Positions 1-64,000 of a stretch of 64,000 nucleotides of DNA are shown one piece after another. The position numbers and the translations under genes are program-made. The number at the start of each line of letters is the position of its first letter. Position 1 is the stretch's first letter. Below the pieces are notes generated by a model. The model made no database searches. It was not told the DNA's origin and saw only the letters and a program-made list of their open reading frames with translations. This DNA is from Candidatus Lustribacter sp. Its GTDB lineage: Bacteria > Vulcanimicrobiota > Vulcanimicrobiia > Vulcanimicrobiales > Vulcanimicrobiaceae. The stretch covers positions 4,064,001 through 4,128,000 of the forward strand of contig OZ255842.1 in NCBI GenBank assembly GCA_965277805.1, given 5' to 3'.

Positions 1-2522
1 GCGCGTTCGACGTCGAAGATCAGCTCGTCGTGGATTTGTAAAATCATCGTTACGTCATCGCCGTAGCTCGCGAGACGCCGGTCGATGCGGACCATCGCGA
101 GTTTCATCAAATCGGCAGCGCTGCCTTGCAGCGGCGCGTTGGTCGCTTCGCGTTCGGCGGCCGCGCGCAGCGCGTAATTCTTCGCGGCGAGATCGGGCAT
201 GTAGCGGCGGCGGCCCAGAATCGTCTCCACGTAGCCGCGTTCGCGGCCTTCTTCCAAACAGCGGTCGATGTAGCCCCGCACGCCGGGAAAACGCGCGAAG
301 TACGCTTCGGTCATCGCGTGCGCTTGGGCGCGATCGATCTCCAAGCGCTGTGCGAGCCCGAAGTCCGACATGCCGTAGAGCAAACCGAAGTTCACGCTCT
401 TGGCCATGCGGCGCTGGTTCGGCGTGACGTCGGCGAACGGGCCGATGTCGAAGATCTTGCGCGCGGTGAAGTCGTGAATGTCCTGATGATCCCAGAAGGC
501 TTGGCGCATCGCTTCATCGCCTGAGAGGTGCGCCATCAGCCGCAACTCGATCTGCGAGTAATCGGCAGCCAGCAGCACGCGGCTCGGCGATCCCGCCACG
601 AAGGCGCGGCGCACTTGGCGCCCGAGTTCGCTGCGCACCGGAATGTTCTGCAGGTTCGGGTTCACCGACGAGAGCCGCCCGGTGGCGGTCGCGGTTTGGT
701 TGAGCACCGTGTGCAGGCGGTGATCGCGCGGATCGATCAGCGTCGGCAGCACGTCGATGTAGGTGTTCTTCAGCTTCGTGACTTCGCGGTATTCGAGCAC
801 TTGCGCCGCGATCGGAAAGCTGCGCGCGAGGCCGGCCAGCACTTCCACGCCCGTGGCGTAGCCGGTCTTGTTCTTTCCGCCGTGCGGTAAACCGAGCTTG
901 TCGAAGAGGACGCGGCCCAATTGCTGCGGCGAGCCGATGTTGAACGGTTCCCCGGCGGCCGAGTAGATCTCGCCCTGCAGACGTTCCACGTCGGCGTCGA
1001 CGCGGGCGCGCAGATCCACCAGCGCGTCGGGATCGAGCGCAACGCCCGCTCGTTCGATTTTCGCCAGCACGACGGCCAGCGGAACTTCGACGTCGGTGTA
1101 GAGCCCGAGCTGATTGCGCGCTTCGAGTTCGGCGCGGGCGGCGCGGGTGATGCGCGAGGCGGCGTCGGCAGCGGCCGGCGGATCGTCGGGCAACTCGCGG
1201 TGAAGCACGGCCGATGCGGCCTGCGTGATGTCGGTGTACGTGCGCGCCGGGTCGAGCACGTGGGCCGCGATCATCGGATCGTCATCGATCGTGCGCGGCA
1301 GCAAGCTCAGTTTTCCGATCACCGCTTTCGCGTCGTGCACGACGAGGTGCGGCACGCCGCTCCACACGGCGTCGAACGCGTCGCCGATCGCGGCATCGGC
1401 GAGCGCGCCGCGATCGAACGCGAAGCCCGACTCGTCCTCGATGCTGACCGCGATCGCCTCGCCGCGCATCGCGATCGCTACGCGCGGGCTCGTCGCCGCC
1501 GCGCGCAGCAGTTCGGCCAGCTTCGCGAAGTCGGGCGGATCGGTTGCGGCGACGAACGACGTGTACGTGCCCTGCAGCAGTTCGTCGGTCGAAACGGGCA
1601 CGGGGTTGGCGGGCGGCGTGAGCTTGGCGAGCAGTCCCTTGAACTCGAACTCGCGGTAGAGCGCGTAGAGCGCCTCGTTCGCGGGTTGGCTGAACTGCGC
1701 CGTGCTCCAGTCGAGGGTCAGCGGCAAATCGCGCTGGATGATCGACACGTCGCGGCAGATGCGTGCCGTCTCGCCGTGCTCGCGCACCAGCGCTTCGAGC
1801 TTCGGGGTACCGGCGAGTTTCGGCTCGGCGAGCAGCGCATCGAGCGAACCGGCCGCCTTCACGAGCTTGATCGCGGTCTTCTCGCCCACGCCCGGAATGC
1901 CGGGCAAGTTGTCGGACGGATCGCCTTTGAGGCCGCGGTAATCCGGCAGCTGGTGCGGTTCGAGGTCGAAGCGCTCGCGCACCGCAGCCGCGTCGTAGCG
2001 GCCGAGGTCGGTGATACCGCGGCGGGTGGTGAGTACGGTCGTCGTGTCGTCCACGGTCTGCAGCATGTCGAGATCGCCGGTCACGACGATCGTGCGTTGC
2101 CCGTCTTCGGCGGCAATACGCGCCAGCGTCGCCATCACGTCGTCGGCCTCTTCGCCTTCGATTTCGATAATCGGAATGCCGTAGGTCGCGAGGATCTTGC
2201 GCACGAGCGCGAACTGGCCGCGCAGGTCGGTCGGCATTTCGTCGCGCTGCGCCTTGTATTGTGGATACATCGCCACGCGCGCGGCCGGGAGCCCCTTGTC
2301 GAAGGCCGCGATCACGTGGGTCGGCTTTTCGTCGGCGATGAGCTTCGTGAGCATCATCGTGAAGCCGTAGGCGGCATTGATCGGCATGCCGTGCGTGGTC
2401 GTCAGCGCCGGTAACGCGAAGAACGCGCGATAGACGAGGCCGTAGGTATCGAGCAGCATCAAGCGCGCGGATTGCGGCGCGGGAACGCCGCGGTCGCCCA
2501 GCGGCAGCGCGACGTCGGTCAT
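1..2522 (-). CDS. polA: DNA polymerase I (3' end runs off the window)
   Basis: Manual translation: MTDVALP...LMLLDTYGLVYRAFFA, EADDV, TGDLD, GDPSDNLPGIPGVGEK (5'-3' exonuclease); TGRLSSVNPNLQNI, ADYSQIELR, AKSVNFGLLYG (family A polymerase motifs). Its ATG overlaps the stop of the upstream gene. Confidence 0.97.
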   Translation of the reverse strand, partial: MTDVALPLGDRGVPAPQSARLMLLDTYGLVYRAFFALPALTTTHGMPINAAYGFTMMLTKLIADEKPTHVIAAFDKGLPAARVAMYPQYKAQRDEMPTDLRGQFALVRKILATYGIPIIEIEGEEADDVMATLARIAAEDGQRTIVVTGDLDMLQTVDDTTTVLTTRRGITDLGRYDAAAVRERFDLEPHQLPDYRGLKGDPSDNLPGIPGVGEKTAIKLVKAAGSLDALLAEPKLAGTPKLEALVREHGETARICRDVSIIQRDLPLTLDWSTAQFSQPANEALYALYREFEFKGLLAKLTPPANPVPVSTDELLQGTYTSFVAATDPPDFAKLAELLRAAATSPRVAIAMRGEAIAVSIEDESGFAFDRGALADAAIGDAFDAVWSGVPHLVVHDAKAVIGKLSLLPRTIDDDPMIAAHVLDPARTYTDITQAASAVLHRELPDDPPAAADAASRITRAARAELEARNQLGLYTDVEVPLAVVLAKIERAGVALDPDALVDLRARVDADVERLQGEIYSAAGEPFNIGSPQQLGRVLFDKLGLPHGGKNKTGYATGVEVLAGLARSFPIAAQVLEYREVTKLKNTYIDVLPTLIDPRDHRLHTVLNQTATATGRLSSVNPNLQNIPVRSELGRQVRRAFVAGSPSRVLLAADYSQIELRLMAHLSGDEAMRQAFWDHQDIHDFTARKIFDIGPFADVTPNQRRMAKSVNFGLLYGMSDFGLAQRLEIDRAQAHAMTEAYFARFPGVRGYIDRCLEEGRERGYVETILGRRRYMPDLAAKNYALRAAAEREATNAPLQGSAADLMKLAMVRIDRRLASYGDDVTMILQIHDELIFDVER

Positions 2523-4897
2523 TGCACGGTCAGCGCGATCGACGCCGCGCCGACGTCGCCGTCGTCGGTCATTTTGATGATCGAGAGCACGTAGCGTCCC
2601 GGATCGCGCGGCACCGCAACGTTCACCGTCGCGCCGGTGCTCCGTTCGACCCGCCACGTGTAGACGCGTGTTGCGGCCGCGACGATCGTGTCGGGCGCGG
2701 CGGTTTGGCGCGGCTGATCGAAGCCGAAGATGTCGCCGGCCGTCGACTTCGCGGGCGCGACCCACGTGTGCCACGGCGGGTCGGTGGAAGCGAGATTTTG
2801 CGTCGTCGTGCCGGCCGATGCGAGCACGCCCGGGATGTCGTCAAACGACGCGCCGCCGGTGCCGCGCCGGTCGCTGACGCGCACGGCGATCGTGGCCGCG
2901 CTCGGATCGTTGCCGTCGGCGACCGTGATCGCGGCCGTTGCGCCGGGCGAATACGTTGCGCGATCGGCCTTCAGCGCGATCGAGCGCTGATGCCCTGGGC
3001 CGTCGACGACCAGCGGCTGCGACGCCGCAACGAGCGCGCCGTCGCGCACGAACGCGATACCGACCGTCAGCGCGCCGATCGTTTCCGGAACCGCGATCGA
3101 GGTGTTCGCCGCGCCGCTCGGCGCGGAGACGACCGCCGGCGTCACGCCGCGCGCGCTTTCCATCGTAATGAGCGCATCGCCGGCTGCGCCCGACAGGCTC
3201 GCGCTGATGCCGGTGTGTTCGCCCGGCTTCTGACGCGCTGGGTCGACGGCGATCTTCACGTCGCTCGCATTGTTGACGCTATTCCCGCTGAGCGCGCGCG
3301 GTGCGACCGTGATTGCGGAAACGTCGATCGCTTGCGCGTTGTCGACCGCGGCCTGCGCGGTCGCCAGGTTCATGCCGAGCGCGACGCCGGTAAACGTGGC
3401 CCGCGCCGTACCGTCAGGACCGAGCGTCAACGCATCGTCCTGAATCGTCGGGCCGTGACTGAGGCGCACGCGCACCGCGAGGCCCGACGCCGGCGCACCG
3501 GTGAGCGCATCGAACCCGCGCACGTCGAACGACGCGGTATCCGAGGGATCGATCGATGCCGCGAGCGGCACGATCGCGAGCGCGACGCGCGCGTTCGGCG
3601 CCACGAGATTCGCGCTCGCCGTCGAGGCGCCGCTGGCCGCGGCTACGCCGTACGTCGACGCGAGGCCATCGGTCGGGGCCGGGATCGCAACGTGTGCGAT
3701 GCCGAGCGGATCGGTCTGCACGGTCGTGTCGACGATCGTCGTCACGCCCCAAGCGCTTGCATCCTCTCCCGCGTCGGGCGGTTGTACGTGCGGCGAGCGC
3801 ACGATGCGCACGCGAATGTTTTGCGCGGCGACCGGCGCGCCCGCGCGGGTCAGGTTCAACGTGAGCGGGATCGGCGCAGAGGGCGAGCACGACGTGGAGC
3901 ATGGCGCAACGATTCCGAGCACCGAGTCACCGGCGCCGTCGATGTGGATCGTCGCGCCGCTGCTCGCGCCTTGAATCGAAGCCAGGATCACGGCGTCGCC
4001 GGCGGGCGCCGCCGGCGGAAGAGCGAGGCTCGTGCTAAACGCGCCGGCCGCGTCGAGTGCGGCGCGCGCCGACGCGACCGTGGTGCCGTTGTTGACGACG
4101 GTCAGCGCGACCTCGCCGGTCGCCGGACGATAGACGTTCCCGTTGCGGCGGCGCGCGAAGCCGACGACGCGCACGCTGTCCCCCGCACTTGCCGACGCGC
4201 GGTCGGCGCGCACCGCCAGCACGGAAGCCGGCGGCGGCGATTGCGGAAACAGCGAGACGAACGCTTTGCTCTTGCCCCACTCGGCGAGCGCAAACACCGC
4301 ATGCGCCGGCACGCGCGAGATCCCGTGCGCATCGGTTTGGTCGTATGCGAAATGCGTTCCGATCAGATACGTCACGCGCATTCCGTGCAGCGCTCGCCCG
4401 GTGCCCAAGTCGGCACCGTAGATCAGCGAGCCCGCCGGCGATTCTTTCGTCAGCATGCCCACGCGCGAGAGATTGAGCCACACCTGCTGCACCGCGCTGC
4501 CGCGGCGCGCTTCGATCACGTAGAAGCCTTCGCGATTGAGCAGCGGCACTTCGACGTCGTTCGAAGCGAACGTGAGACCCGGCGGCGGCGCGAAGCGCCA
4601 ATGCGCGACCGCCTTCATGTGCGAGGTGTCGACGGCGCGCGGCCGCGCGTTGGCGCCCGCGACGAGCACGTCGGTCGGATCGACGTCGTAGGCGGAAAAA
4701 TCGACCGCCGCGCCGCTGTAGGTGTCGAGCCGCAGCGTGATGCGCTTCCACGGCACGCTCGTGTTGCGCGCGAAAAGCGCGAAGTAATTGTCCCACTTGC
4801 CCGAGTCCAGCAGCGGACGCGCAGCGCGTGCCGGCGGAACAGCAACGGAAAATGTGAGAAGCAGCACGGCCAGCGCTGCAGCAAGCCTACGGTTCGT
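2519..4897 (-). CDS. Secreted alpha-2-macroglobulin-like (MG/Ig repeat) protein, truncated relative to full A2M
   Basis: 782-aa ORF from GTG 4867; the signal-peptide-like N-terminus extends to ACG 4897. Beta-rich repeats, ADRATYSPG-type MG motifs, no CxEQ thioester seen. Confidence 0.6.
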   Translation of the reverse strand, partial: TNRRLAAALAVLLLTFSVAVPPARAARPLLDSGKWDNYFALFARNTSVPWKRITLRLDTYSGAAVDFSAYDVDPTDVLVAGANARPRAVDTSHMKAVAHWRFAPPPGLTFASNDVEVPLLNREGFYVIEARRGSAVQQVWLNLSRVGMLTKESPAGSLIYGADLGTGRALHGMRVTYLIGTHFAYDQTDAHGISRVPAHAVFALAEWGKSKAFVSLFPQSPPPASVLAVRADRASASAGDSVRVVGFARRRNGNVYRPATGEVALTVVNNGTTVASARAALDAAGAFSTSLALPPAAPAGDAVILASIQGASSGATIHIDGAGDSVLGIVAPCSTSCSPSAPIPLTLNLTRAGAPVAAQNIRVRIVRSPHVQPPDAGEDASAWGVTTIVDTTVQTDPLGIAHVAIPAPTDGLASTYGVAAASGASTASANLVAPNARVALAIVPLAASIDPSDTASFDVRGFDALTGAPASGLAVRVRLSHGPTIQDDALTLGPDGTARATFTGVALGMNLATAQAAVDNAQAIDVSAITVAPRALSGNSVNNASDVKIAVDPARQKPGEHTGISASLSGAAGDALITMESARGVTPAVVSAPSGAANTSIAVPETIGALTVGIAFVRDGALVAASQPLVVDGPGHQRSIALKADRATYSPGATAAITVADGNDPSAATIAVRVSDRRGTGGASFDDIPGVLASAGTTTQNLASTDPPWHTWVAPAKSTAGDIFGFDQPRQTAAPDTIVAAATRVYTWRVERSTGATVNVAVPRDPGRYVLSIIKMTDDGDVGAASIALTVQ

Positions 4898-5270
4898 AGC
4901 TGATCGTCCCCGTAATGACGGAATCGGGTATCCGGAAACCGACGGTATAATCGCGCTTGTCGCCCTGCTTGAGCATGCGGTGCGGGTTGGCCACGCCGAT
5001 CAGCGCGCTCGATCCGGAGTCGGTACCTTGGTAGCGCTCGTTGCCGGTTGCGGTAAGGAAGAAGCGGCTCACGTCGGGCGTGAAGTCGTGGGACGTGTCG
5101 TTGGTCAGCTCAACCGTTGCGACCGCGTAGGTTTGGATACCCGGCGTCAGGCGCACAATGAGAACGCGGACGTCACCGATTCCGGTCAGCGCCGGAGCCG
5201 CGACCGCGGTTGCCCTGCAGGCACCGACTGCAAGAGCAAGCGCGAGCGCCAAAACCGTGCGTTTCCACAT
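4887..5270 (-). CDS. Small exported hypothetical protein (DUF4352-like Ig fold possible)
   Basis: 127-aa ORF with an N-terminal signal peptide and a VELTN...F.L...G..Y...L..G....TVGF pattern. Confidence 0.6.
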   Translation of the reverse strand: MWKRTVLALALALAVGACRATAVAAPALTGIGDVRVLIVRLTPGIQTYAVATVELTNDTSHDFTPDVSRFFLTATGNERYQGTDSGSSALIGVANPHRMLKQGDKRDYTVGFRIPDSVITGTISYEP

Positions 5271-5331
5271 TCAAATAGCGGTTTCGGCGGCCCCAAAGGC
5301 GCGTCCCGTTGCAAGGCAGAAGGCGAAAAGC

Positions 5332-5502
5332 GTGGACGAAAAGCGCCCCAAACGGAACTCCACCAACGCACCCTGCCGCTCGTGCGGCAGCGACGACCGT
5401 ACGCGCGTCGCGCGCGACGTTCGCGCGGCCGGCGCGACGTTCCAAGTGATCGTGGCCTGCGCGACCTGCGGCCACGCATTCGCAGCGCTCTCGCGCAACT
5501 GA
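5332..5502 (+). CDS. 56-aa zinc-ribbon microprotein
   Basis: GTG start; CRSC...CATC pairs; its stop overlaps the next ATG (TGATG). Confidence 0.6.
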   Translation: MDEKRPKRNSTNAPCRSCGSDDRTRVARDVRAAGATFQVIVACATCGHAFAALSRN

Positions 5503-6065
5503 TGTCCGCTCCGCTGCGCGCCGCGCTGTGTGCGGCGTTCGCCGCGTTCACCTTGCTGGCGGCCACGCCGGCTCCGCACCCGACGCCGTACCGCATCGAT
5601 CTCACGAAGATTCAGCCGAAGTCGCTGCTGCCGAAGGTGCCGCTGCACACCGAGTTCGTCGTCGCGGTGAACAAGATGGGTCAGGTCACGCGCATCATCT
5701 CGGGCAAGCCCTCGAAAGATCGCACGTACAACATTCAGACGGCCGGCAACGCGCTGCAAGCGTTCATCCGTACGCCCGATGGCAAAGCGATCCCCGGCAG
5801 CTACCGGCTGACCTACGACTACAGCCCGAAGACGACGCGCATCCACCGCGACGTCGCGCTCGTGAAAGCCGGCGGCGTCGATCCGAATGCCGAGGGCGCC
5901 GTCTACCAGATGATGGACGATGTCAAGAAGCACGAGAAAGCCGCCGCGAAAGCCGCGCACACGCCCGCACCGGAGCGTACGGCCGCGGTGACGCCCGGTC
6001 CGCAGCCGACGGGAACGCTGCATCTCCCCAGCCTCCAGCAGATCACCAAGACCCCGTCGCCATGA
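5502..6065 (+). CDS. Exported hypothetical protein, possibly TonB-C-like fold
   Basis: Signal peptide, Pro-rich linker, FVVAVNKMGQVTRI...DGKAI pattern, strong coding codon bias. Confidence 0.7.
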   Translation: MSAPLRAALCAAFAAFTLLAATPAPHPTPYRIDLTKIQPKSLLPKVPLHTEFVVAVNKMGQVTRIISGKPSKDRTYNIQTAGNALQAFIRTPDGKAIPGSYRLTYDYSPKTTRIHRDVALVKAGGVDPNAEGAVYQMMDDVKKHEKAAAKAAHTPAPERTAAVTPGPQPTGTLHLPSLQQITKTPSP

Positions 6066-6334
6066 GCGCTCGCGACCGCGGTAAAAAACGCGGTCCCGAG
6101 GAGTCGCTGATGGACTTCTTCATCCGCACGCGCAGCGCAGCCGATCCGGCAATCGATCGCGACGTCGCGCGCTCGTGCGGTACCAAACAACCGTACGCGA
6201 GCGAAGGCGAAGCGCGCGCCGTCGCCGCGATGAACGGCATGAAGCTCTTCACCTACCACTGCCGCTACTGCGACTTCTGGCACCTCACCCGCCGCCCCAC
6301 ATCCGCCAACCAAACCGCCCCCGACGAAGACTAG
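6062..6334 (+). CDS. Small C3H-type zinc-finger protein
   Basis: CGTKQPYASEGEA...YHCRYCDFWHLT motif; ATGA overlap with the upstream gene. Confidence 0.75.
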   Translation: MSARDRGKKRGPEESLMDFFIRTRSAADPAIDRDVARSCGTKQPYASEGEARAVAAMNGMKLFTYHCRYCDFWHLTRRPTSANQTAPDED

Positions 6335-6349
6335 CCGCTCCCCGAACAG

Positions 6350-6420
6350 ACTGTCATCCCGAGCCCACTGTCATCCCGAGCGTAGCGCCCGGTTGGGGCG
6401 CGCAGGCGAGCGAGGTGACA
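6350..6420. repeat. REP-like element with two tandem ACTGTCATCCCGAGC copies
   Basis: Copies at 6350-6364 and 6367-6381 between convergent genes; the same core occurs inverted at 27734 and 31721. Confidence 0.7.
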
Positions 6421-6433
6421 ATATCTATTATGA

Positions 6434-6916
6434 TTATGCGGGGGCGGCTCCGGCGGGGCTCTTGATGTTGGCGGGGTCGTACATCCAGACGTCGTCGATG
6501 GCGAAGATTTCGAACCAGTTCTCGAGCTCGGGGCGATCGGCGAGGTAGGGATACATCGGCATGACTTGCGCGCGGTGTTCGGCGTCGCGGATCTTGCGAT
6601 TCACGAGCATGTCGTTCAGGCCCGCGTACTTTTCTTGGTCGGTGTTGGCGTGCAGCCAGCGCACGACGTCGTCGTCGGACTTCGCGTTGCGCACGGCGTC
6701 GACGAATTGATCCTCGGTGATGCCGAGCCACTCGAAGATGTAGCCCGAGATGCCGGGCGTGATCTTATAGGGCCCGAGCGTGCCCTGGATCTTGGCGCGC
6801 GCCTTGTCGACCGTCCGCGCGAGGAAGACGATCCCGCCCAGCATCTCGCGCGCCGGGCGCGGCGGGTGCTGGCGGAGGTCGGCGTCGGGATAGGGGAGCG
6901 GGGCATTCTGCTGCAC
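6434..6916 (-). CDS. DUF5069-like hypothetical protein
   Basis: PRPAREMLGGIVFLARTVDKARA...GTLGPY motif. Confidence 0.75.
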   Translation of the reverse strand: MQQNAPLPYPDADLRQHPPRPAREMLGGIVFLARTVDKARAKIQGTLGPYKITPGISGYIFEWLGITEDQFVDAVRNAKSDDDVVRWLHANTDQEKYAGLNDMLVNRKIRDAEHRAQVMPMYPYLADRPELENWFEIFAIDDVWMYDPANIKSPAGAAPA

Positions 6917-6975
6917 GCCCGAGCCTACGTCGGGTCCGCAGGGAAACCTTCGCTTTGGGCGGCAACGCCGTGCCT

Positions 6976-7845
6976 ATGCGTTACGTTTCCTTTTCCGATG
7001 CGTCGGGCAAGCCGCGTCCCGGTGTGATCGAGGGCGACTCGATCAAACCGTTCGGCCCCGAAGTCGCGTCCCTCGATGCCTTCGTCAAAATGTCGCCGGC
7101 CGACCGCAAAGCGGCCGTCGCCAAACTCGGTGCGCCGATTCCCGCCAAGGGCGTGAAGCTGCACGCGCCGCTGCACCCGCAAAAGAACGTGTTCTGCGTC
7201 GGGCGCAACTACCTCGCGCACGCCGAAGAAGGCGCGAAGGCGCTCGGCCAGGAGCTGAAGCTTCCCGATGTGCCGACGTTCTTCACCAAAGCGCCGACGT
7301 CGATCGCCGATCCCGAAGAAGCGCTCGATCTCTCGAGCGACGTTTCGCCGATGTACGATTGGGAAGCGGAGCTGGCGGTCGTGATCGGTACGACGTGCAA
7401 AGACGTCTCGAAAGAAGACGCCCTCTCGAAAGTGTTCGGCTACAGCTGCCTCAACGACGTCACCGCGCGCGACCTCCAACGTACGCATCAGCAGTGGTTC
7501 AAGGGCAAAACGCTCGATCACACCTGCCCGATCGGCCCCTGGATCGTCGACGCCGCCGACATCGGCGACCCGCAAACGCTCGAGATCATGCTGCGCGTGA
7601 ACGGCGTCGAAAAGCAGCACTCGAATACCTCGAAGATGATCTTCGATGTGAAGACGGTGATCTCGAGCCTCTCGCAAGGACTGACGCTCGAGGCCGGTGA
7701 CGTGATCGCCAGCGGCACGCCCGAAGGCGTCGGCTTCGCGCGTACGCCGCCCGAATTCCTCAAGAACGGCGACGTGATGGAAGTCGAGATCGAAAAGGTC
7801 GGCATCCTGCGCAATTCGATGAAGATCGGGCCGACGAAGAAGTGA
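6976..7845 (+). CDS. Fumarylacetoacetate hydrolase family protein
   Basis: CVGRNY, DWEAEL, NDVTARDLQ, GK..D, SGTPEGVG motifs. Confidence 0.93.
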   Translation: MRYVSFSDASGKPRPGVIEGDSIKPFGPEVASLDAFVKMSPADRKAAVAKLGAPIPAKGVKLHAPLHPQKNVFCVGRNYLAHAEEGAKALGQELKLPDVPTFFTKAPTSIADPEEALDLSSDVSPMYDWEAELAVVIGTTCKDVSKEDALSKVFGYSCLNDVTARDLQRTHQQWFKGKTLDHTCPIGPWIVDAADIGDPQTLEIMLRVNGVEKQHSNTSKMIFDVKTVISSLSQGLTLEAGDVIASGTPEGVGFARTPPEFLKNGDVMEVEIEKVGILRNSMKIGPTKK

Positions 7846-8810
7846 CCGGACGGCGGCAATTCCTCGGCAGCAGTGCCGCGTTCGGCGCGGCGCTGGCCGT
7901 GCCGGGAATCGCGCGCGGGCAGAGTGCGAAAGCGTTGACGATCGGATACGTTCCGTCGACGCTCTTCGCTCCTGTGTTCGTGGCGCAGGAACGCGGCTAT
8001 CTGCGCGACGCGGGCTTCAACGCAACGTTGACGCCGATCGTCGCCGGACAAGACGCGATGGCGCTGGTCGCGCAGAGCCAGATGGACGTGGCGACGGCTG
8101 GGTTGTCAGCGGCGTTCTTCAACGCGATCAACCGTTCGCTCGACGTGAAGTTCGTTGCTTCGACGGGCTATCAGCCCGCGAAGGGTCATCCGACCGCCCT
8201 GATGATCCGCCAAGATTTGTGGGATGCGGGCCAGCATGACGCGAGCGGATTGAAGGGTAAGACGGTCGGCTGGCTCGGCAATGCCGGCGCAACCGCCGGG
8301 TATTACGTCGCGCTGATCTTGCGCAAATACGGGCTCGGAATGAAAGACATCCAAGCCATCAACATCGCCGCGCCCGATCAGGAAGTCGCGCTCGAACGCA
8401 AGGCCGTCGATGCGATGTTCTGCTCCGCACCGTTCACCGCGCTCTTCGCCGAAAAGAAACTCGCGCAGATCATCGGCAGCGCGCCGGTCGGCATCGCGGG
8501 CACCGGCATCTTCTTTGGGCCGACGCTCCTAAACGACGCGCCGGCCGCAACGGCCGTGATGAAGGCGCTCCGCCGCGGTGCGGCCGACGTCGTCGGCACC
8601 GGCTACCTCAAGCCTGAAAATCTCGCGGCGATGGCCAAGTACACGGGTCAATCGGCCGACTTGATCAAGACGACCGATCGCTACGACTTCAAACCGGATC
8701 TGCGCATCGATCAAACGACGGTGCTCGACATGCAGAACGAATTCATCAGCCAAGGACTGCTCGCGTACAAGACGGCGCTGCCGGATTCGAAGCTCATCGG
8801 AAAGTTCTAG
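7842..8810 (+). CDS. ABC substrate-binding protein (NMT1/SsuA type), Tat-like signal
   Basis: GRRQFL N-terminus; A.ERGY..DAG and LKGKTVG motifs. Confidence 0.88.
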   Translation: MTGRRQFLGSSAAFGAALAVPGIARGQSAKALTIGYVPSTLFAPVFVAQERGYLRDAGFNATLTPIVAGQDAMALVAQSQMDVATAGLSAAFFNAINRSLDVKFVASTGYQPAKGHPTALMIRQDLWDAGQHDASGLKGKTVGWLGNAGATAGYYVALILRKYGLGMKDIQAINIAAPDQEVALERKAVDAMFCSAPFTALFAEKKLAQIIGSAPVGIAGTGIFFGPTLLNDAPAATAVMKALRRGAADVVGTGYLKPENLAAMAKYTGQSADLIKTTDRYDFKPDLRIDQTTVLDMQNEFISQGLLAYKTALPDSKLIGKF

Positions 8811-8811
8811 C

Positions 8812-9936
8812 ATGCGCACGCGCGCTGCCATTCTCCACGAACTCGGGCTGCCGCAACCGTACGCGCAGAGCAAGCCGCTCACGATCGAAGAGATCGAGTT
8901 CGATTCGCCGGGCTTCGGCGAAGTGGTGGTGAAGATCGCGAGCGCCGGTCTCTGCCACTCGGATCTGTCGAACCTCAACGGCGCGATGCCGAAGGAGACG
9001 CCGCTCGCGCTCGGTCACGAAGCCGCCGGCATCGTCGAAGACGTCGGCGCCGGCGTCACCGAGTTCAAACCCGGCGATCACGTCGTCTTCGCATTCGTTG
9101 CGATGTGCGGTCACTGCGAGATGTGCATCAAGGGGAAACCCGCGATGTGCATTCCCGGCCACGCGGCCAATCGTGCCGGCGGCATCCTGCGCGGCGGCAC
9201 GCGCTTCCGGCTGCACGGCAAACCCGTGTACCACCATCTCGGCGTCACCGCGTTCACCGAGCGCACGATCTGTGCGCAAGAGTCGCTGGTGAAAATTCCC
9301 GACGACGTGCCGCTCGAATTCGCCGCGGTCTTCAGCTGCGGCGCGCTCACCGGCCTCGGTTCGGTGTTCAACGTCGCGCAGGCGAAACCGGGGATGACGA
9401 TTGCGATCTTCGGCGGCGGCGGTGTCGGAATGATGGCCCTGCTCGGCGCCGTATGCGCCGGCGCGACCGCGATCGTCGTCGATCCGCTCGAGAACAAACG
9501 CGCGCTGGCCCGGGAGCTCGGCGCCGCGCTGACGATCGACCCCAATGCGGGCGATCCGGGCACGCAGATCCGCGAGGCGCTGGGCATCCTCGGTGTCGAC
9601 GTCGCGATCGAGGCCACCGCGCACGCGCCGGTCGTGCTGCAGGCGCTCACGGCGACCGCCCCATGCGGTATGGCGATCGCGCTCGGCATCGCGAACCCCG
9701 CCACGACCGTACCGATCCCGCCGCTGCTGCTGACCGGGGGTGAGCGGACGCTGCGCGGCAGCTTCATGGGCGCCTCCGTCCCACGGCGCGACATCCCCAC
9801 CTACATCCGGCTCTGGCAAAGCGGAAAACTCCCCATCGAGCGTCTCCTCAGCGGTACAATCGGGCTCGACGGCCTCAACGAAGCCTTCGACAAGCTCGCC
9901 GCGGGCGAGGTAATTCGGACAATGTGCATCGCATAG
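8812..9936 (+). CDS. Zinc-dependent alcohol dehydrogenase
   Basis: CHSD, GHE, CGHCEMC..C structural Zn site, GGGGVG Rossmann motif. Confidence 0.93.
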   Translation: MRTRAAILHELGLPQPYAQSKPLTIEEIEFDSPGFGEVVVKIASAGLCHSDLSNLNGAMPKETPLALGHEAAGIVEDVGAGVTEFKPGDHVVFAFVAMCGHCEMCIKGKPAMCIPGHAANRAGGILRGGTRFRLHGKPVYHHLGVTAFTERTICAQESLVKIPDDVPLEFAAVFSCGALTGLGSVFNVAQAKPGMTIAIFGGGGVGMMALLGAVCAGATAIVVDPLENKRALARELGAALTIDPNAGDPGTQIREALGILGVDVAIEATAHAPVVLQALTATAPCGMAIALGIANPATTVPIPPLLLTGGERTLRGSFMGASVPRRDIPTYIRLWQSGKLPIERLLSGTIGLDGLNEAFDKLAAGEVIRTMCIA

Positions 9937-9945
9937 GGTGAAGTC

Positions 9946-11097
9946 ATGAAAATCGCCGTTCCACGCGAGCGGGTTCCCGGTGAGCGCCGCGTCGCGCTCG
10001 TGCCGGAGACCGCCGGAAAACTGGTCAAAGCCGGGATCGCCGTTGCGATCGAGCACGATGCCGGGCGCGCCGCGGGCTTCCTCGATGAAGCCTACACCGC
10101 CGCCGGCGCGACGATCGCCCCGGACGAAGCCGCGACGGTCGCCGACGCCGACATCATCGTGCGCGTCACCAAGCCCAGCGACGCCGAACTGAACGGCCTC
10201 AAGCGCGGCGCGATCGTCATCGGTTTTCTGGCGCCGCTCGGCGACCCGCGTTCGGTGGAACGCTACGCGCTGCGCGGGCTCACCGCGCTCAGCATGGACG
10301 CGATCCCGCGCACGACCAAAGCGCAAGCGATGGACGCGCTCTCATCGCAAGCGAATATCGCCGGTTACAAAGCGGCTCTAGCCGGCGCCATGGCGCTGCC
10401 GAAATTTTTCCCGATGCTCACGACCGCGGCCGGTACGATCAAGCCGGCCAAAGCGCTGATCATCGGTGCCGGCGTCGCCGGTCTGCAAGCGATCGCGACG
10501 TGCCGCCGCCTGGGCGCGGTGGTGACCGCATACGACACGCGTCCGGTGGTCAAGGAACAAGTGCAGTCGCTCGGCGCGAAGTTCTTGGAGATCGACGTCG
10601 GCGAGAGCGGCGAAGGCCAAGGCGGGTACGCGCGCGAGCTCTCGGCCGAAGCGATCGAGAAGCAGCGCCTCGGCATGATCAAGGCGATCGGCGCATCCGA
10701 CGTCGTGATCACGACCGCGCTCGTCCCCGGACGGCGCGCGCCGATCCTCATCACGAAGGACGCGGTCGCGGCGATGGCGCCCGGCAGCGTCGTCGTCGAT
10801 CTCGCGGCCGAAGCCGGTGGGAACTGCGAATACACGGTGACCGGCGAGACCGTCGCGAGCCCCAACGGCGTGACGATTATCGGAACGCTGAATTGGCCGT
10901 CGACCGTTGCCACCGACGCGAGCCAGCTCTACTCGAAGAACGTGCAGACCCTGCTCGAATATTTCATCAAGGACGCGAAGATCGAACTGGATATGACCGA
11001 CGAGATCATCGCGGGAACGACGCTGGTGCACGACGGCACGATCGTCCACAAGCCGACGCTCGACGCACTCGCGAACGCGAAGGGAAGCGCATCGTGA
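9946..11097 (+). CDS. pntA: NAD(P) transhydrogenase subunit alpha part 1
   Basis: ERRVALVP, MDALSSQANIAGYKA, GAGVAGLQA motifs. Confidence 0.96.
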   Translation: MKIAVPRERVPGERRVALVPETAGKLVKAGIAVAIEHDAGRAAGFLDEAYTAAGATIAPDEAATVADADIIVRVTKPSDAELNGLKRGAIVIGFLAPLGDPRSVERYALRGLTALSMDAIPRTTKAQAMDALSSQANIAGYKAALAGAMALPKFFPMLTTAAGTIKPAKALIIGAGVAGLQAIATCRRLGAVVTAYDTRPVVKEQVQSLGAKFLEIDVGESGEGQGGYARELSAEAIEKQRLGMIKAIGASDVVITTALVPGRRAPILITKDAVAAMAPGSVVVDLAAEAGGNCEYTVTGETVASPNGVTIIGTLNWPSTVATDASQLYSKNVQTLLEYFIKDAKIELDMTDEIIAGTTLVHDGTIVHKPTLDALANAKGSAS

Positions 11098-11399
11098 CCG
11101 ACCATCTGCTCACCGAGATCACGGTCTTCATCTTGGCCGTGTTCGTCGGCATCGAAGTGATCGGCCGCGTGCCGAGCACGCTGCACACGCCGCTGATGTC
11201 GGCCACGAACGCGATCCACGGCATCGTGCTCGTCGGCGCGATCCTCGTCGCCGGGCTGCAGTTCGCGCCGCTCGGTCCGGTCGTCGGCTTCATCTTGATC
11301 GTGCTCGCGTCGCTCAACGTGTTCGGCGGCTACACCGTCACGGAACGCATGCTCGCGATGTTCCGCCCGCGCCCCGTCGTCGCGAAGAAGGACGACTAG
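11094..11399 (+). CDS. pntAB: NAD(P) transhydrogenase subunit alpha part 2 (membrane)
   Basis: LHTPLMSATNAIHG and NVFGGYTVTERML motifs; GTG overlaps the upstream stop. Confidence 0.94.
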   Translation: MTDHLLTEITVFILAVFVGIEVIGRVPSTLHTPLMSATNAIHGIVLVGAILVAGLQFAPLGPVVGFILIVLASLNVFGGYTVTERMLAMFRPRPVVAKKDD

Positions 11400-11400
11400 C

Positions 11401-12813
11401 ATGGAAGCAGTCGCAGCAACGGCGACGTGGTACAACGTCGCGTATCTCATCACGGGGATCCTGTTCATCCTCGGCCTCAAGTACATGAGTTCGCCGAAGA
11501 CCGCGCGCTTCGGCAACCGCCTCTCGATGGCGGGCATGGTGATCGCGCTGATCGCCACGTTTGCGCAGGGCGTCGTGCAGTGGCCCGTGATCGTCGGCGG
11601 CCTAGTCGTCGGCGCGGCCGTCGGCATTTATTCCGGCCGCGCCGTCAAGATGACCGCGATGCCGCAGATGGTCGCGATCTTCAACGGGTGCGGCGGCGGC
11701 GCCGCATCGCTCGTCGCGATGGGCGAGCTCATGAAGACGCTCTCCGCTTCCAACGGCGCACCGCTGCCCTACGATTTCACGATCACGACGATGCTCACGG
11801 CCGCAATCGGCGCGCTGAGCTTCTCCGGCTCGATCATCGCGTTCTTGAAGTTGCAAGAACTGATGACCGGCCGTCCGATCACCTATCCCGGCCAGCAGAT
11901 CGTCAACGCGCTCGTGCTGCTCGGCATTCTCTATTGCGCCGTGATGGTCATCATCAACGGCCCCGACGTGCTGCTGCACTTCAGCATCGCGCTCGTGCTC
12001 GCGCTGCTGCTCGGCGTGCTCTTCGTGCTGCCGATCGGTGGCGCGGACATGCCGGTCGTTATCTCGCTGCTCAACTCGTTCACCGGTCTCGCAGCCGCGC
12101 TAACGGGCTTCGTGCTCAACAACAACGTGCTGATCATCTCGGGCGCGCTGGTCGGCGCGTCGGGCACGCTGCTCACGCTGCTGATGGGCAAAGCGATGAA
12201 CCGCTCCGTCACCAACGTGCTCTTCGGCGCGTTCGGTTCGGTGCAGTCCTCGGGCGGCGGCGCGGCCGGCGGCAGCGGCGCCGAAGTGCGTTCGGTGTCG
12301 GCTGAAGATACCGCGGCGCTGCTCGCCTATGCCTCGCAAGTCATCATCGTGCCGGGCTACGGCATGGCCGTGGCGCAAGCGCAGCACTCGATTCGCGAAC
12401 TCGAGGATCTGCTCGAGAAACGCGGCGTCGAGGTGAAGTACGCGATCCATCCGGTTGCCGGACGCATGCCCGGTCACATGAACGTGCTGCTGGCCGAAGC
12501 TAACGTCCCTTACACCTCGCTTTACGACATGGACGACATCAACCCCGAGTTCGAGCGCACCACCGTTGCACTGGTCGTCGGTGCTAACGACGTCACGAAC
12601 CCCGCCGCGCGCAACGACAAGACCTCACCGATCTACGGCATGCCGATCCTCAACGTCGACAAAGCCGAAAACGTGATCGTCCTCAAACGCTCGATGAAAT
12701 CGGGCTTCGCCGGCATCGACAACCCGCTCTACGAAGACCCCAAAACCGCCATGCTCTTCGGCGACGCCAAGAAATCCATCGACGCCGTAAACAACGCCCT
12801 AAAACAACTCTAG
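11401..12813 (+). CDS. pntB: NAD(P) transhydrogenase subunit beta
   Basis: MTAMPQMVA, GGADMPVVISLLNS, HPVAGRMPGHMNVLLAEA motifs. Confidence 0.97.
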   Translation: MEAVAATATWYNVAYLITGILFILGLKYMSSPKTARFGNRLSMAGMVIALIATFAQGVVQWPVIVGGLVVGAAVGIYSGRAVKMTAMPQMVAIFNGCGGGAASLVAMGELMKTLSASNGAPLPYDFTITTMLTAAIGALSFSGSIIAFLKLQELMTGRPITYPGQQIVNALVLLGILYCAVMVIINGPDVLLHFSIALVLALLLGVLFVLPIGGADMPVVISLLNSFTGLAAALTGFVLNNNVLIISGALVGASGTLLTLLMGKAMNRSVTNVLFGAFGSVQSSGGGAAGGSGAEVRSVSAEDTAALLAYASQVIIVPGYGMAVAQAQHSIRELEDLLEKRGVEVKYAIHPVAGRMPGHMNVLLAEANVPYTSLYDMDDINPEFERTTVALVVGANDVTNPAARNDKTSPIYGMPILNVDKAENVIVLKRSMKSGFAGIDNPLYEDPKTAMLFGDAKKSIDAVNNALKQL

Positions 12814-12848
12814 CCTAATCGGTGAACAACGCCCTAAAAAAACTCTAG
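12787..12848. repeat. 27-bp direct repeat duplicating the 3' end of pntB
   Basis: GTAAACAACGCCCTAAAACAACTCTAG (12787-12813) versus GTGAACAACGCCCTAAAAAAACTCTAG (12822-12848), 25/27 identical. Confidence 0.85.
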
Positions 12849-13054
12849 TCGCGCTTTTCGCCTTTGAGGAGTTTGGCGAGTTCGGCGTCCATTACGGATG
12901 TTTTTACGACGCGCAGGTGGGAGCGCGGTTTGGGGCGCTGGCGCGGGGCCGGCATGGTGAAGGTTGGGAGACGGCCGCCGAGTTTGCGGGCGACGATCAG
13001 CCAAACGATGAGCGCGACGACGAGCAGGGGTACGAGCTGGCCGATGAGATTCAT
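12845..13054 (-). CDS. Small single-pass membrane protein (69 aa)
   Basis: MNLIGQLVPLLVVALIVWLIVARK hydrophobic helix with a basic tail; fills the intergenic gap. Confidence 0.6.
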   Translation of the reverse strand: MNLIGQLVPLLVVALIVWLIVARKLGGRLPTFTMPAPRQRPKPRSHLRVVKTSVMDAELAKLLKGEKRD

Positions 13055-13079
13055 CTCCGCGAGTCTAACACAACCGGCG

Positions 13080-13529
13080 ATGAAGATGCTGGTGACCTGC
13101 GTCGCCGCCGTGCTGCTGGCGACGACCGCTCTCGCCGGTTGCGCCAAGGCAGCCGATCCGAGCGGCGCCGGCGATTCGGCGGCAACGGCGTGCGATAACT
13201 CGGGATTCCTCGCCGCGCAGCACGCGCACGTGAACCATGCCGAGGTCACGTTCTGCGGCACGGTCGTACGGCTGCGGCCGGCCAAGCACACGCGCAGCGG
13301 CTGGCATCGCTACGTCTACGTGGACGTCGGGCACGACAACGTGATCGAGATCGACGCCAACCTCGATGAGATGGGCAACTTCCCGGTCACCGACGGCGAG
13401 CAAGCCGTGGTGCGCGGTGAGTACTACTACGACCAGGATGGCCGCGAGGGCGTGCACTGGACGCACCATACCGACCGCGGCTCACACCCGCCGGGCTACC
13501 TCATCCTGAACGGCAAGACGTACAGCTAG
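13080..13529 (+). CDS. DUF3465-like lipoprotein
   Basis: LAGC lipobox; GEYYY...GVHWTHH...HPPGYL..NGKTY motif. Confidence 0.8.
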   Translation: MKMLVTCVAAVLLATTALAGCAKAADPSGAGDSAATACDNSGFLAAQHAHVNHAEVTFCGTVVRLRPAKHTRSGWHRYVYVDVGHDNVIEIDANLDEMGNFPVTDGEQAVVRGEYYYDQDGREGVHWTHHTDRGSHPPGYLILNGKTYS

Positions 13530-13789
13530 CGCCGCGAGGCGATTGCGTCGACGGCGGTCGAGACCAGCGCCAGGATCGCGAGCCCGAGCATCGCGACCAC
13601 GCCGATCACCAGCGTCGCGTAGTGGAACGGCACGCACCCGACCATCGCGATCGCCGCGAGAATAACGAGGACGCGCGAGCGCAGCGAGTACTTCGCGGCG
13701 TTGGCTTTGCGGCTCATCATCAGGAAGAGCACGTAGTAGAGCAGTCCGGCAAATTCGTAGGGGTAGCCGGCCGCGATTACGGCGTTCAG
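13526..13789 (-). CDS. Small membrane protein; start uncertain (CTG 13789 or GTG 13732)
   Basis: Up to three hydrophobic segments; GGAG lies 8 nt before the CTG. Confidence 0.55.
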   Translation of the reverse strand: MNAVIAAGYPYEFAGLLYYVLFLMMSRKANAAKYSLRSRVLVILAAIAMVGCVPFHYATLVIGVVAMLGLAILALVSTAVDAIASRR

Positions 13790-13790
13790 G

Positions 13791-15395
13791 TCAAAGTCTC
13801 CAGTCGGCGGCGTTCCACGTCGGGTTGAACGCGTTCGGCGCGAAGCCGTGCAATGCCGCGCGGTACGCGTAGATATACGAGGGGTCGAACAAGTACACGA
13901 TCGGGACGGCGGCGGCCACCCGCTGCTCGATGGCCGAATATAGAGCCTTGCGTTCGGCTTGCGAGGGCGCGGCCAGCGCGCGGTGCTCGAGTGCGTCGAC
14001 GTGCGGATCGCACCAGCGCATCACGTTGGCCGGGCCGTCGCACGTCAGTAGAAAACTGTCATCGGGATCGGCACCCATCGGCCACGGCACGTACGCAAGA
14101 TCGAACGCGCCGGTCGCGAGCGCGCCGCCTTCGGCCTTCGGCAAGAACAGCTTCGCGTTGGTCACGGACTTCAATGTCAGTTCGATCCCGCGCGCGTGCA
14201 GCGCCCGCTCGATGAACGCCGCCGCGCGCACGCCCGTCTGGCTCTCCGGAAACTGCACGTAGGTCAGCGCGAGCCGTTTGCCGTTCTTCACGCGCACGCC
14301 GTCCGCGCCGCGCAACCAGCCTGCCGCATCGAAGAGCCGGTCGGCCGCTGCCGGATCGTACGCCGGTAAATGTACCGCCGGATCGCGCGCCCACGAGCCG
14401 AGCGGCTGCGCCGTGTCGACGACCGGATAGCGCTTGAACGTAATCTTGTCGCTGATCGCCTGACGGTCGATCGACGCCGCGATCGCGCGGCGCACGCGCA
14501 CGTCGTCGAGCGGCGGATGCGTCGTGTTGAACGCCACTCCCGCGATCAGCGCCAGCGGAACGTACGTGAATGCAATCCCCGCGTGTCCGAGCATCGATTG
14601 CTGCTGCACGGGCGAGATCAAGTTCCAGTCGAGCGCGCCGCTGAGCAGCGAGGTATAGTTCGTGCCCGGATCGGGAACGATGCGAATGTCGAGCCGCTTC
14701 GTCGCCGGCGCGCCGCGCCAATACGCGGGATTGCTTTCGTACACGAGCCGCTCGCCGCGCTCCCACGACACGAACTTGTACGGGCCGTCGCCCACCGGCG
14801 CGCCGCCGAACGCCGCACGATCGAGCGGCGGTTCGTTCGCGAGCAAATGCGCGGGCAGCACGTACTGCGGCGCGGTACCGTAGCTGAATAACGTCGCAAC
14901 TGCGGGCGCCCACGGCGCCTTGAGCACCACGCGCACGGTTTCATCGTCGATGCGCTCGGCGCGCGCCACGCGGTCGTAGCCTTCGCGCGAACCGACCGGA
15001 TTGCGCGGATCGACGATCGCGTGCAGCGTGAAGAGCACGTCGCTCGCCGTCACCGGCACGCCGTCTTGCCAGCGCACGCCGTGCCGCAGACGGTATGTGA
15101 TCGTGCGTCCGTCACGCGAGAGATCGCCGTTCGCGACGGTTGGGATGCGCGCCAGCAAAATGGGTATGGCGCGTCCGTGCGCATCGATATCGATAAACGG
15201 CTCGAATGCAAGCCGGGCCAGTTGCTGCTCGACGCTGTTGGCGTCGGCATGCGCGAAGAGCGGATCCAGCGTTTGCGGATCGGCGGCGATGGCAAAGCGC
15301 ACGTTCGCGGCGGGCGTCCCGGTACCGCCGGTTCGCGTACAGGCCGTGGCCGCCAGCAGCAGCGCGATTCCAAGCCGGCGGAGAGCGGCGATCAC
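13791..15395 (-). CDS. Peptide ABC transporter substrate-binding lipoprotein (family 5)
   Basis: ATAC lipobox; LRHGVRWQDGVPVTASDVLFT, GDGPYKF, DVRVRRAI motifs. Confidence 0.92.
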   Translation of the reverse strand: MIAALRRLGIALLLAATACTRTGGTGTPAANVRFAIAADPQTLDPLFAHADANSVEQQLARLAFEPFIDIDAHGRAIPILLARIPTVANGDLSRDGRTITYRLRHGVRWQDGVPVTASDVLFTLHAIVDPRNPVGSREGYDRVARAERIDDETVRVVLKAPWAPAVATLFSYGTAPQYVLPAHLLANEPPLDRAAFGGAPVGDGPYKFVSWERGERLVYESNPAYWRGAPATKRLDIRIVPDPGTNYTSLLSGALDWNLISPVQQQSMLGHAGIAFTYVPLALIAGVAFNTTHPPLDDVRVRRAIAASIDRQAISDKITFKRYPVVDTAQPLGSWARDPAVHLPAYDPAAADRLFDAAGWLRGADGVRVKNGKRLALTYVQFPESQTGVRAAAFIERALHARGIELTLKSVTNAKLFLPKAEGGALATGAFDLAYVPWPMGADPDDSFLLTCDGPANVMRWCDPHVDALEHRALAAPSQAERKALYSAIEQRVAAAVPIVYLFDPSYIYAYRAALHGFAPNAFNPTWNAADWRL

Positions 15396-15484
15396 CCCGC
15401 TGGCGGTTTTCCCCGGGGGGCCGAAGCCCTGCGGGGCCGGCCGCAACGGTCGGCCGAGGTGGGCGGTTTCAAGGTTTCGGTCTG

Positions 15485-16864
15485 ATGCTCGAACTCGAAT
15501 TACCACCCCCTGGTCAATCGCCGGCCGCCGCGCCGGCGTCGTTCGAACACAGGCGGCTACGCGACGGAGCCTTCTGGCAAACCGTCCCTCGGTACGCTGG
15601 GGTGGATGAGGCGACGTTTCTCGACCATGGCTGGCAAGGCCGAAACTCGGTCAAGACGCCGGACGAACTCTTCGCCACGATCGACGGGCTGGTCGACGCG
15701 GCGTTCATCGCCGACGCCCGCGAGGGCTTCGAGCTCGCGCCGATGGCCGTGCGGGTCTCGCCGTACCTCATCGCCGCGATCGACTGGTCGCAGCCCTACA
15801 CCGATCCGATACGTCGCCAGTTCATCCCGCTGCGGTCGACCGCGCGCTCCGATCATCCGCGGCTGACGCTCGACTCGCTGCACGAACAGCAAGACTCGCC
15901 CGTACCGGGCCTGATCCATCGCTACGCCGACAAAGCGCTCTTTCTGCCGACGCAAACGTGCCCGGTGTATTGCCGCTTTTGTACGCGCTCGTACGTCATC
16001 GGACCCGACACCGAGAGCGTCGACAAACTCGCGCTCGGCAAGACGCCCGATGCATGGGGTCCGGTGTTCGATTACATCGCCGCGCATCCGGAGATCGAAG
16101 ACATCGTCATTTCCGGCGGTGATGCCTACCAGCTCGCGCCGAAGAACATCACGCTCATCGGCGACGCGCTGCTCGCGATCCCGCACGTGCGGCGCATGCG
16201 CTTTGCAACCAAAGGCCTGGCCGTGATGCCGATGAAAATTCTGACCGACCCTGCCTGGGTCGATGCGCTCGTCGGCGTCGTCAATAAGGGCCGCGCGCTC
16301 GGCAAAGAAGTCGTCGTGCACACGCACTTCAACCACCCGAACGAAATCACCGCGATAACGGCGCGCGCCATGGCGGTGTTATTCGAGCGCGGGGTGTACG
16401 TGCGTAACCAAACCGTTCTCATGCGCGGCGTCAACGATGACGCCGCAACCATGTTGCTGCTGGTGAAGCGGCTCGAGTACGTCAACATTCACCCGTATTA
16501 CGTGTACGTGCACGACTTGGTGAGCGGCGTCGAAGACCTGCGCACGTCGGTGCAAACCGCGCTGGACATCGAAAAAACCGTGCGCGGAGCGACCGCCGGC
16601 TACAACACGCCGACATTCGTCTGCGATGCGCCCGGCGGCGGCGGCAAGCGCGACGTGCACTCGTTCGAATGGTACGACCGCGAAACCGGGGTGTCGGTGT
16701 GGACCGCGCCGAGCGTCAAGCCCGGCAAGTATTTCCTGTACTTCGACCCGCTCAACGCACTCGAGCCGCGCATGCAAGCGCGCTGGGCCGTACCGGAACT
16801 GCAAGACCGCATGATCGCCGACGCCTTGGCCCATGCGGGCGGAACCGCCGCCGCACTCGCCTAA
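15485..16864 (+). CDS. KamA-family radical SAM/PLP enzyme (lysine 2,3-aminomutase-like)
   Basis: CPVYCRFC, SGGD, HFNHPNE, NQTVL.RGVND, DAPGGGGK motifs. Confidence 0.92.
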   Translation: MLELELPPPGQSPAAAPASFEHRRLRDGAFWQTVPRYAGVDEATFLDHGWQGRNSVKTPDELFATIDGLVDAAFIADAREGFELAPMAVRVSPYLIAAIDWSQPYTDPIRRQFIPLRSTARSDHPRLTLDSLHEQQDSPVPGLIHRYADKALFLPTQTCPVYCRFCTRSYVIGPDTESVDKLALGKTPDAWGPVFDYIAAHPEIEDIVISGGDAYQLAPKNITLIGDALLAIPHVRRMRFATKGLAVMPMKILTDPAWVDALVGVVNKGRALGKEVVVHTHFNHPNEITAITARAMAVLFERGVYVRNQTVLMRGVNDDAATMLLLVKRLEYVNIHPYYVYVHDLVSGVEDLRTSVQTALDIEKTVRGATAGYNTPTFVCDAPGGGGKRDVHSFEWYDRETGVSVWTAPSVKPGKYFLYFDPLNALEPRMQARWAVPELQDRMIADALAHAGGTAAALA

Positions 16865-16874
16865 GCCCCCACGC

Positions 16875-17162
16875 ATGCTCGTCAACTGCGTCATCTACAC
16901 GTTTCCGGCCGACAAAGCCGAGGAAGCGGCGAAAGCTCTGGTCCCGTTGCGCGACGGATCGCGCGCCGAGGCAGGCTGCATCACGTTCGACGTTTCGCGC
17001 AGCAACGAAGATCCCAACGTCTTCGTGCTCTACGAAGAGTGGCGCGATCAGGAGGCGCTCGACGTGCACTACAAGACCGCGCACTTCGAGAAGTACGGGA
17101 TCAACGGGATACGCGTGCTCGCGAGCAACCGCGTCGCCCATCGCTGCCGGCCGCTCGAATAA
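16875..17162 (+). CDS. Antibiotic biosynthesis monooxygenase (ABM)/quinol monooxygenase family
   Basis: SRAEAGC, FVLYEEWRDQEALDVH..T.HF motifs. Confidence 0.88.
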   Translation: MLVNCVIYTFPADKAEEAAKALVPLRDGSRAEAGCITFDVSRSNEDPNVFVLYEEWRDQEALDVHYKTAHFEKYGINGIRVLASNRVAHRCRPLE

Positions 17163-17170
17163 CGCCGCAC

Positions 17171-17734
17171 ATGATGCGGTGGTGTGTCTTCTGCGGTTCG
17201 TCGCCGGGCAACGATCCGCGCTTCGTTGAGTATGCGACCGCGGCCGGCACCGCGATCGCGCAGAGCGGCAACGAACTCGTCTACGGCGGAGGCCGGACCG
17301 GGCTCATGGGGGCCGTGGCGGATGCAACGATCGCTGCGGGCGGCCGGGTCATCGGCGTCATCCCGCGGCACCTCGAGGAGCGCGAGGTCGCGCATCGCGG
17401 CATCAGCGACCTGCGCGTCGTCGGGTCGATGCACGAGCGCAAGGCCCTCATGGCCGAGCTGAGCGGCGGCTTCATCGCGCTGCCGGGCGGCTTCGGGACC
17501 TTCGAAGAATACTGCGAGGTCGTGACCTGGGTCCAGCTCGGGATCCAGCGCAAGCCCTGCATCCTAGCCAACCTCGACGGCTTCTACGACCCCTTGGTGG
17601 CGCAGTTCGACCGCGGCCGCGATGCCGGGTTTATCACGCCGGTCAACCGCGAAATCGTCCAAGTGGTGACATCCCTTGCGGGTTTACTGGCCGTCGTTTC
17701 AAGGAACACCTCGACGGAGCGCATACTTCCCTAG
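17171..17734 (+). CDS. LOG family nucleotide phosphoribohydrolase
   Basis: VFCGS, YGGG..GLMG, MHERK, PGGFGTFEE motifs. Confidence 0.93.
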   Translation: MMRWCVFCGSSPGNDPRFVEYATAAGTAIAQSGNELVYGGGRTGLMGAVADATIAAGGRVIGVIPRHLEEREVAHRGISDLRVVGSMHERKALMAELSGGFIALPGGFGTFEEYCEVVTWVQLGIQRKPCILANLDGFYDPLVAQFDRGRDAGFITPVNREIVQVVTSLAGLLAVVSRNTSTERILP

Positions 17735-17749
17735 GCGAGGAAAGAAACG

Positions 17750-18121
17750 TTGGGAGGAATCGGGCGGCGCGCTCTTGTGGTCGATGATAACGCGATCATG
17801 CGCACGATCGTGGGTCGCATTCTGCGCGAAGCGCAGTTTGATATCGTGGAAGCCACCAACGGCGCCGAAGCAATTCAGGCGTTTTTTCGCGATAAGCCCG
17901 ACATCGTGCTGATGGATCTCAACATGGACGGCATCGACGGCACGGCGGCGATCCGCGGCATCTTGCAGATCAACCCGACGGCCCGCATCGTGGTGTGCTC
18001 GGCGACGAGCGACGCCCACATCGTCCTCAACCTGCTCAAGCTCGGCGCGAAGGGCTACGTAACGAAGCCCTTCACGCCGGAGAAGTTGCTCAACGCAATC
18101 GACGCCGCCCTCGCAGCGTGA
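17750..18121 (+). CDS. Single-domain response regulator (CheY-like)
   Basis: VVDD, LMDLNM, TKPF motifs. Confidence 0.9.
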   Translation: MGGIGRRALVVDDNAIMRTIVGRILREAQFDIVEATNGAEAIQAFFRDKPDIVLMDLNMDGIDGTAAIRGILQINPTARIVVCSATSDAHIVLNLLKLGAKGYVTKPFTPEKLLNAIDAALAA

Positions 18122-18130
18122 TGCGGTGGC

Positions 18131-21100
18131 CTAGCCCTCGGTGAGGGCTTCGCGGATGATGCGCTCTTGCTCGACCGCGTGCGCGCCCGGATAGCCTTCG
18201 GAGGGGCTAGCGCGGTACGAGCGGCCGATGTAGCCGAGGTCGCCGAACTTCTTCGGTAGACGTTCGACCACGCGGCGGCGGACGTGCGCCCGCGCGCCCA
18301 TGTTCTTCGGCTCTTCCTGAACCCAATGGACCGACTTGAGATTCGGGTACGTCGTGGTCAGGAGTTCGAGGATCGCATCCGCCGGCAACGGCGAGAGCAG
18401 CTCGACGCGCGCGATGGCGGTCTTGGTCGCCTTCGGGTAGAGTGCGCTCGAGGTGAGATCGTAGTAGATCTTGCCCGAGCAGAGCAGCAGACGTTCCACC
18501 GACTTACGATCCTCGGCATTGGTGTAGCGCGGGTCGTCGATCAACGCATGGAACGCTCCGTCGACGAGTTCGTCCAGCGTGCCGTAGGCAGCGCGGTTGC
18601 GTAGCAGCGATTTCGGCGTCATGATGACGAGCGGGAAGGCTTCCTCGGCCTTCGCTTGGGCGCGCAGCAAGTGGAAGTACTGCGCGGCCGTCGAGCAGTT
18701 CGCAACGCGAATGTTGCCTTCGGCCGACAGCGAGAGCCAGCGCTCGAGACGGGCGCTCGAATGTTCCGGTCCCGCACCTTCATAGCCGTGCGGCAGCAGC
18801 ATGGTGAGACGCGTCGTTTCGCCCCACTTCGCCGCACCGGCGGAGATGAACTGATCGATGATAATCTGCGCACCGTTGTTGAAGTCGCCGAACTGCGCTT
18901 CCCACAACACCAGCGCTTCCGGCGCTTCGGTCGAGTAGCCGTACTCGAAGCCCAGGCACGCGTACTCGGAGAGCGGCGAGTTGTGGATTTCGAACGAGGC
19001 CTTCGCCGCCGGCAGATGCTGAAGCGGGATGTACTTCTCGTTGGTGTTCGCGTCGTGCAGCGCCGCGTGGCGGTGGCTGAACGTTCCGCGCTCGGAATCT
19101 TGTCCGGTCAGGCGGATCGGCGTGCCTTCGCTGAGCAGCGCGGCGAAGGCCAGCGCTTCGGCCAAGCCCCAGTCGACTTCGCCTTCGAGTTGCAGCGCCG
19201 ATTTGCGCTTGGCGAACTGCGCGGTGAGTTTTTTGCTCGGCGTGAAGCCGTCGGGCGTCGCCACGACCGCTTCCGACCACGCGAGCAACTTCGCGCGTTC
19301 GACGCCGGTCTCGATCGCCGCAGCGCGCGTGCCGCCCTTGGATTTCTGCGTGATGAGCTTCTTCGCGCCGTGTTCTTCCTTGACGTTGCGATGCGCCTCG
19401 GTGATGCGCGCCGTCGCGGCCTCTTGCATCGCCGTGACTTGCTCGCTCGTCAGCACGCCCTGCGCGACCAGCCGGGCAGCGAACAGCTCGCGCACGGTCG
19501 GATGCGTCTTGATGGTTTCATACATCAGCGGCTGGGTGTATGCGGGCTCGTCCTGCTCGTTGTGTCCGAAGCGGCGATAGCCGATCAGGTCGATGAGCAC
19601 ATCGCGGCCGAACTTGCGGCGGAAATCAATCGCCAGATGCACCGAGGCAATGCACATTTCGACGTCGTCGGCGTTGACGTGCACGATCGGCAGATCGTAG
19701 CCCTTCGCCAAGTCCGAAGCGTAGCGCGTCGAGCGGCCTTCCATCGGATCGGTGGTGAAGCCGATCTGGTTGTTCGAAATGATGTGGATCGTGCCGCCGG
19801 TGGCGTAGCCCGCAATCGCTTGCAGGTTGAGCACTTCGGCGACCACGCCTTGCGCCGCGAATGCCGCGTCGCCGTGGATGAGGATCGGGGCGGCGATCTG
19901 CGCGTCGAACCTCGCGATATTGTTGCTGCGATCGGTTTGCAGGCAGCGCGTCATGCCTTCGACGACGCCGTCGACCGCTTCGAGGTGCGACGGGTTGTTC
20001 GCCAGCTCGACCGTGATCTTCGTGCCGATCGGCGTGACGTAGGTGCCTTCGGCGCCGTGATGGTACTTGACGTCGCCGGTAACGTCGACTTCGTCGAGAT
20101 CCGGTTCGGCCGTCTTCATCGCGCCGGCTTCGAACTCGGCCAGCAGTTCTTCGTATGGACGGTTGACGACGTGCGCGATGGCGGAGAGGCGGCCGCGATG
20201 CGCCATGCCGAGGACGGCGGTTTGCGTGCCGTCTTCCGCCAGCATCGAGATCGTCTCTTCGAGCATCGGAATCATCACGTCCAGACCTTCGATCGAGAAG
20301 GTCTTCTGCGACATGAACTGTTTACGGAAGTAGCGCTCCATCGTCTCGACCTTGGTGAGACGCTGGAGAATTTGAACTTTGCGCTGCGGCGTGAGTTCGC
20401 GGCGGTGCATCGAGCCTTCGATGTACTCGCGCAGCCACTCACGCTGTTCGACGTTAGAGATGTGCTCGATCTCGTAGGAGATCGTGCCGCTGTAAACATT
20501 GCGCAGGTTCGGCAGCACCTCGGCGAGCGTGTCGCCGGGCACCTTCACGCGCAGCACTGTTGCCGGCACCGCGTTCATCATCGCCGGGGTGAGCTTGTAG
20601 GTGTTGGTGTCGAGCGACGGATCGCCGGGCGGCGGCGAGCCGAGCGGATCGAGCGACGCCGCAAGATGGCCGTGACGGCGATAGGCCGACACGATCGCCG
20701 AGCCCGCCGCGATGCCGCGCAGCATCTCTTCCGACGGCATGCCGGCGAGTTCGCCCGACGTGCTGCTGGGCGCGCGCGGCGGCGCAAACGTTTGCGCGCC
20801 GGCGTTCGCGTTCGCGTTGACGGCATCGCCGCGGACGCTCGCCGTGAGACCGAAGTCCGCGAAGACGTTCTCGTAGAAGTTGGCGGCGCCGTTAAGGAAC
20901 TCGTCGATGCGCTTGAGGAACTCGCCCGACGCCGCACCTTGGATGATGCGGTGGTCGTAGGTCGAGGTCATCGTCATAACTTTTTCGATCGACAGCGATT
21001 TGAGCGTCGAGTCGGGCGCGTGCGAGAAGCCCGGCGGATATGCGATCGCGCCGGCCGCAACGATCGTGCCTTGGCCGATCATCAAACGCGGCACGGATGC

Positions 21101-22198
21101 GATCGTGCCGATACCGCCGGGATTGGTCAGCGTGAACGTGGCGCCGGTCTGTTCTTCAACCGTGAGTTTGTTGTCGCGCGCTTTGGCCACGAGATCTTCG
21201 TAGGCGGCGCGGAATTGTACGAAGTTGATGCCGGCTGCGTTCTTGATCACCGGCACGACGAGCGTGCGCGAACCGTCTTTGCGTTGCGAATCGACGGCCA
21301 GACCGAGGTTAATGCCGGCCTCGACGCGCTGCGGTTTGCCGCCCTCGCGGCGGAACGACGCGCACATTCCGGGCTGTTCTTTCGCTGCTTGCGCGATGGC
21401 AAACGCGATCAGATGCGTGAACGAGATCTTCTCGCTGCGGCCCGCGCCCTTGAGCGCCGAGTTGAGTTCGGCGCGGCGCAGTTCGAGCGTGCCGACCGAG
21501 AGCGTGCGGAACGACGTGGCCGTCGGGATCGACGTGCTCTGGTCCATGTAGCTGGCCAGCGTCGCGGCCGAGCCTTTGATGTCGGTAACCTTCGTTTCGG
21601 CCGTCACCGGCGGATACGCGATCGCGGCGGCGCCGTTGGTCTTCGCCGCGCCGTTCGCTGCGGCAGGCTTCAAAGTGCCGGCGGCCATCGCGGCATCAAC
21701 GTCTTCGCGCAGGATCAGCCCGTCGGGCCCGGTGCCCTTGACGCCGGAGAGGTCGAGGCTGAAACGATCGGCGAGCCGCCGGGCATGGTGCGAGACGGTT
21801 TTGGAGAGGGCGCCCGTACCGGCGCTGTTCTTCTCGGGCGGCGGCGCGGCCGAGCCGGCCTCGCCGTACGACGCCGGAGTGACCAAGGTGGGTTCGGAGC
21901 CGGCCGGCTTCGGCGCCGGGGCCGCCGCGGCGGCACCCTCGGGCTTGGCGGCAGTGGTGTCGATCTCGATCAGTACCGAGCCGACCGCGATCGTGTCGCC
22001 CTCAGCACCGTGCAGCGCCGTAATTACGCCCGAGGCCGTGGAGGGCACCTCGACGTCGACCTTATCGGTCGTGACGTCGACGATGGTCTCGCCCTCATCG
22101 ACCCATTGACCGACCTTCTTTCGCCACTCGACAATCGAGCCTTCGGTGACCGACTCTCCCATCTCCGGAAGGGTCACCTTTACTAGGGAATCGAGCAC
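18131..22198 (-). CDS. kgd: Multifunctional 2-oxoglutarate dehydrogenase: lipoyl-PSBD-E2-E1 fusion
   Basis: TTDKV lipoyl motif; ARRLA...V.GTG.DG.I...DV PSBD; YDHRIIQG E2 site; GMAHRGR, HGDAAF...NNQIGFTT, WEAQFGDF, GPEHSSAR E1o motifs. Confidence 0.95.
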   Translation of the reverse strand: MLDSLVKVTLPEMGESVTEGSIVEWRKKVGQWVDEGETIVDVTTDKVDVEVPSTASGVITALHGAEGDTIAVGSVLIEIDTTAAKPEGAAAAAPAPKPAGSEPTLVTPASYGEAGSAAPPPEKNSAGTGALSKTVSHHARRLADRFSLDLSGVKGTGPDGLILREDVDAAMAAGTLKPAAANGAAKTNGAAAIAYPPVTAETKVTDIKGSAATLASYMDQSTSIPTATSFRTLSVGTLELRRAELNSALKGAGRSEKISFTHLIAFAIAQAAKEQPGMCASFRREGGKPQRVEAGINLGLAVDSQRKDGSRTLVVPVIKNAAGINFVQFRAAYEDLVAKARDNKLTVEEQTGATFTLTNPGGIGTIASVPRLMIGQGTIVAAGAIAYPPGFSHAPDSTLKSLSIEKVMTMTSTYDHRIIQGAASGEFLKRIDEFLNGAANFYENVFADFGLTASVRGDAVNANANAGAQTFAPPRAPSSTSGELAGMPSEEMLRGIAAGSAIVSAYRRHGHLAASLDPLGSPPPGDPSLDTNTYKLTPAMMNAVPATVLRVKVPGDTLAEVLPNLRNVYSGTISYEIEHISNVEQREWLREYIEGSMHRRELTPQRKVQILQRLTKVETMERYFRKQFMSQKTFSIEGLDVMIPMLEETISMLAEDGTQTAVLGMAHRGRLSAIAHVVNRPYEELLAEFEAGAMKTAEPDLDEVDVTGDVKYHHGAEGTYVTPIGTKITVELANNPSHLEAVDGVVEGMTRCLQTDRSNNIARFDAQIAAPILIHGDAAFAAQGVVAEVLNLQAIAGYATGGTIHIISNNQIGFTTDPMEGRSTRYASDLAKGYDLPIVHVNADDVEMCIASVHLAIDFRRKFGRDVLIDLIGYRRFGHNEQDEPAYTQPLMYETIKTHPTVRELFAARLVAQGVLTSEQVTAMQEAATARITEAHRNVKEEHGAKKLITQKSKGGTRAAAIETGVERAKLLAWSEAVVATPDGFTPSKKLTAQFAKRKSALQLEGEVDWGLAEALAFAALLSEGTPIRLTGQDSERGTFSHRHAALHDANTNEKYIPLQHLPAAKASFEIHNSPLSEYACLGFEYGYSTEAPEALVLWEAQFGDFNNGAQIIIDQFISAGAAKWGETTRLTMLLPHGYEGAGPEHSSARLERWLSLSAEGNIRVANCSTAAQYFHLLRAQAKAEEAFPLVIMTPKSLLRNRAAYGTLDELVDGAFHALIDDPRYTNAEDRKSVERLLLCSGKIYYDLTSSALYPKATKTAIARVELLSPLPADAILELLTTTYPNLKSVHWVQEEPKNMGARAHVRRRVVERLPKKFGDLGYIGRSYRASPSEGYPGAHAVEQERIIREALTEG

Positions 22199-22313
22199 GC
22201 GCTGTCCACTCCATTTGCGATCTTTGAGGTACGAGTAATTTTGCGGTTATCGAGATTATCTGCCTGCACTACAACCAAAGAAACGACAAAAGCGAGGCAC
22301 TTGTCCTTGGGGA

Positions 22314-22799
22314 CTAAAAGTGTGCGCTTGCTTCCTTCGGCACCGCTAGCCGCCGGATGTCCGCGGCACGGCCGGGCCAGCCGGCAATGAGCGGTTCGGC
22401 GTAGCCGCCCGTGAAGCACGCCGGAGTGAAGCCCGGCGCCATCGTGCAGCCGAACAGGGCGTACCGCCCGCCCGCGAGCAACTCGCCGGCCTGCCAGGTG
22501 CCGGCCGGAACCGTGAACTGCACGGCGTGACCGGCGGCCGGATCCGGTCCCATGACGACGTCGCGATCGGCGCCGCCGGGTTCGAGCAGGATCAGCCGGA
22601 ACGGATCGCCCGCGTAAAAGTGCCACACCTCATCCTGCGTGAGGACGTGAAAGAGCGAACGGCTCGGCGGATCGGCGGCATAGAGCGCGACGATCGCCGT
22701 CGATGCGCTCGAGCGATACGTTTCGGCAAACAGCGTGCCCTCGACCGGCAACGGCTGCAGATCGAATCGTTCGATCAGCGCGCGTACTTCGGGTTCCAC
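22314..22799 (-). CDS. Cupin_5/DUF985 family protein
   Basis: EG..F.ETY, DEVWHFYAG, VPAGTWQA, CTMAPGF motifs. Confidence 0.88.
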   Translation of the reverse strand: MEPEVRALIERFDLQPLPVEGTLFAETYRSSASTAIVALYAADPPSRSLFHVLTQDEVWHFYAGDPFRLILLEPGGADRDVVMGPDPAAGHAVQFTVPAGTWQAGELLAGGRYALFGCTMAPGFTPACFTGGYAEPLIAGWPGRAADIRRLAVPKEASAHF

Positions 22800-22832
22800 A
22801 GGACGCTGCTTGGATCAAACGGTAACCGTCCC

Positions 22833-23606
22833 ATGGTGATCGCACCGGAAATCGCCGCACTGCTCGACCTGCGCGAGCGCGCCGTTCTCGTAACCGGTTC
22901 GAGCAGCGGCATCGGCGCCGGCATCGCGCGGCGTCTCCACGCCGCCGGCGCGCGCGTCGCCGTGCACTACGCGACCGCGCGCGTCGCCGCAGAAATGCTG
23001 GCGGGTGAACTCGGCGAACGCGCCTGTGTCGTGCACGGCGACGTCGAACGCGACGCGGAGCGCTTATGCACGGATGTGATCGCGGCGTTCGGCGGGCTCG
23101 ACGCGGTGGTGAACAACGCCGGCATTCAGCCGGTGAATGCGCTGATCGATCTGAGCGCGGACGACGTGCGCGAGATGCTGCGCGTGAACGTGGAAGGCAC
23201 GATTGCGCTGACGCACGCTGCGGCGAAGCACATGATTGCGCGCGGCGACGGGGGCGCAATCGTCAACATCGCCTCGATCGAAGGCCTGCAGCCGGCACCG
23301 GGACACAGCCACTACGCGGCATCGAAGGCGGCGGTGCTGATGCACACGCGCGCGGCGGCCCTCGAACTCGGACCGCGGCACATTCGCGTGAACGCGGTTG
23401 CGCCGGGCCTGATCGACGCTGCCGGTCTCGCGGAGGCGTGGCCCGACGGCGTGAACCGCTGGCTCGGCGCGTGTCCGCTCGAACGTCTCGGATCGACCGA
23501 AGACGTGGGCGACGCCGTGCTCTTTCTGCTGTCGGATGCGGCGCGCTGGATCACCGGCGCAACGCTCGTGGTCGACGGCGGCATGCTCGCGCGCCCAACC
23601 TGGTAG
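22833..23606 (+). CDS. SDR oxidoreductase
   Basis: TGSSSGIG, NNAG, YAASK motifs. Confidence 0.92.
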   Translation: MVIAPEIAALLDLRERAVLVTGSSSGIGAGIARRLHAAGARVAVHYATARVAAEMLAGELGERACVVHGDVERDAERLCTDVIAAFGGLDAVVNNAGIQPVNALIDLSADDVREMLRVNVEGTIALTHAAAKHMIARGDGGAIVNIASIEGLQPAPGHSHYAASKAAVLMHTRAAALELGPRHIRVNAVAPGLIDAAGLAEAWPDGVNRWLGACPLERLGSTEDVGDAVLFLLSDAARWITGATLVVDGGMLARPTW

Positions 23607-23609
23607 GAC

Positions 23610-24377
23610 CTAGCGCATTACTGCGCCGCCGTCGACGACCAGCGTCTGGCCGGTGATGAAGTCGCTATCGGGTGAGGCGAAGAACGCCACGGCGCCGGCA
23701 AGGTCTTCCGGTTTTTGCACGCGCTTGAGCGCACGGCTCCCGGCGGCCGACGTACGCATGGCGAGTACGGCGTCATCCGGCTCTTCTTCACTCAGCGTGC
23801 TTCCCGGTGCGATGCAGTTGACGCAGATGCTGTATTGACCGAGTTCGGTTGCGAGCGTGCGCGTGAAACCGACGATGGCGGCTTTTGAAGTGACGTAGTG
23901 GATGCGCGTGCCCGTGCGCTCCCAAACGGTGCCCGAACCGATGTTGATGATCTTACCGTAGCCTTGTTCTTTCATATGCGGAACGACGGCGCGGCAAGCC
24001 AGCCATACTCCGCGGACGTTGACGTCCATCAAGCGGTCCCATTCGTCTTCGGAGATTTCGTCGAACGGAACACGCGACATCGGCACGACCGAGAACATCG
24101 CCGCGTTATTGACGAGGACGTCGATCCGTCCGAACGCGTCGATCGCGCTCTTCGCCAACGCGTCGTTGCCGGCGGCCGTCGACACATCGGCCGCCACCGC
24201 GATCGCCTCGATCCCCGCCGCAGCGCACTCCCCGCTCACGCTTTTCGCGGCGGCGCCGTCGATGTCGGCGACCACGAGTCTCGCGCCTTCAGAACCGAGT
24301 CGAAGCGCATACGCTTTACCGATCCCATGGCCGCTGCCGGTGACGATCGCTACACGGCCGTCAAGTCGTCTGCTCAC
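23610..24377 (-). CDS. SDR oxidoreductase
   Basis: TGSGHGIG, NNAA, YVTSK motifs. Confidence 0.92.
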   Translation of the reverse strand: MSRRLDGRVAIVTGSGHGIGKAYALRLGSEGARLVVADIDGAAAKSVSGECAAAGIEAIAVAADVSTAAGNDALAKSAIDAFGRIDVLVNNAAMFSVVPMSRVPFDEISEDEWDRLMDVNVRGVWLACRAVVPHMKEQGYGKIINIGSGTVWERTGTRIHYVTSKAAIVGFTRTLATELGQYSICVNCIAPGSTLSEEEPDDAVLAMRTSAAGSRALKRVQKPEDLAGAVAFFASPDSDFITGQTLVVDGGAVMR

Positions 24378-24383
24378 CGCGGC

Positions 24384-25355
24384 TCAACGGCCTCGCGACA
24401 AGACGACGGTCGATCCGAGCACGCCGCTGAGATCGAAGTGCTGATCGATGACGCCGGACTTGTACGCGAAATCGAGCGGTCCCTGAAAGTCGGCCGCGGT
24501 CACGGTCTCCGCGGTCGTGGAGCGGATGCCGCGTCCGAGCACCGCTGCGTCTTGGCCCGAAAAGGCGGCGACGAGATCGGTCGTTGCGGCCTGATTGGCA
24601 TTCGTAAACTTCGCTGCCTCGAGGAGCCCGGCCGTGAACGCCTTTACCGTATCGGGATTTTTTGCGATGTAATCGGCCGTCGCAACCCAGCATGAGAGCG
24701 CGAAACGCGATGCGACCGCATCGTAGGGCGTACCGAGCTCACGGTACTTGCCGGTTTCGAGCGCGACGGTGAGATATGGCGGCTTGAGCAGCACCGCGTC
24801 GATACGGCCCGCGTCGAGCGCAGCAAGTTGTTCCGTTTGCTTCAACTCGACCGAGCGCAGCGACTTGCCGTCGCCGCCCTTTTGATCGAGCCACGAGCGA
24901 ATCGCCATGACCGAGATGTCTTTCGCGGAATCGCCGCCGAGGATCTTGCCGTTGAGATCGCGCGGCGTTTTGATCGGCCCGTCTTTCGCCACCAGCAGAA
25001 AGCCGTCGGGATGATCGGCGCGATAGAGCGACGCCGGCGCGATGATACGCAGCGGTACGCCGTGCGCGTACGCTTCGTAGACCGGCCACAAACTGCCCGA
25101 TCCGAAATCGGCCGAGCCGCCGACGACGGCGGCATAGATCGCGGAGCCGCTGCCGATCGCCACGATGTTCGCATCGATCCCGCGCTTGCGGAAGAGCCCG
25201 GCTTTCTCCGCATATAACACCGACTTCGCGCCGTCGGTCGGAACCTCGAGCACGCGAACGGTTTTGAGTTCGTCCGCGGCCGCGCGCTGCGCGTTGACGG
25301 CAACGCCCAGCGACGTGAGCGCGGAGAGTCGAATGAAGTCACGGCGGTGCAGCAT
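24384..25355 (-). CDS. ABC substrate-binding protein (NMT1/SsuA type), Tat-like signal
   Basis: HRRDFI N-terminus; GLFRKRGID and DLNGK motifs. Confidence 0.87.
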   Translation of the reverse strand: MLHRRDFIRLSALTSLGVAVNAQRAAADELKTVRVLEVPTDGAKSVLYAEKAGLFRKRGIDANIVAIGSGSAIYAAVVGGSADFGSGSLWPVYEAYAHGVPLRIIAPASLYRADHPDGFLLVAKDGPIKTPRDLNGKILGGDSAKDISVMAIRSWLDQKGGDGKSLRSVELKQTEQLAALDAGRIDAVLLKPPYLTVALETGKYRELGTPYDAVASRFALSCWVATADYIAKNPDTVKAFTAGLLEAAKFTNANQAATTDLVAAFSGQDAAVLGRGIRSTTAETVTAADFQGPLDFAYKSGVIDQHFDLSGVLGSTVVLSRGR

Positions 25356-25358
25356 ACG

Positions 25359-26081
25359 CTACGGCGCCTTCTTCGAGGCCGGGTCTTTCCCCGCGTCGAC
25401 CAAGGCCGCGAACAGCGCCGCGCTCGTGCCGGAATCGAGCGCGACGGTCGACTCCGGATGCCACTGCACCGCGAGCCAAAACTGCGGCGCCTCGATCAGC
25501 TCGAGCGCCTCGATCACGCCGTCCGGCGCGCGCGCAACGACGCGCAGGTCGTCCGCGACGCGATCGACGGCCTGATGGTGGCGCGAGCCGGTGATCAGCG
25601 CGTCACCGGCGATGCGCGCGAGCCGCGACCGGGCGGAGATCGTCAGGCGATGCTCGTCGATCAGTCCACGATAGATGCGGCCGTCTTCCGGACGGCTGTG
25701 CGCCACGCTCGCGCCGTACACGTCGGGGACGTGCTGGTGCAGTGTGCCGCCGAGCGCGACGTTCGCAACTTGCAGTCCGCGGCAAATCGCGAGCACCGGT
25801 AGTTGCCGCTCGAGCGCGGCATGCATGAGCGCGAGTTCGTAGTCGTCGCGCGCGGCGGACGCGGTTTCCGTCTGCGCGTGCCGCGCAGCGCCGTAGTGCG
25901 CCGGATCGATGTCTTCGCCGCCCGAGAAGATGATGGCATCGAAGCCGGCGACGTCGGCGGCGACGCGCGTAGCGTCGGGCATCAGTCGGACCGGCTCACC
26001 GCCCGCTTGCCGGACCGCTTCTTCGTATTCGGTTACATCATAATCCGGATCGGCGGTAATGCCGATCCGCGGCGTGCTCAC
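25359..26081 (-). CDS. Peptidase C26 / gamma-glutamyl-GABA hydrolase (PuuD-like)
   Basis: SGGEDIDP, AICRGLQ, HHQ, VQWHPE motifs. Confidence 0.9.
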   Translation of the reverse strand: MSTPRIGITADPDYDVTEYEEAVRQAGGEPVRLMPDATRVAADVAGFDAIIFSGGEDIDPAHYGAARHAQTETASAARDDYELALMHAALERQLPVLAICRGLQVANVALGGTLHQHVPDVYGASVAHSRPEDGRIYRGLIDEHRLTISARSRLARIAGDALITGSRHHQAVDRVADDLRVVARAPDGVIEALELIEAPQFWLAVQWHPESTVALDSGTSAALFAALVDAGKDPASKKAP

Positions 26082-26851
26082 ACATTCAGATAGCGGACGA
26101 GAAACGCCAGGACCTTTCGCGCGGCGTCGGCAGCGGCAGCCGCATCGTAGCGAATGGGTTGGCCGAAGAACATGCGATCGGGTCCCGGCACATCGAAACC
26201 GTGCGTCGCGCCCGGATATGTCGTGATCGTCTCGTTTTTCCCGGCTGCCGTGCCTTTGTTCACCATCGCGACGCACGGCGCCGGCGGGGTAACGGTGTCG
26301 GCGCTGCCGTCGAAGATCGCAAGCGGGACGTTATCGAGATCGCCGCTCTCCTCGCACGACGGGTAGTAGATCGCGGCCGCGCGCAAGCCGGCCGGCGGCG
26401 GCGCGCCGTGCGCATCGATCAGCTTCAGCGCCGCGTCGGCGCCCATCGAGAAACCGACGACGCCCAGGCGATCCGCGGCGACATACGGCTGCGTGCGCAA
26501 CCACGCGAGCGTCGCGCGAGCCGCGCCGGCTTCGTCGCCGTCGGAATTGCCGGTGCATGCGGTCTGCATCTTGTGCGGGGCGAGCGCATCGAGTGCGACG
26601 CCGACGTAACCGCGCGCCGCAAGACGGTCGGCGGCGACGGCCAGGAAGCCGTTGAATCCGACGCACCCGTGCAGCAGCAAGACGGCCGGAAACGGACCGT
26701 TACCTTCCGGCCGCACAACGTAGACGGGGATCGCGGGCGTATCGCGCGTCGCCGGGACCGAAAGCATATTGGCGGCCTGCGAGGGAACCGCCGGGACCAG
26801 GAACGAGACGAGCGCCAGAGCGCCCGCAAGGAGCTGAAAAATGCGTGCCAT
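26078..26851 (-). CDS. Exported dienelactone hydrolase family alpha/beta hydrolase
   Basis: Signal peptide; LHGC, GFSMG, D..., YPGATHGFD motifs. Confidence 0.87.
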   Translation of the reverse strand: MARIFQLLAGALALVSFLVPAVPSQAANMLSVPATRDTPAIPVYVVRPEGNGPFPAVLLLHGCVGFNGFLAVAADRLAARGYVGVALDALAPHKMQTACTGNSDGDEAGAARATLAWLRTQPYVAADRLGVVGFSMGADAALKLIDAHGAPPPAGLRAAAIYYPSCEESGDLDNVPLAIFDGSADTVTPPAPCVAMVNKGTAAGKNETITTYPGATHGFDVPGPDRMFFGQPIRYDAAAAADAARKVLAFLVRYLNV

Positions 26852-26860
26852 GGCGGGAAT

Positions 26861-26883
26861 ATTACTACGCACTGCGTATTAAT
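26861..26883. promoter_or_regulatory. Palindromic operator, probably for the adjacent MarR
   Basis: ATTACTACGCA-C-TGCGTATTAAT, 11-bp arms with one mismatch, in a 37-bp divergent gap. Confidence 0.7.
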
Positions 26884-26888
26884 GCAAG

Positions 26889-27716
26889 ATGCCTCCCAAA
26901 CGGCTGGTCTCCGACGCCGCCCTCTTGCGCAGCGCGGTCTCCGGCCTGCAGCGGCGTTTGCGCGCGCAAGACGACACCGATAACGTCAGCCCGACGGGCC
27001 TGAGTATCTTGGGCCGTCTGCTGCGTACCGGCGTCGCCAACGCGACGGAGATCGCAGAGCTCGAACATTTGCAGCCGCAGTCGCTCACGCGCGCGCTCAA
27101 GAGCCTCCACGACGACGGGTTGATCGACCGCTGGATCGATGAAGATGACCGCCGCCGCACGTCGCTCGCCATCACGCCCAAAGGCGAGGCGTTGCTGCGT
27201 GAGACGATCCGTAAACGCATCGCCTGGCTCGCGCGCGTGATGGAATCGCGCCTCACGCCGGACCAACGCGACACGATTCGCGCTGCGGCCCTGCTGATGG
27301 AACGAATTACCGGCGGAGCCGATCCCGCGCGACCGTCCGACGCACTTTTCAACCTGATCCCCACCACGCACGTAGCCGACGTTGCGGAATCGCTGCGCTT
27401 CTACGAACGCCTCGGCTTCGTCGAAGACGGACGCTTCGAGGACAACGGCGCGCTGACGTGGGCATCGATGCACGCGCGCAGCGTGCGCGCCGCCCGCATC
27501 ATGTTCGAACGCTCGCTCGGTCCGGTCGATCCCGACGCGCAAGCCGTGTATTTCTATTGCTGGAGCGACGATCTCACCGCACTGCACGCGCGCCTCACCG
27601 AAGACGGCCTCGCGCCGAGCCCCATCACCCACCCGCCCCACATGCGTGACGGCGAGTTCCGCCTCACCGATCCCGACGGTTACCAGCTCGTCATCGGACA
27701 GCCCCGCAGACGATAG
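26889..27716 (+). CDS. MarR regulator fused to a VOC/glyoxalase domain
   Basis: wHTH with DEDDRR..SL.IT.KG; C-terminal SLRFYERLGF...EFRLTDPDGY. Confidence 0.85.
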   Translation: MPPKRLVSDAALLRSAVSGLQRRLRAQDDTDNVSPTGLSILGRLLRTGVANATEIAELEHLQPQSLTRALKSLHDDGLIDRWIDEDDRRRTSLAITPKGEALLRETIRKRIAWLARVMESRLTPDQRDTIRAAALLMERITGGADPARPSDALFNLIPTTHVADVAESLRFYERLGFVEDGRFEDNGALTWASMHARSVRAARIMFERSLGPVDPDAQAVYFYCWSDDLTALHARLTEDGLAPSPITHPPHMRDGEFRLTDPDGYQLVIGQPRRR

Positions 27717-27733
27717 TACGGATGCCGGCTGTG

Positions 27734-27754
27734 CCTCGATAAGCTCGGGATGAC
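27734..27754. repeat. REP-like element
   Basis: CCTCGATAAGCTCGGGATGAC, intergenic. Confidence 0.7.
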
Positions 27755-27784
27755 TATCGGGGGCGGCGCCGGAAGTCGCGCGGC

Positions 27785-29098
27785 ATGAACTGCTGCCAAC
27801 ACGAACATTACGCGAGTTCTGCAGACGGCGATTACGGTTTCGAAGTCGACGGCGCACGCATCACGTACGGCCGCGGCGTGTTGGCGGAACTGGGCGAAGC
27901 GGCGAAAGCGCTGCACATGAAGCGCGTCGCGGTGTTCGTCGATGCCACGTTGCGCGATCGCGACTTCGTGAAGACCGCGCTCGATTCGCTGCGGGACGCG
28001 AAGATGGACGCGGTCGTCTACACCGACATCGCGGTCGAACCGACCGATGCCTCGTTCAAGCAAGCCGCAGCGTTTGCGGCCGACGGCAAGTTCGACGGCT
28101 ACGTCTCCATCGGCGGCGGATCGACGATGGATACGTGCAAAGCGGCCGATCTCTACGCGACCTATCCGGCCGACTTCATGGATTACGTCAACGCCCCGAT
28201 CGGCGCCGGCCGGCCGATTCCCGGCCCGCTCACGCCCCACATCGCATGCCCGACCACGTGCGGAACCGGCAGCGAATGCACGGGCATTGCGATCTTCGAC
28301 TACCTCGCAATGAACGCCAAGACCGGGATCCGCGCGCGCGAATTGCGGCCCACGCTCGGCATCGTCGATCCCGACGTGACGCGCTCGCTGCCCGCGATGG
28401 TCGTGGCCTGCAGTGGCTTCGACGTGCTGAGCCACGCGCTTGAATCGTACACCGCGCTGCCGTATACGCGGCACGCGCGTTCGCCGAAGGGGGTCGCCCG
28501 CTCGCTCTCGCAAGGCGCCAATCCGTACAGCGACGTCGGCTGCGTCGGCGCGCTGCCGATCATCGGCGAACACATCGCGCGCGCGGTCAACGATCCGAGC
28601 GATGACGTTGCGCGCGAGCGGATGATGTTTGCCGCGATGCTGGCCGGCATTGCCTTCGGCAACGCGGGCTGTCATTTGCCGCACGCGATGTCGTACGCGG
28701 TATCCGGCAACGTCAAAGAGTTTCGCGCGCCCGGTTACGCGCCCGATGAAGCGATGATCCCGCACGGGATGTCGGTGATCCTCAACGCGCCCGCCGTGTT
28801 CCGGTTCACCGCGCCGGCCTGTCCCGAACGTCACCTCGACGCGGCGCGAATGCTGGGCGCCGACGTGCGCGGTGTGGGTTTCGACGATGCGGGCGAGGTT
28901 CTAAGTGCGCGCATCACGGAACTCATGAAGGCCACCGGCATCCCCAACGGGCTGGCCGAGGTCGGATACGAAGCGCGCGACATCGAGGCCCTGGTCGACG
29001 GCTCGTTTCCGCAAAAGGGTCTGATCAACAACGCCCCCCGCGAAACCACACGCGAACAACTGCATTCGCTCTACGCGAACGCTTTGCACCACTGGTAG
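27785..29098 (+). CDS. Hydroxyacid-oxoacid transhydrogenase (Fe-ADH family)
   Basis: GGGSTMDTCK, YVNAPIGAG, PTTCGTGSE, DVLSHALESYT, H..H..S, PHG motifs. Confidence 0.88.
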   Translation: MNCCQHEHYASSADGDYGFEVDGARITYGRGVLAELGEAAKALHMKRVAVFVDATLRDRDFVKTALDSLRDAKMDAVVYTDIAVEPTDASFKQAAAFAADGKFDGYVSIGGGSTMDTCKAADLYATYPADFMDYVNAPIGAGRPIPGPLTPHIACPTTCGTGSECTGIAIFDYLAMNAKTGIRARELRPTLGIVDPDVTRSLPAMVVACSGFDVLSHALESYTALPYTRHARSPKGVARSLSQGANPYSDVGCVGALPIIGEHIARAVNDPSDDVARERMMFAAMLAGIAFGNAGCHLPHAMSYAVSGNVKEFRAPGYAPDEAMIPHGMSVILNAPAVFRFTAPACPERHLDAARMLGADVRGVGFDDAGEVLSARITELMKATGIPNGLAEVGYEARDIEALVDGSFPQKGLINNAPRETTREQLHSLYANALHHW

Positions 29099-29111
29099 TA
29101 AGGGAGCACCC

Positions 29112-29777
29112 ATGACAACGCGTTTCGGAGCGCGCGCCGCGCGCCTGCTGCTCGCCCTCGCGGTCGCGGCGGCGACGACCATCGGCCCCGCGTCCGCGCA
29201 AGTCGTTCCCGCCATGCCCGCGCCGGTCGCCGTAACGCTCGCGCCGGCAACGACGGCGCTGCTCGTGATGGACGTGATCTCGTCAATCTGCAACCCGCAA
29301 CAGCCCAACTGCCTCGCGATGGTGCCGCGCGTAGCGAACCTGATCGCCGCCGCGCGCAAAGCCGGCGTCTGGGTGCTCTATAGCGCCGCCGCACCAACGG
29401 GGCTCGTTGCGCCGGTGGCGACGCCGCCATTCCTGGCCGCCATCGCCCCGCAGAGCGGCGACCCGATCGTGCTCGGCGCCGGCCAAGACCGCTTCTACTC
29501 GACCGCGCTCGATGGTTTGCTGCGCGCGCACGGCATCACGACGCTGATCCTGGCCGGCTGGCGCGAGAACGGCTCCGTGCTCTACACCGCAGTGGGCGCC
29601 AACCTCCACGGCTACACCGCGGTCGTCGCCGAAGACAGCACCTCGGCGAGCACCGACTACGATATCGCCATCGGCCGCTATCAGCTCCTGACGCAATTGA
29701 GCAACAACGCGAAGAACGAGCCGCTTAAGAAAGGCACCACCACGCTGAGCCGCGGCGATTTGATCACGTTTCGTTAG
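29112..29777 (+). CDS. Exported isochorismatase-like protein with degenerate triad
   Basis: Signal peptide; TTALLVMD, L..LLR.HGITTLILAG, GY..VV..D motifs; the usual Cys position is Ser. Confidence 0.8.
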   Translation: MTTRFGARAARLLLALAVAAATTIGPASAQVVPAMPAPVAVTLAPATTALLVMDVISSICNPQQPNCLAMVPRVANLIAAARKAGVWVLYSAAAPTGLVAPVATPPFLAAIAPQSGDPIVLGAGQDRFYSTALDGLLRAHGITTLILAGWRENGSVLYTAVGANLHGYTAVVAEDSTSASTDYDIAIGRYQLLTQLSNNAKNEPLKKGTTTLSRGDLITFR

Positions 29778-29871
29778 TGAGCGCGGTCACGAAACGATGT
29801 ACAGTTCAGGGTACGCTTTGAACTTGTAAGCGGGATTGGGCAAGTAGCCGTCTAGAAGCGCACTTTATGGG

Positions 29872-31704
29872 GTGCTTAAGGACCTCGTGAAAGTTCGTTT
29901 TTGGGGCACACGAGGGTCGATCGCAAAGCCCGGGCCGTCTACAGCCCGGTACGGCGGAAACACGTCCTGCATTGAAGTTCGCTCGTCGCAGGGCACCCTC
30001 GTCGTCATCGATTGCGGCACCGGTTCGCACGGTCTCGGCCAAACGCTCGTCGACGAAGGCGTCACGCGCGGCTGTTTGCTGATCAGCCACACGCATTGGG
30101 ACCACATCCAAGGCCTGCCGTTTTTTGCGCCGCTGTTCCAGCCTTCCAACGAGTGGGACATCTGCGGACCGAAGGGCTTGAGCGGATCGCTACGCGAGAC
30201 GCTCGCGGGTCAAATGGAGTCGACCTACTTCCCGGTCGCGCTCGAATCGCTCGGCGCGACGATTCGCTATTGGGATTTGCTGCAGGGCAGTTTCCAAGTC
30301 GACGACATCCGCGTCTCCACGCACCATCTCAATCATCCGGCGCTGACGCTCGCCTACCGGCTCGAGTGCGACGGGGCGAGCGTCGTCTACGCGTGCGATC
30401 ATGAAGTGTACTCGCACGCCGCCGCCGACGGTCACGTCCGGCTCGACGGACCCGACCTGCGGCACGCCGAGTTTGCGGCCGGCGCGGATCTGCTGATCCA
30501 CGATTCGCAATACACGGCATCCGAATATCCGAACAAGATCAACTGGGGTCACAGCACGATCGAGTACGCGATGCGCGTCGCGCGCGAAGCGGGCGTCGGA
30601 CAACTCGCGCTGACGCACCACGATCCGCTGCGCACCGACGACGAGCTCGATCTGCTGGTCGAACGCGCCGAAGCCACGATGCGCGAGTACGGCTCGCCGA
30701 TTCACGTCTTTGCCGCCGCGGAAGGCCAATCGATCGACGTGAAGGCCGCGTCGCCGAACGCCGCCGAGCCGGCCGCCGCGATCGCACAGAATTCGATCCA
30801 AACCACCGAGAACGCCCAGACGGTGCTCGTCGGGCTGTACGATCCCGAAATGGTCACGCTGTTCGGCAACGCGATCTCGACCGATCCGAGCCTGCGCGCC
30901 GTGACGGTGACGAATGCTGATGACGTGCGTTCCGCCGCGGCCAACGACCGGCTCTCGGTCGTGATTCTCGAGCACGCTCCCGGTCACGATGCGCTCGCGA
31001 TGTGCCGGCAGATCGTCGCCGACCGGGCTGACGACCGTCGCCGTTTGCCGATTCTGGTCGTAGCCGACCAAGAATATCCCGGTGGTGCGAAAGCCGGCGT
31101 CACCGAGTGGCTCGTCAAGCCGTTCTCGAGCGTCTACGCGCAAGCCAAGGTGCAAGCGTGGGTTCATCGCGGGACGAGCCGCTGGAAGAAAGCCGCCATT
31201 CCGTCCGACGAAGACCGCCGCCTGAACACGTTGCGCGCGATGGCGATTTTCGACACGCTGCCGGAAGCGCGCTTCGACCGGATCACGCGCCTCGCGAGCC
31301 GTTTCTTCGCCGCACCGATTGCGTTGATCACGCTGGTCGATCCCGACCGACAGTGGTTCAAGTCGCGCGTGGGGCTGAACATCCGCGAGACCTCGCGCGA
31401 ATCGTCGTTCTGCGCGCACGCCGTGTTCGACCGCTCGACGCTGGTGATCAACGATGCGCTCGTCGACGACCGCTTCGCCGAGAACCCGCTCGTCGTCGAC
31501 GAGCCGCGCGTACGATTCTATGCCGGCGCGCCGTTGATTCTGACCGACGGCACGTGCGCCGGCTGTCTCGCGGTCCTCGACACGCGCCCGCGCTGGTTTG
31601 CCGCCTCCGACGTCCAGTTGCTCGAAGACCTGCGTGACCTGGCCGTCAGCGAACTCGAACGCTCCGCCGCCGGCGCCTCAACCGAGGATTCGCGCCTCGC
31701 CTGA
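29872..31704 (+). CDS. MBL-fold hydrolase (putative cyclic-nucleotide phosphodiesterase) + pseudo-receiver + GAF
   Basis: WGTRGS..GGNTSC, HTHWDH, HDSQY..WGHS, HHDP; LVKPF; FDRITRLA..RQWFKS..SFCAH..RFYAGAPL. The start may be GTG 29887. Confidence 0.88.
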   Translation: MLKDLVKVRFWGTRGSIAKPGPSTARYGGNTSCIEVRSSQGTLVVIDCGTGSHGLGQTLVDEGVTRGCLLISHTHWDHIQGLPFFAPLFQPSNEWDICGPKGLSGSLRETLAGQMESTYFPVALESLGATIRYWDLLQGSFQVDDIRVSTHHLNHPALTLAYRLECDGASVVYACDHEVYSHAAADGHVRLDGPDLRHAEFAAGADLLIHDSQYTASEYPNKINWGHSTIEYAMRVAREAGVGQLALTHHDPLRTDDELDLLVERAEATMREYGSPIHVFAAAEGQSIDVKAASPNAAEPAAAIAQNSIQTTENAQTVLVGLYDPEMVTLFGNAISTDPSLRAVTVTNADDVRSAAANDRLSVVILEHAPGHDALAMCRQIVADRADDRRRLPILVVADQEYPGGAKAGVTEWLVKPFSSVYAQAKVQAWVHRGTSRWKKAAIPSDEDRRLNTLRAMAIFDTLPEARFDRITRLASRFFAAPIALITLVDPDRQWFKSRVGLNIRETSRESSFCAHAVFDRSTLVINDALVDDRFAENPLVVDEPRVRFYAGAPLILTDGTCAGCLAVLDTRPRWFAASDVQLLEDLRDLAVSELERSAAGASTEDSRLA

Positions 31705-31720
31705 CCAGGATCGTGGCGGT

Positions 31721-31743
31721 CCCTCGACAAGCTCGGGATGACA
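31721..31743. repeat. REP-like element
   Basis: CCCTCGACAAGCTCGGGATGACA, abutting the next ATG. Confidence 0.7.
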
Positions 31744-32546
31744 TGAGGGTCGCGCGTTATCTTCTCGATGGAAAAACCCGCATCGGCGTGAGCACCGGCG
31801 GCGACTTCGGATTGCTTGCGCCGGAGGTTTCGAGCATCACGGCAGCGCTTGCGGCGAAAACGCACGCGGTCGTCGAGCCGCTCGGCGCGTCCACGCTGCA
31901 GATTCCGCTGGACGCCGGCGCACGGATCTTTTGCATCGGCGTCAACTATCGCTCGCACGTCGCCGAAACGCATCGCGAGGTCGAACCGCAGCCGTCGGTG
32001 TTCATTCGCACGCAGGCGAGCATCGTCGCGCACGGCGCCGGCATGGTGCGCCCGACGATCTCGGATAACTTCGACTACGAGGGCGAACTCACGGTCGTCA
32101 TCGGACGTGCCGGCCGCTTGATCTCACAGGCCGACGCTCTCAAACACGTCGCCGGCTACACGTGTTTCAACGACGGCAGCATCCGCGATTTTCAGAAACA
32201 CTCGACGACGTCGGGCAAGAACTTCGAAGCGAGCGGCGCATGCGGACCGTGGGTCGTCACGGCCGACGAGCTGCCGGATCCATCGAAGCTCACGCTCGTC
32301 ACGCGGCTCAACGGCACGGAAGTGCAGCGCTCGACGACCGACCTGCTCATTCACTCGATCCCGCGCATCATCGAGTACATCTCGATTATCACCACGCTCG
32401 AACCGGGCGACATCATCGCGACCGGGACGCCGGCCGGCGTCGGCTCGCGCCGCACGCCGCCGCTCTGGATGAAGCCGGGCGACACGATCGAGGTCGACAT
32501 CTCCGGCATCGGCGTGCTCTCGAACCCGATCGTCCAGGGCCGCTAG
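31743..32546 (+). CDS. Fumarylacetoacetate hydrolase family protein
   Basis: CIGVNY, DYEGEL, NDGSIRDFQ, GKNF, TGTPAGVG motifs. Confidence 0.92.
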   Translation: MRVARYLLDGKTRIGVSTGGDFGLLAPEVSSITAALAAKTHAVVEPLGASTLQIPLDAGARIFCIGVNYRSHVAETHREVEPQPSVFIRTQASIVAHGAGMVRPTISDNFDYEGELTVVIGRAGRLISQADALKHVAGYTCFNDGSIRDFQKHSTTSGKNFEASGACGPWVVTADELPDPSKLTLVTRLNGTEVQRSTTDLLIHSIPRIIEYISIITTLEPGDIIATGTPAGVGSRRTPPLWMKPGDTIEVDISGIGVLSNPIVQGR

Positions 32547-32920
32547 GCCCCGATCGACAACGCGATGTAGGTGAGGTTCTCGTCGCGGTCGTTGCGCAGG
32601 CCGTGCACGCTGTTGCGCGGATGCACCGCGAACTGTCCGGCCTCAATCCGCTCTTGCCGCCCATCCTCCATCGTGACGATGCCGCCGCCGGAGACGATGA
32701 ACCACGCGTGCGAGGTTTCGGGGTGCATGTGCACCGCCTGTTCTTCGCCCGGCGAAATCGTGATGACGACCGCGCGAAACTCATCGCCCACGTACATGCG
32801 GCCGGCGCGCTCCTTCGTCTTACCGATCACCACGTGATCGGCGATCGTCATGATGCGCTCGTTCGGATCCGTTTTCGGGCGATCGGTGAAGCGCGCGGCG
32901 ATGACCTTGACGTCGTCCAT
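32543..32920 (-). CDS. Cupin_2 domain protein
   Basis: HMHP...H...SGGG and P...HG..N motifs. Confidence 0.82.
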   Translation of the reverse strand: MDDVKVIAARFTDRPKTDPNERIMTIADHVVIGKTKERAGRMYVGDEFRAVVITISPGEEQAVHMHPETSHAWFIVSGGGIVTMEDGRQERIEAGQFAVHPRNSVHGLRNDRDENLTYIALSIGA

Positions 32921-32947
32921 ACGGCTCCTTGAGGTGGCGAACCAGGG

Positions 32948-32965
32948 ATGGTAGAACTCTAACTA
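32948..32965. promoter_or_regulatory. Putative MarR-type operator, copy 1
   Basis: ATGGTAGAACTCTAACTA in a divergent promoter; related sites at about 37315 and 40184. Confidence 0.55.
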
Positions 32966-33023
32966 CAACTCTAAGGGCGCGCTCCGGGGAAGTCAACCGG
33001 GCCACGTGGGGGATAGGGATTTT

Positions 33024-33941
33024 ATGCGTATTTTGATCACCGGCGTGAGCGGTTACGCGGGGTACTACGCCGCGATGCGGCTGGCCGCGGCCGGCCACGA
33101 AGTGACCGGCATCGTGCGCAATCCCGATCAGCCGCGCTTGAACATCCTGCGTTCGCGCGAGATCAAGCTCGTCGTCGGCGACGTGTCGCAACCCGGCACC
33201 TATCGCGAGCTGCTCGCGAACAGTCACGTCATCATTCACACGATGCTCGACAAAAAGGCGCCGCTCGCGACCGATCGCACGCTCTTCGCCGAGATCAGTG
33301 CGCTGCCGCAAACGCCGGGTGCGCGACGGCGCTTCATCTACACCACCGGTTGCTCGATCTTCGGTAAACTCGACGTGCGCATCATGGACGAGACGACGGA
33401 ACCGAATCCGAAGCATTTTCTCGCCTTCCGCCGCGAGCTCGAAAAAGAGGCGCTGGCGATCGCGACCGTCGGCGTCGTGGTGCTGCGTCCCGGTTTCATG
33501 TACGGCAACGACGGCTACAACAGCCAGGCCACCGACTGGTTCGAGATGGGCGACTCGGGCGAGGGCATTTATCGCGGCGATCGCACGAAAAGCTGGTCGT
33601 GGATCCACATCGACGATCTGGCCGACGCGTTCGTGCGCGCGACCGAAGCCGGCCGCGAGATCGACGGCGAACTGTTCAACCTCGCCGACGACCGACAGCC
33701 GCTCTGCGTCGACGTGATGCGCCGATGCGTGACCGTGGCGGGCTACAACGGCGAGATCACGTTCGCCGGCCCGATGGAAGGCAACAACACGAGCACCTGG
33801 TTCGACCAGAACGAACTCATCACGTCGGAGAAAGCCCGCCGCATTCTGGGTTGGAATCCGCGCCACGCCGGCATCCTCGAAGACGCTCCCGCCGCCTACG
33901 CCGCGTGGAAAGCCTCACAGAAGATCGCCACAGGCGGCTAG
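33024..33941 (+). CDS. NAD-dependent epimerase/dehydratase (atypical SDR)
   Basis: ILITGVSGYAG, LRPGFMYG, IHIDDLA motifs. Confidence 0.88.
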   Translation: MRILITGVSGYAGYYAAMRLAAAGHEVTGIVRNPDQPRLNILRSREIKLVVGDVSQPGTYRELLANSHVIIHTMLDKKAPLATDRTLFAEISALPQTPGARRRFIYTTGCSIFGKLDVRIMDETTEPNPKHFLAFRRELEKEALAIATVGVVVLRPGFMYGNDGYNSQATDWFEMGDSGEGIYRGDRTKSWSWIHIDDLADAFVRATEAGREIDGELFNLADDRQPLCVDVMRRCVTVAGYNGEITFAGPMEGNNTSTWFDQNELITSEKARRILGWNPRHAGILEDAPAAYAAWKASQKIATGG

Positions 33942-34942
33942 CCCAGCAGCTGCGGCATCACCTCGCGCGCAAACAATTCGATCGACCGCAACGAATCGGT
34001 GTGCGGCATGTCGCCGAACGCGAACTGACCGACGAAATAGTTCGACTCGGTCTCGTCGATCTGGGCCTGGAGCGCGCGCAGCACCGTTGCGGGCGAGCCG
34101 GCGATCGCGACTCCCTCCGCCATCTGACCGGCAAACGTCGTCGGCCGTTCGCCCTGCATCGGCCCACGTCCGAACCGCCGGTAGAGCGCGTTGAAATTCG
34201 CGTACCAACGTGGGTAGGCTGCTTCCGCGATGGCGAGCGCGGCCTCGTCGCTCTCGGCAACGACGACGAAACGCACGATACCGGCGAGCAGATCCGGCGC
34301 CGCGGCGCGATGCGGCGCAAGCGTTTCGCGCACGCGCGCGAGCGGGTTGAGCGTGAGCACGTTGTAGCCGTTGCGTGCGCACCGCTCGGCACTTTCGGGC
34401 GAGCTGATACCATACCAAAGCGGAGGTCGCGGCAACTGCAAAGGGTGGACTTCGATCGGCACGCCGTCGTAGTGATAAAAGCGGCCGTGGAAGTTGAGCA
34501 TGCCGCCGCCGAAGCCTTGCATGATCACATCATGCGCCTCTTCGAACATCGCCAGAGTGAGCTCGGGGTCGGCGCCGCAATACCGCGCCTCGATCGGGGA
34601 TATGCCGCGCCCGACGCCGACATCGAGGCGTCCGCCGCTCATCTGGTCGAGCATGCACAGCTCTTCGAGCAGCCGCAGCGGCGCATAGAGCGGCAAGAGA
34701 TAGACGAGGGCACCCAGGCGCAGCCGCTGCGTGCGGCCCGCAACCATAGCGAGAAACACGTTCGGCGATGACGCGAGGCCGAGCGGCGTCGCATGATGCT
34801 CGGCGATGTGATAGCTGTAGAAGCCGAGGCGATCGTAGCATTCGGTCAACGCCAGCCGCTTGGCAAAGAACGCCGCCGTATCCGGACTGCCGCGGTCCAG
34901 GTGGTCGAACACGCCGATGTGACGCACCGTTGGACGCGCCAC
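33938..34942 (-). CDS. LLM class flavin-dependent oxidoreductase
   Basis: GVFDH, AEHHATP, LDQMSGGRLDVGVGRG motifs. Confidence 0.9.
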   Translation of the reverse strand: MARPTVRHIGVFDHLDRGSPDTAAFFAKRLALTECYDRLGFYSYHIAEHHATPLGLASSPNVFLAMVAGRTQRLRLGALVYLLPLYAPLRLLEELCMLDQMSGGRLDVGVGRGISPIEARYCGADPELTLAMFEEAHDVIMQGFGGGMLNFHGRFYHYDGVPIEVHPLQLPRPPLWYGISSPESAERCARNGYNVLTLNPLARVRETLAPHRAAAPDLLAGIVRFVVVAESDEAALAIAEAAYPRWYANFNALYRRFGRGPMQGERPTTFAGQMAEGVAIAGSPATVLRALQAQIDETESNYFVGQFAFGDMPHTDSLRSIELFAREVMPQLLG

Positions 34943-36093
34943 TAGCGGGCGACGCCTCGAATGGCGGCGATATCCCACGATTCGAACGGCTCGCCCAGGC
35001 GGGCTTTGCGCGCCCAGTCGGGATCGTTGAGCAGCGCACGCCCGCAACCGAAGAGATCGAACTCATCGCGTTCGAAGCGCGCGCGCAGCGCGGCGAGGTT
35101 ATTCGCCGATTGCGGCGGCTCGTGCGAGTCCGGGTCGTAATGTCCCACGCTCATCCCCACCGCGCCGACGCTCATCGTCTTGCGCCCGGTCAGTTTTTTC
35201 GCCCAGCCTGCGAGATTGAGATTCGAGCCCGCAAAGACGGGTCGGTCGAAGTTGTGTTCGCTGCAGTCGAACATGTCGACGCCGGCATCGGCGAGCGGAC
35301 CGACAACGTCTTCCAGCTCGGCCGCCGTCCGGGCCAACTGCGCGCGATCGTCTTGATGCTTCCATTGCGACATGCGGTAGAACACCGGCATCGTCTCGCC
35401 GCCTTCACGCCGCAACATACGAATCAGTTCGCTTGCGAAGCGCGTGCGCTCGCGCCGGTTCCCGCCCCAGCGGTCCGTGCGAAGGTTCGTTTCTTCCCAC
35501 AGAAAAGAATCCGGCAGATAACCGTTCGCGCCGTGGATCTCGAGGCCGTCGAAGCCGAGCTCCACGGCTTTGCGCGCGGTGCGCGCATACGCTTCGATGA
35601 TCTCGAGGATCTCGGCATCGGTCAGTTCCGGTCCCGGCACCGCGAGGCGTTCGATGAACGCGCGTTCGACGTGCGTCGGCCGGCCGGTCGGCCCGTAGAT
35701 ACCGGACGGGCGCGCCGACGGCGCGTCGGGATGGAAGCCGGTGCCCGGCGTGCGCATCACGCCTAGATGCCACAACTGCGCGACGATCTTGCCGCCGCCT
35801 TCGTGCACGAGATCGACCACGCGCTTCCAGCCCGCAACCTGTTCGTCGCTGATCAGTTCCGGAATGGCACACGGGCGTTCAACGTACACGCCGGTCGCAG
35901 CGGGATGATCGACGGCGATACCGCCGGTGAAGATCAAGCCGGCTTCGCCGTCGACACGGCGGCGATAGAACTTCGCGATGTTCTCGCCGACGACGCCGCC
36001 CGGCGCCGCGTTGCGGTTCATCGGCGACATTGCAACGCGATTCTTGACCGTCAACCCGCGCAAGCTGAACGGTTCGAAAAGACTATCGCCCAT
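34942..36093 (-). CDS. NADH:flavin oxidoreductase (Old Yellow Enzyme family)
   Basis: NRVAMSPM, QLWH.G, GFDGLEIHGANGYL, RTDRWGG motifs. Confidence 0.92.
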   Translation of the reverse strand: MGDSLFEPFSLRGLTVKNRVAMSPMNRNAAPGGVVGENIAKFYRRRVDGEAGLIFTGGIAVDHPAATGVYVERPCAIPELISDEQVAGWKRVVDLVHEGGGKIVAQLWHLGVMRTPGTGFHPDAPSARPSGIYGPTGRPTHVERAFIERLAVPGPELTDAEILEIIEAYARTARKAVELGFDGLEIHGANGYLPDSFLWEETNLRTDRWGGNRRERTRFASELIRMLRREGGETMPVFYRMSQWKHQDDRAQLARTAAELEDVVGPLADAGVDMFDCSEHNFDRPVFAGSNLNLAGWAKKLTGRKTMSVGAVGMSVGHYDPDSHEPPQSANNLAALRARFERDEFDLFGCGRALLNDPDWARKARLGEPFESWDIAAIRGVAR

Positions 36094-37276
36094 TGAGCGG
36101 CTGGCCGCCGAGTTTGCTCACCGGCACGAAATCGCCGCGCGCGCTATCCCAGCGCACCATGACGATCGCGCCCTGCCCGATCCCGCGCTGCGCATACTGC
36201 GGGTAGTCGTAGACGCCGTTCGCGCCGACCCAGCCCTTCGAGCTGATCATCGCATCGCGCAGCTTCGTCGCCGACGTATCGAGCCCGACTCGCCGCAGCG
36301 CATCGATCATGAACATCGTCGGATCCCACGAACTGATCGCGACTTGATCGGGAACGGCGCCGGCGGCATGAAACGACGTAACGAGTAGATTCATTGCGGC
36401 GCGCGTCTTCGCATCGACGCCGGACGTGCCGCCGTAATATGCCATACCGGGCAAGAAGCTCACGTCGGTGAGCACCGGTGCGTACTGCTTCGTAAACGGT
36501 TCCGTCATATTGCCGGGCGAGAGCAGCACCGGAATGTTCAGGCCGGCATCGTGCATCCCGCGCAGCGCCGTGCCGCCGGGCGTACCCGTGGCCCAGGCCA
36601 GCAACACGTCGGGTTTCGCCGCTTGAATACGCGCGAGCTGGGCCGAGATCGAGATGTCGGAAGCGCCGAAATGCTCGCGATCGACGATCTCGACACCCTT
36701 GTTCTCCGGCAATGCGGCGTTTTGGAGAATACCCTGCTCCGCATCCTGTCCGCTGGCATCGGTCGTGACGAGATACGCCATCTTCTTCCAGCCGCGATCG
36801 CGGAAGTAGCGCATCGCGACGCCGATCAGATCGGGCGTTGACGTGAGCGTCGAGAACACGTACCCGCCGGGCGTCGGCTTTGCGCCGGCCGTGAGGCAGT
36901 ACATCACGGGGCCGCCGTTCGCGACGAGCGGCATGATCGCGTTGCACGACGCGGTGAGCGACGGACCGACGACGAGCGGCACCTTCGCGGCGATGAGCGC
37001 CTGGGTGAGCTGAATGTCGACCTGAGGATTGGAGGCGTCGTCTTTGAGGACGAACTTCACCGGCCGGCCGTTGATGCCGCCCGCTTTGTTGATCGCGGTC
37101 TCGGCGATCTGAATCGCTTGCCACTGACCCTGACCGACGAACGTGCCCGGTCCCGTCATCGACAGGATGACGTTGATCTCGTATGCGTCGGCCGCAACGG
37201 CGACGTGTGCGGGGCCGAAGGCCGCGATCGCGATGCTCGCAATAACGGCCGCCTTGATCCAACGGTACAACTTCAT
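36083..37276 (-). CDS. ABC substrate-binding protein (LivJ/PBP1 type)
   Basis: Signal peptide; SMTGPG, INKAGGINGRPV..DD.S.P motifs. Confidence 0.88.
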   Translation of the reverse strand: MKLYRWIKAAVIASIAIAAFGPAHVAVAADAYEINVILSMTGPGTFVGQGQWQAIQIAETAINKAGGINGRPVKFVLKDDASNPQVDIQLTQALIAAKVPLVVGPSLTASCNAIMPLVANGGPVMYCLTAGAKPTPGGYVFSTLTSTPDLIGVAMRYFRDRGWKKMAYLVTTDASGQDAEQGILQNAALPENKGVEIVDREHFGASDISISAQLARIQAAKPDVLLAWATGTPGGTALRGMHDAGLNIPVLLSPGNMTEPFTKQYAPVLTDVSFLPGMAYYGGTSGVDAKTRAAMNLLVTSFHAAGAVPDQVAISSWDPTMFMIDALRRVGLDTSATKLRDAMISSKGWVGANGVYDYPQYAQRGIGQGAIVMVRWDSARGDFVPVSKLGGQPLNGR

Positions 37277-37314
37277 GAACCATCCTCAACTAAGCAGCAG
37301 GAACTGATTTGCCC

Positions 37315-37331
37315 TCGTTAGACTTCTATCA
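37315..37331. promoter_or_regulatory. Putative MarR-type operator, copy 2
   Basis: Reverse complement TGATAGAAGTCTAACGA matches the copy 1 core TAGAACTCTAAC at 11/12. Confidence 0.5.
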
Positions 37332-37359
37332 TTCTTCTCTATCAAGCGGAGGGCGGATT

Positions 37360-38538
37360 GTGAAAAGCGTTGTCCGATGTGCCGCGTTAGCCGCGGCGAT
37401 CGCCTTGCTCCTGGGTCCGGCCCCGCGCGCCGCAGCCGCCGATCCGTTCGATGTCTACGTCATTGCGCCGCTGACCGGCAGCAACGCATTCTCGGCGAAA
37501 GACGCGCGCGATGGTCTCAACGCGTTGCAGACGAGCGTCAACGCGACCGGCGGCATTCGCGGACGGTCGCTGAACTTCGTGTATCTCGACACGCAGTCGA
37601 GCCCGCAGATGGCAGTGCAGCTCACGAACCAGATCTTGCCCAAGCATCCCTCGCTCATCATCGGCGACGTCTCGGTCGCCGGTTGCAACGCGATGTCGGC
37701 GTTGCTGAAGAACGGACCGGTAGAGTTTTGCCTCTCGCCGGGGTTCCGGCCGGAAAAGGGCGGCTACACCTACACGATCGGCCTCTCCGCGATCGACGAG
37801 GCGAAGGTCATCTGGCGCAATTTGCGCGAGCGCGGCTGGGACCGCATCGCGCTGCTCGTCGGCAGCGATGCGACGGGCCGTCTCGCCGAGCCTGAGTTTC
37901 AAGAAGTCGCGGCGCTGCCGGAAAACCGCGCGACGCAAATCGTGACGGTCGAGCACTTCAACCTCACGGATGTCACGGTTGCGGCGCAAGTGGCACGCAT
38001 GCGCGCCGCCAACGCCCAAGTGGTGATCGCGTGGGTGAACGGCTCGCCGTTCGGCACGGTGCTGCGTTCGATGAAAGACGCTGCGTTGAACTTGCCGGTC
38101 GTCGGGATCACCGGCAACCTCTCGTACGACGAGCTGCACGCGTTTGCCGCCGCGCTGCCGCCGCAACTGCTGTTTTGCTGGACCAACGTGCCGGCCGCGG
38201 ATCAACCGATCCCGAACGGGCCGCTGAAGGCGATGCAAACGCAGTATCTGCAAACGTTCAAAGCGCTCGGGATCAAGCCTGAATGGGGTCAAGCGGCAGC
38301 ATGGGACACGGCGCTCGTCGCGATCGCGGCGTTGCGCGGTGTGGGAACCGATGCGACGGCCGATCAACTCCGCACGTACGTCAACGGCATGCATGGCCTC
38401 GCCGGCGTTCAGGCCGTCTTCGATTTTCGCAGCGGCGATATGCGCGGCTTGCCGGTCGACGCGGCACGCATGCTCGAGTGGGACGGCGCCAAAGAAACCT
38501 GGACCGTGGCCAGCGGGCCCGGAGGAGCGAGACTGTGA
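37360..38538 (+). CDS. ABC substrate-binding protein (LivJ/PBP1 type)
   Basis: Signal peptide; PLTGS, VNATGGIRGR..D.QSSP motifs. Confidence 0.87.
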   Translation: MKSVVRCAALAAAIALLLGPAPRAAAADPFDVYVIAPLTGSNAFSAKDARDGLNALQTSVNATGGIRGRSLNFVYLDTQSSPQMAVQLTNQILPKHPSLIIGDVSVAGCNAMSALLKNGPVEFCLSPGFRPEKGGYTYTIGLSAIDEAKVIWRNLRERGWDRIALLVGSDATGRLAEPEFQEVAALPENRATQIVTVEHFNLTDVTVAAQVARMRAANAQVVIAWVNGSPFGTVLRSMKDAALNLPVVGITGNLSYDELHAFAAALPPQLLFCWTNVPAADQPIPNGPLKAMQTQYLQTFKALGIKPEWGQAAAWDTALVAIAALRGVGTDATADQLRTYVNGMHGLAGVQAVFDFRSGDMRGLPVDAARMLEWDGAKETWTVASGPGGARL

Positions 38539-39413
38539 CCACCGCCTTGCCGCGCGTCGGCTTCATCGGCACCGGGAACATCGGCCAGCCGATCATTCGC
38601 AGCATGCTGCGCGCCGGCTATCCGGTCGCGGTTTGGAATCGTACGCCGGCGCGCTACGCCGACTTGGTGGCGGCGGGCGCGACGGCCACCGCAACGCCGC
38701 GCGAACTCGCCGCGCAGAGCGACATCCTGTGCGCGATGCTCGTTGAGGCCGCGCACTTGGACGCGCTGCTCGAAGGGTCCGACGGCATCCTCGCCGGCGT
38801 GAAGCCGGGCAGCATCTTCATCGACATGGCCACCAGCGGACCGCGTCATGCGCAATGGCTCGAAGGCGTGTTCGCCGGGAAATCCGTCGCCGCGCTCGAC
38901 GTTCCGGTGCAGGGCGGCGTCAAAGCAGCCGTCGATGCGACGCTCACCGTGATGGCGGGCGGCAGCAAGGAAGCCTACGAGCGCGCGCTGCCGCTCTTGC
39001 AATCGATCGGGAAGAAGATCGTGTACGTGGGCGGCGCAGGCTCCGGGCAATTGACGAAATTGTGCCATCAAGTCGTGCTCGCCGTAACGCTGGAGGGAAT
39101 CGCCGAAGCATTCGCGCTGGCGAAAACGTTCGGCGCCGATCAGGGTGCCGTGCTCGACGTGCTGAGCAACGGTCTTGCGAGCGGCCCGATCTTCAAGAAC
39201 AGCGCCCACCGCATCCCGGTTCGTGATTGGACGCCCGGCCGGCCGATGTGGCTCTACGAAAAAGACGGCGTTAATCTGTCCGAAACGTTAGCCGGAACGT
39301 CATTGGACCTGCCGATCGCGCGCGAGGTCTTCGAGCGCATCCACAAAGTGGTCGAGGGCGGCAGCGGCGATAAAGACGAGATGGTGCTCTACACCCTCCT
39401 CGATCCCGGTTAG
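38535..39413 (+). CDS. Beta-hydroxyacid dehydrogenase (HIBADH/GlxR family)
   Basis: GFIGTGNIG, WNRT, LDVPVQGG, GSGQLTKL motifs. Confidence 0.9.
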   Translation: MTTALPRVGFIGTGNIGQPIIRSMLRAGYPVAVWNRTPARYADLVAAGATATATPRELAAQSDILCAMLVEAAHLDALLEGSDGILAGVKPGSIFIDMATSGPRHAQWLEGVFAGKSVAALDVPVQGGVKAAVDATLTVMAGGSKEAYERALPLLQSIGKKIVYVGGAGSGQLTKLCHQVVLAVTLEGIAEAFALAKTFGADQGAVLDVLSNGLASGPIFKNSAHRIPVRDWTPGRPMWLYEKDGVNLSETLAGTSLDLPIAREVFERIHKVVEGGSGDKDEMVLYTLLDPG

Positions 39414-40153
39414 ACGCCCTCGAGGCCGCCGCGGTGGCGCGCGGTCTCTTCGTGGTAGTGGTAGTGCTTCTTCATGACGATCGGCTGGCACATCTGTTTT
39501 GCAGCGCGAGCCAGTTCGTCGCCCTTTAACGTGCGCGGTGTGCCGAGGTTGTTCGCCATGCACTGGATGCGAGCGTTCTCGGCCACGAGCACGGTGCGCG
39601 CCACGGCCTCTTCGAACGTCGCACCGATCACGACGACGCCGTGGCCGCGAATCACCAGCACGTTCTCGCTGCCGAGATGATCGGCGAGTATTTCACCGCG
39701 CTCGATCGACGTGATGATGTTCGGGTCGTCCCACACCGGCGCCCGTTCGGGCAGAAAACCCGCGGCCAAATGCACCGGCATCAGCGGGATGTCGACGATC
39801 GAGAGCGCGATCACGTGCTCGGGATGCGTGTGCACGATCGCCTTGACGTCGGGCCGGCGCCGGAACACGGCGAGATGAATCGGCAGCTCGCTCGGCGGTT
39901 CATCCCCTGAACCGATGCGCTTGCCGGTCGTGAGGTCGACCGGCACGATGTCCTGCGCGGTGAGCGTCGAACGGCTCGCCTTGCGCGAGTTGATCCACAG
40001 CCGATCGGGATCATCGGCATCGCGAACCGCGAGGTGACCGCTCATGTGCATCACGCCGGCAGAGTTGAGCACGCGCACGGCACGTGCGACGATCAGGGCG
40101 TAATCGGCACCGGGTACGAAGGCCGCGGAAACCGGTTCGGCGACTTGAGTCAT
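39410..40153 (-). CDS. Class II aldolase/adducin family protein
   Basis: SGHL..R, PSELPIH, HTHP, RGHG motifs. Confidence 0.88.
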   Translation of the reverse strand: MTQVAEPVSAAFVPGADYALIVARAVRVLNSAGVMHMSGHLAVRDADDPDRLWINSRKASRSTLTAQDIVPVDLTTGKRIGSGDEPPSELPIHLAVFRRRPDVKAIVHTHPEHVIALSIVDIPLMPVHLAAGFLPERAPVWDDPNIITSIERGEILADHLGSENVLVIRGHGVVVIGATFEEAVARTVLVAENARIQCMANNLGTPRTLKGDELARAAKQMCQPIVMKKHYHYHEETARHRGGLEGV

Positions 40154-40183
40154 GCTGACTTCCCCAATGAACTTGCAGGGATG

Positions 40184-40201
40184 CGTTTAGTTCTCTAACT
40201 A
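40184..40201. promoter_or_regulatory. Putative MarR-type operator, copy 3
   Basis: CGTTTAGTTCTCTAACTA, containing the TAGTT/AACTA inverted repeat, in a divergent gap. Confidence 0.55.
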
Positions 40202-40207
40202 GGAATC

Positions 40208-41185
40208 ATGACCTTGAAAACTCCCTTGACGTTCGCCTGCGGCGCGTACGACCGCACCTTGCCGCTGATGACCCGCGAAGTTACCGTTGACGATGTCGAT
40301 CTCAACTACGTTGTGGTCGATGAGCCGCGCGAAATCTTCGACCGTATGGCCGGTGGCGAAGGCTTCGATCTCGCCGAGATGTCGCTCTCGGAATTCATCT
40401 GCCGGTACGACGCGAAGCAAAATCCGTTTGTCGCACTGCCGGTCTTTCCGTCGCGCGTGTTCCGGCACAGCATGATCACCGTCAACCGGAAAACCGTGCG
40501 CACGCCGGCGGACCTCGCGGGCAAGCGCATCGGCGTGCCGCTCTACACGATGACGGCGGCCGTCTTCCAACGCGGCATGCTGCAGCACGATCACGGTATC
40601 GATCTCTCGACCGTGCACTGGGTGGAGGGCGCCACGAACGCGCCGACGAGTCACGGCGACCCGACGGCGATGCCGTTGCTGAAACCGGTCGATCTCGAAA
40701 AGAACACCTCCGGCAAGTCTACGGGCGATCTCTTGAGCGAGGGCAAACTCGATGCGGTGATCGGCACGAGCCTGCCGCTGGCGATGAAGACGAATCCCGA
40801 CGTCGTGCGGCTGTTTCCCGATTTTCGCGCGGCCGAACAAGACTACTACACGCGCACGGGCATCTTCCCGATCATGCACGTACTCGTGATCCAACGCGAG
40901 ATCTACGATCGCGACCCGTCGATCGGCCCGCGCCTCTACAAAGCGTTCGAAGAAGCGAAGGCGCTCTCGCGCAAACGCATGATGCGGCTGCAAACGCTCT
41001 CGTACATGATTCCCTGGATGATCGCCGATGTCGAAGAACAGGAACGCATCTTCGGCGGCGATGCCTGGCCCTACGGCGTGGAACCCAACCGCGTCACGCT
41101 CGAAGCGCTCGTGACGTATCTGGCCGAGCAGCACATGATCTCGAAAACCATGCCGATCGAAGAACTCTTCGCACCTACCGCCTAA
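40208..41185 (+). CDS. 4,5-dihydroxyphthalate decarboxylase-like protein (PBP2 fold)
   Basis: YDRT, FDLAEMSLS, PVFPSRVFRH, IFPIMH, WPYGVE.N motifs. Confidence 0.85.
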   Translation: MTLKTPLTFACGAYDRTLPLMTREVTVDDVDLNYVVVDEPREIFDRMAGGEGFDLAEMSLSEFICRYDAKQNPFVALPVFPSRVFRHSMITVNRKTVRTPADLAGKRIGVPLYTMTAAVFQRGMLQHDHGIDLSTVHWVEGATNAPTSHGDPTAMPLLKPVDLEKNTSGKSTGDLLSEGKLDAVIGTSLPLAMKTNPDVVRLFPDFRAAEQDYYTRTGIFPIMHVLVIQREIYDRDPSIGPRLYKAFEEAKALSRKRMMRLQTLSYMIPWMIADVEEQERIFGGDAWPYGVEPNRVTLEALVTYLAEQHMISKTMPIEELFAPTA

Positions 41186-41197
41186 GGACTACCGCAC

Positions 41198-41596
41198 ATG
41201 CTGAACGAGGAATATTACGAGAAGGGCATCGCGCTCATGGGCGCGGTCATGGGGCCGGAGTGGATCGCCGCCTCACGCAAGAAGCACGACGAGGCGGTTG
41301 CGAACGGCGACGCCGAGCGCAGTGACTTCTCAACCGAAGTCCTGTTCGGGTTCATGTTCAACCGCCCGCAGCTCTCGCTGCGCGATCGCGCGCTGGTGAT
41401 GATCGCGAACGATATCTCGGAGAATGCCCCGAACGCGCTCCGCTCGCACGTGCAAGTCGGCCTCTACGCCGGCATCACCCGCGACGAAATCCGCGAGATC
41501 GTCTTCATGATGACCCAGTACTGCGGCCACCCACGCGCCCGCGAAGCCGACATCACGATCAGCGCCCTATTCAACGAACTAGACGCCAAAAAATAA
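41198..41596 (+). CDS. Carboxymuconolactone decarboxylase family protein
   Basis: RPQLSLRDRAL, L..H....L..GIT.DEI.E, YCG.P motifs. Confidence 0.82.
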   Translation: MLNEEYYEKGIALMGAVMGPEWIAASRKKHDEAVANGDAERSDFSTEVLFGFMFNRPQLSLRDRALVMIANDISENAPNALRSHVQVGLYAGITRDEIREIVFMMTQYCGHPRAREADITISALFNELDAKK

Positions 41597-41600
41597 CGGC

Positions 41601-42812
41601 TTAACCGTGGCTTCGAACGTGAGCGCTATTGGGGTCGGAGTGATCGTGGTCGAGGTAGTGCTGGCGTAGCAAGTCGCGTCCGTAGTCATTACCGTTCGGC
41701 GTGCGCACGATCGTGTGCACGTGCGCCCGGGTCGGCTCCGGGTTGTCGAACGCAATCCCCGGCAAGTGATCGAACTCGATGAAGATCACCGGGCTGTGGA
41801 CGCGATAGTAAAACGGGCTGACGTCATCGCACGCGCCCATCCAGGCGAAGTAGGTCTCATCGAGGTGAGCCCGGACTTCGTCCATCCGAACGGCGTCGTG
41901 GCCGGGCCGCATCCGGCCGACATACACTTCGATGACCGCCAGCAGCAAGTCGCGCTGCGCCGCGGTCAGCGCATCCCAGCGAATGCCCGCATACGGCAAG
42001 ACGAGATTGTCGATTTGCGCGATCGTGAAGATCTCGCGCGGCACCGCAGGTCCGATGCGCGCAACGTCCTGCTGCTCTTTGGTGAACGCCTTCATCAGAT
42101 TGAGCCCCGCATCCCGTTCCGCGTCGAACACCCGCGTGCCGGCATACTTACCCGACTTGGCGACGACCGGTTCGGAACCGCTGAAGTACGGCGTGAGCAC
42201 GAGCTGATCGCCCTGGATGAACGCGTTGATGATGAGATGGTGCCCGTCGAGTTGCCAGCCCCAGGGCTCCGTCTCCGACGGCTCGCCGAAGATACTCATG
42301 TAGTAGTACCACTCGTTGAACTCTTCGGTACGTCCGGAAATCTCCGCAACGTGTTCGTTGAGCTTCATCACGTTGCGCGCGTTTTCGAATCCGGCTGCGC
42401 TCAGCGTCGTGCGGAGGATGTCGAGCGCGGCGTTTCTCTGCGTATCGCTCAACTCGTAGAGACACGCGCCATGGCGATAAAAGCAGACGTGCATGTTGTG
42501 CCACTTGCGCCAGGCATCGCTGTCGAGATCGAACGCCGCAGCTTCCCGCTGCTCCGCGCTCAACATCTCCCGGAAGCGCCGCGCTGCATCGGCAACCGGC
42601 TGCAGCGAGAGCCCGGTCTTCTCCACCGGAAAGAGTCCGGGCACCACGTTCCCGTCGGTCGTCAGTCCGGTAAACTCTTCGCCCAGCAGGCGTTCCGAGC
42701 GCTCGAGCGAGGTCGTGAAGATCGTGTGCAGCGGCTCGGGAAATGCATCGAGCGGCGTCCATTCTCGCGCCGACCCCGATTGGACTTTGATGATGTGCGC
42801 TTCGTCGTGCAT
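41601..42812 (-). CDS. DUF3500 family protein
   Basis: IFGEP..EPWGWQLDGHH, YYRVHSP..IEFD, HVHTIVRTPNGNDYG motifs. Confidence 0.85.
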   Translation of the reverse strand: MHDEAHIIKVQSGSAREWTPLDAFPEPLHTIFTTSLERSERLLGEEFTGLTTDGNVVPGLFPVEKTGLSLQPVADAARRFREMLSAEQREAAAFDLDSDAWRKWHNMHVCFYRHGACLYELSDTQRNAALDILRTTLSAAGFENARNVMKLNEHVAEISGRTEEFNEWYYYMSIFGEPSETEPWGWQLDGHHLIINAFIQGDQLVLTPYFSGSEPVVAKSGKYAGTRVFDAERDAGLNLMKAFTKEQQDVARIGPAVPREIFTIAQIDNLVLPYAGIRWDALTAAQRDLLLAVIEVYVGRMRPGHDAVRMDEVRAHLDETYFAWMGACDDVSPFYYRVHSPVIFIEFDHLPGIAFDNPEPTRAHVHTIVRTPNGNDYGRDLLRQHYLDHDHSDPNSAHVRSHG

Positions 42813-42844
42813 GAGGAACTCTTATTCAGTGCCTCTCGGGGTCC

Positions 42845-44446
42845 TTGACCGCCGACAGGAAACCGCTCGCCGAAACCGGATTGGCGACCAACATGTTCTC
42901 CGGAATCGGCCGGACGCGAGTTCTTATCGCGCTCGTCATCGTCTTGCTGGCGGGCTTACCGCTGGCCGTATGGTTCGATCTGCGGACGGTCACGCAAATG
43001 GCGCTCACGCAGCAGGTGACGGACCTCAATGCCGTGCTCGGCGGCGTACGCGACTTCTACAGCACGGATGTCGTTGGCCGCGTGCTCGCCGCACATGGAA
43101 CGACGCTGGTGACGAACGATTTCGAGGATCATCCCGGCGCGATTCCGATTCCGGCAACGTTCTCGCTCGATCTCGGCGAAGTCGTCAGCCACGATCAAAA
43201 CGATATCGCCTATCGTTTCGTCTCCGACTACCCGTTCAAGAACCGGGCACCGCATCCGCTCGACGAGTTCGAACGCTCGGCACTCGCCACGCTGCGCGCG
43301 ACCCGCGATCCGAAGCAGAAGCTTTACGCCACCGAGTGGCACGGCTTCACGACGCGGGTCCGCGTCATCGCGCCGATCATCATGGGGCAGACGTGCGTCG
43401 CCTGCCACAACACCCATCCGGATAGTCCGAAACGCGACTGGAAGATCGGCGACGTGCGCGGGATCCAGGAATTGAGCGTCGAGGAACCCATCGCGACGAA
43501 CCTCTTCTCGTTCAAGTATCTCTTATTGTACTTCGCGTTTGCTGGAATGCTCGGCTTCACCATCGTGGCGAACGAACGCCGTCAGAGCGACCTGGTTGCC
43601 GCCATCAATGCGCGGCTGGGCGAGGCCAACGATTTTCTTGCCGGCATCTCAGCCAAACTCGCACGTTATCTCGCCCCGCAGATCTACGCGTCGATCTTCA
43701 GCGGCAAGCGCGATGTAACGATCGCGACCGAGCGCAAGAAGCTCACCATTTTCTTCTCGGATATCAAAGATTTCACGGCCACGACCGATCGGCTGCAGCC
43801 CGAGGAACTGGCCGCGCTGCTCAACGAGTACCTCACCGAAATGTCGGCGATCGCCCTGAAGTGGGGCGGCACGATCGATAAGTTCATCGGCGATGCGATG
43901 GTCGTGTTCTTCGGCGACCCGGAGACGAAGGGCGTGGCCGAAGATGCGGCCGCCGCCGTGCGCATGGCGGTCGAGATGCAATCGCGCCTGGCCGAACTCA
44001 ACGTGTTGTGGCGTTCGCACGGCATCGAGATCCCGTTCCGCGCGCGCATGGGGATCAACACCGGCTTCGTGAACGTCGGAAATTTCGGCAGCATCGACCG
44101 CATGGACTACACGATCATCGGCGGCGAAGCCAACCTCGCCGCGCGGCTCGAAACGAGCGCCGAGCCCGGCGGGATCGTGATGAGCTACGAGACCTACGCC
44201 CTCGTGCGCGACGTCGTCGCCGCCCAAGAGCAACCGCCGATTCGGGTCAAGGGCATCAACCGCGACGTCATTCCCTACGTCGTCGAGGGACTGCTCGGCG
44301 CCTCGGGCGAGGTCGTGCGCATCGTGAAGCTGCACGAGCGCGGCCTCGATCTCTACTTCGACCCCTCACAAGTCAGCGGCGAAGATGCGGCCCGCATCCG
44401 CAAGGCGCTACAAGACGCGCTCGACGCGCTTGGACAGACGCCTTAG
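42845..44446 (+). CDS. Membrane adenylate cyclase with periplasmic c-type heme (DUF3365/Tll0287-like) sensor
   Basis: Two TMs flank P.PAT..SD.P..N...CVACH...GDVRG; class III cyclase motifs FSDI, KFIGDA, GNFGS..RMDYT, NLAAR. The start may be ATG 42893. Confidence 0.9.
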   Translation: MTADRKPLAETGLATNMFSGIGRTRVLIALVIVLLAGLPLAVWFDLRTVTQMALTQQVTDLNAVLGGVRDFYSTDVVGRVLAAHGTTLVTNDFEDHPGAIPIPATFSLDLGEVVSHDQNDIAYRFVSDYPFKNRAPHPLDEFERSALATLRATRDPKQKLYATEWHGFTTRVRVIAPIIMGQTCVACHNTHPDSPKRDWKIGDVRGIQELSVEEPIATNLFSFKYLLLYFAFAGMLGFTIVANERRQSDLVAAINARLGEANDFLAGISAKLARYLAPQIYASIFSGKRDVTIATERKKLTIFFSDIKDFTATTDRLQPEELAALLNEYLTEMSAIALKWGGTIDKFIGDAMVVFFGDPETKGVAEDAAAAVRMAVEMQSRLAELNVLWRSHGIEIPFRARMGINTGFVNVGNFGSIDRMDYTIIGGEANLAARLETSAEPGGIVMSYETYALVRDVVAAQEQPPIRVKGINRDVIPYVVEGLLGASGEVVRIVKLHERGLDLYFDPSQVSGEDAARIRKALQDALDALGQTP

Positions 44447-44456
44447 CGAGGTTCGC

Positions 44457-45482
44457 CTAAGCCGGAACGGGCGTAAGCTCCGCAAGGTCGGGCAAAACCT
44501 CGCTCGTGAGCAGTTCGAGCGAATTCATCGATTGCTCGAACGTCAGGTTGCCGAACGCGACGCGCGCGGCGAGGTAGTTGATGCCCGACTCCTCGATGAA
44601 CTTCGCGAGCGCGTCGCGTACGGTTCGCGGGCTGCCGGCGAAAACGAGGCCGCCGGCAAGTGCCGTATCGAAGTCCGCCACCCACGCCTGCGGAATGTTG
44701 CGCTGCTTCCAGAGCAAACCGGTGTGCTCGGTGTACATCTCGTACGCGGGGCGTGCCAGCGCAAGCGCTTCGGCATCGGTCTCGGCGATGACGATGTGCT
44801 TGTTGCTGCCGAAGAACGGAAACTCGCGCGGGTCGTTCCCCGCCTTCGCCCATTCGAGCTGATAGCGATCGCGAATGGCCCGCGCACCGGCGGCCTTGAG
44901 GCCGGTCAGCAGATTCACGCGGTGCTTCGCGGCCCACACGGTCGTGTCGGGCGAGCTGATGCCGTACCAGAACGGCGGATGCGGTTCTTGCACCGGGCGC
45001 ATCACGATCGGCACCTTGTCGAAGCGGTAGTGATCGCCCTGAAAATTCAATGGGCCGCCTTCGAACGCACGCATGAGAACGTCGAACGACTCGGCGTAGA
45101 TCGCGTTTGCCGTATCGAGGTCGGGAATACCGAGAAAGCTCAGCTCGATCGGGGAGGCGCCGCGGCCGATGCCCAATTCCAATCGTCCGCCGCTCAGGTG
45201 ATCGAGCATGCAGATCTCTTCGTAGAGCCGGTACGGATGATAACCGGAGAGACAAAAGACCATCGGCCCGAAGCGCAGGGTCGTCGTCCGTTGCGCGATC
45301 GATGCCAAGAAGATCGCCGGCGACGGCGCGAGGCCGATCGGCGTGCCGTGATGCTCCGCAAGGTGGAACGCGTGGAACCAGCCGCTCTTCTCGTAGGCTT
45401 CGATCAGGCGCAAGCGCTCCTCGTACTGGTCGCCCAGCGCGAGGAGGCCCTGGTCCATGTGATCGAACGCGCCGAACTTCAT
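44457..45482 (-). CDS. LLM class flavin-dependent oxidoreductase
   Basis: MKFGAFDH, AEHHGTP, LDHLSGGRLELGIGRG motifs. Confidence 0.9.
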   Translation of the reverse strand: MKFGAFDHMDQGLLALGDQYEERLRLIEAYEKSGWFHAFHLAEHHGTPIGLAPSPAIFLASIAQRTTTLRFGPMVFCLSGYHPYRLYEEICMLDHLSGGRLELGIGRGASPIELSFLGIPDLDTANAIYAESFDVLMRAFEGGPLNFQGDHYRFDKVPIVMRPVQEPHPPFWYGISSPDTTVWAAKHRVNLLTGLKAAGARAIRDRYQLEWAKAGNDPREFPFFGSNKHIVIAETDAEALALARPAYEMYTEHTGLLWKQRNIPQAWVADFDTALAGGLVFAGSPRTVRDALAKFIEESGINYLAARVAFGNLTFEQSMNSLELLTSEVLPDLAELTPVPA

Positions 45483-46414
45483 CGCGGGGCGTACATGAAG
45501 TCTTGCGCCGGGAACGAGCTCGCGATGGCGCCATATTTCGCCGAGAGATCGATCACCGGCTGAATCTGCGCCACTTCCGGACGCGTTCCGTACGTGATCC
45601 GGTGGATCGTTTTGAATATCGCCGGATCGAGGTTCGAATACTTGGCCAGAATGGCGGCGCTCGCGTCGTGATTTGCGTTCGCCCACGTGGCCGTCTTCGT
45701 CATCACCGCGCGAAACGAATCGACGACGGTTCGATTCGCCTCAGCCCACGGCCGCGTCGTGAACCACGCGCCGAGCATCCAGCGCGGCGCGACGGCATCG
45801 AAGCACGTCGCAAACGTGCGCGCATACGCGGACGCCGTCGTGACGAACGGCTCGGCGAGCCAGCCGGCATCGATACGCCCCTGCTGCAAGGCGGCCGGGA
45901 TCGCGGGCATGGGAATCTCGATGAACTTGACCGTGCTCGACTTCCCCCCGTTCTGATCAATCCAGAGTTCGGGCGCGAGCACGCCGACGTCGGCCAAGCC
46001 CGTGGTGCCGATCGTCTTGCCGGTCAAATCGCTCGCGGTGTGGAGCGGAGAGTCTTTCATCACCATGAGCTGCGTGGCAAGCGATCCGGTCGTACTGACC
46101 CCGCCCGCGCCGATGATCAGCACCGGCAGTCCCCGCTTGTACGCGGCGGCGAGGGAAATGATGTTCGACCAGCCGATGTCGATCGCGTTCGCAACGACCG
46201 AGGCGGTGATGGCGCCGCCGTTCGAAACGCTCTGAATCGTGACGTCTAAGCCCGCGTCTTTGAAACACCCGAGGTCGTTGGCGTAGTACGCCAGCGCCGT
46301 TCCGTCGATCGGCAGGGTTGCAATCCGTACGGCCGTTGCCGCGCCCGCTGCAAGGGGCACCGATGCTGCGGCGACTCCGGCGCCGATGAGGCCGAGGGCG
46401 TGCTGTCGATTCAT
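45479..46414 (-). CDS. ABC substrate-binding protein (NMT1/SsuA type)
   Basis: Signal peptide; G.FKDAGLDV, DLTGKTIG, GRIDA..AEP motifs. Confidence 0.87.
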   Translation of the reverse strand: MNRQHALGLIGAGVAAASVPLAAGAATAVRIATLPIDGTALAYYANDLGCFKDAGLDVTIQSVSNGGAITASVVANAIDIGWSNIISLAAAYKRGLPVLIIGAGGVSTTGSLATQLMVMKDSPLHTASDLTGKTIGTTGLADVGVLAPELWIDQNGGKSSTVKFIEIPMPAIPAALQQGRIDAGWLAEPFVTTASAYARTFATCFDAVAPRWMLGAWFTTRPWAEANRTVVDSFRAVMTKTATWANANHDASAAILAKYSNLDPAIFKTIHRITYGTRPEVAQIQPVIDLSAKYGAIASSFPAQDFMYAPR

Positions 46415-46440
46415 CGCAGAGTTCCAGCTTTCATGAAGCG

Positions 46441-47439
46441 TTAGGTCGCCAGAAGTTCGGGCACGAAGATATCCTCACACGTCAGCCGGCGCTTGGATAA
46501 GCCTTGCTCGAAATGATAGCGTAAGAACGTATCGACGGCTTTGCGATTGGCTTCGACTCCATAGGGCCACCAGTCGTCGCCCATCAGGCGCCGGTTTTCC
46601 GCCATCAGCTGGCTAAACCAGGGAATCATCGTCGGTGCCTGATGGAACATCGTCGCGCCGAGATATTGCTTTACCGCAACGTCTTTGGCGTCGCAGAAGC
46701 CCTTATAGATGGCTTGGGCCAAACCGGGGTGTTTGGCGTGGACGTCTTTGCGGATCACCACCGTATGCATGATCGGAAAGATCGCCGTGCGGGTGAAGTA
46801 CTCGCGCTCGACGCTCTCGTAGCCGTCGAACAGGCGGCCGACCTTCGGTGAATTCTTCAGCACGCACTGCGGGACGATGGCCGAAAACAGCGCATCGAGT
46901 TCGCCCGATTCGAGCATCGGGCCGAGCGCCTTTCCTTCGGGCGCGTCCGTGACGTCGACGTTCGCGGGATGCGGCTGCGGGATGAAGCTGTGCGGCTTCT
47001 GCGGCTGTTCGATTCCGCCGATGACCCAGCGATACTGGTCGGGCGTGACGCCGTAATCTTCACCGATGATGCCCTTGGCCCAAACGCCGGCGTCGTGGCC
47101 GTAAGTCGACAATTCACCGACGGTCTTCCCGGCGAGATCTTGCGGCGAATTGATCCCGCTGGATTTGTTGATGAAGACCGACGAGTGACGAAAGAAGCGA
47201 TTCGGAAAGACCGGAATCGCAATGAACGGCGGGTCGTCGAAATCGAGCGTCCGCAGATAGAACGTCAGCCCCAATTCGGAGACGTCGAACTCCCGCTGCC
47301 TGATCATACGTTCGAAGATATCCGAGACGATCACGTCGCTGCGGTAGTTGAGGTCGACGCCCTCAATGCGCACGCTACCGTCGGTCAGCGCGCGCGTGCG
47401 GTCGTAGTTCCAATACGCGAAGTTGAGCTTGAGCGGCAC
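46441..47439 (-). CDS. 4,5-dihydroxyphthalate decarboxylase-like protein
   Basis: YDRT, FDVSELG, PVFPNRFFRH, IFPIMH, WWPYGVEAN motifs. Confidence 0.87.
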   Translation of the reverse strand: MPLKLNFAYWNYDRTRALTDGSVRIEGVDLNYRSDVIVSDIFERMIRQREFDVSELGLTFYLRTLDFDDPPFIAIPVFPNRFFRHSSVFINKSSGINSPQDLAGKTVGELSTYGHDAGVWAKGIIGEDYGVTPDQYRWVIGGIEQPQKPHSFIPQPHPANVDVTDAPEGKALGPMLESGELDALFSAIVPQCVLKNSPKVGRLFDGYESVEREYFTRTAIFPIMHTVVIRKDVHAKHPGLAQAIYKGFCDAKDVAVKQYLGATMFHQAPTMIPWFSQLMAENRRLMGDDWWPYGVEANRKAVDTFLRYHFEQGLSKRRLTCEDIFVPELLAT

Positions 47440-48618
47440 TCAGTTCGCCGAGCCGCCGGCGTGCTGCGTCGGAAGTTCGACGCTCTCTTTGAGCTGATGC
47501 CACGCCTTGGTTGGTTGACCCGAGGCGAGCGCGTCCATCTCGCGGTACAACAGACGGCGCAAGAGCGCAATCCCGGCATCGGAGCGTCCGAGAATCTCGT
47601 GTTCGCGATCGACGAGCGGACCCTGTCCCACTTGCGCCACGTAGTCTTGCGCGTTCGTCAGGTCGGAATACTTATCGGGCGGGTACGCATGGTCGTTGAA
47701 GAGCTTGTCGTGATCGTTGACCGGATCGTAGTTCTGGTGCTGCGCCCAATCAGCTTCCAAGGCGGCCACCTGATCGGGCGGCAAGTCGGGGATGGTGTAC
47801 ATGTGCATGCGCTGCGTGTGCGTGTTGTCGATCGGAACGTTCCAGATCCCCACGTGCATCCAGCCGCCGTCCTTGATCGGACCGGGAATGATGATGTGGT
47901 TGTTGTTGGGGAACGTCCAGTCGCTGACGCGCACGTTGCCCGGACCGCGGGTTGCGATTTGCCGGATGCCGGCGTCGGTCTCGAAATATTCGAGTTCCGG
48001 AATCGTCTGCGAAACGTGCTGGATGAATCGTCCCTGTTCGCGACCGATCGCGTGCACGAAACTCACGTGGACGGCATCCATCGAGTTCTCGACGAACTGC
48101 AGCCAGTTGCTCGGCCATGCCTGACGGCGCGTGACGTGAAAGCCGTTGCTTTCCCACGCCGGCTTACGCGGCAGCTCGAACGCCGGCGGCTCACCCTCGC
48201 CCATATATGCAAAGATCAGGCCGCCGTACTCGTGCAGCGGATAGCCGGCAATCTTGATGTTCGGCGGAACGGTATCGCGCTCGGCCGGACGCAGCGTGCA
48301 CTGCCCGGTGCCGTCGTACGTCCAGCCGTGATAGATGCAGCGGATTTCGTCGCCGTCGACCCACCCGGTATGCAAGAGCGTGAGCCGGTGCGCGCAACGG
48401 CCGCCGACGAGATGCGGAACGCCGGCCGGCGAGCGGTAGAGCGTCAGATCTTCACCGAACACCCGCACCGCCGTGGCTTCGCCCGCGAGGACCGATTTGG
48501 AATCCGCAACGGGTTGCCAGAAACTGCGCAGCAGCTTGCCCATCGGGGCATCGCCTTCGATCAGCGCAAGTTCGCGTAACCGCTCGCCGCGGGAATGAAG
48601 CCGCTCTTCAACGCTCAT
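47440..48618 (-). CDS. Rieske aromatic oxygenase alpha subunit (phthalate 4,5-dioxygenase/LigX-like)
   Basis: CAH...CIYH Rieske site; ENSMDAVHVSFVH and QD..AQ.GQG mononuclear iron ligands. Confidence 0.92.
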   Translation of the reverse strand: MSVEERLHSRGERLRELALIEGDAPMGKLLRSFWQPVADSKSVLAGEATAVRVFGEDLTLYRSPAGVPHLVGGRCAHRLTLLHTGWVDGDEIRCIYHGWTYDGTGQCTLRPAERDTVPPNIKIAGYPLHEYGGLIFAYMGEGEPPAFELPRKPAWESNGFHVTRRQAWPSNWLQFVENSMDAVHVSFVHAIGREQGRFIQHVSQTIPELEYFETDAGIRQIATRGPGNVRVSDWTFPNNNHIIIPGPIKDGGWMHVGIWNVPIDNTHTQRMHMYTIPDLPPDQVAALEADWAQHQNYDPVNDHDKLFNDHAYPPDKYSDLTNAQDYVAQVGQGPLVDREHEILGRSDAGIALLRRLLYREMDALASGQPTKAWHQLKESVELPTQHAGGSAN

Positions 48619-48632
48619 GGCCCGAGCATACC

Positions 48633-49175
48633 CTATTGCTTGGATTCAAGCAATATCGAGTCGCCGAGCGAATTGCCGGCGCGAACGATGAGGTCGAGGA
48701 GCGTCTGTTTCTCCGCGTCGGAGAGCGCGCCCATCGCCGCGACTGCCCGATCGTGATGCGTCTGAGCGGCCTTCGCGAAAAGGCGCTCGCCTTTGCGAGT
48801 CAGCTTGAGAACGAGACTGCGCCGGTCACTCGGGTGCGGCACCCGCTCGATAAGCCCGCTTTGTTCGAGCGTATCGGTCATCGCCGTCACGGTTCCGCTC
48901 GTGGTGTGCATCGATTTGCCGACGTCGCGCGACGAGATCCCGGTCTTCCTGCCCTGCAGAAAGATCACCGCCATGAAATTGTATTGTGCCGGCGTGAGGC
49001 CGTGCTGTGCGAGCCAACCGGTGCTCGCCTCGTTCATCCGCGCCGACAACATGCGCGTCGCCCGGAAAATCTGAACCGCGCTGAGGTAGTCGGTGCTGCC
49101 GAAGAACCGATCCAGCTCCGCAATCGCGGGCGGCGCAATCAGGACCCCAAGTCGATCGTCGGGCACCGTATTCAT
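48633..49175 (-). CDS. MarR family regulator
   Basis: GLTPAQY, TVT..D.LE..GLIER.PHPSDRRS..L.LT.KG motifs. Confidence 0.9.
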   Translation of the reverse strand: MNTVPDDRLGVLIAPPAIAELDRFFGSTDYLSAVQIFRATRMLSARMNEASTGWLAQHGLTPAQYNFMAVIFLQGRKTGISSRDVGKSMHTTSGTVTAMTDTLEQSGLIERVPHPSDRRSLVLKLTRKGERLFAKAAQTHHDRAVAAMGALSDAEKQTLLDLIVRAGNSLGDSILLESKQ

Positions 49176-49258
49176 GCCGCGGTACTTTGTGCCCGTGGGC
49201 GCAGGCCCATCTAACCGGAAGTGGCAAGAACGTCGCTTCAGCTTGACCGGAGGACCGT

Positions 49259-50023
49259 ATGGCGGTAACGGATCGGGAAGTTGCAATCGGCGCGGCGTCC
49301 GAGACCGAGTTGACGGCACGTCGCGATCTCGCGGCGGCGCATCGGCTGGCGGCCGTGTATGGCTGGACGAACCTCATCTACAATCACATCGTGCTCCGAG
49401 TGCCCGATGAACCCGATCATTTTCTCATCAAGCGCGAAGAGCTGCTGTTCGAGGAAATCACCGCCTCGAATCTCGTGAAGCTCGATATGAACGGTAAGCG
49501 CTCCGGCGACCCCTCTGCCAAGGTGAGTCCCGGCTTCACGATTCACGCGGCCGTCTTGCAAGCGCGCCCGGACATCAACTGCGTCATCCACGTGCATACC
49601 GAAGCCGGCATGGCGATGTCGGCGCACAAGGGCGGCCTGTTGCCGATCACCCAGGATGCGATGCATTTCTACAACCGCATCGGCTACACGGCGTACGATG
49701 GGTTCTCGACGCCGGAAAACCAGCGCGCCGCTCTCGCGCGCGACCTCGGCAAGAACTGGGCGCTCGTCTTGCGCAATCACGGGCTGATCACATGCGCCGA
49801 GAACGTTCCGGTCGCGCTGCTGCTGATGCGCTATCTCATCAGCTCGTGCCAAACGCAACTGATGCTCGAATCGAGCGGAGCCGAGATGCTGATCCCCTCA
49901 CCCGCAGCGTGCGAGGACGTCGCTTCACGCTGGGAGCGCATTTATCAAACGACCAAAGCTGCCGACGAGTGGGCGGCCATGCTGCGTTCCCTCGAACCCG
50001 CGCACGCGGACTATCGCAACTAA
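49259..50023 (+). CDS. Class II aldolase/adducin family protein
   Basis: YNHI..RVP, FEEITASNL, GFTIH, HVHT, LRNHG motifs. Confidence 0.9.
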   Translation: MAVTDREVAIGAASETELTARRDLAAAHRLAAVYGWTNLIYNHIVLRVPDEPDHFLIKREELLFEEITASNLVKLDMNGKRSGDPSAKVSPGFTIHAAVLQARPDINCVIHVHTEAGMAMSAHKGGLLPITQDAMHFYNRIGYTAYDGFSTPENQRAALARDLGKNWALVLRNHGLITCAENVPVALLLMRYLISSCQTQLMLESSGAEMLIPSPAACEDVASRWERIYQTTKAADEWAAMLRSLEPAHADYRN

Positions 50024-50036
50024 ACGGAGGCGTTTC

Positions 50037-51008
50037 ATGAGACTTGTTCCGCTCGCGGTAGCGTTAACGCTGATCGCTACCTTCATTTCGGGTTCGGCCG
50101 CCGGCGCCGCGCAGCTCATTCGCGTGGGTTTCGCGCAGGTAAGCGAAGAGCCGCTGTGGCTCATGTACACACCCGGCGGCGTGAAGCCGAATGAGGGCAA
50201 AGAGTACCAGCTCGAAATGACGACGTTCCGCAGCAGCGCCGACCGCATGAAGGCGTACGAGGCCGGAGCGCTCGACTGCGAGACGGGCAGCCCGCTGAAC
50301 ATGATCTTCGCAGCGTCGAGCGGGCTCATGGACTTCTCCTCAGTTGCAACGATCTCGCAGCAAGATCCCCACGGCGTCGTCACGTCGTATCTCGTGCGCG
50401 ACGACATCAAGAAGCCGTCCGACTTGAAGGGCAAGATCATCGCGGTCAACGCATACAAGTCGCTCACCGATCTGCTGGAGCGAACCGCCTTGATCCGGGC
50501 CGGCCTCAATCCCGACCGCGACGTAAAGTTCGTGCTGATGGGATACCCCGAAGGGCCCGATGCCTTGCGCGCGCATCTCGTCGACATGGTTCAGGTCGAC
50601 GAACCGGCGAAAACGGAAGAGCTGCGCAAGGGCGGCGTGCATCTGCTGTTTTCGTTTCCCGATATCATCGGCGGTACGCAGGATCAGAACACGCTCTTCT
50701 GCCGCAAGGATTTCCTCAAAGCACATGGTCCGGCGGTGCGCGCATTCCTCGCCGACTACATCCTCACGCTGAAGGCGTATCTCAAAGATCGCCGGCGCGC
50801 GTACGACTACTTGGCCAAAGCGCAGCTCACGATCGCAATCCCGCCCGACCAGCCGGTACCGCCCGACTACTCGCGGCCGATCGACGGGAAGGTCAGCGCA
50901 CGGAGTTTCCACCAAATTCAGGATGCGATGCTCAAGGCCGGCTTCATCCCGGCCCCGATCAAAGTGGACGACCTGATCGACAACTCGTACTTGCCGCACG
51001 CGCGTTAG
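50037..51008 (+). CDS. ABC transporter substrate-binding protein (NitT/TauT)
   Basis: Signal peptide; DLKGKIIAVN; AGLNPDRDV; first gene of a complete ABC operon. Confidence 0.88.
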   Translation: MRLVPLAVALTLIATFISGSAAGAAQLIRVGFAQVSEEPLWLMYTPGGVKPNEGKEYQLEMTTFRSSADRMKAYEAGALDCETGSPLNMIFAASSGLMDFSSVATISQQDPHGVVTSYLVRDDIKKPSDLKGKIIAVNAYKSLTDLLERTALIRAGLNPDRDVKFVLMGYPEGPDALRAHLVDMVQVDEPAKTEELRKGGVHLLFSFPDIIGGTQDQNTLFCRKDFLKAHGPAVRAFLADYILTLKAYLKDRRRAYDYLAKAQLTIAIPPDQPVPPDYSRPIDGKVSARSFHQIQDAMLKAGFIPAPIKVDDLIDNSYLPHAR

Positions 51009-51015
51009 CCGCGGG

Positions 51016-51798
51016 ATGGCGCTCCTCGAGGCAACGGGCCTGGGCAAGGATTACGGGACGGGCCGCAAGGCGATGCGCGTGCTCGACGGCATCGACCTCA
51101 CGATCGACGACGGCGAGTTCGTGGCGATCGTCGGTCCGTCGGGTTGCGGCAAGAGCACGTTCTTGCACATCGCCGGCGGCTTCGTGCACGCGAGCGCGGG
51201 CAGCATCTGCTTTGACGGCGCACCGATCACGACGCCCGGGCCCGACCGCGGCGTGGTGTTCCAGGACTACTCGCTCTATCCGTGGCGCACGGTGATCGGT
51301 AACATCGTGTGGGGACTGGAAGCGCAAGGGGTTCCGCGCGCACAGCGCATGCAGACTGCCGAGCGCTTCATGGAGATGGTGGGGCTTACGGCGTTCCGCA
51401 ACCACTTTCCGAACGAATTGAGCGGCGGGATGAAGCAGCGCGTGGCACTCGCGCGCACGCTCACCTACGATCCGAAGCTGCTGTTGATGGACGAGCCCTT
51501 CGGCGCGCTCGACGTGCAGACGCGCGAGCTGATGCAAGAAGAACTGCAACGCATTTGGGACGCCACCCGCAAAACGGTTTTGTTCGTTACCCACGACATC
51601 GATGAAGCCGTGTATTTGAGCGATCGCGTGCTCGTGTTCACCGCGCGGCCGGGCCGGATCAAAGAAACGATCGCGATCGACTTACCGCGACCGCGCGCGA
51701 TCGAAATCAAGCGGACACCGGAATATGCGGCGTACCGTAACCGCATTTGGGACCTGTTGCGGCAAGAAGTGCTGCAAGCCGCGGAGCAAAACGTGTGA
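51016..51798 (+). CDS. ABC transporter ATP-binding protein (NitT/TauT)
   Basis: GPSGCGKS, LSGGMKQR, MDEPF, THD motifs. Confidence 0.95.
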   Translation: MALLEATGLGKDYGTGRKAMRVLDGIDLTIDDGEFVAIVGPSGCGKSTFLHIAGGFVHASAGSICFDGAPITTPGPDRGVVFQDYSLYPWRTVIGNIVWGLEAQGVPRAQRMQTAERFMEMVGLTAFRNHFPNELSGGMKQRVALARTLTYDPKLLLMDEPFGALDVQTRELMQEELQRIWDATRKTVLFVTHDIDEAVYLSDRVLVFTARPGRIKETIAIDLPRPRAIEIKRTPEYAAYRNRIWDLLRQEVLQAAEQNV

Positions 51799-52595
51799 GC
51801 GTGGCGGTCCGCGGTGATACGGCGCCGGCGCGGCCGCGCTACCTCGGGCTGATCGTACCGCTTACGGCGTTGGTACTCTGGGAGATCGCTGCCCGCAGCG
51901 GCCACGCACCGGACTACATCGTCGCGCCGTCGCTCGTCCTGCGCACGATGGTGACGATGGCCATCGAAGGTTCGCTCTGGGGCAACATCGCCGCGAGCTT
52001 GTGGCGCGTGTTCGGCGGATTTTGCATCGGGGTCGCGGCCGGCGTCGCCGCCGGGCTCATCGCCGGCACCTGGAAAGTCGCGGGCTCCTACATCAACCCG
52101 CTGATCTCGTTCACCTATCCGATCCCGAAGATCGCGTTTCTGCCGATTCTGATCATCTGGCTGGGTCTGGGCGATGCCTCGAAAATTGCCACGATCGCGC
52201 TCTCGGTGTTCTTTCCGGCCTTCATCAACGCATATGGCGGCGCGAGCGACATCAACGTGCACTACCTTTGGGCGGCGCAAAGCATGGGCGCCTCACGGCT
52301 GCGCATGTTCACGCACGTCGTGCTGCCCGCCGCGCTGCCGCAGATCTTTGCCGGTGCCCGCGTCGGACTCGGCCTCGCCTACATCACGCTCTTCGCCACC
52401 GAACTCTTTGGGGCACGCTCGGGACTCGGCTTTCTGATCGGTCTTGCGGAAAGCGGCCGGCGCTTCGATACGATGTACGTCGCGATCGTTTGCATCGGCC
52501 TCGCCGGATTCTTGAGCGATCGTTTGCTGATCTGGCTGCGCGCACGGCTGTTGCACGGCGTCAACCTCGGGAAAGAAGAGCAGGTCGGTGCCTGA
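51795..52595 (+). CDS. ABC transporter permease
   Basis: PIPKIA and EAA-like WAAQSMGAS motifs; multiple TMs. Confidence 0.92.
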   Translation: MSVAVRGDTAPARPRYLGLIVPLTALVLWEIAARSGHAPDYIVAPSLVLRTMVTMAIEGSLWGNIAASLWRVFGGFCIGVAAGVAAGLIAGTWKVAGSYINPLISFTYPIPKIAFLPILIIWLGLGDASKIATIALSVFFPAFINAYGGASDINVHYLWAAQSMGASRLRMFTHVVLPAALPQIFAGARVGLGLAYITLFATELFGARSGLGFLIGLAESGRRFDTMYVAIVCIGLAGFLSDRLLIWLRARLLHGVNLGKEEQVGA

Positions 52596-53325
52596 GCGCC
52601 TGCGCCCGCTGGTCTCGATCGCCGTCTTGCTGGGCGCGTGGCAATTGCTCGCGCATTCCGGCTGGGTGCCGCGCCGGCTCTTTCCCGACATCCCGCAAAT
52701 CGCTGCCGCAATCGGAGCGTTCGTAGGCAGCGGCGACTTCTGGTATCACTCGGAGTTCACGCTCTCCCAGGTGCTCACGGCGTTTGCAATCGCTGCGCCG
52801 TGCGGGATCGTACTCGGCACGCTGCTCGCGCGCTCATCACTGTTCGACGCGCTATTCGAACCGATTTTCGCCTTCGGCTATCCGATCCCAAAGATCGCGC
52901 TCTATCCGCTCTTCCTCTTCATCTTCGGCATCGGCAGCACGTCGAAGGTAGCGCTGGCGACGCTCGAGACACTTTACCCCGTGACGCTCGGCACGTTTTA
53001 CGGCATGCGCTCCGTCGATCGTACGTTGCTTTGGGCCGGGCGCAACATGGGCGCGAGCAACTGGCGCATTTTCTTCTCGGTCCTCTTGCCGGCCGCGCTC
53101 CCGTACATCGCTTCCGCGCTACGTATCGGACTGCACATCGCGTTCGTCGTGATCGTGCTGCTCGAAATCATCGGCGACAACAGCGGGCTCGGCTTTTACC
53201 TGACCTACGAGACGACGTCGTTTGCTTATGCGGCGTTCTTTGCCGGTATTGCCGGCATCGTGTTCTGGGGATTCCTCATCGACCAGACGATGCTGTGGCT
53301 ACGCAGGCGTTTCGTCTTCTGGTAG
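52588..53325 (+). CDS. ABC transporter permease
   Basis: PIPKIA and WAGRNMGAS motifs; multiple TMs. Confidence 0.92.
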   Translation: MPERLRPLVSIAVLLGAWQLLAHSGWVPRRLFPDIPQIAAAIGAFVGSGDFWYHSEFTLSQVLTAFAIAAPCGIVLGTLLARSSLFDALFEPIFAFGYPIPKIALYPLFLFIFGIGSTSKVALATLETLYPVTLGTFYGMRSVDRTLLWAGRNMGASNWRIFFSVLLPAALPYIASALRIGLHIAFVVIVLLEIIGDNSGLGFYLTYETTSFAYAAFFAGIAGIVFWGFLIDQTMLWLRRRFVFW

Positions 53326-53327
53326 AT

Positions 53328-53642
53328 TCAGACGATCTGCTCGGCCGCCGCAACGACCGTGAACTGGAAACCGCCGGTCCATCGCGTCACGAGGTTATAG
53401 ATAAACGCAGCGATGACGCCCTCGATGAATCCGGCAATGGCGAAAACGATCGGGAAGAAGATCAGCGCCCCAATGCCGAGGAACGGCTTGATGATCTCCG
53501 GGTAGGGGTACGCGCCGTTGCCGGCCGGCGCCAAACTCGCGACTGAAGCGATGAACAGGCCCTCGATGAATCCGCCGATCGCAGCCATTACCGCGAAGAT
53601 CACAGCGCAGCGCAGAATCCCGACGCTCTTGAGCTCGTACAT
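53328..53642 (-). CDS. Small membrane protein (DUF3566-like)
   Basis: Two hydrophobic helices; A.IYNL....GG motif; GGAGGG SD. Confidence 0.7.
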   Translation of the reverse strand: MYELKSVGILRCAVIFAVMAAIGGFIEGLFIASVASLAPAGNGAYPYPEIIKPFLGIGALIFFPIVFAIAGFIEGVIAAFIYNLVTRWTGGFQFTVVAAAEQIV

Positions 53643-53726
53643 AGGGTAACGCCCTCCGTTACGCTCGCTTCGTTAGCCGAGAGAAACGGTCCCTCGGCAA
53701 GCGAGTCGCGCGGACGGAAACGATGA

Positions 53727-53757
53727 AGGCCGGCGCACATTTCGTGCTCGCCGGCCT
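53727..53757 (-). terminator. GC-rich hairpin downstream of tRNA-Leu
   Basis: AGGCCGGCG / CGCCGGCCT arms; weak U-tract. Confidence 0.5.
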
Positions 53758-53772
53758 CCGCTCATAATGAAC

Positions 53773-53856
53773 TGCCCAAGAAGGGACTCGAACCCCCACG
53801 GCCTTGCGGCCACTGGTACCTGAAACCAGCGCGTCTACCAATTCCGCCACCTGGGC
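53773..53856 (-). tRNA. tRNA-Leu(CAG), CCA not encoded
   Basis: Reverse complement GCCCAGGTGGCGGAATTGGTAGACGCGCTGGTTTCAGGTACCAG...GGTTCGAGTCCCTTCTTGGGCA; long variable arm; anticodon CAG. Confidence 0.96.
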
Positions 53857-53904
53857 GCAGCCGCCGACGTTTCCGTAAACGCGGACGCAGGGCCTCCGTG
53901 AGCG

Positions 53905-55107
53905 TTAGGCCGCTTGCTCCTTCGTGCGACGTTCGTAGGAACGCAGCCACAGCACCGGCAGCACGCCAAGGCCGGCGATCAGGGCGCTGACGGCCCACGC
54001 GGTGTCGAGCGACGTGCGGTCGGCGATCAACCCGAACACCAGCGGCCCGACGGCCGACGTCCCAAAGATCGCGGTTAGCGTCAGGCCGAGCGCGCTGCCG
54101 GCCCGGTCCGCGCCGCCGATCTCTGCCAACGCCGCCGCCATCACGCCGTTCCACCCGGCGCCGCAGAAGCCGATGAAGAGCGCCGCCGGAAACAGCAGCA
54201 CAGCAACCGACGGACGCAGCAGCGCGAATCCGAGCGACGCCGCCGCGGAGAGCGCGCACAATCCGGCCAGCAGCACGACGCGGCTTTCGCGCATGAACCG
54301 ATCGCTGTACCAGCCCCAAAAAAGCCGCGCGACCGTCGCCGCCACGAACGCGCCCGCAAACGCCGACGCGGCGATCGCCGGCGTCACGCCGATCGCTTGC
54401 ACCGCAGTCACGGTAAGGAAGCCGTTCATCGCGAGCTGCGCGTTCACGAGCGCCATGCACGTCAGCGTGGTCGCGATCAAGCGCGGGTCGCGCGCGAGAC
54501 GGCGCATGCCGGCCAGAACTTCCGCGAAACGCTCAGGCTGCGGCCGGTCGGCAACCGCTTCGCGATAAAAGATGCACGCGATCGCGGTCGTGATGATGAC
54601 GATCGCTGCCGCGCAAACCAGTGCTGCGCGATAGCCTCCGAAATGCAACGCGACGAACGGCAGCATCACCGCGCCGAACAGCCCGCCGACGGGCACGCCG
54701 GTTTGGCGAATCCCCATCGCAAAACCGCGATCGCGGTCGAACCACGAGAGAATCGCGCGTCCGCCCGCCGGCGTCGATGCGGCATAGCCGGCTCCGAAGA
54801 TCCCCATGCATGCGACGAGCCACGTATAATTCGGCACGAGCACCGACGCGACGAGCGCAAACGCCATCAGGCTGCCGCTCGCGCCCACCATCGTGCGTTC
54901 GCCGAAACGGTCGGTAAGCACGCCGCTGAACGCCGTGAAAAGCGCCGATCCGACGTAGAGCGAGGTGAAGAGCGCGCCCAACTGCGCTTGGGTCAAGCCG
55001 TATTGCAAAATGAGAAACGGCGCCAGCACGCCGACGGCTTGCTGCACGACCGACGCGCCGGCTTGCGCGCCGGTCATCAACGCGAGAACGCGATACTTTG
55101 CCGTCAC
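53905..55107 (-). CDS. MFS transporter
   Basis: G.LTDRFGER motif A; about 12 TMs. Confidence 0.9.
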   Translation of the reverse strand: MTAKYRVLALMTGAQAGASVVQQAVGVLAPFLILQYGLTQAQLGALFTSLYVGSALFTAFSGVLTDRFGERTMVGASGSLMAFALVASVLVPNYTWLVACMGIFGAGYAASTPAGGRAILSWFDRDRGFAMGIRQTGVPVGGLFGAVMLPFVALHFGGYRAALVCAAAIVIITTAIACIFYREAVADRPQPERFAEVLAGMRRLARDPRLIATTLTCMALVNAQLAMNGFLTVTAVQAIGVTPAIAASAFAGAFVAATVARLFWGWYSDRFMRESRVVLLAGLCALSAAASLGFALLRPSVAVLLFPAALFIGFCGAGWNGVMAAALAEIGGADRAGSALGLTLTAIFGTSAVGPLVFGLIADRTSLDTAWAVSALIAGLGVLPVLWLRSYERRTKEQAA

Positions 55108-56000
55108 GCGCGCTGAACGATCGCGATACCCACGGCAATCGCCGCCAGTCCGCCGAGGTCGCGAATCGACAACGGCTCGCCGAAGAAGCTCGCCACGAGC
55201 AAACCGAACACCGGCGAGAGAAAGTAGTACGCGGTCACGCGGCTCGCCTCGCCTTGTTCCAGCAGCCAGAACCACAAGAGCGAACCGCCGACGCTGAGCG
55301 CAACGACCAAGTACACGAACGACGCGACGATCGGGAAGCCCCACGTCGCATGCGGCGCGCCTTCGAATGCGATCGCGAAGGGCAGGACGGCCAGCGAGGC
55401 GGCAAAGAGCTGCAGCGCGGTGGTCATGCGCACGTCCATCTCGACCAGAAACTTCTTGAACACGATCGTGCTCGCAACGCTCGCGAATGTCGCGATGAAA
55501 ACGAGCGCGACGTCACTGGGCCGGGCCGTTCCGCTGCCGCTGCGCTCGATCATGATCGCGAGCACCCCGGCAAAGCCGAGCAGCAGCCCGACGGATTTCC
55601 ACTTCGTGAGCGGCTCGCCCAGAAACACCGGCGCGGCCAGCGCGAGGATCAACGGGTTCGTGCTCGTGACGACCGAGCCGACGCCGGCTGCCAAGTGCCG
55701 CAGCGCCTCGTAGGTGAAGCCGAGGTACATCGCGTTGGCCAGGACGCCGAGCAAAACGATGAGCGTCCAGGCGCGCCGCCCGCGCGGCCACGGCGCACCC
55801 GAGGCGACCGCGATCGCGAGCGCCACGGCGCCCGAGACGGCGAACCGGACGACCAGAAACCACATCGGCGATGAGGCCAGCACGCCGATCTTGCTTGGTA
55901 CAAACGCCGAGCCCCAGAGAAAGACGAAAAAGATCGCGGCGGCGGTTCGGAACCAGCGCGTAGCGGTAATTCCCGGGGCATGGATAGCGCTGGTTTCCAC
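55104..56000 (-). CDS. DMT/EamA family transporter
   Basis: LWGSAF, RF, FLGEPL repeats. Confidence 0.9.
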   Translation of the reverse strand: METSAIHAPGITATRWFRTAAAIFFVFLWGSAFVPSKIGVLASSPMWFLVVRFAVSGAVALAIAVASGAPWPRGRRAWTLIVLLGVLANAMYLGFTYEALRHLAAGVGSVVTSTNPLILALAAPVFLGEPLTKWKSVGLLLGFAGVLAIMIERSGSGTARPSDVALVFIATFASVASTIVFKKFLVEMDVRMTTALQLFAASLAVLPFAIAFEGAPHATWGFPIVASFVYLVVALSVGGSLLWFWLLEQGEASRVTAYYFLSPVFGLLVASFFGEPLSIRDLGGLAAIAVGIAIVQRA

Positions 56001-56059
56001 CTCACCCCACGCTACCACGCAACTCGTCTGCCGGGTTGCGATGTTTGAAGTGAGCACAC

Positions 56060-57037
56060 ATGGCGACCCTCAACCTCCTCCCCATCTCTGAAACGCTCGA
56101 TATCGACGGGTACTCGAACGTCGTCATCGGCGCAGTCGAACGCGCCAGCCCGTCCGTCGTCGGTATCGACGTACGGCGCGGCGGACGCCGGGCCGGCAGC
56201 GGCTCCGGCTTCATCGCCACGCCCGACGGCTTCGTTTTCACTAACTCGCACGTCGTCCACGGCGCCGACGAGATCGACGTCGCCTTACTCGACGGGCGCC
56301 GCTTCCGCGGCGTGCTGGCCGGCGACGATCCCGATACCGACCTCGCGGTGCTGCGTATCGCCGGCAGCGACCTGATCCCGGCCGTCTTCGGCGACGCGCG
56401 CTCGATCCGGCCCGGCCAACTCGCGATCGCGCTCGGCAACCCGTTCGGCCTCGAATGCACGGTCACGGCGGGCGTCGTCTCGGCGCTCGGACGCTCGCTG
56501 CGTTCGCGCAACGGCCGGCTGATGGACGACATCATCCAAACCGACGCGGCGCTCAATCCCGGCAACAGCGGTGGCCCGCTGGTCGACGCGCGCGGCGCGG
56601 TAATCGGCGTCAACACCGCGATCGTGGCGGGCGGCGGCGGCGGGCTCGGTTTCGCGATCTCCGCGACCACCGCGCAGCGCGTGGCCGGTTTGCTGATCCG
56701 CGACGGCCGCATCAGCCGCGGCTACATCGGCGTCGCCGGTGCCGACGTCGCGATTCCGCGCTACGTGCAGCGGCTGCTCGGACTGATCCAAACGCACGGC
56801 ATTCTCGTGCACGGCGTCGAGGACACGAGTCCCGCGGCCGTGGCCGGCATCGAAGCGGGCGACGTGATCATTGCGCTCGGCGACGCGGCCGTCGACGGCA
56901 TGGATGCGTTGCACCGCATCATGACCGCCGGACCGATCGGCGCGACGACCGTCAAGCTGCTGCGGCGCAACAACATCATGCGCTTCGAGATCACGCCCGC
57001 CGAAGCGCAGGCACGCGAACCCGCGGCAGCACGATGA
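56060..57037 (+). CDS. HtrA/DegS-like serine protease with one PDZ domain
   Basis: TNSHVV, DLAVL, GNSGGP triad; SPAAVAGI..GDVI PDZ motif. Confidence 0.93.
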   Translation: MATLNLLPISETLDIDGYSNVVIGAVERASPSVVGIDVRRGGRRAGSGSGFIATPDGFVFTNSHVVHGADEIDVALLDGRRFRGVLAGDDPDTDLAVLRIAGSDLIPAVFGDARSIRPGQLAIALGNPFGLECTVTAGVVSALGRSLRSRNGRLMDDIIQTDAALNPGNSGGPLVDARGAVIGVNTAIVAGGGGGLGFAISATTAQRVAGLLIRDGRISRGYIGVAGADVAIPRYVQRLLGLIQTHGILVHGVEDTSPAAVAGIEAGDVIIALGDAAVDGMDALHRIMTAGPIGATTVKLLRRNNIMRFEITPAEAQAREPAAAR

Positions 57038-57873
57038 ACGAACGACCGCGCGTCCTCTTGCAGACGACGATTCCATATACCGAAGACGATTGGCACGTCG
57101 GCCGCTTCTCGTTGCTGCGCGACGAGCTCGCAACGGTTGCGGACGTCGTTGCGCGCAACCGCGGGAACGGCGCCGACGGCAATGACCCCGTGCTCTCGAC
57201 CCTCGACGCGAGCGACTTCGACCAGCTGTGGCTCATCGCGGTCGACACCGGAAACGGCATCACGCCGGATGAGTGCGGCGCGATCACGCGGTTTCGCGAG
57301 CACGGCGGTCATGTGTTCGTCACGCGCGACCACATGGATCTCGGCGTGTCGGTGTGCAATCTCGGCGGAATCGGCGACGCGCACTACTTTCACTCCAAGC
57401 ATCCCGATCCGGATCCGCAGAACCGCGTGAACGACAACCACGCGACGCCGATCCAATGGCCGAACTATTTCAGCGGCCCCAACGGCGACGTACAGACGAT
57501 CACGGCCGTCGAGCCGGTCCATCCGGTGCTGGCCGGCGTCGCCACGCTGCCGTCGCATCCGCATGAAGGTTCGGTCGGTGCGCCGCAGAGCCAGCCGGAT
57601 GCGCGCGTCGTCGCGCGCAGCGCGAGCAAAGAGACCGGACGGCCGTTCAACATCGCGGTTGCCTTCGACGGCCACGACGGCGGCGGTAAGGGCTGGGCCG
57701 AGTCGACGTTCCATCACTTCGTCGACTACAACTGGGATGTCGCCGCCGGCTGCCCGTCGTTCGTCGAAGAGCCGCCGAGCGATGCGATCGCCAAGAACCC
57801 GCAGTTACTCAACGATACGAAACGCTACGTACGCAACCTCGTCGCCTGGATGGGCCGCCGCTCCGACCGCTGA
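57034..57873 (+). CDS. Hypothetical protein (possible class I GATase/ThuA-like fold)
   Basis: 279-aa ORF with coding codon bias; ATGA overlap with htrA; RDHMDLG, HPHEG, ESTFHHF motifs. Confidence 0.75.
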   Translation: MNERPRVLLQTTIPYTEDDWHVGRFSLLRDELATVADVVARNRGNGADGNDPVLSTLDASDFDQLWLIAVDTGNGITPDECGAITRFREHGGHVFVTRDHMDLGVSVCNLGGIGDAHYFHSKHPDPDPQNRVNDNHATPIQWPNYFSGPNGDVQTITAVEPVHPVLAGVATLPSHPHEGSVGAPQSQPDARVVARSASKETGRPFNIAVAFDGHDGGGKGWAESTFHHFVDYNWDVAAGCPSFVEEPPSDAIAKNPQLLNDTKRYVRNLVAWMGRRSDR

Positions 57874-57907
57874 AGGTTTTCTTCAGGCTCGTCCACTAGG
57901 GACCAGC

Positions 57908-59098
57908 ATGCAAAACGGACTTCTGCGCCGGCTCTCGCTCCTATTCGTGGCGACCCTTTTGGCCGTGGGGGCGCCGGCCGCCGCGCAGCCGGCACCATAC
58001 GTCATCAACGTCGTGCTCTCGCTGACCGGACCCGCGGCGAACCTCGGTCAAGACGAACAAGCCGGGCTCCTCGCCTTTGAGAAGATGGTGAACCGCACGG
58101 GCGGCATCCGCGGCACGCCGCTGCACTTCCAGATCAGCGACGATCAGTCGTCGCCGACGGTCGCGGTGCAGCTCTTTCAATCGTTCTTGCCGAGCCATCC
58201 CGCCGTGGTGCTGGGTTCGTCGATCGCCGCGCAATCGCAAGCGATGGCGAGCCTCGTCAAAGAGGGCGTCGGTCCGGTGCTCTATGCGCTCACGCCGAAC
58301 ATGCTGCCCACGCCGGGCAGCTACGTGTTCGCAACCAGCGCGCCGACCGTCGATCTCACCGGCATCGGCTCGACGTTCTACCGGCTGCGCGGCATCACGA
58401 AGATCGGCGTCCTCGTTACGACCGACGCTTCCGGCCAAAACAATCTCCAGTCGCTCGTTGACGCGCTGAAGAAGCCGGCCAATAAGGACTTGAAGATCGT
58501 GGACGTGGAGTCGTTCGGCATCACCGACGTGAGCGTTGCCGCGCAAGTTGCCAAACTGAAAGCGGCCGGCCCGCAAATGATCTACGCGCTGCCCAATGGG
58601 ACCGCGTTCGGAACCGCACTGCACGGGCTCTACGACGCCGGCATCGACGTGCCGGTGTATACGTCGGCCGCCAACTTCAGCCCGGTTTTACTCAACCAGT
58701 TCAAGGCGTATTTGCCGAAAGAGCTGACGTGTTCGGGCGCGAGTTTCTTCAAACGCGACCGGCCGGCGAGCGATCCGCAGAAAAAGCCGATCGACGATTT
58801 CTACGCGGCACTTGCAGCCGACGGCGTGACGCAGCCCACCGTGTCACACTCGTTCGCCTGGGATCCCGCACTGATCGTCGTGACCGTGCTGCGCCAGCTG
58901 GGCACGAGCGCAACCGCGTCGCAGATTCACGATGCGATCGAGAAAATGAAAGGCTTCCCCGCTACCGGCGGCATCTACGATTTCACCTCGAATAATCAAC
59001 ATGGCGCCGGCGAGAGCGGGCTGCTCGTGATGAAGTACGATCCCGCGAATCCGGGCCGGCCGATCATCGCGAGCAAACAGGGCGGCGCGCCGATTTAA
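57908..59098 (+). CDS. ABC substrate-binding protein (LivJ/PBP1 type)
   Basis: Signal peptide; SLTGPAA, VNRTGGIRG..DDQSSP motifs. Confidence 0.88.
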   Translation: MQNGLLRRLSLLFVATLLAVGAPAAAQPAPYVINVVLSLTGPAANLGQDEQAGLLAFEKMVNRTGGIRGTPLHFQISDDQSSPTVAVQLFQSFLPSHPAVVLGSSIAAQSQAMASLVKEGVGPVLYALTPNMLPTPGSYVFATSAPTVDLTGIGSTFYRLRGITKIGVLVTTDASGQNNLQSLVDALKKPANKDLKIVDVESFGITDVSVAAQVAKLKAAGPQMIYALPNGTAFGTALHGLYDAGIDVPVYTSAANFSPVLLNQFKAYLPKELTCSGASFFKRDRPASDPQKKPIDDFYAALAADGVTQPTVSHSFAWDPALIVVTVLRQLGTSATASQIHDAIEKMKGFPATGGIYDFTSNNQHGAGESGLLVMKYDPANPGRPIIASKQGGAPI

Positions 59099-59883
59099 GG
59101 ATGCATGATGCGGCCGGCGATTTTCGTCGTCCAGCGCCGCGGCATGAGGCTCGAGAGGCGGATCACGATCTGGTTGCTCAGCCCGTCGATCGCTACCGGC
59201 ACGCCTTTATCGTAGGCGCGTAAGCCGGTGGCGACGACCTCGCGCACGGTGCGGATCGGCCCGCGCGGCGCGGCGATCGCGGTATCGAAGAATTCCGTCG
59301 CGGTGGCGCCGGGACACAGCGCCAACACGCGCACGCCGCGCGCGTGCACCTCTTCGTGCAGCGCTTCGGAGAACGAACGCACGAACGCCTTGGTCGCGCC
59401 GTAGACCGACATCCAGGGCACCGGTTGAAATGCCGCCGTTGAGGCAATGTTGATGACGCCGCCGCGCCCGCGTTCCAGCATCGCGGGCAGAAACGCGTGC
59501 GTGAGCGCGACGAGCGCGGTGACGTTCAGCTCGATCTCTTCGCGCTCGCGTTCGGGCGCAATCGACTCGAAGCGCCCGTGCGTTCCGAAGCCGGCGTTAT
59601 TCACCAGCAGTTCGGGGCTCATCCCCAAGCGCGCGGTTTCGGCCGCGATCTGCTCGGGCACCGCGGACTGGGCCAAGTCGGCCGGGATGATCTCGACGCG
59701 GATGCCGGCGTGTTTGGCGCGCAATCCGGCCGCAAGTTCCTCCAGACGTTCGCGCCGGCGCGCCGTCACGATCAGATCGTAGCCGCGTTCGGCCAAGGCT
59801 TGCGCGAAGCCGAGCCCGATGCCGCCCGATGCACCCGTGATCAGCGCCACCGGGCGTGAAGAAACCGCGGCGATGTTCGTCAT
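59095..59883 (-). CDS. SDR oxidoreductase (DltE-like)
   Basis: TGASGGIG, NNAGFG, YGATK motifs. Confidence 0.9.
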   Translation of the reverse strand: MTNIAAVSSRPVALITGASGGIGLGFAQALAERGYDLIVTARRRERLEELAAGLRAKHAGIRVEIIPADLAQSAVPEQIAAETARLGMSPELLVNNAGFGTHGRFESIAPEREREEIELNVTALVALTHAFLPAMLERGRGGVINIASTAAFQPVPWMSVYGATKAFVRSFSEALHEEVHARGVRVLALCPGATATEFFDTAIAAPRGPIRTVREVVATGLRAYDKGVPVAIDGLSNQIVIRLSSLMPRRWTTKIAGRIMHP

Positions 59884-59895
59884 GTTGGGGTCCTT

Positions 59896-61056
59896 GTGAT
59901 CCTCAAGTTGTTGCCGATCCTCGGCATCACGTTTATCGATATCCTCGGGTTCAGCATCCTGATCCCCCTGATGCCGTATTTCGTGAAGCACTTCGGCGCG
60001 CCCGATATCGTTGTCGGTGGACTTTTTGCCGTGTTCGCTCTGTGTCAGTTCATCGGCGGGCCGGTATGGGGAAACGTCAGCGATCGCATCGGCCGCAAAG
60101 CCGTCCTGATCGTCTCGCAAATCGGGGCCACGATCGGCTGGACGATGCTGGCGTTCGCGCCGAACATCGGCATCGTTTTTCTGGCGCGGATCATCGAGGG
60201 CTTTTCGGGCGGCAATATCAGCGTCACGCAGGCCTACGTTTCGGATCTCGTCGAGCCGGCCAAACGCGGCCGCGCTTTCGCCTACATCGGCGCGGCATTC
60301 AGCTCGGGTCTCGTCTTCGGTCCGCTCGCCGGCGGCTTTCTCGTTGCGCGTTACGGCTTCGCGACGCCGTTCTTGCTTGCAGCCGCATTGCAGTTGCTCA
60401 CGCTGGTCGTCACGATCTTCGTGCTGCCGGAATCGCGCAAGAAAGACACCGAAGAAAAGCCGGCCACGCTCGGCGACATCCGGACCTCGCTGCTCGAGCG
60501 CAGCGTGGCGCCGATCCTCTGGCAGAAGCTCGTGTTCTCGCTCGGCCTCTACGGCTGGTTCTCGGTGTTTACGCTCGTGCTGCAGGCGCAGTTCGGATTC
60601 GACGCGGCGAACGCAAGCTATTTTTTCTGCGTGTTCGGTTTGGCGAGCGTCATCTGTCAGGTCTTCGTCGTCGGCCGGATGACCGATGCGCTCGGCGACC
60701 GCGTTTCATCGAATATCGGTTTCGTCGTGCTGCTGGCGGGTTTTGCGATCGTGCCGTTCGTCCACACGATCCCGTTTGCGATCGCGATGGTGAGCTGCTT
60801 CTCGCTCGGGCTCTCGCTCGTCAACGCGACGATTCCGGCACTGCTCTCGGCGCACGCGCCCGATAACATGCGCGGCACGATCCTCGGTACCGCGTCCTCG
60901 CTCGAGAGCGTGAGCGGCATGTTCATGCCGGTGATCTCGACCTACGTGCTGCAGGCGGCGGGCGTTGCGCCGACCGTCGCGATCACATTCGGCTTGACGA
61001 CGGCGGCGTTGATCATGGGCCTCGCCGCGCTGCGCACGGAGCCGCGCCCGGCCTAG
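59896..61056 (+). CDS. MFS transporter (TetA/DHA1-like)
   Basis: D.LGF..L.P, G.VSDRIGRK, AR...G..GG motifs. Confidence 0.92.
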   Translation: MILKLLPILGITFIDILGFSILIPLMPYFVKHFGAPDIVVGGLFAVFALCQFIGGPVWGNVSDRIGRKAVLIVSQIGATIGWTMLAFAPNIGIVFLARIIEGFSGGNISVTQAYVSDLVEPAKRGRAFAYIGAAFSSGLVFGPLAGGFLVARYGFATPFLLAAALQLLTLVVTIFVLPESRKKDTEEKPATLGDIRTSLLERSVAPILWQKLVFSLGLYGWFSVFTLVLQAQFGFDAANASYFFCVFGLASVICQVFVVGRMTDALGDRVSSNIGFVVLLAGFAIVPFVHTIPFAIAMVSCFSLGLSLVNATIPALLSAHAPDNMRGTILGTASSLESVSGMFMPVISTYVLQAAGVAPTVAITFGLTTAALIMGLAALRTEPRPA

Positions 61057-61784
61057 GCCAGCGTCCCGAACACCGCCCGTTCGACGAGATCGACGGCCGC
61101 GGCGAGACGGTGCTCTTCGAGCGGCTCACCGGCAGCGACGGCTTCGCGCCCAATCCCGTCGAGCATGGAGAAGAGGACGGTCCCGGCCGACTCGGCGTCA
61201 CGCAGCGGGACGATCCCGCGCTGCGCAAGCGCCGCCAGCCAGCCGGCGAGACGTTGCGCGTTGCTGTCGCGCCGCTCTCGCAAGCGGTTGCGGATCTCCG
61301 CATCCTGCGCGGCCAGCGCGTAGAGCGCGCGCACGAGACCGTGGTGCTGCATGCGCGCGTGCAGCAGCGCGGCCGTCCACGTGCGCAGGGCAACGCGTGC
61401 CGCGCCGGCGTCGGACGGCGGCTCATCCAACAGGCCGAGCTCGACGGCGTGCTCGTCGCGCAAGCGGGCGGTCAGCGCATGGATCGCGTCGACGCGATTG
61501 TGGAAATAGCGGTAAAAGGTGCCATGGGCGAGACCCGCTTCCACGCTCACCGCATTAGCCGTGACTTCGCCGGGATCGCTGCGGTCGAGCAAACGCTCGA
61601 GCGCATCGAGCAGCGCTTCGCGCGCGTTGGGCCGCGGCTTGGCGGCGACTTGGGCCCCGGCGGCCTCCCCGCGCCCGAGGTACGTCCAGCGATTGCGAAC
61701 TTTGCCGGTGTCCGGGTCGCGCTCGGAGCGCACGCGATAGCGGTAGGGCCGGCCGTTGACAAGCTTGGTGACCTCATACGCCAT
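61053..61784 (-). CDS. TetR/AcrR regulator with an extra N-terminal domain
   Basis: HTH VSVEAGLAHGTFYRYF; preceded by MAYEVTKLVNGRPYRYRVRSERDPDTGKVRNRWTYLGR. Confidence 0.88.
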   Translation of the reverse strand: MAYEVTKLVNGRPYRYRVRSERDPDTGKVRNRWTYLGRGEAAGAQVAAKPRPNAREALLDALERLLDRSDPGEVTANAVSVEAGLAHGTFYRYFHNRVDAIHALTARLRDEHAVELGLLDEPPSDAGAARVALRTWTAALLHARMQHHGLVRALYALAAQDAEIRNRLRERRDSNAQRLAGWLAALAQRGIVPLRDAESAGTVLFSMLDGIGREAVAAGEPLEEHRLAAAVDLVERAVFGTLA

Positions 61785-61795
61785 GATGTGGTAAA

Positions 61796-61811
61796 ATGAC
61801 TTAAACGTCAT
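61796..61811. promoter_or_regulatory. Putative TetR operator
   Basis: ATGAC-TTAAAC-GTCAT inverted repeat in an AT-rich divergent gap. Confidence 0.6.
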
Positions 61812-61853
61812 GCAAGAATTACCTACAACTGGACGCCGGAACGGAGGCGCGTC

Positions 61854-63413
61854 ATCGCGTCCCTGGTAGCCGAACGGCCGGCGGCGGCCTCGACCGACGC
61901 GGGCGGCGTCCCGCTGATTTGGATCACCGTCACGACGATGCTCGGCCTGATCATGGCCATCATCGATACGTCGATCGTCAACGTGGCGCTGACCAACATG
62001 GCGGGCACGCTCGGCGCTTCGATCGACGAAGTGGGCTGGGTTGCGACGGGGTACATTCTGGCGCAGGTCATCGTCATGCCGCTCAACGGCTGGCTTACCG
62101 CGCGTTTCGGACGGCGTAACTTTTACGCGGCCTGCATCCTGATCTTCACGGTATCGTCGTTCTTGTGCGGCACCGCGACGTCGGTGTGGCAACTGGTCGC
62201 CTATCGCGTGCTGCAAGGCATCGGCGGGGGCGCGCTGCAGCCGACCGCGCAGGCGATCATGTTCGAATCGTATCCGCCCGAGAAGCGCAACGGCGCGATG
62301 GCGATCTTCGGCCTTGGCGCGATGGTCGGCCCGGCGATCGGACCGACGCTGGGCGGCTACCTCGTCGACAACTACTCGTGGCCGTTGATCTTTTGGATCA
62401 ACTTACCGATCGGCATCGCGGCGTTCTTCATGACCATGGCGTTCATCAAAGATCAGACCTACGTGAAGCGCGATACGAGCCCCGTCGACTGGATCGGGCT
62501 CGGCATGCTCGCCGCCGGCGTGGGCGCGCTGCAATACGTGCTCGAGCGCGGTCAAACCGAAGACTGGTTCAGCTCGCAGACGATCATCGTCATGACGATC
62601 ATCTCCGTCGCCTCGATCGTCGCGTTCATCATTCGCGAAATCAACGACGACACGCCGCTGGTCGACTTGAGCGTCTTCCGTTCGCGCTCGTTCACGGGCG
62701 GCAACATCATCGGCATCGTCAGCGGCTTCGGCTTGTACGGGTCGGCGCTCATGATGCCGCTCTACTTCCAAAACGTGCTCGGCTTTACGGCGATGGGTAC
62801 GGGCATCGCGCTCTTGCCCGGCGCGATCGCGACCGCGATCAGCTTGCCGATCGCGGGCCGAATCGGGAAGTGGATCGACTTCCGCATCTGCATCGCGTTC
62901 GGCTTGCTCGTGTTTGCCCTCGGCTGTTGGCTCACCGGCGACCTGAACCAGCAAGCGTCGTTCGAGCAGACGTTCTGGCCGCGGGCGATCCAGGGCTTCG
63001 CGATCGGCTTCATGTGGGTGCCCCTCACGACCGCCACGCTGGGCGATATCTCGCGGGCGAAAATGAGCAGCGCGACCGGCGTTTCGACGCTCGTACGCCA
63101 GCTCGGCGGCAGCCTCGGCATCGCGATCCTGCAGCTGATCGAGACTCGCGATCAGGATTCCGCTTACGCCTCGCTCGCGTCCGGCGTCACGATGGCGAAC
63201 CAAAATGTGGCCAACATGCTGCACGGCGTCGCCAACCAGACGGGGATGCTCGTGAACATCTGGAGCACCGTAATGCTCAACGCCGAGACAATCGCCTACA
63301 ACGAAGTTTTCCGCGTCTGCGCGATCGTGTTCCTCATCTCGATCCCCACGGTCTTGCTGTTGAAATCGCCTCACGGCTCGGGCGGCGCGCCCGAACCAAC
63401 CATGATCGAGTAA
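61854..63413 (+). CDS. DHA2 (EmrB/QacA) efflux MFS; start probably non-canonical (first ATG at 61938)
   Basis: DTSIVNVAL, WVATGY, RFGRR, GP.IGPTLGG, W..IFWINLPIG motifs; GGAGG 6 nt before in-frame ATC. Confidence 0.92.
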   Translation: MASLVAERPAAASTDAGGVPLIWITVTTMLGLIMAIIDTSIVNVALTNMAGTLGASIDEVGWVATGYILAQVIVMPLNGWLTARFGRRNFYAACILIFTVSSFLCGTATSVWQLVAYRVLQGIGGGALQPTAQAIMFESYPPEKRNGAMAIFGLGAMVGPAIGPTLGGYLVDNYSWPLIFWINLPIGIAAFFMTMAFIKDQTYVKRDTSPVDWIGLGMLAAGVGALQYVLERGQTEDWFSSQTIIVMTIISVASIVAFIIREINDDTPLVDLSVFRSRSFTGGNIIGIVSGFGLYGSALMMPLYFQNVLGFTAMGTGIALLPGAIATAISLPIAGRIGKWIDFRICIAFGLLVFALGCWLTGDLNQQASFEQTFWPRAIQGFAIGFMWVPLTTATLGDISRAKMSSATGVSTLVRQLGGSLGIAILQLIETRDQDSAYASLASGVTMANQNVANMLHGVANQTGMLVNIWSTVMLNAETIAYNEVFRVCAIVFLISIPTVLLLKSPHGSGGAPEPTMIE

Positions 63414-63416
63414 GGC

Positions 63417-64000
63417 CTAAGCGGCGCTCTTCTTGCGCTTGGGCTTGGCGGCCGAGGCGGATTTCTTCGCGGCCGGTTCCTTGACGGAGGCGAGTGCTTT
63501 GCCGCGGGCTGCGCCGCCGCGCTTCGATTGCTCGAGACTGCGCTGCAGCACGTCCATCAGGTTCACGACGTTGGTTGCGGCCGGCTTCTTCGTTTCCGGC
63601 GCGGTGACTTCTTCGCCCGCAACGCGTGCCTCGATCATCGCCATCACGGCTTCGCGATATTCGTCGGTGAATTTTTCGGGCTCGAACTTTTCACTGCTCA
63701 TCGTGTCGATCAGCATCTTTGCCATCTGCAGCTCGGCCGGTGCGACCTTCTCCTTGAGTTCGGGAAAATCGAAGTCGCTCTGCTCGACCAGCTCGTCGGC
63801 GAAGTGCATCAGCTCGAGCACGAGCGCCTCGCCGTTGGGCTTGAGCGCGGCCAGGTGCTCGCGCGAGCGGATCACGACCTTTGCAATACCGACCTTGTTC
63901 GCTTCACGCAGCGATTCGCGCAGCAGCGCGTACGCGTGCCGGCCCTTCTTCTCCGGTTCGAGATAGTAGGGCGTATCGAAGTACATCGGGTTGATCTGAT
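63417..64000 (-). CDS. ku: NHEJ Ku protein (5' end outside the window)
   Basis: YFDTPYYLEP, AYALLRESL, RSREHL, D.YREAV, VVNLMDVLQRSL, Lys/Ala tail. Confidence 0.95.
   Translation of the reverse strand, partial: QINPMYFDTPYYLEPEKKGRHAYALLRESLREANKVGIAKVVIRSREHLAALKPNGEALVLELMHFADELVEQSDFDFPELKEKVAPAELQMAKMLIDTMSSEKFEPEKFTDEYREAVMAMIEARVAGEEVTAPETKKPAATNVVNLMDVLQRSLEQSKRGGAARGKALASVKEPAAKKSASAAKPKRKKSAA

Follow-up and report, generated by a model that had tools for sequence, protein, structure and literature searches.

A one-chain lipoyl-PSBD-E2o-E1o 2-oxoglutarate dehydrogenase is the usual form in Vulcanimicrobiia and is predicted to work with E3 alone

In 2-oxoglutarate dehydrogenase (ODH) of the SucA/SucB type, E2o forms a 24-mer core and E1o docks via its N-terminus. 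OdhA/KGD forms a homohexamer in which E1o is dimeric and E2o trimeric, and in C. glutamicum it borrows the lipoyl groups of AceF, the lipoyl domains being shared, according to the excerpted text of PMC10415282. A preprint by Bruch et al. (bioRxiv 10.1101/2020.07.24.212647) reports, in its excerpted text, an "LB-PS-E2-E1 full fusion" with two lipoyl domains in three Thermoleophilia, puts forward the hypothesis of ODH activity without a lipoyl domain in trans, and ties the 2-oxogl_dehyd_N segment to E2 interaction. Our literature search, which worked on such excerpts, returned no experiment on any full-fusion member and solely this bioinformatic note. Going by the preprint's excerpts, both the architecture and the E3-only idea are already in print for Thermoleophilia, and the protein described below is not a new architecture. 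For this reason the first-pass annotation of the present locus, which had put forward a distinct complex architecture, overrated its novelty.

The gene lies on the minus strand at 18131..22198 of the window, the 64,000-nucleotide stretch of DNA that was analysed, and encodes a lipoyl-PSBD-E2o-E1o ODH of 1355 aa as judged from the ORF list, Pfam and NCBIfam. Its host is a soil bacterium, Candidatus Lustribacter sp., of the Eremiobacterota/Vulcanimicrobiota (Vulcanimicrobiia). The frame runs from a GTG start at 22198, with GGAG 10 nt upstream of the start codon, to a stop codon at 18131-18133, and contains no stop or frameshift. The flanking genes (Cupin_5 upstream, a convergent response regulator downstream, and SDRs) are unrelated to the TCA cycle and thus give no operon clue for the ODH gene in the host genome, and a promoter and terminator scan of 17900-22500 found nothing exceeding the shuffled expectation. 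Exact pieces of the gene are present in read run X1, which may be the source sample. Metatranscriptome run X19 yielded only short contigs of 85-93% likeness; these come from relatives and are therefore not evidence for transcription of the window gene.

All Pfam matches in the 1355-aa protein exceed their gathering scores, including those to the five families by which the first-pass annotation had proposed to check its domain reading (Biotin_lipoyl, E3_binding, 2-oxoacid_dh, E1_dh and Transket_pyr). Its description of lipoyl, PSBD, succinyltransferase and E1o parts in a single uninterrupted ORF is indeed borne out by the ORF list and Pfam. The lipoyl domain (aa 7-79; 21962..22180, minus strand, as are all features below; PF00364 Biotin_lipoyl, 62.7 bits, E 2.9e-17) has an AF2 pLDDT of 82-96, and the DK lysine singled out in that annotation is the lipoyl-lysine K46 within TTDKVDV (codon 22061-22063). 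The domain is followed by an Ala/Pro-rich flexible linker (linker 1, aa 80-138; 21785..21961) that is seen in the sequence and in the AF2 model, where pLDDT falls below 50 at residues 93-132. The peripheral-subunit (E3) binding domain (PSBD; aa 139-167; 21698..21784; PF02817 E3_binding, 35.8 bits against a cut-off of 23.7, E 9.1e-09) comes next and is modelled by AF2 as two helices with a pLDDT of 74-92. The PSBD match is modest, and the segment begins SHHARRLA; the usual PSBD start is S-P-x-A-R. The E2o succinyltransferase catalytic domain (aa 201-437; 20888..21598; PF00198 2-oxoacid_dh, E 2.3e-45) contains DHRIIQG at residues 415-421, with the HRIIQG noted earlier at 416-421 and the catalytic His416 encoded at 20951-20953. 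Between the Pfam and phmmer domain limits, an E2o-E1o linker (aa 438-500; 20699..20887) connects it to the E1o 2-oxoglutarate decarboxylase/dehydrogenase part (aa 501-1355; 18134..20698), which is defined by Pfam, NCBIfam and alignments.

The E1o part comprises E1_dh (PF00676, aa 639-943; 19370-20284; E 3.5e-48), Transket_pyr (PF02779, aa 1007-1200; 18599-19180; E 3.7e-45) and OxoGdeHyase_C (PF16870, aa 1207-1352; 18143-18580; E 1.1e-33), and carries the ThDP motif HGDAAF (775-780) ... NNQIGFTT (809-816). The NCBIfam model NF008907, of the multifunctional OdhA/Kgd type, matches residues 176-1353 with 1410.9 bits (cut-off 878), and the E1o equivalog models NF006914 (1072 bits) and TIGR00239 (960 bits) also exceed their cut-offs. 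A 2-oxogl_dehyd_N domain (PF16078) was not found in the protein at E <= 0.01.

Within the 5.53-Mb genome, the ODH gene is the sole OxoGdeHyase_C/E1o match. A stand-alone sucB-like E2, for which the first-pass annotation had advised a search, is absent from the same genome; of the three remaining E2 genes, one is of the aceF type and sits beside lpd in an aceF-lpd cluster, and two lie in operons, each behind its own E1alpha/E1beta pair. The lipB and lipA genes are present and adjoin aceF-lpd. Also present are sucC and, above cut-off, the alpha subunit of a 2-oxoacid:acceptor oxidoreductase, so that ODH need not be the sole route from 2-oxoglutarate. A single lpd scores above cut-off; it is located in the PDH (aceF) cluster and is not adjacent to the ODH gene in the host genome. 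Among 86 related loci, lpd directly follows the fused gene in four, all of them lipoyl-bearing, and two of these lpd genes are confirmed by TIGR01350 above cut-off; in one related locus lpd overlaps the fused gene by 4 nt. The C-terminus of the host E2p is canonical, aligning without gaps to those of E. coli and A. vinelandii E2p, and does not carry the actinobacterial C-terminal three-residue insertion.

Each of the 81 further genomes sampled from this class has the gene, and in 68 of them the frame is unbroken from residue <=7 to residue >=1352; the full fusion is the usual ODH form in the Vulcanimicrobiia class of Eremiobacterota. Classes of this GTDB phylum other than Vulcanimicrobiia keep the split SucA/SucB form, with an E1 that is 41-45% identical to that of the window. 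The full fusion also occurs in one Dormibacteria genome, and the cultured strains Vulcanimicrobium alpinum and Patulibacter minatonensis DSM 18081 possess it. Lipoyl, E2 and E1 parts share one chain, by phmmer domain calls, in 119/120 among the database homologues listed, and the first-pass guess of similar fusions in databases was right. A 6574-nt peat-metagenome contig from a different study, ~90% identical, spans the gene from its start into E1 (20442-22198). TTDKVDV with its lipoyl lysine is invariant in 106/106 close relatives, and K46, H416 and the ThDP motif show no or almost no variation among them. Across these 106 homologues, conservation is highest in the lipoyl domain (86% identity to the window protein), lower in the E2 and E1 parts (80%) and lowest in the linkers (48-52%; mean 52% for linker 1 and 50% for the E2o-E1o linker). 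A vestigial lipoyl domain was considered and rejected, because this domain is the best conserved of the whole protein.

Taken together, we regard the protein as a full-fusion ODH of the OdhA/Kgd lineage with its own arm and E3 dock, which is likely to be complete with Lpd and not to depend on E2p. That E3 alone would suffice is a prediction with good inferential support, and the in-silico checks that were run all fit it in this hedged form: the sole E1o, the lack of sucB, the invariant lysine, the absence of PF16078, the canonical C-terminus of the host E2p and the lpd that follows the gene in four related loci. In such an enzyme, LipB/LipA would lipoylate K46, and E1o would decarboxylate 2-oxoglutarate on ThDP and succinylate the lipoyl arm of the same or a neighbouring chain. 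The succinyl group would then travel on the arm to the E2o site, for transfer to CoA by His416, and Lpd held by the PSBD would re-oxidise the arm with formation of NADH. The lipoyl and E3-binding domains on their flexible Ala/Pro-rich linkers stand where OdhA has its N-terminal docking helix. By homology with OdhA/KGD, three E1o dimers and two E2o trimers probably assemble into a hexamer, which would carry six arms and as many docking sites for E3. One polypeptide and Lpd would then make up the entire ODH complex, and neither an E2 core nor a PDH/ODH supercomplex would be involved. The E2o-E1o linker is ~50 residues long by alignment limits compared with ~24 in M. smegmatis KGD, and a hexamer identical to that of KGD is therefore not guaranteed.

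It could instead be imagined that the fused protein works in a mixed PDH/ODH supercomplex like OdhA, with the AceF lipoyl domains as the main ones and its own arm as an auxiliary. The E2o-E1o body is indeed homologous to OdhA/KGD, the sole above-cut-off lpd sits in the aceF cluster, and lipoyl sharing is known from C. glutamicum in the excerpted text of PMC10415282. However, the segment that the excerpts of preprint 10.1101/2020.07.24.212647 tie to E2 interaction is absent here, the host E2p C-terminus is of the canonical cubic-core type, and it is the lipoyl domain that is best conserved, all of which makes such a supercomplex improbable. Slightly less probable again is that another 2-oxoacid, for example 2-oxoadipate, is the main substrate, or that the protein acts mainly as a decarboxylase or carboligase and not as the TCA-cycle ODH. 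Mycobacterial Kgd was reportedly once proposed to be a decarboxylase or carboligase, the name of NF008907 covers several activities, and the human 2-oxoadipate enzyme DHKTD1 is among the PDB matches, but with lower scores. Both E1o equivalogs are passed, the gene is the sole E1o of a genome that has sucC, and a lipoyl arm, PSBD and intact E2 site together make sense solely for the full dehydrogenase reaction, all of which speaks for an ODH. A third alternative is an artefact, with separate sucB-like and sucA-like genes joined by a chimeric assembly or by read-through. The first-pass annotation had itself named a chimeric assembly as a finding that would contradict it, and we found no point in support of an artefact. 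The unbroken frames of relatives and the peat contig rule out a chimera, and these class-wide frames, the one-chain homologues and the contig already refute an artefact of either kind, leaving it practically no probability.

As to its origin, the self-contained ODH groups by its E1 domain with the Thermoleophilia full fusions in the E1 trees, apart from classical Actinomycetes OdhA. In the ML tree of E1 domains, 23 full fusions lie on one side of a branch with a support of 78.6 (98 in FastTree), and constraining all 25 into one clade was not rejected (p-AU 0.19); two distant full-fusion representatives (P0126 and P0131) are unplaced long branches in the E1 trees. These groupings indicate that the window protein and the full fusions of Thermoleophilia share a common ancestor. 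It is also conceivable, as a tentative and rather unlikely extension, that a core-less complex of one polypeptide plus Lpd, in the form of an OdhA-like hexamer, is ancestral to all E2o-E1o proteins. The self-contained form would then have been kept in Thermoleophilia, Dormibacteria and Eremiobacterota, and a swap of the arm for the docking motif 2-oxogl_dehyd_N would have given rise to lipoyl-less OdhA, as found in Actinomycetes, Acidobacteriota, Gemmatimonadota and Chloroflexota.

If E3 alone does suffice, no simpler complete 2-oxoacid dehydrogenase complex would be known: it would consist of two gene products and have no E2 core of 24 or 60 subunits. The purpose of the giant cores, and the way in which a swinging arm can serve three active sites, could then be studied in a clean system. 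Since cultured strains hold the family, the hypothesis of Bruch et al. is easily taken to the bench.

Compared with SucA/SucB of E. coli (PDB 2JGD, 1C4T), the window protein shares the chemistry and the overall domain set, and its E1o part aligns to SucA with 643 bits; there, however, the domains are split over two proteins and genes, whereas here they form one frame and the genome holds no second E1o. The resemblance to OdhA/KGD (PDB 8P5R-8P5X, 2XT6) includes the E2o catalytic domain placed N-terminal to E1o, DHRIIQG and the ThDP motifs. The E2o and E1o parts align to M. smegmatis KGD with 921 bits and to C. glutamicum OdhA with 862 bits, the E2o domain of M. smegmatis KGD gives a 219.8-bit alignment with the same TSTYDHRIIQGA, and the best Foldseek matches of the E2o catalytic domain are OdhA/KGD at 45-48% identity. 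Unlike the window protein, OdhA/KGD has an N-terminal helical segment in place of a lipoyl domain and PSBD, as far as the excerpted literature describes it. The two-in-one OdhA/Kgd enzyme is lipoyl-less and differs in this from the window protein, which has a lipoyl domain with the conserved lysine, and classical Actinomycetes OdhA falls in another E1 clade. OdhA-type E2-E1 fusions extend beyond Actinobacteria.

The closest counterpart is the Thermoleophilia full fusion, which is 47-53% identical to the window protein over the N-terminal half and likewise has PF00364, PF02817, PF00198, PF00676, PF02779 and PF16870 in one chain. It too has lipoyl and E3-binding domains instead of 2-oxogl_dehyd_N; PF16078 is absent in 4/4 other full fusions scanned and present in 4/4 lipoyl-less E2-E1 proteins scanned. 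A host E2p free of the actinobacterial C-terminal insertion is a further trait of the full-fusion family that the present genome shares. The three genomes in the preprint's excerpts have two lipoyl domains and the window protein has one, but the number varies in both phyla (nine one-domain and 18 two-domain loci in Thermoleophilia; two domains at locus L068), and because it varies among close relatives we do not treat two domains as defining. The hosts also differ, being Actinomycetota there and Eremiobacterota/Vulcanimicrobiota here. To the published Thermoleophilia form we add that the full fusion is standard in a second phylum, together with the E1 grouping, the conservation of the lipoyl domain and the lpd linkage in four loci.

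The ODH gene is a single ORF on the minus strand (18131..22198, 1355 aa) that begins with GTG, with a GGAG 10 nt 5' of this start codon and a 115-nt gap to the preceding Cupin_5 gene. Six Pfam domains exceed the gathering score in its product, namely Biotin_lipoyl (aa 7-79), E3_binding (aa 139-167), 2-oxoacid_dh (aa 201-437), E1_dh (aa 639-943), Transket_pyr (aa 1007-1200) and OxoGdeHyase_C (aa 1207-1352). The ORF list and these domains confirmed as written the claim of the first-pass annotation that a lipoyl domain, a PSBD, E2 and E1 lie in one uninterrupted frame. NF008907, NCBI's model of the OdhA/Kgd 'multifunctional' enzyme, matched with 1410.9 bits (cut-off 878) and aligned with residues 176-1353 only, indicating that residues 1-175 are additional to the OdhA/Kgd family. 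Among solved structures, the protein is closest to M. smegmatis KGD (8P5R, 921 bits) and C. glutamicum OdhA (8P5T, 862 bits). Its E2 part lines up with KGD from residue 176 onwards, and the motif TSTYDHRIIQGA is common to both. The protein is correctly named in databases.

The window genome is one 5.53-Mb contig. We searched the whole protein against 150 further genomes from its GTDB phylum, in which its own class comprises the families coded f1, f2 and f3, and found a match in all 81 other genomes of this class. The frame is uninterrupted in 68 of them (start at or before residue 7, end at or after residue 1352); in the remaining 13, which include the unpublished genome G128, the gene is in pieces, at contig ends or frame breaks. 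In one of these (G119) two lipoyl domains sit in a neighbouring frame, and in another (G083) the gene stops at the contig end. By phmmer domain calls, the lipoyl, E2 and E1 parts occur in one chain in 119 of the 120 best database homologues, the sole exception being N-terminally short. A peat-metagenome contig from a separate study (6574 nt, ~90% identical) runs from the gene start through the lipoyl domain, PSBD and E2 into E1. An assembly chimera is excluded.

The N-terminal arm is strongly conserved, which is a new observation. When the window protein was aligned to 105 close homologues (106 rows), mean identity to the window protein was 86% for the lipoyl domain, 72% for the PSBD, 80% for E2 and 80% for E1, and only 48-52% for the three linkers. 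The lipoyl lysine K46, noted earlier as an intact DK lysine, lies within TTDKVDV, which is invariant in 106/106 rows, as are D415-H416-R417, Q420 and G421 of the E2 motif (H416 being the catalytic His); the ThDP motif is almost so. We modelled residues 1-470 with AlphaFold2 (28-row alignment, mean pLDDT 82.5); the lipoyl, PSBD and E2 domains are confidently folded, and residues 93-132 and 182-189 are predicted to be disordered, as expected of swinging-arm linkers. With this model, the top catalytic-domain matches in Foldseek were the E2o of OdhA and KGD (45-48% identity).

The only OxoGdeHyase_C (E1o) match in the window genome is this gene. A check for a separate sucB found no orphan copy. 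The genome has three further E2 genes: an aceF-type E2p, which carries two lipoyl domains and precedes lpd, lipB and lipA, and two genes that each stand behind their own E1alpha/E1beta genes. One of these last two is split by a frame break (L002 1477-2884, G000:C1 ~5494145-5495552, outside the window) into a 239-aa ORF with lipoyl domain and PSBD that ends at TAG and a 279-aa catalytic-domain ORF in another frame, the two overlapping in the linker; the break reflects a sequencing error or else a genuine frameshift or pseudogene. The genome has a single lpd above the TIGR01350 cut-off, as well as sucC. Also outside the window, a 2-oxoacid:acceptor oxidoreductase alpha subunit (G000:C1:4926103-4927809, above the TIGR03710 cut-off) is a possible ferredoxin-linked alternative to ODH. 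The genes adjoining the ODH gene are unrelated to it; beyond its 3' end (15206-18121, all on the plus strand) lie a radical-SAM/LAM_C-like gene (weak matches), a LOG-type 'Lysine_decarbox' gene and a single-domain response regulator that terminates 10 nt from the ODH stop codon.

Passages of Bruch et al. (bioRxiv 10.1101/2020.07.24.212647) describe a Pfam-architecture search of finished genomes, in which three Thermoleophilia had the '2-oxoglutarate_dh_Nterminus' replaced by two lipoyl domains and an E3-binding domain. They termed this 'LB-PS-E2-E1' chain, 'never reported before', a full fusion, and already proposed for Thermoleophilia that such an enzyme would need no lipoyl domain in trans, which is the inference of the first-pass annotation for the window protein. 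Both architecture and hypothesis are thus published there, and the earlier expectation that similar fusions may exist in databases is right. The same passages associate OdhA of the lipoyl-less kind with a C-terminal insertion of three residues in E2p, an insertion that Thermoleophilia lack; at its C-terminus the window genome's E2p aligns without gaps with its E. coli and A. vinelandii counterparts, which fits this correlation. In our literature searches, no subsequent experiments on a full fusion came up, and nothing relevant on Eremiobacterota.

To survey other phyla, we scanned one genome per GTDB species with an alignment of the N-terminal halves of four full fusions and assigned classes by our own domain calls. 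The best 80 of more than 609 matching stretches, a sample biased to lipoyl-bearing forms and not a census, comprised 37 loci with at least one lipoyl domain fused to E2-E1, 41 E2-E1 loci without one and 2 split loci. The lipoyl-bearing loci among these 80 were from Thermoleophilia (27; 9 one-domain and 18 two-domain, including Patulibacter minatonensis DSM 18081), MAGs labelled Actinomycetes (2), Vulcanimicrobiota/Eremiobacteraeota (5), Dormibacteria (1), an unclassified source (1) and a contig labelled 'Chlamydiae bacterium' (1). The last (L042), a two-lipoyl full fusion, falls inside Solirubrobacteraceae in the E1 tree and is probably a mis-binned or mislabelled contig. The lipoyl-less loci of the sample were from Acidobacteriota (15), Actinomycetes (8), Gemmatimonadota (5), Chloroflexota (4), Thermoleophilia (4), Bacteroidota (2), and Ignavibacteriota, Planctomycetota and unclassified Actinomycetota (1 each). 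Three of the four in Thermoleophilia are frame breaks, because their tblastn matches begin at residue 8-11, and the fourth starts at a contig end. Lipoyl-less fusions (L059, L063, L069-L071, L073-L076, L079-L081, L083-L090, L093-L096, L103-L106) thus also occur in six non-actinobacterial phyla (Acidobacteriota, Gemmatimonadota, Chloroflexota, Planctomycetota, Bacteroidota and Ignavibacteriota), a much wider range than implied by the 2020 preprint (10.1101/2020.07.24.212647), in which the type is a 'unique feature of Actinobacteria'. Lipoyl-domain number varies between sisters (L037 vs L044, L064 vs L062, L068 vs L033) in Thermoleophilia and Eremiobacterota, indicating that the repeats were often gained or lost.

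Among eight of these proteins scanned with Pfam, Biotin_lipoyl and E3_binding were present and PF16078 (2-oxogl_dehyd_N) absent in all four full fusions, whereas PF16078 was present in all four lipoyl-less forms, a strict either/or that is new. In other classes of the window's phylum, E1o (41-45% identity) and E2 are mostly encoded separately. A genome of another class, G092, has a lipoyl-less fusion (L117, G092:C523:7600-12100; a 1202-aa E2-E1 without PSBD), an assignment that is unsure since G092 is rated 6% contaminated. In the phylum of the Dormibacteria MAG, 2 of the 61 genomes searched have a full fusion, 5 a lipoyl-less E2-E1 and 14, including the unpublished G193, a separate E1o. The host range is new: the full fusion is the standard ODH of Vulcanimicrobiia and also occurs in a Dormibacteria genome.

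We built two E1-domain trees, which agreed. The FastTree one has 97 rows, of which 72 are those of the 80 loci whose E1 is nearly complete, 10 are database proteins and 15 are representatives with E1 only; the IQ-TREE one (LG+G4) has 52 rows chosen from that set. With five other Eremiobacterota, the window protein makes up a clade (support 100) that joins the Dormibacteria locus and its unclassified sister (98) and then a Miltoncostaeales-like Thermoleophilia group (99). These groups belong, with other Thermoleophilia full fusions and lipoyl-less Gemmatimonadota and Chloroflexota, to a 29-row clade (100); classical Actinomycetes OdhA (Micromonospora, Microbacterium) lie elsewhere, alongside those of Acidobacteriota, Planctomycetota and Bacteroidota. 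In the main clade, the 23 full fusions occupy one side of a branch with support 78.6, and holding all 25 together, by adding the long-branched representatives P0126 and P0131, was not rejected (p-AU 0.19). As the trees are unrooted, gain and loss of the lipoyl arm are indistinguishable.

A further new observation is that some relatives have odhA and lpd as a two-gene unit. Of 86 related loci, inspected for ~1.3 kb downstream of each gene, four have lpd directly 3' of the fused gene on the same strand (L097 from Dormibacteria, L099, L061 and L067); all four carry a lipoyl domain and come from the groups closest to the Eremiobacterial clade, and no lipoyl-less locus among the 86 has this order. 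In L061 (fused gene and lpd, 3947-9561) the two genes share 4 nt, where lpd starts and the fused gene stops; its lpd and that of L097 (3977-9405) exceed the TIGR01350 cut-off, though cut by the locus end. Such a pair would encode a complete ODH in two genes.

The earlier reading of the window protein is reasonable, and within the full-fusion family this protein is a good candidate for a first biochemical test; that it is lipoylated, binds E3, oligomerizes as proposed below and works independently of AceF is an inference. According to passages of a published study (PMC10415282), OdhA and KGD are 0.8-MDa homohexamers with three E1o dimers as blades around two E2o trimers and with a mobile stretch of a hundred residues at the N-terminus. 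Homology makes it most likely that the window protein builds a body of this type. Where OdhA and KGD have a mobile docking helix, it has linkers of ~55 and ~30 residues that bear a lipoyl domain and a PSBD, and six such arms could travel between the sites of E1o, of E2o and of Lpd bound to the PSBD within one particle.
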